DNA from: Staphylothermus hellenicus DSM 12710
GTDB taxonomy: Archaea > Thermoproteota > Thermoprotei_A > Sulfolobales > Desulfurococcaceae
DNA: 32,000 nucleotides
Reading direction: 5' to 3'
Assembly (NCBI RefSeq): GCF_000092465.1
Contig: NC_014205.1
Location: 810,001-842,000 of the forward strand
Of the stretch, positions 1 through 32,000 are shown one piece after another; position 1 is the first letter of the stretch, and every line of letters begins with the position of its first letter. The notes under the pieces are model-generated. The model searched no databases. It saw only the letters and a program-made list of their open reading frames with translations, and had not been told where the DNA came from. The position numbers and the translations under genes are program-made.

Positions 1-511
1 ATAATAGTTCTCTTCTCCTAACCATGTAGTCTCCATAGTTTCTTTCATGAATATATTTAAGATTATCAACTGGGTCAGGAAACCTTTTCTGCCAAGGCTT
101 CACATAGAAGTCGTTTAGTCTAAGATTTTGACTATTAAGGATTTGTTCTAGGAATAATCTGGATCTTCTCCACTGGCTATAATTAATATACTTGTTGGGA
201 TCCTTGATGTAGAGTTTTTTACCAGCATATATGTTTTCATTCTCTAAATTCTTATCGCTTAAGAGAATATGGTGGTCGTAGTGATAGTGGGTAATAATTA
301 TTGTTGAGCACCGCCTGGCAACGGATCTTATTCTATGAACAGCTTTCCTCCTAAGAACAATTTTTTCTTGTCTAGGCAATGGATAGCTTGGCTGCATAGC
401 TGCTGCTCCAGGATCTATGAGGATACATTCGTCTCCATCAATATTTATGGCTATACATGATGATTTAGCTCCTAAACTATCAAACCATACTATTTCTAAT
501 CCAGCATTCAT
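1..511 (-). CDS. MBL-fold metallo-hydrolase (archaeal UPF0282-like); C-terminus lies beyond the window start
   Basis: Own translation of the minus strand from ATG (511..509): MNAGLEIVWFDSLGAKSSCIAINIDGDECILIDPGAAAMQPSYPLPRQEKIVLRRKAVHRIRSVARRCSTIIITHYHYDHH... It carries the HxHxDH metal-binding motif. The frame stays open to position 1, and in-frame stops lie just upstream of the ATG. It is absent from the ORF track only because it has no stop codon in the window. Confidence 0.6.
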   Translation of the reverse strand, partial: MNAGLEIVWFDSLGAKSSCIAINIDGDECILIDPGAAAMQPSYPLPRQEKIVLRRKAVHRIRSVARRCSTIIITHYHYDHHILLSDKNLENENIYAGKKLYIKDPNKYINYSQWRRSRLFLEQILNSQNLRLNDFYVKPWQKRFPDPVDNLKYIHERNYGDYMVRRRELL

Positions 512-584
512 TAATACTTCTCTCAACGATTCCAATCCGGTTTCACCATGACCACATGATCTTATATTGGTTGAGATATATTAA

Positions 585-2081
585 TTGTTTAAAACACAAT
601 ATTTTTTCTTGGAAAAACATGTGTGGCGAAAAATCTTGAGCAGCGTCAAAGCAAGATTGGGAAAGATTAGGAAACCCTCTAGGATGCTTAGCGGTGTTAG
701 CGTAGTTGCTGTTATGACGCATCCAATACCCTGTCCATTCAACTGTTATTATTGTCCTGGAGGACCAGAATATAATGCTCCAAAAAGCTATTTCGGAAAC
801 GAGCCAGCTTTGAGGAGAGCTCGTAGAAACCAGTTTCACCCATATAAGCAGGTTTGGAATAGACTGCTTCAATACGAGTATCTCAAACAAGTTCCTAGCA
901 AGGTTGAAATCATAGTTATGGGTGGGACTTTCCTAGCGGCTCGGCAGAGGTATAAGGAATGGTTTATAACAATGATCTTTGAAGCACTCAACAGGTATCC
1001 GGACCCGAATCCTCCTAGGAAATGGGATCTGGAGAGTGCACAGTTGAGGAATGAGACTGCTAATCATAGATGTGTTGGTTTAACAATTGAGACTAGGCCC
1101 GATTATGGATATGAGAAGCATGCTGATGAAATGCTATACTATGGTGCTACACGTGTTGAGCTAGGTGTTCAAAGCATCTATGACGATGTCTTGTTAAGAG
1201 TTAATAGGGGGCATGGTGTTGCTGAATCAATAAAGTCTACTAGAATACTTAAGGATGCAGGTTTTAAAATAGTATACCATATAATGCTTGGATTACCCGG
1301 CAGCGATCCCGATAGAGATATTGAGATGATGAAGGAAATATTTGAGAACCCAGATTTTAGACCAGACATGCTGAAGATTTATCCAACAGAAGTTGTTGAA
1401 GGAACAGTTCTATACCAGTGGTGGAGGGAGGGCAGGTATAAGCCATACGATGATGAAACAGCTATTGAGGTTATATCGGAGATGTACAGGTATATACCGA
1501 AATATGTTAGAGTAATGAGGATTAGAAGAGACATACCAGCACCAGAAGTTGTAGCTGGAACTAAGAAGTCTAATCTTAGAGAATATGTTGAGAAGAGATG
1601 CATGGAGAAAGGGATCAAGATAAACGAGATCAGGTTTAGAGAAGTAGGATTACAAGCTTGGAAATATGGTAGAATCCCTGATCCAAAACATATAGAGATA
1701 ACTAGGACAACATATGAAGCAAGCGGTGGGATAGAGGAGTTTTTAGCTGTTGAAGATACAAGAAACGATATCATAATAGGATTCCTACGCATGCGTATAC
1801 CAAGCGAGAAAGCGCATAGACCAGAAGTAGATAGTAGAACAGCAATCATTAGGGAACTACATGTTTACGGTCCAGAACTACCAGTTGGAATACATGGAGA
1901 ATCATGGCAGCACAAAGGATGGGGAGCAAAATTGTTGAAGGAAGCAGAGAGAATAGCTGTCGAAGAATATGATGCTAAGAAAATGCTTGTCCTATCAGGA
2001 ATAGGAGTTAGAGAATACTATCGCAAATACGGATACTATAGACCACCAAATAGCCCATACATGCATAAAATACTTTCCTAA
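585..2081 (+). CDS. elp3: Elp3-type radical SAM / GNAT acetyltransferase (tRNA U34 modification enzyme)
   Basis: 498-aa ORF. Radical-SAM cluster motif CPFNCYYCPGGP follows SGVSVVAVMT. A TIM-barrel radical SAM core (GGTFLA, VGLTIETRPDY, RVELGVQS) and a C-terminal GNAT-like region (WQHKGWGAKLLKEAERIA) are present. The start is uncertain: TTG 585 or GTG 621. Confidence 0.85.
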   Translation: MFKTQYFFLEKHVWRKILSSVKARLGKIRKPSRMLSGVSVVAVMTHPIPCPFNCYYCPGGPEYNAPKSYFGNEPALRRARRNQFHPYKQVWNRLLQYEYLKQVPSKVEIIVMGGTFLAARQRYKEWFITMIFEALNRYPDPNPPRKWDLESAQLRNETANHRCVGLTIETRPDYGYEKHADEMLYYGATRVELGVQSIYDDVLLRVNRGHGVAESIKSTRILKDAGFKIVYHIMLGLPGSDPDRDIEMMKEIFENPDFRPDMLKIYPTEVVEGTVLYQWWREGRYKPYDDETAIEVISEMYRYIPKYVRVMRIRRDIPAPEVVAGTKKSNLREYVEKRCMEKGIKINEIRFREVGLQAWKYGRIPDPKHIEITRTTYEASGGIEEFLAVEDTRNDIIIGFLRMRIPSEKAHRPEVDSRTAIIRELHVYGPELPVGIHGESWQHKGWGAKLLKEAERIAVEEYDAKKMLVLSGIGVREYYRKYGYYRPPNSPYMHKILS

Positions 2082-2234
2082 CACATTGATTCCTATGTAA
2101 AACTATGCTGGAAAACTATCTACATATTTTAACCTGTTTAAACTTAAAGTATTAAAGAAAAGTTAGCATAACCTACTTTTATTTGTATAGCCGGCTCTAT
2201 TTTATTATATGATACGGGACGAGGAAACATTGTT

Positions 2235-2585
2235 TCAAAACTTTATACGTATCCAGTATTTCCTCGCATCTCTAAGGGTTATTGAGCTATGTATTTTTTC
2301 TTCCAGCTCATCTGGTTTTAAAGGTATTAGTGTTGCGTCAAGTTCATAGTTCCAGAGTTTGTAGATATGTTTCATTCTATCAAGTATTGTTCCTCTCCAT
2401 TCACGACTAATAATAATTAGATCTATATCACTATCAACTCTGTAGTCTCCTCTAGCTCTCGAGCCAAATACTATGATCTCATCTATTTTGATCCTGAGTT
2501 TTTCCTCAATTTTATTCTTGAAGTCAGTAATGATTTCTTCAATTAATGGATCAACTTTTTCCCTTGACAATTCTCTTGACCTCAT
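2235..2585 (-). CDS. Minimal nucleotidyltransferase (MNT-type antitoxin partner of HEPN)
   Basis: 116-aa ORF with the pol-beta-type NTase motif FGSRARGDYRVDSDIDLIII. It overlaps the upstream HEPN ORF by 35 nt on the same strand. Confidence 0.75.
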   Translation of the reverse strand: MRSRELSREKVDPLIEEIITDFKNKIEEKLRIKIDEIIVFGSRARGDYRVDSDIDLIIISREWRGTILDRMKHIYKLWNYELDATLIPLKPDELEEKIHSSITLRDARKYWIRIKF

Positions 2586-2964
2586 TCATAACTGCTTCAA
2601 CAATTTTTTCAGCAATTTCAACAGCTTCTCTCCCAGTTTTAGAAGATATTACTTGATCAGGTACTCCCTCAACAATGTCTGGGTAGAGAGATATGTAATA
2701 GTATTGAGTTAGCTCATAAGCTTTCTCCCATAATTCAGATGATAAACCCAAGTCTAAGCCGATGAATTCCTTTAACCTCCTTATATTATGTGTTTTAGGA
2801 ATATCTCTCTTAACTGCTAGAGCTAATGCTTTCAAAGCTTTCTCAACAGCTTGTTGGCTCCAGAAAACCATTGATACTCTATCATCATATTCTATAGCTC
2901 TCTTAGCTCTCTCCAAATCTCTCTTCGCTAGTTCAAGCCACCAATACACTTCTTCACGCAGCAT
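2551..2964 (-). CDS. HEPN domain protein (putative toxin of the HEPN/MNT pair)
   Basis: 137-aa all-helical ORF. It has the QQAVEKALKAL helix typical of HEPN and an Rx5H motif (RDIPKTH). It lies immediately upstream of, and overlaps, the MNT gene. Confidence 0.7.
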   Translation of the reverse strand: MLREEVYWWLELAKRDLERAKRAIEYDDRVSMVFWSQQAVEKALKALALAVKRDIPKTHNIRRLKEFIGLDLGLSSELWEKAYELTQYYYISLYPDIVEGVPDQVISSKTGREAVEIAEKIVEAVMNEVKRIVKGKS

Positions 2965-3155
2965 ATTATCACCAAAAATATATTTTTAATATTAATAACA
3001 TGAATATTTTGTATATAATAATGATCAAGAAAAGATCTCATCAGCCTCCTTTTATGAGAGCTATTGAAGGAAATACTTAGTGTAAAGGAGTATGGATTTA
3101 GTAAGGATAGAGATTTTCCTGTTTAGATAATTAATTGTATGGTTCCATATTTATA

Positions 3156-3600
3156 TTATTTTTCAATATATTTTCTTATAAGTGTCTTGAATGCCAGTAT
3201 TGCTAGTGTGTTGATAATTGTTGTGACTACTATTATTTTTCACCATTGTCACTCATATTTCTCCTGGTGATATGTTGAATATCATTATTGATCTAATAGC
3301 GTCTATAGCCCATATTATTGGGAATATCCTTGATAGTATTTGCATCCAAGATGGCAGCATAAAGTTTGGAAAAATATTCCTGCAGTGAATGCAAGCATTA
3401 ATCCAAGTATTGTTGCTAAACTACTAGCACCCTTAACACTCTTGGTTAACAATGATAGTATTACACCAACTCCAATACTCATCAATCTAGTCAATACCAT
3501 CTGGAGCTCTTTTGATATTATTTCGCAGAACAAGGCGGGAAGCTATTGATGAACAATATAGTGACCCGTATAAAGGAGTATATCTCCAAAACCAGACTTG
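3156..3600 (-). pseudogene. ABC-2 type transporter permease, C-terminal remnant with at least 2 frameshifts
   Basis: The track ORF 3315..3533 reads ...SIGVGVILSLLTKSVKGASSLATILGLMLAFTAGIFF, then goes out of frame. My translation of a second frame continues PNFMLPSWMQILSRIFPIIWAIDAIRSIMIFNISPGEI* (stop 3253-3255). A third frame gives KIIVVTTIINTLAILAFKTLIRKYIEK* (stop 3156-3158). Together these match the C-terminal consensus of ABC-2 permeases. The N-terminal half is missing. Confidence 0.6.
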
Positions 3601-3610
3601 CTAATATATA

Positions 3611-3960
3611 TTATTGTTCTTCAAGATAACTATAGATATCAATACCATACTTCAAAGCTACTTCACGAGCCTTACTTGATAAGAATCCTGCGACAACAGC
3701 AAGTTTTGGTTTAATACCTTTAATGTGACATCAATATTCTTGGTGATTACATAGGCTATTATCGGTATGTGATAATGAAGCTTTGATATAAGCAATATGA
3801 TAATGCCTTAAGAAATGATCTCTTAATGGTCTCCCTGGATCATAGCCTCATCAACTACATCCTTGGCTCGAACTCTTTCAATCTTTTCTTATTATTTCTT
3901 GTATTTGCTTCCTGGTCTCTATTTATAATCCTTATGCTCACACACCGGGAAACAGTGAGA
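3611..3960 (-). pseudogene. Decayed nuclease-like gene (PD-(D/E)XK / NucS- or Mrr-like C-terminus), multiple frame breaks
   Basis: Minus-strand fragments in different frames: EKIERVRAKDVVDEAMIQG..., ...KLHYHIPIIAYVITKNIDVT, and IKGIKPKLAVVAGFLSSKAREVALKYGIDIYSYLEEQ* (stop 3611-3613). The last segment resembles the C-terminal strand-helix of restriction-endonuclease-fold proteins. The assignment is weak. Confidence 0.3.
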
Positions 3961-4762
3961 ACAATTAGAAACTAAGCAATGAGTTCATAAGCTTCTATTA
4001 TGGGAGATACCACATTAATTTCCTCTTATGTTAAACAAAAACAAATATGCAAACATATAGAATAATACTGTAGGGACAAAAGGCAAGACATAAAATACAA
4101 TAATAGATAACGATAAAGAAAAATTGAAGCCAAATAACATTAGACATGAAACAATTAGGGAAAGCCAAGATCATTACTGGAGTAGGGAAGATTGATTTGG
4201 AGTATCAAAGTATTTATGAAATTAGCTATGAAAATCGTCCTTAATATAATATTGGTAAGATTCCCAAAACAATTGCAAGGTGCCACGGCTTAGGAAGGCC
4301 ACGATAACCTTAAGAAACATTGACTATATGTATAATTCTGGAGATTAATAAGTAGTTCTAGGGCTATACCCCATTATATCTAGCTGTCTCAATATTAACT
4401 ACTGCTTGTTCCCCTCTGGAAAGGGTCTTCACTGTTCTATTTTTCCTACTTATTTAATTAACTATGAACTATTCTTTAAAGCTGACATAGGAATTAAAAA
4501 TATTTACACATTAATATTAAGACTGCAAGTTTATGAGTCAAGAACTTATATATTCATCTTTATTCCCAGTTGTAGGTACATATCTCTTTGTCATTACTGC
4601 AGTCTTATCTCACAATCCATTAGTATATTTGCAGACAATCAACGTTACAGACCTATTAAATAGTAAATATTAATTTCACTTCATCGATACAACTTTTGAT
4701 TATCCAATAGAATTCTGTAATGAGAAAAAGTTTTTTAGTTATTTTAACTATTTTTAACACAC

Positions 4763-4773
4763 GGAGGAGGTGG
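4763..4773 (+). promoter_or_regulatory. Shine-Dalgarno box GGAGGAGGTGG, 4 nt upstream of a TTG start
   Basis: The sequence acGGAGGAGGTGGttttTTG is complementary to the canonical 16S rRNA 3' end (CCUCC core). Confidence 0.5.
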
Positions 4774-4777
4774 TTTT

Positions 4778-5290
4778 TTGTCTACTAGATTTGATACACT
4801 TTATAAAAAGGATATACAGTCCTTTAGAGTTGAAAAGGGAGGTTATAAGGAGCTAAGATATAAAATTCCCTATGCTTCTTCGGTAACAATAAGGGTTTCT
4901 GCTACACATCCAGTATTGCTAAATATAGCCGGTCCCCATATAGAGCAAGCAGAGATAACAGGTACTAGGGAATATAAATTTACTGCCAATCCAGGTAGTG
5001 AGGCATATATTAAATTCCAAGGTAAATCAGGCTTTTTCGCTAAACCCTCAGATGTCACTATTGAAGTAGAACTGTATACGTCTAAGGATGCTATAAAAGT
5101 GTCTGAGGAGCTAACGAATTTATTAGAGGTTCTCAAGGAGCTGGGCAAGGACTATTATGACTTAAATAAGGAGCATGTACAGGATGTGCTTAAGAGAATA
5201 GTTAATGTATGGAAGATCCTAGATAATGAAACGAAGTCTAAAGCCAAGGAGTTGATGGCTCTAGCCAAGAAATATGAGTCAGGATCATAA
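4778..5290 (+). CDS. Hypothetical protein (beta-rich N-domain plus helical C-terminal tail)
   Basis: 170-aa ORF with a strong SD and a TTG start. Composition is non-repetitive. No motif was recognised. Confidence 0.65.
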   Translation: MSTRFDTLYKKDIQSFRVEKGGYKELRYKIPYASSVTIRVSATHPVLLNIAGPHIEQAEITGTREYKFTANPGSEAYIKFQGKSGFFAKPSDVTIEVELYTSKDAIKVSEELTNLLEVLKELGKDYYDLNKEHVQDVLKRIVNVWKILDNETKSKAKELMALAKKYESGS

Positions 5291-5355
5291 CTTTACAAAT
5301 ATTCTTACTATACATGATTCTTTTGTCCATCAACTACTTCGTAATATTTGTAAGG
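5291..5355 (+). other. Inverted repeat forming a 13-bp stem (one G-U) with a 39-nt loop, directly after the stop codon of 4778..5290
   Basis: 5291-5303 cttTACAAATATT pairs with 5343-5355 AATATTTGTAagg. I checked the pairing base by base. Confidence 0.35.
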
Positions 5356-5517
5356 TTGTAGATGAAAGGCTATGTGTGCCCGGCACGGGGCCTGAAGACT
5401 TCTCATATAATTAAGGAGGGGAAGTTGTACGAGTATTCATCACATCTAAAAATATTTCAAGGAAACTACGTGTCTTAAACTAAGATTACTATTTTATCTA
5501 AGCATGGTGACTGTTAA

Positions 5518-5897
5518 TTATTGAGCTGATTGTATAGTAGGTGTATATTTTGCCAAGTATTTTTCAGTTAGGCCTCCAACTATTGGTAACTTGTATCTTT
5601 CTCCTTTTAAAGCCTTCAATATGCATATGATCGCTGTTATAATAGCTAATATCCATACGAGCCAGCTTAGAAAAACAAAAGACTAAACCGATAAATGGTA
5701 TTAATGCTAGGGCATCCAGAATAATTATTATGATCGTGTATCCAAGGAATGTTATAGTTGACTGCATTGCATGAAATCTGACAAATCCGCTTTTCTTTTC
5801 AAGAACTAAGAACTAAGAACAATATACCAGTAATCCATCCAAGAACATATGATAGAGCTGCCTCAACATTTTCTCCAATACCAAGAGATGTCTCCAT
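5518..5897 (-). pseudogene. DUF4870-like small membrane protein gene, disrupted by a 7-bp tandem duplication and a second +/-1 frameshift
   Basis: From ATG 5897 the reading is METSLGIGENVEAALSYVLGWITGILFLVLSS*. Removing one GTTCTTA unit restores ...ILFLVLEKKSGFVRFHAMQSTITFLGYT..., which joins track ORF 5564..5767. After IPFIGLV, a third frame reads LSWLVWILAIITAIICILKALKGERYKLPIVGGLTEKYLAKYTPTIQSAQ* (stop 5518-5520). The joined sequence matches the DUF4870 consensus as I remember it. Confidence 0.75.
5801..5820. repeat. 7-bp tandem repeat aagaact x about 2.9 copies
   Basis: Read directly: aagaact aagaact aagaac. Two copies would keep the DUF4870 frame open. Three copies shift it into a TGA. 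Confidence 0.9.
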
Positions 5898-6156
5898 AAT
5901 ATATCTAACTCCAACTATATATAATTGGATAAAACAATATTATCCAGACCTAAAATACTTTTCCAAAACTTTAAATATAATAATCAGATCCCGACAGTTT
6001 CAATACCCAAGAAAGGGGAAGCTTGTGCAAAACAATAATAACTAATCAAAAATAATGCAGAGATAATACTACCTTACATTATGTTTGTTTAAAGATTTGT
6101 AGAAATAAAAAATTGGATTTATTCTGCAATAATGTTTTTGAATGGTTTCTATAAGA

Positions 6157-6588
6157 TTATTTTCGGAGTAATCCTATTATTAATCCTATTATTACTCCCG
6201 CTGTTACCGGCCCTATTGTTAGTATTCCCAGTGTTTGTATGAAGCCCCATATTATTGGCCATAACGCCTTGGCTTGCGATCCCATGTTTACTAACCAATC
6301 TTCTATGCTTCCGCCAATGCTCCAAACAGATAATATGGCGCCTAGTATTACTATTCCTAGAAGTGCTAGCAAGTATTTTAAGACTTTAACAGAGAAATAG
6401 CCAAACGCTAAACCCAGTAGGAACTGTATCGTGATTGTAATTAGGACTTTAGGATCGCTTAGCAGAGTATTAGTTATGTTTATAGAAGTAGTATTGGTAG
6501 TATTGTTTGCTGCAAACACATATGTTGCAGAAACCATGAGAGCAACAATAATTACAAGTATAAATAGTGAAAGATTTATTCTACTCAA
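6157..6588 (-). CDS. Membrane protein, FUN14-like, with an N-glycosylation-sequon-rich stalk
   Basis: 143-aa ORF. It has an N-terminal signal/anchor (LSLFILVIIVALMVSATYVFA) and an NNTTNTTSINITNT sequon cluster. Glycine-zipper TM helices (LLGLAFGYFSVKVLKYLLALLGIVILG ... GVIIGLIIGLLRK) resemble FUN14. Confidence 0.55.
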   Translation of the reverse strand: MSRINLSLFILVIIVALMVSATYVFAANNTTNTTSINITNTLLSDPKVLITITIQFLLGLAFGYFSVKVLKYLLALLGIVILGAILSVWSIGGSIEDWLVNMGSQAKALWPIIWGFIQTLGILTIGPVTAGVIIGLIIGLLRK

Positions 6589-6638
6589 TTTTTCCCACCT
6601 ATTTACTGTATCTTTATTTACTATGTATATATGTATAT

Positions 6639-7607
6639 TTATGGTATTATATAATCTTTGTAATATTCTATAGTCTTCTTCAATCCCTTTTCCAACGATA
6701 CTGTGGGTTTCCAGCCTAGATACTTTACGGCTTTACCAATATCTGCTAAACTATGCTTGATATCTCCTTCCCTAGGCTTATCATGTATTATTTCAACCTC
6801 TTCTCTACCCATATATTTTCTGAGAATATCTGCTAGTTCTCTCACTGTAATATTTGATCCGCAGCCAATATTATATGATCCCGTAATCTTTGATTCTAAC
6901 GCTAATAAATTGGCTGCGGCAACATCCTCTACATATACGAAGTCTCTTGTTTGAAGCCCGTCGCCATGTATTATTAATGGTTTCCCATGTATTAGGTTGT
7001 TTATGAAAACATATACTACTCCAGAATATGGTCCAGGCCTCATCCTCGGACCATAGACGTTGAAGTATCTGAGCGATATAGTTGATAAACCATAGTTTTC
7101 CATATAGGTATTTACAAGTATTTCTCCAGCAAGTTTTGTTGCTCCATATAGGTTTTTAGGAGATAATGGATGATCCTCATCTATGGGCAGATACTGTGGG
7201 TCGCCATATACTGCGGCACTAGAAGCATACACAAACCTCTCAACATCATGTCTTCTACTCATCTCTAACAAGTTAAACGTCCCCTGAACATTAATGCTGA
7301 AACCACTATTTGGATCACGGTAAACCTCGTCAACACCTACGAGAGCAGCTAAATGAACTACTCCGTAAAACCTGTATTTCCTAAACAATTCATTGAGCAA
7401 TACAGTATCCCGTATATCACCCTTAACAAGGATTATATCATCAATAATATTTGACAAATTACTGGGAGAACCATACATTAAATTATCTAGAACAACAACC
7501 CTATAACCCTTAGAACATAGTTTCTCAACGGTCCAACTACCAATAAATCCAGCACCACCAGTTACGAGAACATATTCGTTATTAGAACCCATAATAGAAC
7601 ACACCAT
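6639..7607 (-). CDS. NAD-dependent epimerase/dehydratase (extended SDR, UDP-sugar 4-epimerase-like)
   Basis: Contains the Rossmann motif VLVTGGAGFIGS, the YASSAAVYG serine region and the catalytic YGATK (YxxxK). Start is ATG 7607, or more likely the second ATG at 7592 (MGSNNEYVLVTGG). Confidence 0.85.
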   Translation of the reverse strand: MVCSIMGSNNEYVLVTGGAGFIGSWTVEKLCSKGYRVVVLDNLMYGSPSNLSNIIDDIILVKGDIRDTVLLNELFRKYRFYGVVHLAALVGVDEVYRDPNSGFSINVQGTFNLLEMSRRHDVERFVYASSAAVYGDPQYLPIDEDHPLSPKNLYGATKLAGEILVNTYMENYGLSTISLRYFNVYGPRMRPGPYSGVVYVFINNLIHGKPLIIHGDGLQTRDFVYVEDVAAANLLALESKITGSYNIGCGSNITVRELADILRKYMGREEVEIIHDKPREGDIKHSLADIGKAVKYLGWKPTVSLEKGLKKTIEYYKDYIIP

Positions 7608-7720
7608 TTATTCTAAATAATCCCACCAACTACATAGTTAAGCAGTCATAGATAAATAAGCTATTAAACAATTAAACAAATATGATCTAAGCATGCTATA
7701 TAATTAGTGGTGTTTACTGG

Positions 7721-8353
7721 TTGGGTTTGCTGATTTGTTTATTCGGCGCTGATGGTTCCGGCAAGACCAGTATTGCAAGATACCTTGCAAAATATCTACG
7801 TAGCCAAGGTTGGAATACAAGTATTGCTTGGCTACGCGGCTCCCATACCTTAGCCTCTATACTAGCTAGGCTTCTCTCGAGATTCAATGTTTTCAGAGGA
7901 AATTGTAATCCATACTATCGTATCTGTATATCTTCAAGCATGAGGAAACCATGGATCTTTATTGAGTTCATTTCCATCCTACCCATTATTTTCTTAAAAT
8001 TCCTGGCCCCAAAGCTTTTGGGGCGTATAGTTGTTGCTGAGCGTTGCCCAATAGATTTCCTTGTATGGCTCATAATAACTCTCAGGGATCAACGGGTTAT
8101 CCACAGCTTTTGGGGGAGGACAACATTATCTCTTGCATTATCAATATGTGATAAAATAATCTATATCAGAGCTGATCAAGAGGCTTTATTGTCTAGGAGG
8201 AAGGGGTTTGAGGAGGAATACTTGATCCCTGCCCAGCTACGCATATATGATCAGTTGGCTGAATGGCTGAGAACACAATATATTGATACAACAAATAAAA
8301 CAGTTGCTGAATCTATCTCCGAAATCATTAGAATAATTGGTGATATAAAATGA
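7721..8353 (+). CDS. P-loop NTPase / kinase-like protein (thymidylate-kinase-like fold) with a hydrophobic insert
   Basis: Walker A LFGADGSGKTS lies at the N-terminus. A hydrophobic stretch (WIFIEFISILPIIFLKFLAP) follows. A TATATAAT box at 7697-7704 suggests a leaderless or short-leader start (TTG 7721 or TTG 7727). The stop overlaps the next gene's start (ATGA). Confidence 0.65.
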   Translation: MGLLICLFGADGSGKTSIARYLAKYLRSQGWNTSIAWLRGSHTLASILARLLSRFNVFRGNCNPYYRICISSSMRKPWIFIEFISILPIIFLKFLAPKLLGRIVVAERCPIDFLVWLIITLRDQRVIHSFWGRTTLSLALSICDKIIYIRADQEALLSRRKGFEEEYLIPAQLRIYDQLAEWLRTQYIDTTNKTVAESISEIIRIIGDIK

Positions 8354-9219
8354 AAAATAATGCTTTCAGAATAGTATATGACGCCATAGTATGGGGGGAG
8401 AAGAAAGTATTAGATGAAGAGGATTTAGAGAAATGCATAGATATCGCAGCTAAGAACAAGGTACTACTACATTTTCTAAGAACAATGAATATAGACGGCG
8501 ATATCAGGGTTCGCCGAGAGAATATGTATAAAGAATTTCTTAGAAGTCTACGTTTAGTAGCTAATGCTTTGAAAGATATAGATCATGTCTTCATAAAGCT
8601 GCGTAAGCCTGTCAAGTATGTTCCATCAGATATAGACGTGCTTTTGAGGAGGAGAGATATTGGTAAAGCTTATAATAGGCTGAGAAGCCTTGGCTTCAAA
8701 GCCGAGGTCGTGGAACCATATACTTTAACGGTAACACGTGGAAGCATCATTGTCGACTTATATGTTCATCCAACAATGGGGGACATAATCTATATTGATG
8801 GCGAGAAGCTTATCGAGTATCGAGAAAATGGGTTCTTCGAGGACATAGAGATACCCGTACTGGAGAAACCTGTTGAAGCACTAATTGTTGCTGCACATGC
8901 AGTATATAAGGAGAGAATATATACGCTCAACGATTACATGACGATAAAGATGTGGGGATCCAGTAAAACAGTTAGGCTTGCCAAGGATTTTAAATGCTTA
9001 GATGCTGTCCGAGAAGCTCTCAGCATAAACGATATGGTTGGAAGAGGAGATCTAATTCTACCATATAAGATACCATTAAATAAATGGATCATACTGTTCA
9101 CACGCAAGATTTTCAGCGACAATGTAACTAGGGGAACTATTCTGAGAACTAGTAGGGCTTTAAGAGATCCAAGGTTTGGGAAAATGGTTAAATCTAAACT
9201 ATTCAGGGAAACATATTAG
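8350..9219 (+). CDS. Uncharacterised nucleotidyltransferase family protein (NTP_transf_5 / PF14907-like)
   Basis: 289-aa ORF. The segment FIKLRKPVKYVPSDIDVLLRRRDIGKAYNRLRSLGF ... VDLYVHPT ... AAHAVYKE matches the layout of that family from memory (KG..., sDiDlLv, L...Gy, vdlH, H..kh). It has a 4-nt overlap with the upstream P-loop gene. Confidence 0.65.
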   Translation: MKNNAFRIVYDAIVWGEKKVLDEEDLEKCIDIAAKNKVLLHFLRTMNIDGDIRVRRENMYKEFLRSLRLVANALKDIDHVFIKLRKPVKYVPSDIDVLLRRRDIGKAYNRLRSLGFKAEVVEPYTLTVTRGSIIVDLYVHPTMGDIIYIDGEKLIEYRENGFFEDIEIPVLEKPVEALIVAAHAVYKERIYTLNDYMTIKMWGSSKTVRLAKDFKCLDAVREALSINDMVGRGDLILPYKIPLNKWIILFTRKIFSDNVTRGTILRTSRALRDPRFGKMVKSKLFRETY

Positions 9220-9244
9220 AAACAATTATAGAGAGGAATGACTA

Positions 9245-10447
9245 CTATTTATTCTTCCCGCCTCTGATCATTTCATAGTACATATATGCTTTATTACGAG
9301 TATGCGGGTAGCCTAGTGATACTTGTTGCCACCCAATTATTTTATCGTTGCTCCACAGCTCTGCTTCCACCCCGCCATCATCTTCTCTTATATTAACTTT
9401 AAACCTGTATCCTAGTCTCTCCGCTTCTATTGGTGCTAAACCTATTGTTCTTATACTTATCTCGCCTATCTCCTCATATATCCTTGGTATTACTCCTAAG
9501 AACTCTTTTTCTTCGCCCACAATATTTGATGCAATTATTTCAGTATACTCTCCAGCAATGAATCCGAGTGGTCTATAAAGCGTTTTCCCGGATACATAGT
9601 CTTTTGATAAAGCACAGTCTCCTAATGCATACATGTCTCTATAGCCCTGGACTCTTCCATGATCATCTATTATTATTGCTCCACGCTGCATAGGTATATT
9701 TGTGTTCCTCAATAATTCCGTGTTTGGCCTGATACCTGTGGATAAAACTATGTGGTCTACACGTATTATTCCATGATCCGTTCTTAGAGCTTCTGCTCTA
9801 GAAGTACCCAGTACTTCTTCGACTCTTGTAGCCGTATATATTTTCACGCCTATTCCTCTCAGATATTCTTCAACATGTTTAGCCAAATCCTCTACTAGCA
9901 GTCCAGGGATCAAGCGATCCTTTATCTCTATTAGAGATACCTTATACCCTTTAAGCCTGAGAAGACCTGCAAGGCTACAACCTATGACCCCACCGCCTAT
10001 AATAGCGATCCTGCTGCCTCTTGGAAGACCCACTAGTCTCCAATAATCGTTTATGCTGTGATAAGTTGATACATTTGTTTTATCTAAGCCATTAATAGGG
10101 GGTATGAATGGTTTTCCGCCGAGGGCTAAGACTAGTTTATCGTAGCTAATAGTCTTTGATGAGCCAAGCTGATCAACTACTCTAACACTTCTCTCATCAA
10201 CCCTAACCTCTACTGCACGATGTTTTCTCAGAAACCTAACATTCCTGTCTAATAAATAATCTGTAACACCTATTATGAGTCCATCAGCGTTTCTTGCTCT
10301 TAGACAACTTATTAGTCTATGCCTAGAATATGGGGGCCACTCCTCCGATACAATTGTTATTTTCTCGCCTGGAACTCCTTTCCCTATAAGTTTGTAAGCA
10401 GTGTATAATCCAGCGATTCCTCCTCCGAGAATCAATATGTTATCCAT
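9245..10447 (-). CDS. FAD-dependent pyridine nucleotide-disulfide oxidoreductase family protein (ferredoxin/rubredoxin-NAD(P)+ reductase-like); putative AorC-like subunit
   Basis: Two dinucleotide-binding motifs are present: ILILGGGIAGLYTA (FAD) and IAIIGGGVIGCSLAG (NAD(P)). The GD motif is YALGDCA. It is 400 aa, on the same strand as the Fe-S gene and 24 nt downstream of it. Confidence 0.85.
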   Translation of the reverse strand: MDNILILGGGIAGLYTAYKLIGKGVPGEKITIVSEEWPPYSRHRLISCLRARNADGLIIGVTDYLLDRNVRFLRKHRAVEVRVDERSVRVVDQLGSSKTISYDKLVLALGGKPFIPPINGLDKTNVSTYHSINDYWRLVGLPRGSRIAIIGGGVIGCSLAGLLRLKGYKVSLIEIKDRLIPGLLVEDLAKHVEEYLRGIGVKIYTATRVEEVLGTSRAEALRTDHGIIRVDHIVLSTGIRPNTELLRNTNIPMQRGAIIIDDHGRVQGYRDMYALGDCALSKDYVSGKTLYRPLGFIAGEYTEIIASNIVGEEKEFLGVIPRIYEEIGEISIRTIGLAPIEAERLGYRFKVNIREDDGGVEAELWSNDKIIGWQQVSLGYPHTRNKAYMYYEMIRGGKNK

Positions 10448-10471
10448 TCTTACCAGGCCCTTAATGTGTCT

Positions 10472-10972
10472 TTAAGGCTTATAGATGTCTGTTATTCTCG
10501 ATAATTTCTTGATATATGATGTATTCTTATATGGTGTCTTCTCATATACGATAGCGTTTGTTGGACAAACCTTTACACACTCAGGATCACCGCCGCATAG
10601 ATCACATTTAACCACCTGTGCTCTCCTATTGATTATTATTGCTCCGAATGGGCAGGCATATACGCATTCATAGCAACCTATGCATTTATCATGGTTGATT
10701 ATGTATGCTCCTGTCTCAGGATTGTATGTTATAGCGTTTACTGGGCAAACCCTCATACATGGCGCGTCTTCGCACTGCATACAAGTTGTCGGAATAGATA
10801 CTGGTGATTCGGGTTGTGTCAATATTGTTATTCTTGACAAGGAAGGATTAATTATGTCTTCATGCTTTATAGAACATGCTAATTCGCATAAGTGGCAGCC
10901 TATGCATCTAGAATAATCTATTGCGAGGGTTTTATTCTTATGTTGAACAAGGATTTTTTGTAGTTCAGCCAT
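10472..10972 (-). CDS. Four-cluster [4Fe-4S] ferredoxin-like protein (DmsB/HybA-type); putative AorA-like electron-transfer subunit
   Basis: Four Cys motifs are present: CIGCHLCELAC, CMQCEDAPCMRVCP, CIGCYECVYACP and CDLCGGDPECVKVCP. It lies 27 nt downstream of the AOR gene. Confidence 0.9.
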   Translation of the reverse strand: MAELQKILVQHKNKTLAIDYSRCIGCHLCELACSIKHEDIINPSLSRITILTQPESPVSIPTTCMQCEDAPCMRVCPVNAITYNPETGAYIINHDKCIGCYECVYACPFGAIIINRRAQVVKCDLCGGDPECVKVCPTNAIVYEKTPYKNTSYIKKLSRITDIYKP

Positions 10973-10999
10973 GCCTCTTCACCTCTCCAATCTAATCCT

Positions 11000-12904
11000 T
11001 TATATATAGAGTGGGGGTCCATCCCACTCTGGATACTCCTTCTCCATATCCTCGATCACATAGTCTAATCCCAGCCTCTGCAACGTCTCCTTCTTTGGCA
11101 CACCAGTCTTTGGATCGCATCCTCTCCTCTCAAGGTATTCGTCAACCATCTTATTATGCTTCTCAAGCTCCTGCCTACCCTTCTCTGTATTCAAGATCTC
11201 TGGTGGTAGTGGGAGTCTGTAATGCTTCCTCTTAATCCCCTGCTTAACGTTGAAGGCTATTTCGAGAATATATATTCTCTCAGCAATAGTATTGATCATT
11301 TCCTCAGTAAACTCTATACCTGAAGCCGCTGTTAATACTTTAGCCAATCCCTTGAACAACGGCCATTTCCAGGATAGAGGTACGGCTTGTGGCCACAGAT
11401 TTATCGATCCCTTACATCTCCCAATACTGTCTGCCATAGCACATGCGTTCTCACTCACAATTACTGCTCCAACAGGGTCTTTACGGTAGTCTGGGAGACC
11501 ATTGCTCAGCAGCTTCTTCGGTAGCTCGGGATCCATGTTCCTATCATTCTCCCAGTAAGCCCAAGACCTTCCTCTTAAATGGTCTGCTCCGCGAGTTGAT
11601 GTTGCATGTGATAATGTGAATACCCCGTTTAGGAAGTCTACATGATACCATCCCCTGCCAAGACCCTTAACATCATATGAGTACTGCAATGCTTTATCGC
11701 CGAATAGCTTAGCAAAGTTACGGTATCCCTCAGCAAGCTTTGCTCCAAATCCTTTCCTATAAGCCATCATCTCCACTAGTTTAGCATATGTTTCCCCATC
11801 ACCCCATTGAAGCTTTATTCCACCGGTATCTTCATCAGTAATTATTCCTTTCTGGTACAGAAAAGTTGCCAGTGCAAGTGTGTCTCCAACAGTTATTACA
11901 TCCATACCGTACTCATCACACATGTGTTCAAGTTTGTAGAATGTTTCAGTATCAGTTATGCCCAGGTTTGTTCCTAGGGCGAATACTGATTCGAACTCTG
12001 TAGAGTATCCTTGAATCTCTTCTGTTCTATATACATCTTTGCATCCTATGGGGCAACTATAACAAGATGTCCTACCGATCTCGTATCTTGCTAGATCCTG
12101 TGGTCTAAGACCTACAGGTATCTCTTCTGGTCCAAGGTATTTCTCATAGTATTTCCATCCAGGATACCATTGCAGCATTCCATAATGTGTTCCGATCACC
12201 GAGTATATTTTCTTAATGAACTCATTTTTCTTAAAATACTCAATATCCATTTTTGCATACTCATATAGTTTCTCCGGATCATATACTTCTACACCCTTAG
12301 TTCCTCTCAACGCTATTGCTTTCAAATACTTAGATCCCCAGACAGCACCACTACCCCTAGCTCCTGAATGGAACTTGTCCACCATTGTTGAAGCAGGTCT
12401 TACAAGGTGTTCTCCGGCAGGACCAATTCCCGCCACAGTTATATCGTCTCCATGCTCATCACGTAATGCATCAACTGTTTCACCAAACGTGAGACCCCAT
12501 AAGTGCTCAGCACTCCTGATCTCTGCGTGGTCATCGTCTATCCAAACATATACTGGCTTACTGGCCTTACCAGTAATTATTATTTGATCATATCCTGCAT
12601 GCTTCATTTTAGCGGCAAAATCCCCTCCAGCATTACCATCTCCGAGAATCCCTGTTAGAGATGATAGTGTTGAAATATGTAGTCTACTAGTGAATGGCAT
12701 AACTGTTCCAGCCAATGCACCATTACCTAGTGCTATAATGTTTTCAGGACCCAAAGGATCTATTCCTGCAGGAACATACTTGTACAACATATAATCGTTT
12801 AAACCCCTACCACCAAGATATTGTACAGCGATCTCCCGCTCAAGCGGTTTCTTAACGATCTTCTCCCTCGACAGATCAACTATTAGAATAGTACCTCCCC
12901 ACAT
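11000..12904 (-). CDS. aor: Tungsten-containing aldehyde:ferredoxin oxidoreductase family protein
   Basis: The N-terminus MWGGTILIVDLS...YLGGRGL is typical of the AOR family. The [4Fe-4S] ligands CYSCPIGC (CxxCxxxC) are present, and the length is about 634 aa. The track ORF starts at GTG 12934. ATG 12904 is more plausible. Confidence 0.9.
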   Translation of the reverse strand: MWGGTILIVDLSREKIVKKPLEREIAVQYLGGRGLNDYMLYKYVPAGIDPLGPENIIALGNGALAGTVMPFTSRLHISTLSSLTGILGDGNAGGDFAAKMKHAGYDQIIITGKASKPVYVWIDDDHAEIRSAEHLWGLTFGETVDALRDEHGDDITVAGIGPAGEHLVRPASTMVDKFHSGARGSGAVWGSKYLKAIALRGTKGVEVYDPEKLYEYAKMDIEYFKKNEFIKKIYSVIGTHYGMLQWYPGWKYYEKYLGPEEIPVGLRPQDLARYEIGRTSCYSCPIGCKDVYRTEEIQGYSTEFESVFALGTNLGITDTETFYKLEHMCDEYGMDVITVGDTLALATFLYQKGIITDEDTGGIKLQWGDGETYAKLVEMMAYRKGFGAKLAEGYRNFAKLFGDKALQYSYDVKGLGRGWYHVDFLNGVFTLSHATSTRGADHLRGRSWAYWENDRNMDPELPKKLLSNGLPDYRKDPVGAVIVSENACAMADSIGRCKGSINLWPQAVPLSWKWPLFKGLAKVLTAASGIEFTEEMINTIAERIYILEIAFNVKQGIKRKHYRLPLPPEILNTEKGRQELEKHNKMVDEYLERRGCDPKTGVPKKETLQRLGLDYVIEDMEKEYPEWDGPPLYI

Positions 12905-13434
12905 ATACAGCCTCGACAACCAACACCACACCACTTAATAGTTTTTAGATTAGATTAGAAATATGTATCTTGATAAAATAAAAACTTTATACCAGCATAG
13001 TCATCACAGCATCTACCCCTATCATTTGATTATAGTATCTTAAACAAGGAGATCAATCAAAAAACCGGATGCATACGTGGTTGCTTCAACATATGGAGCC
13101 GTGGAAGCTATTATGCATGTATTAAAGGAGAGCGGCATTGTTAGATTACTCTTTAAACATTGATCTTAAGAGAAAATGGTTTGAGAAGGATGAGCTCGGT
13201 GTTCATTATGCACGCTTAGACTGTGAGAATAGTGTCTATGGCGGGGAAGTCTGATAAACCACTTCTTGAAACACTGGTTACTAGAAGGCTTAGATCTAGG
13301 GGTATTATGGAAGTCGTTGTAGACATATAAGGATTGAAGAAATGGATATAGCTTATTCTAGTCTAGAGGATAGTGTTATACTATATTTTAAGACTAGAGA
13401 TTATATGAGAATATGTAGGGGCGACTACGTTGTT

Positions 13435-14058
13435 CTAGGCATAGTTCCTCTTCCAGCCTGTATTATAGGAGGTAAGGTATCTAGAGTAGATAGGAACGGG
13501 TTTGTATGGGTCATTATCAAGAAATTGTATAGGATGCCTAGAAGACATAGCTATAATCAATGGCCTATCGTATATACCAATATACCTTCTAAGACCGTCA
13601 ATACAGTATCTAGATCCTTTAAAGCACTTTAAAAATTTCTTAGGAAACCATAGATCCAGTAGCTTGAGCTTACCAGCTGAAGCAATATTACCTATCACTA
13701 TAGACAGCATTATTGATATGTCGAAGCCGAAGTTCCTCCATGGAAATGCTATAGACAATATAAACTTCCTAATATTAATATCTCCAGGGATCTCAAACTC
13801 GTAGTCGGGGATCTTATATAACCCTATAACTTTTGCTGCATACCTCCTCCTCATTTCAGGGGTTTCAGCAGAAACCCTAATCCATGTGCCAATGAGTTCC
13901 TCTAGAGCTATTACATGTGCTACAGTATCTGGATCAAGATTCCTAGGTATACTAACTAGGTAATGTGCTATAACATATTCTTCTGTACCAAGATCCTCTA
14001 TAAACAGATCTGTTAGATCATAATAACTTATTCTAGGAACCTTAGACAAACATCCCAC
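13435..14058 (-). pseudogene. rbcL: RuBisCO large-subunit-like gene (type III/RLP-like), truncated and decayed; only the N-domain and the start of the barrel remain
   Basis: The 207-aa ORF contains ALEELIGTW (compare AAESSTGTW) and SIVIGNIASAGKLKLLDLWFPKKFLKCFKGSRYCIDGLRRYIGIYDRPL. This aligns closely with my memory of Thermococcus RbcL (GNIFG...LRLEDLYFPEKLIREFDGPAFGIEGVRKMLEIKDRPI). The KPK(V/L)G catalytic-Lys segment is deleted, KDDE reads DNDP, and a stop falls about 240 aa short of full length. Confidence 0.55.
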
Positions 14059-14070
14059 TCTAAGAAATAT

Positions 14071-14090
14071 CTCTTATATTTTTATAAGAG
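14071..14090. promoter_or_regulatory. Palindromic TATA-like element CTCTTATA-tttt-TATAAGAG upstream of the RuBisCO-like ORF
   Basis: Perfect 8-bp inverted arms, checked base by base. The centre is about 22 nt upstream of ATG 14058, which is consistent with a leaderless archaeal promoter. Confidence 0.3.
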
Positions 14091-14307
14091 TTTATCATTA
14101 CAAATAATCTCTTGTGACTATTCTGAAGAGAATATTGAAAAGGCCTAGATCTTTTCCGGGAACAATTTTCTCTATGTACAAGATATGTGAACAACTACCT
14201 AGCTTGTATAAAATAGAATTGTAGTGGGAATTGTATGGGAAAGATTATTTAGTTACCGTGGTATTATTCTATGAATGTGTTGATAGCCTCTACAGGTGGC
14301 TTGATGC

Positions 14308-15966
14308 ATGTATACATACAGGCTTAAAGCTATAAGCAAAACTGCTTGGACAATAATAATCATATTCCTAATAATAATTGGTGCTGTAGCTGTATGGTAT
14401 TCGAGTACTTGGGGAAAACCTGCTGAGACCGCCACGACCACTACGTCATCTCCCACCACATCATCTACTACGTCATTACCTGCAACCACTTCTGCAACAT
14501 CACCTGCGGTTAAACAAATTGTTATTGGTGTAACGGATAAGGTTACAGATCTTGATCCGTCAAATGCGTATGACTTCTTTACATGGGAAGTACTAAACAA
14601 TATTATGGAGGGTCTTGTAAAGTATAAGCCTGGCACACTCGATATAGTGCCAGGCCTCGCCGAGAGCTGGGAGGTAAGTGATGACAGTAAGACATGGACA
14701 TTCCATCTTAGAAGCGGGTTAAAATTTGCTGATGGAACACCATTAACTGCCCAAGATGTTGTTAGAAGTATAAATAGGGTTATGAGGATAAATGGTGATC
14801 CAGCATGGCTTGTGACATCATTTGTTGAAAGCGTTGAGGCACCAGATAACCTAACTGTTGTATTCCATCTAAAACAGCCAACAGCATACTTCCTAGCACT
14901 ACTAGCAACCCCACCATACTTCCCTGTTCACCCAGCTTATAAGCCTGACGAGATAGACTCTGACCAGACAGCTGGCGGTGCAGGACCATATAAGATCACT
15001 AAGTTTATTAGAGATGATGTATTAGTGCTTGAAACTAATCCATACTACTATGGTGATAAACCTAAGACAAGCAAGATTGTTATAAAGTTCTTTAGAGACG
15101 CTACATCGCTAAGACTTGCCATAGAGAATGGTGAAATAGATATTGCATGGAGAACTCTTAGGCCAACTGATATAGATTACTTCAAGAAAGCATCTGGCTA
15201 TAAGGTTATAGAGGTTCCAGGCTCCTTTATAAGATATATATGTATAAACACTAAGATGTCTCCAGTAGACAATAAGCTTGTAAGACAAGCACTTGCAGCT
15301 GCAATTAATAGGCAGGATATAATAGATACTGTACTACTTGGTGCAGGCGAGCCCCTCTACAGCTTAGTCCCAAATGGTATGTGGAGCCATATAGATGTGT
15401 TTAAGGAGAAATATGGTAATGCAAACATAGATCTAGCTAAACAGCTTCTGCAGAAAGCAGGGTATAGTGAAGAAAACAAGCTCCACATAGAACTATGGTA
15501 TACTCCAACACACTATGGCGATACTGAAGCAGATATTGCACAGGTTATTAAGGAGCAGTGGGAAGCAACAGGTATGATCACCGTGGATATTAAGAGTGCT
15601 GAATGGGGTACCTACGTCGACTATATAAGGAACAACCAGTTAATGGTTTATCTACTAGGATGGTATCCAGACTATCTTGATCCAGACGACTATCTAACAC
15701 CATTCCTCCACAGTGAATCAAACTCATGGGCAGGAACACAGTATGCAAATGCTACAGTGGATCAATTGCTTGTCAAGGCTCAAACTATAACTGATCAGAA
15801 TCAGAGAGCCCAGTTATATAAACAAGTACAGGAGATCTTTGCTGAAGACGTGCCATATATACCTATATTCCAGGGTAAACTCTATATTATTGCTAGAGAA
15901 GGTGTTGAAGGTATAATACCAAACCCCACAATGCTACTGCTATACTCAACAATCTACAAGTCTTGA
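14308..15966 (+). CDS. ABC transporter substrate-binding protein, family 5 (Opp/Dpp-type), membrane-anchored through an N-terminal TM helix and a Thr/Ser-rich linker
   Basis: 552-aa ORF. The TM helix is TAWTIIIIFLIIIGAVAVWY and the linker is TATTTTSSPTTSSTTSLPATTSATSP. The SBP_bac_5-like core includes LDPSNAYDFFTWEVLNNIMEGLVKY and GWYPDYLDPDDYL. Confidence 0.9.
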   Translation: MYTYRLKAISKTAWTIIIIFLIIIGAVAVWYSSTWGKPAETATTTTSSPTTSSTTSLPATTSATSPAVKQIVIGVTDKVTDLDPSNAYDFFTWEVLNNIMEGLVKYKPGTLDIVPGLAESWEVSDDSKTWTFHLRSGLKFADGTPLTAQDVVRSINRVMRINGDPAWLVTSFVESVEAPDNLTVVFHLKQPTAYFLALLATPPYFPVHPAYKPDEIDSDQTAGGAGPYKITKFIRDDVLVLETNPYYYGDKPKTSKIVIKFFRDATSLRLAIENGEIDIAWRTLRPTDIDYFKKASGYKVIEVPGSFIRYICINTKMSPVDNKLVRQALAAAINRQDIIDTVLLGAGEPLYSLVPNGMWSHIDVFKEKYGNANIDLAKQLLQKAGYSEENKLHIELWYTPTHYGDTEADIAQVIKEQWEATGMITVDIKSAEWGTYVDYIRNNQLMVYLLGWYPDYLDPDDYLTPFLHSESNSWAGTQYANATVDQLLVKAQTITDQNQRAQLYKQVQEIFAEDVPYIPIFQGKLYIIAREGVEGIIPNPTMLLLYSTIYKS

Positions 15967-16000
15967 AAATATTAAAAATCCTAGTTTAAAATAAAACAAC

Positions 16001-16008
16001 TATTTTTT
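16001..16008 (+). terminator. Oligo-T tract (tatttttt) after the binding-protein gene; possible partial terminator
   Basis: The T6 run lies 35 nt after stop 15966, in a 98-nt intergenic gap ahead of the permease genes. Archaeal RNA polymerase terminates at oligo-T. Confidence 0.3.
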
Positions 16009-16050
16009 AAAAATCTTTATACTTCCTATAACCTTGAAAAAGGATTGCTT

Positions 16051-16060
16051 AGGAGGAGGT
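16051..16060 (+). promoter_or_regulatory. Shine-Dalgarno box AGGAGGAGGT, 4 nt upstream of the GTG start of the permease gene
   Basis: Read directly as ttAGGAGGAGGTtggtGTG. Confidence 0.5.
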
Positions 16061-16064
16061 TGGT

Positions 16065-17087
16065 GTGGCAGCTAGAGGCCTTGGCTACTATGTATTGATA
16101 AGAGCACTTCTAATAATACCCACAATACTGATCCTCTATACCATTGTCTTTATACTTCTCCGAATACTTCCAGGAAACCCTATCTTAGCAGTTGTTGGTA
16201 CAAGGAATATTCCTGAGGAGCAGCTTCAGCATCTAATGCATATGGCCGGCCTCGATAAACCATTATATATTCAGTACTTTGACTACCTATGGAGGGTGTT
16301 GCATGGAGATTTTGGTGTAACACTCGCCATACCCCAGGGTACACCTGTTATAGACTATATTATGTTAAGGTTCCCAGCAACTCTGGAGCTTACAATATTT
16401 GGTTTTACAATAAGTGTACTATTAGGGTTGCTAACAGGTGTTGTGGGAGCTGTAAAAAGGGGTACCATTATTGACTCCTCTATGAGGCTCTATAGTATAA
16501 TAGCATATACATTATTTATTCCATGGTTTGGCTTAATGCTTCAATACTTATTCGGTGTAGTATTAGGGATACTGCCGACATCTGGGAGACTAGATCCAGG
16601 GCTGCATCTTGAAACCCCTACCGGGCTCTATGTACTAGACAGTATTATTACCGGTAACTGGGCTGCTTTAAGAAGCGCACTAGCCCATCTAGTACTACCA
16701 AGTATTACACTTGGTATTGTCCTTAGTGGTGCATATACAAGGCTTGTAAGAAACAACATGATTGATGTACTTAGCCAGGACTTCATTAGATCATATCATG
16801 CAAGAGGTGTTAAGGGATGGAAGGTTACATGGTATGCGTTAAAGAATGCCTTCATACCCATTGTAACATTGATGGGGCTACAGTTTGCAATCCTCCTCGG
16901 AGGAGCAGTATTAACTGAGACAACCTTTAGCTGGCCAGGTATGGGGACATTCATTGTTGATAGGCTCGAGTACAGAGACTACGCTTCCATCCAGGGAGCC
17001 ATAATATTCTTCGCCATATTTGTAAGCATTATAAGCTTGATTGTTGACATAATCTATGCACTCCTTGATCCTAGAGTGAAGTATTAG
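16065..17087 (+). CDS. ABC transporter permease (OppB/DppB-type)
   Basis: 340 aa and polytopic. It has a BPD_transp_1-type EAA region (SQDFIRSYHARGVKGWKVTWYALKNAF) and the N-terminal motif LPGNPI. Confidence 0.9.
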   Translation: MAARGLGYYVLIRALLIIPTILILYTIVFILLRILPGNPILAVVGTRNIPEEQLQHLMHMAGLDKPLYIQYFDYLWRVLHGDFGVTLAIPQGTPVIDYIMLRFPATLELTIFGFTISVLLGLLTGVVGAVKRGTIIDSSMRLYSIIAYTLFIPWFGLMLQYLFGVVLGILPTSGRLDPGLHLETPTGLYVLDSIITGNWAALRSALAHLVLPSITLGIVLSGAYTRLVRNNMIDVLSQDFIRSYHARGVKGWKVTWYALKNAFIPIVTLMGLQFAILLGGAVLTETTFSWPGMGTFIVDRLEYRDYASIQGAIIFFAIFVSIISLIVDIIYALLDPRVKY

Positions 17088-17088
17088 C

Positions 17089-17976
17089 ATGGTGATAGCT
17101 GTGAGTGCTAGGAGGATAAAAATAAGAACACTTGCATCAACTATATTCTCCCCCCTCCTCACTAAAGCACCCGGTGCTTGGATGCTTAGAATAGGGGTTG
17201 GGATTGTCTTAGCTGTAACATTAATGGCTATACTAGCCCCAATTATATCACCATATAATCCTGAAAAGAGAGTGGACAAACCATTTATCCCCCCTAGCTG
17301 GGAGCATCCAATGGGCACTAATAGGATTGGCCAGGACCTATTCTCAAGGATCATATGGGGTTCAAGAATTGTATTAGGTGTCGTATTTCTTGCAACACTA
17401 TTGTGTATGTCTATAGGCATACCACTAGGATTAATTTCGGGATACTACGGAGGAAAACTGGATAGAACTTTAAGCATGTTTATGGATAGCATGTATGCTT
17501 TCCCAGCATTGATCCTTGCAATAGCTATTGCAGCTGTACTGGGCCCGAGTCCAACTAATACAGCCATAGCTATAGCCTTCGTCTATATACCAACATATTT
17601 TAGAATGATACGAGGGCAGACGCTTGGTTTGAAAAGCCAGTTATTTGTTGAAGCGGCTAGGGCTCTTGGTGCAAATGATAGAGTAGTTATGAAGGACTAT
17701 ATATTGCCAAACCTAGGACATACTATACTGGTTGTATTTTCACTAAGCGTGGCTGATGCTATATTGACTGAGGCAGGGCTGAGTTACTTAGGGTTATCGG
17801 TTACACCGCCTACACCAGATTGGGGCTATGATCTGAGGGTTGGACAGCCATTCCTACTTGATGGTAAGTGGTGGCTAGTATTCTTCCCCGGACTCATGGT
17901 TATGTTGCTTGCGATGGGTTTTGCATTAATAGGTGAAGCACTAAGTGAGAGAATATCACTTGCTCAGACAAGGTGA
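17089..17976 (+). CDS. ABC transporter permease (OppC/DppC-type)
   Basis: 295 aa. It contains HPMGTNRIGQDLFSRIIWGSR (OppC N-terminal motif) and the EAA loop FVEAARALGANDRVVMKDYILPN. The start is 1 nt after the upstream stop. Confidence 0.9.
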   Translation: MVIAVSARRIKIRTLASTIFSPLLTKAPGAWMLRIGVGIVLAVTLMAILAPIISPYNPEKRVDKPFIPPSWEHPMGTNRIGQDLFSRIIWGSRIVLGVVFLATLLCMSIGIPLGLISGYYGGKLDRTLSMFMDSMYAFPALILAIAIAAVLGPSPTNTAIAIAFVYIPTYFRMIRGQTLGLKSQLFVEAARALGANDRVVMKDYILPNLGHTILVVFSLSVADAILTEAGLSYLGLSVTPPTPDWGYDLRVGQPFLLDGKWWLVFFPGLMVMLLAMGFALIGEALSERISLAQTR

Positions 17977-17982
17977 TATGCT

Positions 17983-18939
17983 GTGGCATTAATTAGTATA
18001 AGGAATCTATCAATACACTACTACACCCTCTCAGGTATAGTGCATGCAGTAGATAATGTAAGCTTTGACATTCTTGAAGGGGAATGGATAAGTATTGTGG
18101 GTGAGTCAGGCAGCGGTAAATCAACCCTGGCATATTCTATAATAGGACTTGTCCCTCCCCCGGGAAGAATAGTTACGGGTGAAATATTGTTTAATGGAAG
18201 AAATCTTGTAAAACTCTCTAGGGAGGAGATGAGGAGGATCAGGGGAAAGGATATTGGTATGGTCTTCCAAGACCCTATGACAAGCCTTGACCCATTAAGA
18301 AGAGTTGGAGACCAGATTGCAGAAGTATTTATAGAACACGGAGTTTTATCAAGTTGGAAAGAAGCTAGGGAGAGAGCTAGAGAGCTTTTAAAAAAGGTTG
18401 GTCTGCCAGGGGATAGAGCAAGTTATTATCCCCACCAATTATCTGGTGGTCAGAGGCAGAGGATAGCCATAGCTATTGCAATGGCTCTTAAACCAAAACT
18501 CTTAATTGCAGATGAACCCACCACAGCTCTAGATGTTATTGTCCAGGATACCATAATGGATCTCATGGAAGGCTTTAAGAAACAGGGTACGAGCATATTA
18601 TTCATAACTCATGACCTAGCTCTAGCTGCTGAGCATAGTGATAGGATAGCAGTAATGTATGCTGGTAAGCTTGTAGAACTTGGCAGTGTAGACCAGGTTA
18701 TAGATAATCCATTACACCCATATACGATAGCATTAATTAAGAGCGTACCTGATCTATGGGGTGAGAAGAAGATAAAGTCTATCCCAGGCTATCTCCCAGA
18801 TCTAAGGAATCCTCCGAGGGGGTGCAGGTTTCATCCAAGATGCCCATTCGCCAGAGATATTTGTAGGAGGGAGGAGCCGGAGATCATTGAGGTTGAAAAA
18901 GGCCATATCGCTTCCTGTCATTTGCTTAAGAAGAGGTGA
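17983..18939 (+). CDS. ABC transporter ATP-binding protein (OppD/DppD-type)
   Basis: Walker A GESGSGKS, signature LSGGQRQR, Walker B LLIADEPTTALD and H-loop ITHD are present. A C-terminal oligopeptide-type extension carries CRFHPRCPFA. Confidence 0.9.
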   Translation: MALISIRNLSIHYYTLSGIVHAVDNVSFDILEGEWISIVGESGSGKSTLAYSIIGLVPPPGRIVTGEILFNGRNLVKLSREEMRRIRGKDIGMVFQDPMTSLDPLRRVGDQIAEVFIEHGVLSSWKEARERARELLKKVGLPGDRASYYPHQLSGGQRQRIAIAIAMALKPKLLIADEPTTALDVIVQDTIMDLMEGFKKQGTSILFITHDLALAAEHSDRIAVMYAGKLVELGSVDQVIDNPLHPYTIALIKSVPDLWGEKKIKSIPGYLPDLRNPPRGCRFHPRCPFARDICRREEPEIIEVEKGHIASCHLLKKR

Positions 18940-19934
18940 TTTATATGGCGTTGCTTGAAGTAAGGAATCTAAAGAAGTATTTTCCCGTGCAGCGAAGCCT
19001 ATTAGAAATATTATCCTCTAGGGAGAGAAAGTATGTTAAAGCAGTTGATGGAATAAGCTTCTCTATAGAGAAGGGTGAGACTCTAGCACTTATAGGAGAA
19101 TCTGGTTGTGGCAAGACAACTACTGGCAGGCTTATACTAAGACTTATCGAGCCTACATCTGGGAGCATACTGTTCGATGGGAAAGATATAGTAAAACTGC
19201 GTAAAAAAGAGCTTAGACAACTAAGGCGTAGAATGCAGATGATATTCCAGGATCCATATGCAAGTCTTAATCCTAGAATGAAAATAGGCAATGCAATAGC
19301 TCATCCACTCCTCATCCACAACCTTGCTACAAGGAAGGAGGCTAGAGAGATCGCGTTAAAAATGCTTAGGAGAGTGGGATTAACACCCGAGAAAGAATTC
19401 TATGACCGCCTCCCCCACCAATTATCTGGTGGTCAGAGGCAGAGAGTAGTTATTGCTAGAGCCATGGTTCTTAAACCAGAGTTTGTTGTAGCTGATGAAC
19501 CAGTATCAATGATTGATGTATCAATGAGAGCATCAATACTCGATCTACTACAAGAGTTTAAGAAAGAATATGGTCTAACAATGCTATTCATAACCCATGA
19601 CATAGCTATTGGGAGGATTATAGCTGATAAACTAGCAGTAATGTATCTGGGAAAAATAGTTGAATTAGGCCCTGTAGATAAAGTAATTAATAACCCACTC
19701 CACCCCTATACCCTAGCATTGATCGAGTCTGTACCCTCTATTAGGAGAAGGAAGAGAGCTAGGAGGATAAAAATAACAGGTGAAGTACCAAACCCTATAA
19801 ACCCACCTAGTGGATGCCGCTTCCACCCAAGATGCCCATTTGCAACCAAGAAATGCAGTAGTGAGGAACCAAAACTCATTGAGGTAGAACCACAACACTA
19901 CGTTGCATGTTTTAACCCATTGATAAAACACTAA
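18936..19934 (+). CDS. ABC transporter ATP-binding protein (OppF/DppF-type)
   Basis: Walker A GESGCGKTT, signature LSGGQRQR, Walker B VVADEPVSMID, ITHD and a C-terminal CRFHPRCPFA are present. ATG 18945, preceded by aagaGGTGA, is a more likely start than GTG 18936. Confidence 0.9.
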   Translation: MIYMALLEVRNLKKYFPVQRSLLEILSSRERKYVKAVDGISFSIEKGETLALIGESGCGKTTTGRLILRLIEPTSGSILFDGKDIVKLRKKELRQLRRRMQMIFQDPYASLNPRMKIGNAIAHPLLIHNLATRKEAREIALKMLRRVGLTPEKEFYDRLPHQLSGGQRQRVVIARAMVLKPEFVVADEPVSMIDVSMRASILDLLQEFKKEYGLTMLFITHDIAIGRIIADKLAVMYLGKIVELGPVDKVINNPLHPYTLALIESVPSIRRRKRARRIKITGEVPNPINPPSGCRFHPRCPFATKKCSSEEPKLIEVEPQHYVACFNPLIKH

Positions 19935-20082
19935 CATACTCTCCTAACAAGTCATTTATTCAATTATAACTAACACTATTATGAATAACATCTCCTAGAA
20001 TGACTAGAGAGAAAATTTAGCATCTAGTTATTCATATTTTTGGTTTTAATAAGCTAAAAAGCTACATACGTATACGTAATAT

Positions 20083-20352
20083 ATGAGGGGGTTTATGTGT
20101 TCACGAGTAGTCCCATTACGACTGAGTAGTGAGATCTTGGAGAAGATTGATAAGCTTGTTGAATTAGGTGTTTTCAGGTCTAGGAGTGAAGCATTAAGGA
20201 AGCTTATCAGGGTGGGGCTTAGAAACTATGAAAGAATAACTAGGATTGCTAAAGCTGTCGAGCTATTATTTGAGATGGAGAAGGAGAGGGGGATTCCTAT
20301 AAGGCTAGATGGTGCGTTAAAGCAGTTGCTTGAAGAAAGAGGTTCTATATAG
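20083..20352 (+). CDS. vapB: Ribbon-helix-helix (CopG/VapB-type) antitoxin
   Basis: The 89-aa ORF contains VPLRLSSEILEKIDKLVELGVFRSRSEALRKLIRVG, a classic RHH strand-helix-helix. A PIN remnant follows directly. An internal start at ATG 20095 is possible. Confidence 0.75.
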   Translation: MRGFMCSRVVPLRLSSEILEKIDKLVELGVFRSRSEALRKLIRVGLRNYERITRIAKAVELLFEMEKERGIPIRLDGALKQLLEERGSI

Positions 20353-20822
20353 TGGATACTCTAGACCTATAGGATCTAGGCATCAGGATGCTTGGAAGGT
20401 TTTGTCTAGGGAGGAGAATAAGATCGTTTTGAGGGATCGTATTAGCTGAACTAGCCAGTATTCTAGCAAGACGGCCTGAGATATTCTATCTTCTAAGAGA
20501 TAAACTTGAACTAAGCAGAGAAGAAACAATTATAGCTCTACTCATCTACATCCTTAGAAGATTCAATATTAGATATAAAGCTGTGAAAGGTGCGTTAAAG
20601 TATCCCTTACTCGGAGAAATATATAAGCCTCTTGCAACAGCAATCAAGTTATCAACACAACTTAATCTCCGAACCCTAGACATGCTTCATGTATCCTATG
20701 CTAAACTATTAAGAAACCAAGGCGAGCACGTACGTAAAATAGTCACAGCAGACACAGATTTCGAGAAAGTTGCTGATAAGATTAGAAAACTAATAAATCT
20801 AGATGTTGAACTAATTTCTTAA
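20352..20822 (+). pseudogene. vapC: PIN-domain (VapC-type) toxin gene, disrupted
   Basis: The frame of track ORF 20583..20822 (LRTLDMLHVSYAKLL...IVTADTDF, PIN C-terminal acidic motifs) extends upstream as GIVLAELASILARRPEIFYLL... It opens with VDTLDL at GTG 20352 (PIN N-terminal Asp motif). The frame is interrupted by TAG 20370-20372 and TGA 20430-20432. Between them a different frame reads ...SRHQDAWKVLSREENKIVL. Confidence 0.6.
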
Positions 20823-20922
20823 AACAACAGTTACCCATACATTATCCCTTAGCCATATATAACCTGAAAATATGTGGAAACCATTTAATAATATATTAAT
20901 CATATTATTCGAGGGGTAGTTT

Positions 20923-22293
20923 ATGACCATTTATCCTATAATTTCCATCAAAGATTTCGGGCCATTCAAACAAGCCAGCCTAGAGCTTAAACCACTAACC
21001 CTGCTCATAGGCAGGAACAGTGTAGGTAAATCCATGCTAGCATACTTAGTCTGGATCCTAGCCTCACTAATACCTGATCCCGAGATTATAGGAGAAATAG
21101 CTGTGGAGAAGGGTGTGGATAGGCTAGCTACTGAGACAATTAGTGAGATTAGAAAGGGAGGGAATGTATCTGATAAAATTAAGAACCTGCTCAAGATACA
21201 TATCGATGCATTACCAGAAGCTATATCTGTAAGTCTTAAAGAATCACTTCAGAGAACCTTTACAACAAACTTAGAAGAACTGATCAGGAAAGGAGCCAGT
21301 CAGGCCATAATAGGCGTTGAAGCCTTAAGGTCTTCTCTAAAATTTGCAATAGAGGATAATGAGGTTAAGGTCATAGATCATAAACCCTACATGGAATTCT
21401 TCGAAAAACTGAGAATAAGCGTTCCAAGACCACGTATATTAAGGGTAACCTATGTGGAGAAAGGGCAGGAGAAAAAGATATATGAGGATATAGCTGACAG
21501 CATCGCTGATCTAGTTAAGGCCACATTCAACATGTTTATGAGCTATGTCGTGGAGGCTTTTTACCCCTTATTTTCAGCCACGCTTGCAGCTCTCCTCCCC
21601 GATAGTCGTGCTGGAATTGCTAGGACTCTGCTTAAGCCATATACTCAGCCAGCAATAGCTAAGAAGGTATCATATGCGGATGAAGAGTTCATCAGCTTAT
21701 ATTTTAGACTCGCAGAAATGGTTGAGAGGGGTCTTATAGATTTGGATATGGTGAAGCCTCTGTTCAAGGAGCTGAGCTGTACTCCTGAAGTAGTATTTGA
21801 GCGTGGTGTTTATACAGTTTATATTAATACATGGACTGGTAAGCGTTTACCATTGGCTCAAGCACCCTCAGGTGTGAGAGAGTCTTTAACTGTAGCATTA
21901 GCTCTTGCATCGAGGAAAGAACCATACATTGTCATTGTTGAGGAGCCTGAAGCTCATCTACACCCACGTGCTCAGAGGGTTTTAGCAAGACTCATCGCCC
22001 GATCCATTAATAGTTTACGTAAACATGTCGTTATTACGACTCACAGCGACTACATACTATATGTCCTGAACAACTTGATAACACTCTCACATGATCTTAT
22101 CAAAGCCGAGAAGCTGGGTTATCGGAGAGATGAAGTGTTAAAGCCCGATATGGTTTCAGCATATTTGGTGAGAGCTGAGGATGGGAAAGCTGTTTTGGAT
22201 CGATTAGAGGTAGGTGATGAAGGCATCTCTGAGGATGAGTTCGTAAAAGTGGCTGAAGAGCTTGCTGAGGAGAGGTCTAAAATACTAGCTTAG
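20923..22293 (+). CDS. ABC-type ATPase of the AAA_15/AAA_21 (OLD/PtuA/AriA-like) class, with no fused nuclease domain recognised
   Basis: 456 aa. Walker A is GRNSVGKS (aa 30-37). A largely helical insert of about 280 aa follows. Then come the signature-like QAPSGVRESL, Walker B YIVIVEEPEAHLHP (aa 335-348) and THSDYIL (aa 372-378), followed by a C-terminal tail of about 80 aa. Confidence 0.85.
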   Translation: MTIYPIISIKDFGPFKQASLELKPLTLLIGRNSVGKSMLAYLVWILASLIPDPEIIGEIAVEKGVDRLATETISEIRKGGNVSDKIKNLLKIHIDALPEAISVSLKESLQRTFTTNLEELIRKGASQAIIGVEALRSSLKFAIEDNEVKVIDHKPYMEFFEKLRISVPRPRILRVTYVEKGQEKKIYEDIADSIADLVKATFNMFMSYVVEAFYPLFSATLAALLPDSRAGIARTLLKPYTQPAIAKKVSYADEEFISLYFRLAEMVERGLIDLDMVKPLFKELSCTPEVVFERGVYTVYINTWTGKRLPLAQAPSGVRESLTVALALASRKEPYIVIVEEPEAHLHPRAQRVLARLIARSINSLRKHVVITTHSDYILYVLNNLITLSHDLIKAEKLGYRRDEVLKPDMVSAYLVRAEDGKAVLDRLEVGDEGISEDEFVKVAEELAEERSKILA

Positions 22294-22310
22294 ATCCTGG
22301 ATGATTTGAG

Positions 22311-22670
22311 ATGAGAATAGTGGATCTAGAGGATTTAGCGAGAAAAACTAAATGGATGGAGAAGCATGCTGACAAGCTAATAATAAGTGATGACGGCTAC
22401 AAAGTGATAATTGTCGAGGAAACTAGTAAGCCTAAAACAGATGATGTACGAAAGCTTGACAACACTGTTAACGCCATTAAAAGAGGTTTGCTTAAGAATA
22501 TCCTAGGCTTAAATCCATCAAGAATCATAGCTGTAATACACTCTTTAAAACGCTTAGACTCCATGATATATAGGATGTTGATAAGAAGGAGTAAGTATGA
22601 CACTATATATTGTAAAGCATCATGTAATAGAGAGCTAAACATTATTGTGAAAAGACATAAAATATACTAG
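22311..22670 (+). CDS. Hypothetical 119-aa protein, putative partner of the upstream ATPase
   Basis: Same strand, with a 17-nt gap and an ATG start. It shows an alternating strand/helix pattern (RIVDL, KLIISDDGYKVIIVEETSKPKTDD, SRIIAVIHS, LNIIVKRH). No family was recognised. Confidence 0.6.
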   Translation: MRIVDLEDLARKTKWMEKHADKLIISDDGYKVIIVEETSKPKTDDVRKLDNTVNAIKRGLLKNILGLNPSRIIAVIHSLKRLDSMIYRMLIRRSKYDTIYCKASCNRELNIIVKRHKIY

Positions 22671-22685
22671 AGTAGGTGAATTTTA

Positions 22686-23112
22686 TTGCCCGTGTATTCA
22701 GAGCTCGTAACCCGCAGGGTTGATGAGGCCAGGAGTTGTATTATGGAGCTTAAACGTTTAACCAGTATACCGTTTAAGGAGCTATCTATTGACCAAGTAT
22801 ACTCGATGAGGTATAATATCATAGTTCTTGTCGAGTCATTAGTGTCTGTAGCTGTGCATATTTGGTTGAGGAGTATAATTATAAGCCCAGCCACTATGTA
22901 GAGGCTCTGGAACAACTGGCACGGCAACTAGATCTACAATCACATTGCTTAGAGGATTTAAGGATCTTGTAAGGCTTCGAAACTTATTGGTTCATAGATA
23001 CTGGGTTATTGATGATAAACGTGTATATGAGGATGTTAGGAATAATTTTAGGTGTGTTGAAGAATTATTGGATAGGATTGGTGATAGGTATGGAGGAGAT
23101 CAGGTATTTTAA
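22686..23112 (+). pseudogene. hepT: DUF86/HepT-type HEPN toxin gene, disrupted by two frameshifts
   Basis: The first frame (start 22686) reads MPVYSELVTRRVDEARSCIMELKRL...ESLVSVAVHIW and stops at 22899-22901. A second frame continues LVEEYNYKPSHYVEALEQLARQLDLQSHCLEDLRIL* (stop 22970-22972). A third frame continues DLVRLRNLLVHRYWVIDDKRVYEDVRNNFRCVEELLDRIGDRYGGDQVF* (stop 23110-23112). RNLLVH is the HEPN Rx4H motif. Confidence 0.7.
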
Positions 23113-23488
23113 GATATGTTTAGAAGATGTTGTTGAGAAGCTTAGAGAATACTTTGCATCTAGAGAAGATGTGCTTATAGCTATATTGTTCGGCTCAGCT
23201 CTTAGGAGAAATATTGTGAGAGACATAGATATAGCAGTATATCTAGCCCGTAAAAGCTTAAACAAGATCCTCAGAATGGGTTGGGAGCTCGAAGAAATCC
23301 TCAAAACACCCGTGGATATAGTTCCGCTTGAACAGCTCCCGCCAAAACTTAAGCTGAAAATACTGCTCAGAGGCAAACCCATAATAATTAGGAGCCCATC
23401 AACCTACACAGAAATATTAAAGACAAGTATAGGAGAGTTAGAGGATCTTAAGACTATATATTCTCATAGTGATTTAAAAAAGCTATAA
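23090..23488 (+). CDS. mntA: MntA-type minimal nucleotidyltransferase (antitoxin of HepT)
   Basis: The sequence MEEIRYFKICLEDVVEKLREYFASREDVLIAILFGSALRRNIVRDIDIAVYL carries the GS...DxD pol-beta NTase motif. The track ORF begins at 23009, but that extension overlaps the hepT tail. ATG 23090 overlaps the hepT stop region. Confidence 0.75.
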   Translation: MEEIRYFKICLEDVVEKLREYFASREDVLIAILFGSALRRNIVRDIDIAVYLARKSLNKILRMGWELEEILKTPVDIVPLEQLPPKLKLKILLRGKPIIIRSPSTYTEILKTSIGELEDLKTIYSHSDLKKL

Positions 23489-23592
23489 GTTACATGACTA
23501 GATATTTTTCGGATAAGCATAGGGGTCTCGCAGAAATAGTGGAGGTTAGATCTCCTACCGCGCTTGAAGAAGTCTTTATGGGTGTTATTGTA

Positions 23593-24252
23593 TTATTTCT
23601 TTTTGAGTGTTGTTTTTTCTAATAGGTATTCTTTGTTGGAGATATATTTTGTGTATAGGTCTGTTGTTGTTATCAGTATTCCTGCATGGTTGTTTTCCAC
23701 ATAGTTTTTTAGAAGCATCATGATCTGATGCATTGTTTCCTCGTCTAGGTTTGAGAATGGTTCGTCAGCTATTATTAGCTTTGGTTTCTTAACTAGTGCT
23801 CTTGCTATTGCTGCTCTCTGCTTTTGCCCACCGCTTATTTGGAGGGGATACTTATCTCTGACATTGTAGATGCCTAGTTGTTTAATTAGGTTTAAAGCTT
23901 CATTTTCGGCTTCCTGCTTCTTCCATCCCATGAGTCGTAGTGGTAGTATTATATTATCTAGTACTGTGAGGTTGGGTAGGAGTTTATAGTATTGATCAAT
24001 ATAGCCTATATGTTTAAGTCTCAGCATTGATCTCTCATGATCTCTTAATTTTGTAATTTTTCTCCCCACAAACATTATTTCTCCACTAGAGGGTTTAAGG
24101 AGGAGAGCAGAGATCATTGCCAGTGTTGTTTTCCCAACACCACTCCTCCCACGAACCACAACGTTCTCTTTCTCTTCTATGGAGAGATATATGTTTCTAA
24201 GTATATGCTCTGACCCCCTTGTGAAACATATGTTTCTAAGCTCGATGATCAA
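23593..24252 (-). CDS. ABC transporter ATP-binding protein (MacB/LolD/FtsE-type) with a non-canonical H-loop
   Basis: Walker A GRSGVGKTT, Q-loop YIDQYY, signature ISGGQKQR and Walker B LIIADEPFSNLD are present. The H-loop position reads ILITTTD (Thr 197) where THD is expected. Confidence 0.9.
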   Translation of the reverse strand: MIIELRNICFTRGSEHILRNIYLSIEEKENVVVRGRSGVGKTTLAMISALLLKPSSGEIMFVGRKITKLRDHERSMLRLKHIGYIDQYYKLLPNLTVLDNIILPLRLMGWKKQEAENEALNLIKQLGIYNVRDKYPLQISGGQKQRAAIARALVKKPKLIIADEPFSNLDEETMHQIMMLLKNYVENNHAGILITTTDLYTKYISNKEYLLEKTTLKKK

Positions 24253-25838
24253 TATTTGCCACCGTAGAGATAAGCTTGTACATAATGGTTATCATATAAT
24301 CTATTATATGCTCCTCTATTGAATATGGAGTCTATACTGTAATAATTTAGGTAAACCATGCATCCTGCAAAGTAGTTTTCATAGTATATTATAAATAATT
24401 GATTATTATCTGGGCTCTTATTATAATACAATGTTTTCAATAACAGGCTTGAATCAATGTTTTTAACCATGATCCCGTAGAAAACAATCTTTGTATCCCC
24501 ACTAATTTTTAGATCATCCCCTGCATAGGTAAAGACTGTGTCGAAGCCTCTTGTCTCACCTATAGGGTAATACCATGTATATGAGACTCCATCTCTATAG
24601 CTCACTATATTAACTATAACAATTGATCCAGGCAGTAATGTAGCTAAAACCATAAATACTGCGAGTGATTTCTTCAACGAGGATCTTTTCTGCCACATAT
24701 AAGCCACTATAATAGCCATTATAAACACTATATAATTTATAAACCTGTGAATTATGCTTGAGAAAAATGGTGCACCAAATAATACATATATAATATTATA
24801 TAGGATAAATAACCCCATACCATCCACTAACAAATTAACCATCTCATCACCCACTACAACAATAAAGGGAATAGATAAAGCCATAGGCAACACATACCAG
24901 AATAAGCGAGAACCAAGTATGCTTACACCAGGCAATACCCTTGCAAGATCCGGGGAAAACATCAAGAATAATATAGTGAATATCGAGATTATTATGGGAA
25001 CAAGTAATTGATTAGATCTCTTTTCCGCAAATACTAGGTAGCCGCCGTAGAGAACTAATCCATACAGTATATATGTTAATATGTTGCCGGGAGAAGCAGA
25101 GATTTTCAAACTAGCAGAGCCGTATGTGAAATAATATGATAAGAAGACTCCAACAATAACTACTATGATCAGAGAGGCTTTAAGCATGTGAAGCGGGGAA
25201 ACAAGGTTCTTACCCCATAAATGATAGGCTATTGATACAAAAACAAATCCTAGCAGAAACCCTGCCAGCATAAATGTTGCTAGGTGATGGGATAATACAA
25301 GACCCATGGATAAAACACTTAATGCTACAAGATCTCTTCCCATGAGAACCCCGTTGATAAGTGTTCTAAGAGCAAAAATTGTTATAGCGAAGAATAATGG
25401 GTAAGCATATGTTTCCTTCAATGGGCTTGAAGTAAATACTAAGTATGAAGGCGTATATCCTAGGATAAGTATTGCTAATGCACATGCGCTTATACTATAA
25501 AATCTCCTAATGACAGTGTAGAATAATAGAAGTAGTCCAAGACTTAAAATAATAGTGTAAATGTACATGTAAACTATTCTCAAAGATATACCTGTGACCC
25601 ATGTATATATTGTTGTTGAAAGAATTATTCCAGGCCAGTGATTATTGTATCCATCAAAGAACTTATCATCCCATATCTTAGCATCAGGCTTCCCCAATAG
25701 AATCTTGGCATCTCTGTAGAGGGGCCAAACATCTGTTGAGAAAAGATTATTGGAAATATATGCTGGAATAACATGGATTATTGTTGAAAGAGTAAATACT
25801 ACAATGAGAAATATTGTTGCTTTATTATTGTTCACCAT
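24249..25838 (-). CDS. Polytopic membrane protein (12 or more predicted TM helices) with a C-terminal soluble domain; possible GT-C-fold glycosyltransferase
   Basis: 529-aa ORF, hydrophobic over about 420 aa. The first loop, FSTDVWPLYRDAKILLG, resembles the acidic first-loop motif of PMT_2/ArnT-like GT-C enzymes. The C-terminal 110 aa are beta-rich and soluble. It has 4-nt and 14-nt overlaps with flanking operon genes. The function call is weak. Confidence 0.7.
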   Translation of the reverse strand: MVNNNKATIFLIVVFTLSTIIHVIPAYISNNLFSTDVWPLYRDAKILLGKPDAKIWDDKFFDGYNNHWPGIILSTTIYTWVTGISLRIVYMYIYTIILSLGLLLLFYTVIRRFYSISACALAILILGYTPSYLVFTSSPLKETYAYPLFFAITIFALRTLINGVLMGRDLVALSVLSMGLVLSHHLATFMLAGFLLGFVFVSIAYHLWGKNLVSPLHMLKASLIIVVIVGVFLSYYFTYGSASLKISASPGNILTYILYGLVLYGGYLVFAEKRSNQLLVPIIISIFTILFLMFSPDLARVLPGVSILGSRLFWYVLPMALSIPFIVVVGDEMVNLLVDGMGLFILYNIIYVLFGAPFFSSIIHRFINYIVFIMAIIVAYMWQKRSSLKKSLAVFMVLATLLPGSIVIVNIVSYRDGVSYTWYYPIGETRGFDTVFTYAGDDLKISGDTKIVFYGIMVKNIDSSLLLKTLYYNKSPDNNQLFIIYYENYFAGCMVYLNYYSIDSIFNRGAYNRLYDNHYVQAYLYGGKY

Positions 25839-26985
25839 ATATCTTCACCGACCATATACCAGCAATGATCAATGCAGCATTTATTATGAGAGAATAAACC
25901 AAGAATTCCCCATCAAATACTAGGCTCCTCTCATAGCCTAAGATATTAAATCTGATAAGAGGAAACAATGCTTCTGAAACAATAGCAACTACCAAACCTG
26001 CTAGGGAGAGATAGAGGAGTGTATATAGTGTAATAAATAATTTTATCTTATAAGCTGGCAATCCCTGCTCGTAAAGTATGGTTAACCTGTCAAGATCATG
26101 TGTGATAAGTGATTGACCCAAGAAATAGAATCCTAAGCTCAATAGAAGGGTGATCGCCAATAATAATGCGAATAATAAGTTTCTGCTGAGACCCAGCCTG
26201 GACAAGAACATGTTTCCGAGATTTTCATATGTTCTCGCACTAATCTCTCCACCACTATATCTGAGTGCAAGCAATGCTTTCTCGAGTAGGCTCGTCTTGG
26301 AGGCTGGGATATTGAATAGTTCAGCCACTCTATACATGTCTTCGCGGTTGTTTAGGAATACTATGGCTATCGAAGCAGTATTGGGGCCTGAGCCACGTAT
26401 AGTTCTAGCTGTGTCAAGAGTTGTTAAGAACTCATATCTTAGGGGACCCTCTGTATTGATTATTCCCTTAACAACTAGTATGTGGTCTGAGGATGTGAAT
26501 GGTGAATAAACAATTATTGTATCATTAACACTTATTCCAAGCCTCTGAGCAAGAGATATGCCAACCCATACACAATTAGTACAATTATCATTGAATCCTC
26601 CGCCTATAAACTCGTATTCTCCAGCAACTACTCGGAGATCATTTCTTCTAAGCCCTCGGATAATAATGTTTGAGGAATCATACCTTACAATTGCTAAGAC
26701 CTCATAGACTGTTCTATTAACGCCCCCAACTTTTATAAGCTTATCCTCAATCTTTCCAGTATCGAATATTGATGTGAATGGTGCTAGTGAATAGGAGGAT
26801 AAGACTATATAGTGTGGGGTTATGGATTGTTTAGGATACACTATATAGTCTGGCAGAGTATATGTGGAGTCTATGAATCCTTCATTGATCAATATAGTTG
26901 ATAAGAACAATGTGGCGGTAACTAGTACGAGCAAATACCTGTTAAAACTCAGTATTCGCCAAACACACAATATACTGCTTATCAA
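25825..26985 (-). CDS. ABC transporter permease, FtsX/MacB-type (extracytoplasmic domain plus FtsX 4-TM module)
   Basis: An N-terminal TM helix is followed by a large ectodomain with VWVGISLAQRLGISVNDTIIVYSP (MacB_PCD-like). The C-terminal FtsX-like helices include LTILYEQGLPAYKIKL. Confidence 0.8.
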   Translation of the reverse strand: MISSILCVWRILSFNRYLLVLVTATLFLSTILINEGFIDSTYTLPDYIVYPKQSITPHYIVLSSYSLAPFTSIFDTGKIEDKLIKVGGVNRTVYEVLAIVRYDSSNIIIRGLRRNDLRVVAGEYEFIGGGFNDNCTNCVWVGISLAQRLGISVNDTIIVYSPFTSSDHILVVKGIINTEGPLRYEFLTTLDTARTIRGSGPNTASIAIVFLNNREDMYRVAELFNIPASKTSLLEKALLALRYSGGEISARTYENLGNMFLSRLGLSRNLLFALLLAITLLLSLGFYFLGQSLITHDLDRLTILYEQGLPAYKIKLFITLYTLLYLSLAGLVVAIVSEALFPLIRFNILGYERSLVFDGEFLVYSLIINAALIIAGIWSVKIYGEQ

Positions 26986-28001
26986 TCCTTACCACCAATC
27001 TTATTCAGTGCCAACATAATTGAGGCAACGGATACTAGAGCATAAACAACCGTAATGGTAAACATGCTACTCATGCTTGGCAGAGGCCTAATAGTAATAA
27101 TTATTCCAAAGAATCTTAGAATATAAAATGATAGATGCATAAATAATACTCCTAAACCAATACCGTAAACTATCATCAATAAACCCGCCACAGATAGAAC
27201 TATGCCCAATGCTAGCCTAGTCTTCCCCCATGAAACACCCAGGCTATGTAGAACGTCTAGATCACCATGTACCATGTTAATTGCTCTTCTATATCCGAGA
27301 TACATTATTGGAAAATATGTTAGTGCTACGAGATATGTGAAACCATATGTGTATGATGAAATATAATTTGTGAGCTGATTTAGGAACGAATTAATTTCTG
27401 AACCACTATTTATCCTACACACCCAGTAAAGCTTTCCAGACCCTTTCCTCCAAAACACTTCTCTGCTTGTTAAGACTATTATGGATGAAGAATATAATCC
27501 CCTGCCACCATGTATATATCCCACCTTATAGCTTCTGCATTCACCATCTACACAAATACTTATATTGGAGCCAAGCTTTACTCCCAGCCTCTGAGAAACA
27601 AAGCTGCTTATTGAAACTATTTCTGAAGCATTATTATTAAATAAGCATTTATGGGGATAATGATCTATATTTTCCACATAGTCTTCTCTATCCATATAGA
27701 TTATCTCTATATTCAACGACCTGTTCCCAACAATTATTTTCCCAGCATGAACACGTATACCTATACATTCACCCATGTTATTGCTACTATTATATGGGAG
27801 TATTATAAGAGAAGATCTCCCCTCCATGAAGCTAAGCATTTGCTGAGAATGCATACTGAGAGTAGGGGGTATGAGGCTGTAAGCAGTTGATATAGCTACG
27901 GGGATAGATAAGATGATCAGGAATAATAATAAGGTATTTCTTCTCATGACAATGAGAAATAGAGTCTTGAACAAGGTGTTTCGCTGCAATTTTTCATTCA
28001 T
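26982..28001 (-). CDS. ABC transporter permease, FtsX/MacB-type (second, divergent paralogue)
   Basis: An N-terminal TM helix is followed by an ectodomain with VSQRLGVKLGSNISICVDG. The FtsX-like C-terminus reads LDVLHSLGVSWGKTRLALGIVLSVAGLLMIVYGIGLG. It has a 4-nt overlap with the next permease gene. Confidence 0.75.
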   Translation of the reverse strand: MNEKLQRNTLFKTLFLIVMRRNTLLLFLIILSIPVAISTAYSLIPPTLSMHSQQMLSFMEGRSSLIILPYNSSNNMGECIGIRVHAGKIIVGNRSLNIEIIYMDREDYVENIDHYPHKCLFNNNASEIVSISSFVSQRLGVKLGSNISICVDGECRSYKVGYIHGGRGLYSSSIIVLTSREVFWRKGSGKLYWVCRINSGSEINSFLNQLTNYISSYTYGFTYLVALTYFPIMYLGYRRAINMVHGDLDVLHSLGVSWGKTRLALGIVLSVAGLLMIVYGIGLGVLFMHLSFYILRFFGIIITIRPLPSMSSMFTITVVYALVSVASIMLALNKIGGKD

Positions 28002-28138
28002 AGTATCAAGCCAACACCCATCATGTAGTCAAGATAATAATGTACTAAGCAATCATTGCTTGATTGAAAATCTTAAGCGCTCTAAATAATAGATTAGCTA
28101 AGGTGAAAATAATTAATATTATTATATGAATATAGTGT

Positions 28139-28522
28139 TTAAAACCCTATGAGCCTGGGTCTAGACACTTTTATTCCCGGGTATATCTTCTTTAATAACT
28201 GCATTATTTTCTCATATGCTATAGCTACACTTGTATTTGTTATAACAGTTCCTGACTCCCTATAGATTTCAAGAAAGTATTCGTCACTATCCATTGTTGA
28301 TATGTGTAGATAAGCCATATCCATTATTTGATCCTCATATTTTAGTTTGCCGAAGGCTAGTCCTAAACTTTTCAATTCAGAGCCTAAGGCTTCTGATACA
28401 AGATCCTTTAATTTATTTATGTCTATATTCCTCAGTTTATCAATAACGACTCCTTTCTCCTCATCCAAGAACTGTATAATGCCTAGAGTGAAGCCGTCTA
28501 ATCCATAAACACTCAGTCTCAA
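28139..28522 (-). CDS. Hypothetical cytosolic protein (last gene of the MoxR-DUF58 operon?)
   Basis: 127-aa ORF with a TTG start, on the same strand and 42 nt after the upstream gene. No motif was recognised. Confidence 0.5.
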   Translation of the reverse strand: MRLSVYGLDGFTLGIIQFLDEEKGVVIDKLRNIDINKLKDLVSEALGSELKSLGLAFGKLKYEDQIMDMAYLHISTMDSDEYFLEIYRESGTVITNTSVAIAYEKIMQLLKKIYPGIKVSRPRLIGF

Positions 28523-28564
28523 AGCGAAGACTCCTCACAAATAATTATTGGAGAGGGACAATTT

Positions 28565-29119
28565 TTATTTAGTGGATTTTATTGTTTCCGCCACCATTTT
28601 CACTATGGTATATTTTCTATAAGCAGCTATGAACAGCATTGCTACTGCGTATATTATTGTGCTGGTCACTATTGGTTCAAGTCTTATGCCCCAAGGTGTA
28701 TAGTTTAGTAGTAAGCCTATTAGTGGGATTATTGCTAGTGATAAGCCTATTGATAATGCAAGTCTCTCAAGCGGCGTGAGGCTTTTTTCTTCAGGATATA
28801 GTGCTTCAACCAATACGTAGCCTGGTATGAATAGGATGTAGATGCTTCCAAACACGTATCTGAGGGGGAGGGTTGAGGGGGCTATATTGGATAATGTTAT
28901 TGATGCTGGGGCGAGAACTATTAGGGTGAGAGCTGACCAGAACCATAGACTATAATCAAGTCTTCTCATATATTCTGCGAAGCTTGTTGGAGGAGATGGA
29001 TCGATTAGTTTGATTTTTCCAGCGGATTCATCCTTATAAACCTCTCTTATAGCACTATATAGGCTTTTTTTACCGGTAAGCTTTTTGTTAACTAGTTCCT
29101 CGAGAGTCTCCTTTTCCAT
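28565..29119 (-). CDS. Membrane protein resembling the N-terminal transmembrane half of DUF1616
   Basis: The segment LRYVFGSIYILFIPGYVLVEALYPEEKSLTPLERLALSIGLSLAIIPLIGLLLNYTPWGIRLEPI matches my recollection of the DUF1616 TM core (PGY..alfP, ER.alS.glS, LNytPwGIrL). It is preceded by a soluble N-terminal segment of about 55 aa. Confidence 0.65.
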   Translation of the reverse strand: MEKETLEELVNKKLTGKKSLYSAIREVYKDESAGKIKLIDPSPPTSFAEYMRRLDYSLWFWSALTLIVLAPASITLSNIAPSTLPLRYVFGSIYILFIPGYVLVEALYPEEKSLTPLERLALSIGLSLAIIPLIGLLLNYTPWGIRLEPIVTSTIIYAVAMLFIAAYRKYTIVKMVAETIKSTK

Positions 29120-29125
29120 ACCTGA

Positions 29126-30070
29126 TCAACCACCTGGGCTTACTGGTTTAACGTATAAGTGGTTCCACCTACCAGTATAGATCCATTCATTACTGTCTAC
29201 ATTATAGATCCATAGCTCGAATATTAGTGCTATACGGCTAGTATTGGTATTGCCAGAATAGCTTATTGGCACAACTATTTTGAACGTAGTGTTTTCTCCC
29301 TGGTTCAAAACACCTCTCCACTCCTTAATCTCTGGTTCCGGCGATGGCGTAGTGTTTGTTGGGATCGTATTGTTTGTCCCGATCCTATAGATTACCCTGT
29401 AATAAATTGGCTCATTCATATGGTTATCCACGAAGATGCATAACGTGATATTATCGCCTACAACAACTTCTCTAGGATAATCACCTATCACACAGTTCTC
29501 ATTAAGCAAACCCAAAGCAGTGAATGGCTCAACAACCCTTGGCCTAAGAACCTGTGCAGCTGCGAAAACTGATGCAACAACTATGATAGCCATTATAACA
29601 GCAAATACTTCCTCATATGAACCAGAATTTTTCTCCCCAGAACTATGATGTACTCTCTTAACAATCCATCCCCTTCTAAGCCTATACCATAGGTAGAGGT
29701 ATATGCGGGGGATGAGGAAATAGGCTAGTATGGGTAATGATAATAGTATTGCTACCAAGCCATACTTGTAGATTGTCTTGTAGAGATAAATTGTCTCAGC
29801 CTTGCTCTTCAAAGACGCGATCTCATTCTTGATCCCTGATAATATAGTTTTAGCCCTATCATAGTCTCCATTATTAATCAGCTTAACAGCTTGATCAAGC
29901 TTATGGACAAGATCCTCTACATTAACACCGTGATTGTAGAGGTAGTCTATATCCTTCAATACGTTGGCAACTTCTGAGTCAAGGTTCTCAGAGTACACTA
30001 TGGGGTATATAGTATACAGCAGCACTAGCACGAAAGCAATGATCACGACGTATTTCTCTATGCTAGGCAC
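29126..30070 (-). CDS. Membrane protein with a helical ectodomain and a C-terminal DUF1616-like beta domain
   Basis: 314 aa. The order is TM1, a helical segment of about 70 aa, TM2, a basic loop and TM3. Then comes FTALGLLNENCVIGDYPREVVVGDNITLCIFVDNHMNEPIYYRVIYRIG..., resembling the extracellular C-domain of DUF1616 (eFY.L....a.dYP......v.NhE...Y.v). Confidence 0.65.
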   Translation of the reverse strand: MPSIEKYVVIIAFVLVLLYTIYPIVYSENLDSEVANVLKDIDYLYNHGVNVEDLVHKLDQAVKLINNGDYDRAKTILSGIKNEIASLKSKAETIYLYKTIYKYGLVAILLSLPILAYFLIPRIYLYLWYRLRRGWIVKRVHHSSGEKNSGSYEEVFAVIMAIIVVASVFAAAQVLRPRVVEPFTALGLLNENCVIGDYPREVVVGDNITLCIFVDNHMNEPIYYRVIYRIGTNNTIPTNTTPSPEPEIKEWRGVLNQGENTTFKIVVPISYSGNTNTSRIALIFELWIYNVDSNEWIYTGRWNHLYVKPVSPGG

Positions 30071-30072
30071 TA

Positions 30073-31386
30073 TTATGCACCCACAGCTATTCTACCAGGG
30101 ATCCTTCTATGCCAAAACAATGTTTTAACACCCATACCTCTAAGCCTCTCAACGACCAGGTTATAGCTTCTGTAAAGCCTATATGCTTCCTCCAGATCCC
30201 CTGCATCCCTCCAAGGTTTCGGAGGAATCACTAGTATAGGCTCTACACCTTTATCTATGAGGCTATCAACTAAATCAATGATTTTCCTAGTTGAATGCAG
30301 AACCATTGATACAATAACCGCTCTCCCAGAATCACCCATAGCAGAGCCTACGATCACATCTGTTACAGGCTTATCAGGTATAACCCTGTCCTTAACTATT
30401 CTTGACAAATAATTTCTAAGCTCCCTAGTTGTTAATGGCTGGATGTACTCGTATAGGTCGAGATCTTTAACAATATTCTTCTCCAAGACAAGATTTATGA
30501 AGTATGCTAATAAACTCTTATAGTCTCTGAACAATATTCTTTTCCCACCTGCCATGTCGTAGACATAGTTGAGAGGAATACCCTGCTTAACAACCGTGAC
30601 AATAAATGATAATAGCGCTGAAGCTACTGCATCACATGTTGATGGACCAATACATCTAGTATCAAATACTAGGCCTGCATTCTCGCCAAACACTTCCCTA
30701 TAATCCTTAATCATCAGTTTTTGTGCACGAGAAGTAGCCTTCCAATCAATACGCTTAACAGGATCACCTGGGACATATTCTCTAGTCTCATAATATACTC
30801 CACTACTGCTTCTAAGAGCCGCGGATACGGGGAGTGCTTCGCTGAGAAATACTGAGCCACCTGTTCCGCCTCGGAAGCCTAGTATTCCTAGAGCAACTAT
30901 TAGCCAGTACAGTGTTTCCGGTAAAACTTTAAACTCTATTGATGCATCCAAGGTTTTCCTAGAAATAAATAATGATAATGGACTCTTCATCGAAACAATA
31001 ATCTTGGACAACCTATATATCCCACTATGCTTAAACGAAGCTTTAGCCCTGACTTTTATGCGTTTCTCTATTTTCTCGAAACCGATTATTTTTATCCATT
31101 TAGGCAATACTCTCTGATCCATATTGACTGTTCTCCTACTACAATTAATTACAAGGTTAAATACTGGCTTCTCCCAAACCCATAGCCTCTTATGCAGTTT
31201 AGGCTCACACGAGCACCTTGTCCTCCTCGATGTTATCATGAAAACTGCTAGGTCTGAGAGAATAATTGCTATGGTAAGTATGGATGCTGTATAGAATATG
31301 GGGTCGCCTACAATTATTGATAACGGTATCAAAACTGCTTCCAAGAATAATGCTCCTACTCCACGCTGACTAATATTTATGCTCAA
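30073..31386 (-). CDS. DUF58 domain-containing protein (vWA-like, MoxR partner)
   Basis: It has two N-terminal TM helices and the hallmark YETREYVPGDPVKRIDWKATSRAQKLMIKDYRE. It has a 4-nt overlap with the upstream MoxR gene. Confidence 0.85.
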   Translation of the reverse strand: MSINISQRGVGALFLEAVLIPLSIIVGDPIFYTASILTIAIILSDLAVFMITSRRTRCSCEPKLHKRLWVWEKPVFNLVINCSRRTVNMDQRVLPKWIKIIGFEKIEKRIKVRAKASFKHSGIYRLSKIIVSMKSPLSLFISRKTLDASIEFKVLPETLYWLIVALGILGFRGGTGGSVFLSEALPVSAALRSSSGVYYETREYVPGDPVKRIDWKATSRAQKLMIKDYREVFGENAGLVFDTRCIGPSTCDAVASALLSFIVTVVKQGIPLNYVYDMAGGKRILFRDYKSLLAYFINLVLEKNIVKDLDLYEYIQPLTTRELRNYLSRIVKDRVIPDKPVTDVIVGSAMGDSGRAVIVSMVLHSTRKIIDLVDSLIDKGVEPILVIPPKPWRDAGDLEEAYRLYRSYNLVVERLRGMGVKTLFWHRRIPGRIAVGA

Positions 31387-32000
31387 ATCTTCGGTACCTC
31401 TACTTCCCCGAGTACTCTGGAGATAATGCTTGATTGATCAATTCCTTCAGCTTGATACTCGGGCTTTAAAACTATTCTATGATACAGTGTGTAGGGGGCG
31501 AGATATTTTACATGATCAGGTATTACATAGTCCATGCCATTTATAAATGCCAGTGCTCTACTACCCTTATACAACCATATAGATGCTCTGGGGGATGGGC
31601 CGAGTAATACTTCCTCACTATTCCTAATACTATATACTATGTCCACAATGTATTTCCTAATAGATGGTGCTACATGGATCCCCCTAACCATCTTCTGCAT
31701 CTCACCAATATCTCTAGGCGACAATATACTGTCTATTCTCGCCTCATCAATAATGTCTATCCTAGACAACAACCCCATCTCAACACTTGGCTCAAGATAG
31801 GATAATCTACATGAATAAGCAAATCTATCTATGAGAACAGGTGTTAGGGGGTATGTGCCCTCAGAACCCACAGGCATCTGTGTAGCAACAACTAGGAAAG
31901 GTTTTGGGAGAGAAAATGTTGTTCCCTCAATACTAACCTGCTTCTCCTGCATAGCCTCTAATAAGGCGCTCTGAGTTCTTGGAGGAGCCCTGTTAAGCTC
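31383..32000 (-). CDS. MoxR-family AAA+ ATPase, C-terminal part (N-terminus beyond the window end)
   Basis: The frame is open to position 32000 (ELNRAPPRTQSALLEAMQEKQVSIEGTTFSLPKPFLVVATQMPVGSEGTYPLTPVLIDRF...). This matches the MoxR sensor region consensus (LLEAMeErqVti.G....LP.PF.V.ATQNP.e.eGTYpLPeAqlDRF). Confidence 0.85.
   Translation of the reverse strand, partial: ELNRAPPRTQSALLEAMQEKQVSIEGTTFSLPKPFLVVATQMPVGSEGTYPLTPVLIDRFAYSCRLSYLEPSVEMGLLSRIDIIDEARIDSILSPRDIGEMQKMVRGIHVAPSIRKYIVDIVYSIRNSEEVLLGPSPRASIWLYKGSRALAFINGMDYVIPDHVKYLAPYTLYHRIVLKPEYQAEGIDQSSIISRVLGEVEVPKI

Follow-up and report, generated by a model that had tools for sequence, protein, structure and literature searches.

A compact cluster of three genes

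Within a 32,000-nucleotide stretch of the Staphylothermus hellenicus DSM 12710 genome (the window), three intact, full-length open reading frames lie on the minus strand: a catalytic subunit, WorL (11000-12934; 644 aa from a GTG start), an iron-sulfur (FeS) protein, WorS (10472-10972; 166 aa), and a flavoprotein, WorN (9245-10447; 400 aa). The original prediction had described three co-directional genes separated by gaps of 27 and 24 nt, and this tight packing is real. The subunit identities proposed at the same time also hold, as Pfam domains and motifs confirm an aldehyde oxidoreductase (AOR)-family protein, a protein with four [4Fe-4S] sites and an FAD/NAD flavoprotein of the ferredoxin-reductase type with two Rossmann motifs.

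The three genes probably form one operon, in keeping with their operon-like packing. The 27-nt spacer between WorL and WorS (10973-10999, minus strand) bears a Shine-Dalgarno element read from the sequence (GGAGAGGTGA), with a strong GGTGA at 10979-10983, 6 nt ahead of the WorS ATG (10972); a separate promoter would not fit in this spacer, which agrees with WorS being an operon-internal gene. In the 24-nt spacer between WorS and WorN (10448-10471, minus strand) the sole Shine-Dalgarno-like element is a weak GGT, and a TATA-like hexamer (TATAAG) within the 3' end of WorS is a possible internal promoter for WorN. A candidate promoter upstream of WorL (12935-12990, minus strand), proposed from sequence only, contains A/T-rich TATA-like elements at 12972-12990 and 12936-12950. 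Downstream of the cluster lie convergent unrelated genes, and the neighbouring region holds a relic of a RuBisCO N-domain. No MoaD/ThiS-like gene was found within the window, and none stands beside the cluster, unlike in two of its relatives (L091 and L014).

WorL carries the AFOR_N (PF02730, E 5e-68) and AFOR_C (PF01314, E 6e-83) domains, a GGRG motif, and a CxxCxxxC motif (C291, C294, C298) together with C507, and is predicted to bind pterin and one [4Fe-4S] cluster. Translation probably begins at the ATG at 12904, for a protein of 634 aa; the starts of homologues coincide with this codon (consensus of alignment A1), and GAGG lies 6 nt upstream of it. Residues T243, E313, Y427 and H448 of PfAOR, which are typical of aldehyde-oxidising members of the family (PMC13328260), map to T249, E315, Y430 and H452. 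WorL thus has the full aldehyde-oxidiser set and all four cluster cysteines (291/294/298/507), and the catalytic residues and cysteines are invariant among 16 clade members (alignment A1).

WorN belongs to Pyr_redox_2 (PF07992, E 2e-49) and has two GxGxxG motifs (residues 8-13 and 151-156). Its confident AF2 model (pLDDT 88.8) shows both dinucleotide-binding domains and is close in fold to Nox, NADH peroxidase, CoADR and ferredoxin reductases (Foldseek TM 0.87-0.92). The motif EWPPYSRHRL and E174 are invariant among 11 orthologues; the PYSR within this motif is of the ferredoxin-reductase type and is also present in a bacterial WorN (locus L031), and the invariant Glu174, which closes the second Rossmann strand where NAD-specific enzymes have an acidic residue, hints at NAD(H). 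The redox-active cysteine that Nox/CoADR have in an N-terminal SxxxC(G)LPY-type segment was not found in WorN, where a histidine takes its place in the alignment with 6ruz, and the orthologue alignment has no conserved cysteine at that position.

Four-gene relatives and a hybrid iron-sulfur subunit

The neighbourhood of WorL is conserved well beyond S. hellenicus. A FAD gene directly follows the FeS gene or genes in 14 of 16 informative relatives, with carriers among Desulfurococcales MAGs, a Thermococcus MAG, Thermococcus profundus (CP014862) and one further genome of the order (G037). Co-occurrence of the three genes had been suggested as a check, and they are indeed co-conserved; since the neighbourhood recurs so widely, the arrangement is not due to chance. 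The FAD module nevertheless appears dispensable, because two close relatives (L011 and L023) have only the catalytic gene and FeS1.

The usual form of the cluster in hyperthermophilic archaea appears to be L-FeS1-FeS2-FAD, with two different polyferredoxins. Such four-gene clusters occur in T. profundus (L108) and in Desulfurococcales MAGs (L091, L093, L012-L022), and are true orthologues of the S. hellenicus cluster, with identities of 65-85% for WorL, 58-76% for the FeS1 body and 39-60% for the FAD subunit. Gene order and strand match as well, but the relatives have two polyferredoxin genes (188-202 aa and 150-158 aa) in place of one 166-aa hybrid, and some add an upstream MoaD/ThiS-like gene and an Fe-ADH.

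WorS has 16 cysteines and four complete [4Fe-4S] motifs (C23/26/29/33, C64/67/72/76, C97/100/103/107 and C123/126/132/136), and matches Fer4 dicluster families in Pfam. Its best PDB matches are AorA (8c0z_C, E 6e-38), WorS (9mqx_E) and the WOR5 small subunit (E 1e-31); the solved proteins nearest to it are small subunits, from AorABC, WorABCSL and WOR5. Residues 14-146 align to AorA 37-170, with a tail of similar length falling outside the alignment; the AF2 model is poor (pLDDT 50).

Comparison with the four-gene clusters shows that WorS is an in-frame chimera, whose body comes from FeS1 and whose tail comes from FeS2 of an ancestral four-gene cluster. The probable crossover segment (residues 121-140; 10553-10612, minus strand) spans the motif KCDLCGGDPECVKVCPTNA, which is near-identical in both ancestral FeS genes; WorS residues 121-135 are identical at 14 of 15 positions both to FeS1 and to FeS2 of L091. 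Upstream of this segment identity is 88/105 to FeS1 of L091 and 38/105 to FeS2, and downstream the order is reversed (10/30 and 19/30, respectively). The C-terminal tail (residues 141-166; 10472-10552, minus strand) reads as FeS2-derived on local alignment against shuffles: it scores 86 against the L091 FeS2 tail, a value reached by 0 of 2000 shuffles (maximum 42), and 44 against that of L093 (p 0.0005), and its alignments with FeS1 tails do not clearly beat their own shuffles (best p 0.04). An in-frame deletion between tandem FeS paralogues in the S. hellenicus genome would have left the single hybrid. As WorS is such a chimera, we view the three-gene layout as secondary.

The four-gene form in close relatives, including T. 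profundus, the FeS fusion in S. hellenicus and the variable block of about 21 kb described below are new.

Class assignment and relation to bacterial AorABC

In the scheme of Putumbaka et al. (2026, PMC13328260), a Class III WOR is composed of WorL, WorS and WorN; the class is typified by AorABC (AOR_Aa, PDB 8C0Z), the "type N" enzyme from Aromatoleum aromaticum EbN1 (PMC6365974, PMC10413684, PMC13328260). Judged by gene content, the S. hellenicus cluster can be assigned to Class III, with both AOR domains, an adjacent four-site WorS and an adjacent FAD/NAD(P)-binding WorN. It shares with AorABC a W-pterin type of catalytic subunit with one [4Fe-4S] cluster, a small subunit with four, and a flavoprotein of about 400 aa for FAD/NAD that has a PYSR-type motif and no redox cysteine. 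The best solved match of WorS is AorA, and its tail of about 20 residues past the last cluster motif is near the conserved, filament-forming C-terminal helix of AorA in length.

The resemblance to AorABC noted in the original prediction is therefore well founded as to layout and the WorS match (E 6e-38), but does not extend to descent, against which stand the WorL clade, the WorN scores, the gene order and the fusion from a four-gene form. The order here is L-S-N, that of the bacterial operon S-L-N (aorA-aorB-aorC, followed by the maturation genes aorD and aorE; PMC6365974); aorD/aorE-like genes were not found next to the S. hellenicus cluster. The host is a hyperthermophilic archaeon, and the ancestral form has two polyferredoxins. 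The proposed phylogenetic placement of the catalytic subunit spoke against membership of the AorB clade. In the tree, WorL falls in a separate, starred hyperthermophile clade outside the PfAOR/AorB clade, and its sister clade consists mostly of stand-alone enzymes. The nearest outgroup (45-53% identity) is likewise stand-alone for the most part, and the WorL lineage should for this reason be able to work without S and N.

Scores against solved structures agree. WorL reaches 294 bits to PfAOR (1aor), 231 to AorB (8c0z_A) and 182-193 to WOR5 and BamB, the lowest among solved members, and the genome's own clade-87 paralogue (L005) reaches 669 to 1aor and 554 to 8c0z_A; orthology of WorL to AorB was rejected on these scores and the tree. 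WorN was likewise rejected as an orthologue of AorC, which is only its fifth match (97 bits), against 147 bits to Nox/CoADR 6ruz (best E 1e-41); the top match of the bacterial L031 WorN, 25% identical to that of S. hellenicus (P0003), is AorC, at 166 bits. WorN represents a small archaeal lineage nearer to Nox/CoA-disulfide reductases than to AorC, the one WorN that has been characterised. At identities of 37% and higher this family has about 30 clusters, followed by a gap down to 32%, and the next relative beyond it (P0154) adjoins an AOR and FeS pair. The three-domain fold resembles Nox, NADH peroxidase, the CoA-disulfide and persulfide reductases (6RUZ, 6PFZ, 4FX9) and the ferredoxin-NAD+ reductases BphA4 and putidaredoxin reductase, but the catalytic cysteine is replaced, the EWPPYSRHRL motif is invariant and AOR-FeS neighbourhoods are essentially the only setting in which the gene occurs.

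With PfAOR and WOR5 the cluster shares the catalytic fold, cofactor ligands, catalytic residues and hyperthermophilic archaeal setting, and with WOR5 also a homologous small subunit (E 1e-31). WorL is, however, only about 30% identical to either; PfAOR is a ferredoxin-linked, Fe-bridged homodimer whose bridge ligand E332 is K334 in WorL, and WOR5 has no flavoprotein. That the cluster is unusual for archaea, as the original prediction held, agrees with descriptions of archaeal-branch AORs as homodimers (PMC6365974) and of the NAD-type within clade 87 as exclusively bacterial (PMC12318220). Recent surveys present archaeal AORs as single-subunit enzymes linked to ferredoxin. These comparisons are consistent with an assembly that arose in parallel to bacterial AorABC from different gene lineages.

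Proposed function, alternative readings and distribution

We propose that the three genes are an operon for a heteromeric, pterin-dependent aldehyde oxidoreductase of the WorL-WorS-WorN type with an electron path to NAD+, a reading we consider likely. The metal is most likely tungsten, and the function most likely NAD+-linked aldehyde oxidation. Aldehyde, its source probably the breakdown of amino acids or 2-ketoacids in a peptide-fermenting hyperthermophile, would be converted to the acid by oxidation at the W-bis-pterin site in WorL; the electrons would pass from the WorL [4Fe-4S] cluster through the four WorS clusters to the FAD of an associated WorN, and there reduce NAD+. The reverse reaction, acid reduction, had also been suggested; driven by NADH it is physiologically implausible on thermodynamic grounds (established redox potentials, quoted in PMC13328260).

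A broader scenario, to which we give even chances, is that an NAD-linked tungsten AOR was put together independently in hyperthermophilic archaea, among some Desulfurococcales and Thermococcus, from an otherwise stand-alone catalytic lineage, a wire of two polyferredoxins and a Nox-like flavoprotein that lacks the cysteine, the wire then being minimised in S. hellenicus by fusion to an AorA-sized subunit. To our knowledge, AorABC, from a mesophilic bacterium, is the sole characterised NAD-linked three-subunit tungsten aldehyde oxidoreductase. Under this scenario the S. hellenicus enzyme would be the first archaeal Class III WOR and the first at roughly 85-90 °C, and would have evolved convergently with AorABC. 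If the cluster works as proposed, different gene lineages gave rise to the L-S-N architecture on more than one occasion, and aldehyde oxidation in a hyperthermophile could feed the NADH pool and not the ferredoxin pool alone. The four-gene, eight-cluster wire of T. profundus and others and the fused three-gene, four-cluster wire would offer a natural comparison, revealing where on the polyferredoxins the catalytic subunit docks and where the flavoprotein does. The enzyme would also be a heat-stable candidate for acid/aldehyde biocatalysis coupled to NAD(H) or H2, of interest to groups using AORs in carboxylic acid reduction.

The alternative that survives best, though we think it unlikely, is that WorL and WorS make up a Class II enzyme of two subunits that depends on ferredoxin (as WOR5/ASOR) and the downstream flavoprotein acts separately, for example as an NADH:polyferredoxin or ferredoxin:NAD+ oxidoreductase or an NADH oxidase. 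The absence of a FAD gene in L011 and L023, the proximity of WorN to Nox/CoADR in sequence and fold and the TATA-like element ahead of its gene are all compatible with such a division; yet WorN is essentially restricted to the AOR-FeS context, lacks the Nox/CoADR catalytic cysteine and begins just 24 nt from WorS. A further FeS and flavoprotein pair in the genome (L008) has no AOR gene in its vicinity, which would fit a separate role, but its flavoprotein is unrelated to WorN.

Considerably less probable is that the cluster is a decaying remnant, its electron path broken by the fusion deletion and its genes heading for loss in a relic-rich variable region. The hybrid WorS is without the FeS1 tail of about 55 residues and without the whole FeS2 body, both kept in relatives, and wiring through it may be impaired; a MoaD-like gene found upstream in relatives is missing, the RuBisCO relic is nearby, and the surrounding block has no counterpart in a same-genus genome. 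Against decay, none of the three frames is shortened, all cluster cysteines and catalytic residues are preserved, and the fusion lies exactly in frame within the shared motif, so that the fourth cluster site is kept complete. The divergence of WorN is also consistent with that in other lineages: its 60% identity to L091 agrees with the L/S/N rate ratio of other pairs. Least probable of all is a different substrate class, such as aliphatic sulfonates (WOR5/ASOR) or benzoyl-CoA (BamB), since, for all the diversity of family substrates (PMC13328260) and the lack of any characterised or solved member of the WorL clade (best PDB match only 294 bits), the equivalents of T243, E313, Y427 and H448 (PMC13328260) are all conserved and WOR5 and BamB are the least similar solved members.

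Returning to the operon as a whole, its distribution is patchy. The cluster was not found in the same-genus genome G072, in which window positions 6655-28140 (the block of about 21 kb) have no counterpart or synteny. Of 121 genomes sampled from the order, S. hellenicus counted, three have a match at E <= 1e-40, and only that in G037 (43% identity) looks orthologous, the one in G034 being 30% identical; a further 400 genomes sampled from the phylum gave no orthologue-level match, their hits being 27-33% identical. The region around the cluster is variable, lateral transfer is its probable origin in this genome, and in the tree the Thermococcus copies are nested among those of Desulfurococcales.

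A conserved cluster of hyperthermophiles

The tungsten oxidoreductase locus is a real, rare operon, carried in a complete, single-contig genome of 1,580,347 bp (36.8% GC). The ORF list, translations and Pfam searches give three genes on the minus strand: WorL (11000-12934), the catalytic subunit, with AFOR_N and AFOR_C domains; WorS (10472-10972), a polyferredoxin with Fer4 dicluster family matches and 16 cysteines making up four complete [4Fe-4S] motifs; and WorN (9245-10447), a Pyr_redox_2 flavoprotein with two GxGxxG motifs. With gaps of 27 nt (WorL/WorS) and 24 nt (WorS/WorN), this is the arrangement described in the original prediction, which was accurate in every detail of ORFs, gaps, domains and motifs. 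The true WorL start is likely the ATG at 12904, giving a protein of 634 aa: homologues begin at this ATG, and it is preceded by a GAGG at a distance of 6 nt. A Shine-Dalgarno sequence before the start codon is typical for operon-internal genes in Crenarchaeota; GGAGAGGTGA precedes the WorS start codon by 6 nt, and the WorS/WorN spacer has only a weak one. TATAAG occurs within the 3' end of the WorS gene, and an internal promoter ahead of WorN is therefore possible.

A homologue scan limited to one genome per species yielded 80 loci, which were screened for both partner genes and from which a tree was built. WorL belongs to a clade with full support that comprises 16 sequences of at least 60% identity from Desulfurococcales and Thermococcus, with the Thermococcus copies nested among crenarchaeal copies. 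Sister to it is a clade (97% support, 45-53% identity) that includes Methanosarcinales, Hadarchaeota, Chloroflexota and Desulfovibrionales among others and whose members are nearly all stand-alone genes. Within the hyperthermophile clade, an FeS gene directly follows the AOR gene in every member with enough sequence, and 14 of the 16 informative relatives continue with another polyferredoxin gene, distinct from the first, ahead of a flavoprotein gene (L012-L016, L018-L022, L091, L093, the genome G037 and CP014862, a complete genome from cultured Thermococcus profundus, whose locus was found via its FAD protein). Co-occurrence of the three genes across genomes, proposed as a check in the original prediction, is borne out, FeS and flavoprotein genes accompanying the AOR gene in these same 14.

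The other two informative relatives, L011 and L023, have an AOR gene and the first polyferredoxin gene (FeS1) only. L011 (952-6395) and L093 (1435-8549) share AOR-FeS1 and downstream NurA/HerA genes, with FeS2 and FAD missing from L011; the NurA/HerA genes that flank L011 come after the flavoprotein gene in L093. Given this shared flank, the L011 sequence looks like the product of a clean deletion of the FeS2-FAD pair, from L-S-S'-N to L-S. Other neighbours vary. In L091 (3888-5866 and 11250-11795), the closest relative (85% identity in WorL), an Fe-type alcohol dehydrogenase and a 91-aa ThiS/MoaD-like gene precede the cluster and a phage-integrase-family gene comes after it, whereas the window has none of the three; a degraded MoaD/ThiS-like gene was sought upstream of WorL and not found in the window, the sole match in the genome lying far away. 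Thermococcus loci carry a co-directional ORF of 387-396 aa without a Pfam family after the flavoprotein gene (L108, T. profundus, 7245-8408; L022, 10181-11371). This ORF, absent from the window, may encode an additional component or be a neighbour without any relation to the cluster.

A hybrid FeS subunit

The two polyferredoxins of the four-gene relatives share only about 35-40% identity and differ in length, FeS1 having 188-202 aa with a C-terminal extension of about 55 residues and FeS2 150-158 aa. To judge from its sequence, the 166-aa WorS of the window is a chimera of an FeS1 body and an FeS2 tail. Compared with L091, WorS residues 16-120 are identical to FeS1 at 88 of 105 positions and to FeS2 at 38, residues 121-135 match either protein at 14 of 15, and residues 136-165 match FeS1 at 10 of 30 and FeS2 at 19 of 30. 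The near-identical stretch corresponds to KCDLCGGDPECVKVCPTNA (WorS residues 122-140), the fourth-cluster motif. The C-terminal 26 residues reach a score of 86 with the FeS2 tail of L091, where the maximum of 2000 shuffles was 42, and of 44 with that of L093 (p 0.0005); against FeS1 tails, none scored clearly above its own shuffles (best p 0.04).

The simplest reading of this pattern is an in-frame deletion by recombination of the tandem FeS paralogues at their shared motif, consistent with the presence of both FeS genes in all deeper branches. Such a deletion would have removed the tail of FeS1 together with the body of FeS2, with all 16 cysteines retained. The predicted ancestral form of the cluster has four genes, and the AorABC-like, three-gene look of the window locus would follow from the deletion as a secondary feature. 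The AlphaFold2 model of WorS (pLDDT 50) is too poor for a comparison of its fold or tail helix.

Ancestry of the subunits and relation to AorABC

Alignment to the Pyrococcus furiosus AOR shows that WorL keeps the four cluster cysteines (C291, C294, C298, C507) and the pterin-binding DxxGxC segment. WorL T249, E315, Y430 and H452 correspond to Pf T243, E313, Y427 and H448, the residues named as typical of aldehyde-oxidising members (PMC13328260), and all four are conserved. The residue that ligates the bridging Fe in the PfAOR homodimer, E332, is instead K334 in WorL. By sequence, WorL is distant from all solved family members, with 294 bits to PfAOR, 279 to A. mobile WorL, 236 to FOR, 231 to AorB, 193 to BamB and 182 to WOR5. 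The window genome has three further AOR-family genes: a clade-87 AOR sensu stricto (669 bits to PfAOR, 554 to AorB), a FOR orthologue (797 bits) and a more distant paralogue; neither FeS nor FAD neighbours were found beside the two of these that were inspected. The low scores of WorL, set against the 669 and 554 bits of the clade-87 paralogue, place it outside the AorB/PfAOR clade.

The WorN model is confident (pLDDT 88.8) and superposes at TM 0.87-0.92 on NADH oxidase, NADH peroxidase, CoA-disulfide/persulfide reductases and ferredoxin-NAD+ reductases. Its best solved sequence match is the Nox/CoADR 6ruz (147 bits), with AorC fifth (97 bits). In contrast, the flavoprotein of the bacterial locus L031 has AorC as first match (166 bits) and is only 25% identical to WorN. 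The Nox/CoADR catalytic cysteine is replaced in WorN, and the segment EWPPYSRHRL, invariant in 11 orthologues, resembles the PYSR segment found in ferredoxin reductases and the L031 flavoprotein. The second Rossmann beta-strand ends in Glu174, likewise invariant among orthologues; a glutamate at this position favours NAD(H) over NADP(H).

The WorN family is small: some 30 clusters, with hydrothermal Desulfurococcales and Thermococcus as their sources, have at least 37% identity, before a drop to 32%. The nearest outgroup, P0154 (32% identity, 427 aa), is convergent to a pair of AOR (623 aa) and FeS (171 aa) genes on a metagenome contig (L109:5001-8681), so an association with WORs may extend to the wider flavoprotein lineage. 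In each lineage pair, the flavoprotein is the fastest-diverging of the three subunits. Relaxed constraint on the window's WorN after the fusion was rejected, as its divergence fits the L/S/N ratio of other lineages. A second FeS-flavoprotein pair in the genome (L008:5138-6870, equivalent to G000:C1:1357137-1358869, minus strand) consists of a 172-aa polyferredoxin, 38% identical to WorS, and an adjoining 394-aa Pyr_redox_2 flavoprotein, with a Zn-ADH close by and no AOR gene nearby; kinship of WorN to this pair was rejected, the flavoproteins being unrelated.

By gene content, under all three sequence-based criteria, the locus would be classed among the Class III WORs, typified by Aromatoleum AorABC (FeS, catalytic and FAD subunits, respectively). 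AorABC is the only characterised Class III WOR, and clades 13, 67 and 87 are listed for the class (Table 1 of PMC13328260). The resemblance to AorABC originally proposed holds for this gene content but not for ancestry, gene order or accessory genes: the catalytic clade differs, WorN is not orthologous to AorC, and the locus falls outside the AorABC subclade on all four counts. On the evidence of their operons, all AORs of the archaeal branch were considered homodimeric by Arndt et al. 2019 (PMC6365974), and Feng et al. 2025 placed N-type and bifurcating WORs of clade 87 in Bacteria only (PMC12318220). We found no published description of an archaeal L-S-N or L-S-S'-N cluster; full supplementary tables may already class these genes as Class III. 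The non-AorABC ancestry of the parts, the four-gene ancestral form and the chimeric FeS subunit go beyond the original prediction. Three loci in Bacillota and Actinomycetota MAGs (L031:3547-9613, L034, L035) have a two-headed S-L-L'-N order of FeS, an AOR 34-36% identical to WorL, an AOR 49-51% identical and an AorC-type flavoprotein; the second of these AORs is a member of the sister clade, in which the genes otherwise stand alone.

The best-supported reading of the locus is a heteromeric aldehyde:NAD+ oxidoreductase, in which electrons would pass from W-pterin through the WorL cluster, the four WorS clusters and FAD to NAD+. The corresponding wire of four-gene relatives would comprise eight clusters. 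In potential, the acid/aldehyde couple is close to ferredoxin or below it (quoted in PMC13328260), which would make aldehyde oxidation with NAD+ strongly downhill and argues against the suggested reversibility, NADH-driven acid reduction being implausible in vivo. The long FeS1 tail is lost in the window genome. The FeS1 body of the hybrid WorS may dock on WorL, and its FeS2 tail, about as long as the AorA C-terminal helix that mediates stacking into filaments (PMC10413684), may contact WorN or a neighbouring WorS. Gene linkage suggests a WorN-WorS association; complex prediction for the pair, with scores of 0.17 and 0.23 where the mark is 0.32, is not counted for or against binding.

Distribution and genomic setting

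Matches at E ≤ 1e-40 occur in 3 of 121 sampled genomes of the order, the window genome counted; G037 (43% identity) alone looks orthologous, G034 being 30% identical. In 400 other sampled genomes of the phylum there was no orthologue-level match, with seven matches at 27-33% identity, and neither catalytic subunit nor flavoprotein was found in G072, a complete genome of the same genus. This patchy distribution and the mixed Thermococcus/Desulfurococcales tree point to lateral spread among vent hyperthermophiles. Cluster GC (41.8% vs 36.8% for the genome) is in the top 2% of windows; base composition was rejected as a test of lateral transfer, as vertically inherited AOR paralogues are GC-rich too.

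The cluster lies in a block of about 21 kb (window about 6655-28140) with no syntenic match in G072, where the flanks match at 70-90% and are about 3.6 kb apart. Besides the AOR cluster, the block contains an Opp/Dpp-type ABC importer (14308-19934), an AAA_15 ATPase (20923-22293), several ORFs without a Pfam family (24249-28001) and defence-like genes. Also in the block is a 207-aa ORF (13435-14058, minus strand) whose match to the RuBisCO large subunit is confined to the N-terminal domain, and which has the look of a relic or truncated paralogue; elsewhere in the genome (G000:C1:1361786-1362673) there is a RuBisCO gene of full length (444 aa).

Follow-up and report, generated by a model that had tools for sequence, protein, structure and literature searches.

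The class in which an OLD-type ABC ATPase is paired with a restriction-endonuclease-fold protein is already described and has been validated in bacteria, in the form of PD-T4-4 and WonAB. PD-T4-4 is an anti-phage system of E. coli (Vassallo et al. 2022, PMC9519451) that is treated as a PD-(D/E)xK nuclease combined with a P-loop NTPase, forming higher-order complexes (Ragucci et al. 2025, 10.1101/2025.07.10.664194). WonAB, from the WASA-1 prophage of Vibrio cholerae, acts by abortive infection; neither gene is dispensable for defence, which also depends on intact ATPase motifs and on the nuclease lysine (the K71A substitution in WonB abolishes it), and the state of the ATPase controls the stability of its partner (PMC12137116). 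Homologues of WonAB are reported mainly in Gram-negative bacteria, and the same report credits the in silico prediction of an 'OLD-ABC ATPase + novel restriction-enzyme fold' operon to Krishnan et al. 2020 (PMC12137116).

Here we present a gene pair from the chromosome of the hyperthermophilic archaeon Staphylothermus hellenicus that appears to be a miniature archaeal variant of the PD-T4-4 / WonAB class with one deviation, a threonine in place of the ExK lysine (VEET). The pair lies in a 32,000-nucleotide stretch of DNA, analysed as a whole and referred to as the window. Its ATPase gene comes first and the gene for a small partner protein follows immediately downstream on the same strand, after a 17-nt spacer (22294-22310 from the ORF coordinates). 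The ORFs, the ATPase motifs, this spacer and the flanking toxin-antitoxin (TA) genes that a preliminary description of the sequence had named were all confirmed in position (Table 1). Its placement of the pair between vapB/vapC and hepT/mntA also stands as an order of genes, with the correction that vapC and hepT are degraded: the vapC remnant matches PIN over its C-terminal 79 aa only (Pfam, 2.5e-4), and the HepT-like match of the hepT remnant (1.5e-8) is limited to the 55-aa piece. The toxin genes on both flanks have thus decayed while the ATPase-partner pair is intact. For the mntA-type gene, the first Met ahead of the Polbeta domain puts the true start probably near 23090. Here and in other archaea the pair occupies islets rich in TA and defence genes, its neighbours elsewhere including PaREP1, PIN/RHH and HEPN/NTase genes, an R.HinP1I-like gene and further ABC-ATPase modules. 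Searches of the window for markers of an integrated element turned up neither a tRNA nor an Rfam family or CRISPR-like repeat, and tblastn of both proteins gave no match in plasmid and phage collections, which hold few archaeal elements.

Table 1. Genes, motifs and conserved residues of the ATPase-partner locus and its flanks (positions within the window).
Feature	Position	Strand	Details
RHH (VapB-like) antitoxin gene	20083..20352	+	Upstream flank; Pfam RHH_1 7.2e-6
vapC (PIN) pseudogene	20353..20822	+	Upstream flank; two in-frame stop codons (three-frame translation)
ABC ATPase gene	20923..22293	+	456-aa ORF, ATG start; NCBI ADI31967.1 / WP_013143165.1, 'AAA family ATPase'
Walker A GRNSVGKS	21010..21033	+	Residues 30-37; G30, N32, G35, K36, S37 invariant, 40 homologues
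DSRAGIAR	21601..21624	+	Residues 227-234; D227, R229, A230, G231, R234 invariant, 40 homologues
ABC signature-like QAPSGVRESL	21859..21888	+	Residues 313-322; P315, S316, G317, R319, E320 invariant, 40 homologues
Walker B + D-loop YIVIVEEPEAHLHP	21925..21966	+	Residues 335-348, first = Y335; E340, E341, P342, E343, A344, H345, L346, H347, P348 invariant, 40 homologues
H-loop THSDYIL	22039..22059	+	Residues 373-379; H374, S375 invariant, 40 homologues
ATPase C-terminal extension	22060..22290	+	Residues 380-456; two helices, beta hairpin, long terminal helix (AlphaFold)
Partner gene	22311..22670	+	119-aa ORF, ATG start; NCBI ADI31968.1 / WP_013143166.1, 'hypothetical protein'
KHAD motif	22362..22373	+	Residues 18-21; D21 44/44, H19 40/44, A20 40/44, K18 36/44
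VEET motif	22413..22424	+	Residues 35-38; E36 44/44, E37 43/44, T38 39/44
H77	22539..22541	+	44/44; end of strand 71-77 (AlphaFold)
C105	22623..22625	+	44/44; just ahead of last helix
hepT pseudogene	22686..23112	+	Downstream flank; frameshifted, pieces of 71 + 55 aa
mntA-type nucleotidyltransferase	23009..23488	+	Downstream flank; intact; Pfam Polbeta 1.7e-16, ORF residues 43-129

The window ATPase is an OLD-family ABC ATPase of the PD-T4-4_A / WonA-like type. It matches AAA_15 (1.1e-25) and AAA_21 (1.1e-17) in Pfam, both past the gathering scores, and its motifs hold invariant positions in an alignment of 40 homologues that are 39-63% identical to it. The OLD/AAA_15-type layout proposed earlier is supported. 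A profile search of the PDB places the OLD nuclease 6p74 on top (4.5e-13). By analogy with R182 of WonA (PMC12137116), the DSRAGIAR motif probably corresponds to the Q-loop of OLD-type ABC ATPases. The best of 133 PADLOC hits is PD-T4-4_A (PDLC04033; E = 4.6e-36, 123 bits), a profile for which PADLOC-DB has no curated cut-off here; bacterial and prophage relatives reach 111-181 bits against it, similar to the 123 bits of the window protein. The best stretch of this match runs from residues 300 to 455, against profile positions 290-455 of 460, and includes the C-terminal tail. With such a match, and with the class already described, the architecture of the pair can no longer be called unprecedented or unnamed, as the earlier reading had it. 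At E <= 1e-5 there are 460 homologues of the ATPase, and the best non-self match across the entire database has 63% identity, which suggests that the sequenced sister species would lack an orthologue.

Searches of Pfam and PADLOC gave no fused TOPRIM, HNH or nuclease domain in the ATPase, in agreement with what had been read from its sequence for the first two. The AlphaFold model (pLDDT 91) has an ABC fold and no long coiled coil. The stretch of roughly 276 residues that separates Walker A from the signature, thought earlier to be mostly helical, contains helices 53-120 and 194-283 together with a beta-rich subdomain (128-190) and strands 286-310. Foldseek matches the model to the heads of Rad50, SMC, RecN, PtuA, OLD and GajA, with ABC heads at E ~1e-10; the top matches, Rad50, SMC and RecN, have TM-scores of 0.33-0.44. 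From the models of WonA and WonB (PMC12137116), the C-terminal extension is a candidate docking surface for the partner.

ATPase and partner constitute a genuine conserved two-gene module, strictly syntenic and diverging in step. Starting from the ATPase, the partner is directly downstream in 7/7 distinct assessable loci; starting from the partner, the ATPase is present in 8/8. This survey of gene neighbourhoods, a check suggested earlier, shows the partner consistently next to this ATPase clade. Every complete pair from other archaea has the partner start at -22 to +41 nt from the end of the ATPase gene, and the two proteins' matrices of pairwise identity are correlated (r = 0.85, Mantel p ~5e-4).

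The partner belongs to a family of 52 cluster representatives, recovered by exhaustive profile search, all but two of them 70-145 aa long. Word-indexed search with the partner returned only 2 close matches, indexed search with the family profile only 10, and a GTDB genome scan using a narrow back-translated pattern from an 11-sequence close alignment found only 4 loci. Existing models do not recognise the family. The window protein has no PADLOC match at E <= 1, PD-T4-4_B included, and 44 family members have no PD-T4-4_B or PDC-M29B match at E <= 0.1; searched against Pfam, PADLOC, NCBIfam and PHROGs, the partner and these 44 members gave no significant match, and the scattered single matches to NucS_C (0.047), DUF2726 (0.093) and NsnC (0.022) were non-significant. 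A PDB sequence-profile search with the family returned nothing meaningful. On this point the earlier reading stands: none of the partner models of named systems in these libraries picks up the 119-aa protein. The pair looks like an unannotated archaeal variant of the bacterial PD-T4-4 and WonAB systems rather than a wholly new kind of system.

Conservation within the family was counted over an alignment of 44 sequences whose members are 24-86% identical to the window protein, and four columns are invariant across it. In the AlphaFold model (pLDDT 97), which has a restriction-endonuclease-like core, D21 immediately precedes strand 22-25 and VEET lies at the end of strand 31-37. By this model the 119-aa partner is predicted to be a minimal protein with a restriction-endonuclease-like fold. 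Its weak top Foldseek matches in the PDB are mostly PD-(D/E)xK proteins (BamHI on top, with SgrAI, Bse634I, EcoO109I, Card1/Can2 and Mus81), and PD-(D/E)XK-annotated viral proteins of BFVD are also matched weakly; none of the structural matches is significant, the best having E = 0.07 in the PDB and E = 1.8e-3 in BFVD. A DUF4276/RloB-type TOPRIM partner was considered and rejected: there is no such match, and the weak fold matches of the model are restriction-endonuclease-like, not TOPRIM.

Profile alignment ties the family to the D...ExK partners of related ATPases. With hhalign the two align over 104 columns at a probability of 90% and E = 1.8e-6, a result that makes them homologous as judged from sequence profiles. 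D21 falls on the D of 'CDC', VEET pairs with VELK, which places E36 at the glutamate of ExK, and C105 meets the conserved cysteine of 'KCxxxL'. By this alignment, D21 would be the equivalent of the PD-motif aspartate and E36 that of the ExK glutamate, with T38 in the place of the lysine. The 'acidic strand end' noticed earlier is VEET: it does sit at the end of a strand, and it takes on a more specific identity by aligning with the ExK motif. The canonical D...(D/E)xK triad is incomplete, D21 and E36 being invariant and the lysine position mostly T (T38 in 39/44, K in 1/44). K18 (36/44), K42 (K in 30/44, R in 5) and D45 are highly conserved, and K18 or K42 could stand in for the ExK lysine. 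Several related partners also lack the lysine, with IEIL, VEIM or CELT replacing ExK. The related-partner set is itself linked to defence profiles: L019 matches PD-T4-4_B weakly (1e-4), L113 and L025 match PDC-M29B (2.8e-6 and 4.4e-3), and there is a PDDEXK_9 match at 0.003. For the larger bacterial and prophage partners of PD-T4-4_A-like ATPases (alignment A6), hhalign gives no homology to the 119-aa family and only a weak, motif-level link to the intermediate related-partner set; we do not claim that the partners of PD-T4-4_A-like ATPases are all one family.

The locus resembles PD-T4-4 in having two genes, one for an ATPase of the P-loop/ABC type (AAA_15; about 460 aa) and one for a partner predicted to be of the PD-(D/E)xK class, in the best PADLOC match of its ATPase and in the link through hhalign to the set that contains L019. 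It differs in that its partner has 119 aa and goes unrecognised by the PD-T4-4_B model of 190 positions, in the threonine for the ExK lysine, and in its setting: PD-T4-4 is carried on a bacterial ICE-like element, whereas the window pair lies in a chromosomal TA islet of a hyperthermophilic archaeon. With WonAB, compared by its published description, it shares the C-terminal extension of the ATPase and a small protein encoded downstream, for which a variant of the PD-(D/E)xK fold is predicted here; unlike WonB, which is dead as K71A, the window family has T at the aligned position. The PADLOC candidate system PDC-M29 is similar in its ATPase (the window ATPase matches PDC-M29A at 5.8e-14) and through L113 and L025, but 0 of the 119-aa family match PDC-M29B at E <= 0.1. 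PARIS, Septu, Gabija and OLD likewise have a nuclease coupled to an ABC ATPase of the OLD family that serves as sensor or scaffold. The window ATPase has PADLOC matches to PARIS AriA (3e-29) and to GajA (down to 4e-16), and PtuA, OLD and GajA are among its structural and sequence matches; these matches are mostly limited to its Walker B / H-loop region, the one to PtuA covering the Walker B region only, at 3.3e-5, where the curated cut-off is 500 bits. The effectors of these systems are TOPRIM (AriB, OLD, GajA) or HNH (PtuB) proteins, in contrast to the predicted restriction-endonuclease-like fold of the window partner, and the window ATPase has no fused nuclease domain. Neither protein has a TOPRIM or DUF4435 match, the hallmark of PARIS, Gabija and class 1-2 OLD, or an HNH match (Pfam, PADLOC), the hallmark of Septu, and matches to other nuclease models are likewise absent from both.

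We favour, as a reading that is probable though well short of certain, a single operon encoding a module of the PD-T4-4 / WonAB class directed against viruses or mobile elements. For the pair we infer complex formation, nuclease activity, a trigger and a defence phenotype, which would come together as follows. The ABC ATPase would dimerise head-to-head round two ATP molecules and serve as sensor and gatekeeper, with the 119-aa PD-(D/E)xK-like effector docked on it, probably on its C-terminal extension. An infection cue would lead, through ATP binding or hydrolysis, to release or activation of the effector, which would then cut nucleic acid and keep the virus from propagating, perhaps with loss of the cell (abortive infection). 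A further reading, quite unlikely, is that the partner has an incomplete restriction-endonuclease active site (D and EE, no ExK lysine, an invariant His/Cys metal site) that turns active solely once the ABC ATPase contributes the missing basic residue or clamps the substrate, or else that it relies on a Zn-dependent chemistry unlike that of classical PD-(D/E)xK enzymes. With help of either kind from the ATPase the nuclease would be gated in trans by ATP, and either variant, trans-gated or Zn-dependent, would make the pair a minimal, heat-stable, ATP-switched and archaea-specific nuclease module.

The loss of the lysine also bears on whether the partner cuts at all. In a defence or conflict module it might instead be an adaptor, a regulator or an antitoxin-like lid, the ATPase or a recruited factor being the effector. 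T38 in 39/44 members, the related partners with IEIL, VEIM or CELT, and the invariant H77 and C105, which together with H19 hint at the binding of a metal or ligand rather than at classic catalysis, would fit such a role, as would the control that the WonAB ATPase exerts over partner stability (PMC12137116). We nevertheless hold a non-nuclease partner to be rather unlikely: the (near-)invariant D21, E36 and E37 and the conserved K18, K42 and D45 are typical of an active metal site, and among known PD-(D/E)xK enzymes the lysine can be replaced or moved elsewhere; BamHI, for instance, has E-x-E. Nor is the small size of the partner, on which the earlier reading as mini-effector or adaptor drew, a default argument for a non-nuclease or an adaptor: its model has a restriction-endonuclease-like core.

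The setting between two TA modules here, and beside TA genes elsewhere, together with the Pfam text for AAA_21 ('putative AbiEii toxin, Type IV TA system'), raises the prospect of a selfish TA or addiction module with no antiviral role that persists in TA-rich islets through post-segregational killing. We regard this as very unlikely, given that both neighbouring toxins have decayed beside an intact pair, that every ATP-hydrolysis motif is kept across the 40 ATPase homologues at 39-63% identity, and that the closest relatives with a characterised function are genuine anti-phage systems; a TA role would, besides, not preclude one in abortive infection. It is more improbable still that a Rad50/SMC-like ABC ATPase and a small nuclease form a housekeeping pair for DNA repair or chromosome maintenance. 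Rad50, SMC and RecN heads do lead the Foldseek matches, but their TM-scores reflect the shared ABC fold alone, the model is without a long coiled coil, and the profile matches of the ATPase point towards PD-T4-4_A, AriA and GajA, which are defence ATPases. The context of the locus is also one of TA, PaREP1 and defence genes rather than repair, and the distribution is patchy, to judge from the apparent lack of an orthologue in the sister species. That the 119-aa ORF is no real gene, or what is left of one, the ATPase alone being functional, might be read from the two close homologues of the word-indexed search and the silence of the family databases; it is virtually inconceivable, and refuted, in view of 52 representatives of similar length, invariant columns maintained down to 24% identity, the confident model and strict synteny.

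Characterised antiviral systems are few in hyperthermophilic Thermoproteota, and current defence-finding profiles see a lone ATPase at this locus, so that the pair would go uncalled. Current views are not overturned, as pairs of an ABC ATPase and a nuclease are a well-known theme in defence. The partner family, with its signature KHAD...VEET...H...C, extends the PD-T4-4 / WonAB class by an archaeal branch, and raises the question of how a restriction-endonuclease fold works, or what other role it plays, without the canonical lysine. At about 120 aa, the partner is a very small, confidently modelled putative effector for structural and biochemical work.

The OLD-type ABC ATPase and the partner gene directly 3′ of it lie where the preliminary description had placed them, with a 17-nt spacer between the two ORFs. 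A database search matched the ATPase at 100 % identity with the NCBI entry 'AAA family ATPase [Staphylothermus hellenicus]'. The motifs ascribed to it were all recovered in place and are invariant across 40 homologues, whose identity to the window protein is 39-63 %. Pfam places it in AAA_15 (1.1e-25) and AAA_21 (1.1e-17), and its top PADLOC match is PD-T4-4_A (4.6e-36), in an alignment that runs to the end of the profile and thus takes in the 80-aa tail. The AlphaFold model (pLDDT 91) is an ABC-ATPase head for which Foldseek returns Rad50, SMC, RecN, PtuA, OLD and GajA at E ~1e-10 with TM-scores of only 0.33-0.44; an OLD nuclease is the first match of a profile search against PDB sequences. 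As originally read, the ATPase has no fused nuclease domain. The stretch from Walker A to the signature, described as mostly helical, is not purely so: the model also shows a beta-rich subdomain there, formed by residues 128-190.

Features of the ATPase-partner locus and related genes (nucleotides of the window, or ATPase residues where indicated)
Feature	Position	Strand	Remarks
vapB + vapC (PIN) pseudogene	vapC 20353-20822	+	beside RHH antitoxin
ABC ATPase gene	20923-22293	+	456 aa; ADI31967.1 (NCBI)
Walker A, GRNSVGKS	residues 30-37		invariant
Signature-like motif, PSGxRE	residues 315-320		invariant
Walker B + D-loop, EEPEAHLHP	residues 340-348		invariant
H-loop	H374		invariant
Partner gene	22311-22670	+	119 aa; ADI31968.1 (NCBI), 'hypothetical protein'
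hepT, frameshifted	22686-23112	+	pieces of 71 and 55 aa
Second HEPN/nucleotidyltransferase pair	2235-2964	-	apparently intact

The partner gene encodes a genuine, conserved protein. While a word-indexed search finds only two near-identical sequences, an exhaustive profile search at E ≤ 1e-3 yields 52 cluster representatives, all but two of them 70-145 aa long. In an alignment of 44 sequences, which share 24-86 % identity with the window protein, the invariant positions are D21, E36, H77 and C105; H19, A20, E37, D45 and T52 are almost so, with the family signature K-H-A-D ... (I/V)-E-E-T-x-(R/K)-x-K-x-D-D ... T ... H ... D ... C. The window partner goes undetected by the models of Pfam, PADLOC, NCBIfam and PHROG, and the 44 members show no consistent match to the same libraries. 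A spurious ORF is excluded.

The neighbourhood survey proposed earlier found both homologues and synteny, the absence of either of which would have refuted the original proposal. A homologous gene of 116-132 aa lies directly 3′ of the ATPase in a Desulfurococcales metagenome contig, Pyrobaculum and Thermofilum pendens. In a metagenome scan scoring each locus with HMMs of both families, the partner is present at all loci where the ATPase reaches at least 375 bits and sufficient downstream DNA is available; the two loci of this score without it have at most 106 nt of downstream sequence each. The partner thus accompanies the ATPase at 7/7 distinct assessable loci. Conversely, the ATPase is immediately upstream of the partner at four GTDB loci and also precedes four distant members (~30 % identity), including one from a Caldarchaeum MAG, giving 8/8 partner-side loci; one of the distant members is preceded by an incomplete ATPase, since the contig ends there. 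In every complete pair the distance from the ATPase gene end to the partner start falls between -22 and +41 nt, and the two pairwise identity matrices correlate (r = 0.85, Mantel p ~5e-4, 12 distinct pairs). ATPases at or below 230 bits (~27 % identity) also have a small downstream gene, but of other types.

The AlphaFold model of the partner (pLDDT 97, pTM 0.90) has the topology beta-alpha-beta-beta-alpha-beta-alpha-beta-alpha. D21 immediately precedes strand 22-25, E36 and E37 end strand 31-37, and the next helix begins with K42 and D45; in the predicted structure this arrangement is that of a restriction-endonuclease-like (PD-(D/E)xK) core. The Foldseek comparison suggested earlier gave no significant match (best E 0.07, PDB), but the PDB list is headed by BamHI, EcoO109I, SgrAI, Bse634I, Nt.BspD6I, Card1/Can2 and Mus81 (all non-significant), mostly PD-(D/E)xK enzymes; among the BFVD matches (best E 1.8e-3, likewise non-significant) are restriction endonucleases and proteins annotated as PD-(D/E)XK.

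The strongest evidence on the partner's probable identity comes from sequence comparison with downstream-gene products of more distant ATPases, which carry plain D...ExK motifs (e.g. 'KICDCIIF...IVELKS'). Aligned against the partner family by hhalign, 14 such relatives match over 104 columns with 90 % probability and E = 1.8e-6, pairing D21 with their D, E36 with their E and C105 with their conserved C-terminal Cys. Among the relatives, one matches PD-T4-4_B (1e-4), two PDC-M29B (2.8e-6, 4.4e-3) and one PDDEXK_9 (0.003). PD-T4-4_A is the best match of all their tested ATPases, except at the viral or prophage contig L113 (IMG/VR), where it is a close second behind AriA. There, at 2073-3801, a distant ATPase (76 bits) is followed by a 143-aa partner that matches PDC-M29B (2.8e-6) and, weakly, the partner family HMM (4e-4); by sequence this protein may bridge the families. 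Six ExK-keeping relatives (L019, L020, L021, L024, L027 and L060; alignment A5) are extended at the N-terminus by a region in which two cysteines are conserved; their catalytic Asp is flanked by Cys on both sides (CDC), and they share the conserved C-terminal Cys. Speculatively, these cysteines point to a Zn site, for which the partner family may have swapped in H19, H77 and C105.

The pair occupies a chromosomal islet of 3.4 kb, bordered on one side by an Opp-type ABC transporter operon and on the other by a second transporter operon. A search of the window for marks of an integration site (tRNA, Rfam element, repeat) found none. In other archaea the module neighbours PaREP1, PIN/RHH and HEPN/nucleotidyltransferase genes, an R.HinP1I-like gene and further ABC-ATPase modules. 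Genes of the PaREP1 family repeatedly flank it to left and right (L001, L003-L005, L006 and L172; Desulfurococcales, Pyrobaculum and Thermofilum contigs), beside PIN/AF2212-like, DUF2283 and HEPN/NTase genes. The Desulfurococcales metagenome contig L001 has three ABC-ATPase modules in tandem (3998-9359): one of the window pair's family (452+116 aa), one of 464+174 aa with a HEC-01A-like ATPase (6e-28) and a partner beginning 'LVLVEDVYG' without Pfam match, and an ATPase of AAA_15/DUF2813 type that is truncated where the contig stops. The window's second HEPN (3e-26)/nucleotidyltransferase (1.8e-11) pair lies within a low-GC stretch (~32-34 % GC, 2-6 kb) with few long ORFs and with several ORFs that lack a Pfam match.

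Similarly organised systems are known. WonAB of V. cholerae combines an OLD-type ABC ATPase with 'a variant of the PD-(D/E)xK nuclease fold', depends on both genes, on unimpaired ATPase motifs and on the lysine of the nuclease, and acts via lysis-independent abortive infection once phage DNA replication has started; WonB is predicted to dock on dimerised C-terminal extensions of WonA, and PD-T4-4 is a similarly organised relative (PMC12137116). PD-T4-4, whose profile fits the window ATPase best, is treated as a system that pairs a PD-(D/E)xK nuclease with a P-loop NTPase and forms higher-order complexes (10.1101/2025.07.10.664194; PMC10952713). According to PMC12137116, the class was noted in silico earlier by Krishnan et al. 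2020.

We consider it probable that the ATPase would act, as in WonAB and PD-T4-4, as sensor or gatekeeper over a minimal restriction-endonuclease-fold effector, with complex, nuclease activity, trigger and phenotype all presumed. Whereas WonB needs its nuclease lysine, threonine (VEET) replaces the ExK lysine in 39/44 partner family members; the lysine is also absent from several related partners. The main rival, a lysine-less partner serving as non-catalytic adaptor or regulator, is rather unlikely. Selfish toxin-antitoxin behaviour of the pair is improbable. The pair does lie between vapB/vapC and hepT/mntA as described, but vapC is a pseudogenised toxin (frame kept but interrupted by two in-frame stop codons close to the 5′ end, leaving just a C-terminal ORF of 79 aa) and hepT is frameshifted, just its 55-aa piece, with RNLLVHRY, matching HepT-like (1.5e-8); the adjoining mntA nucleotidyltransferase is intact. 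Both flanking toxins are thus degraded and the ATPase-partner pair intact. A housekeeping repair role is very unlikely; the closest non-self ATPase match in the database is only 63 % identical, which suggests from sequence an accessory gene, missing from the sequenced sister species.

Given these precedents, the two-gene architecture, initially taken for an unnamed one, is already known. What is new is the partner family itself: archaeal, miniaturised, motif-deviant and covered by no profile library.
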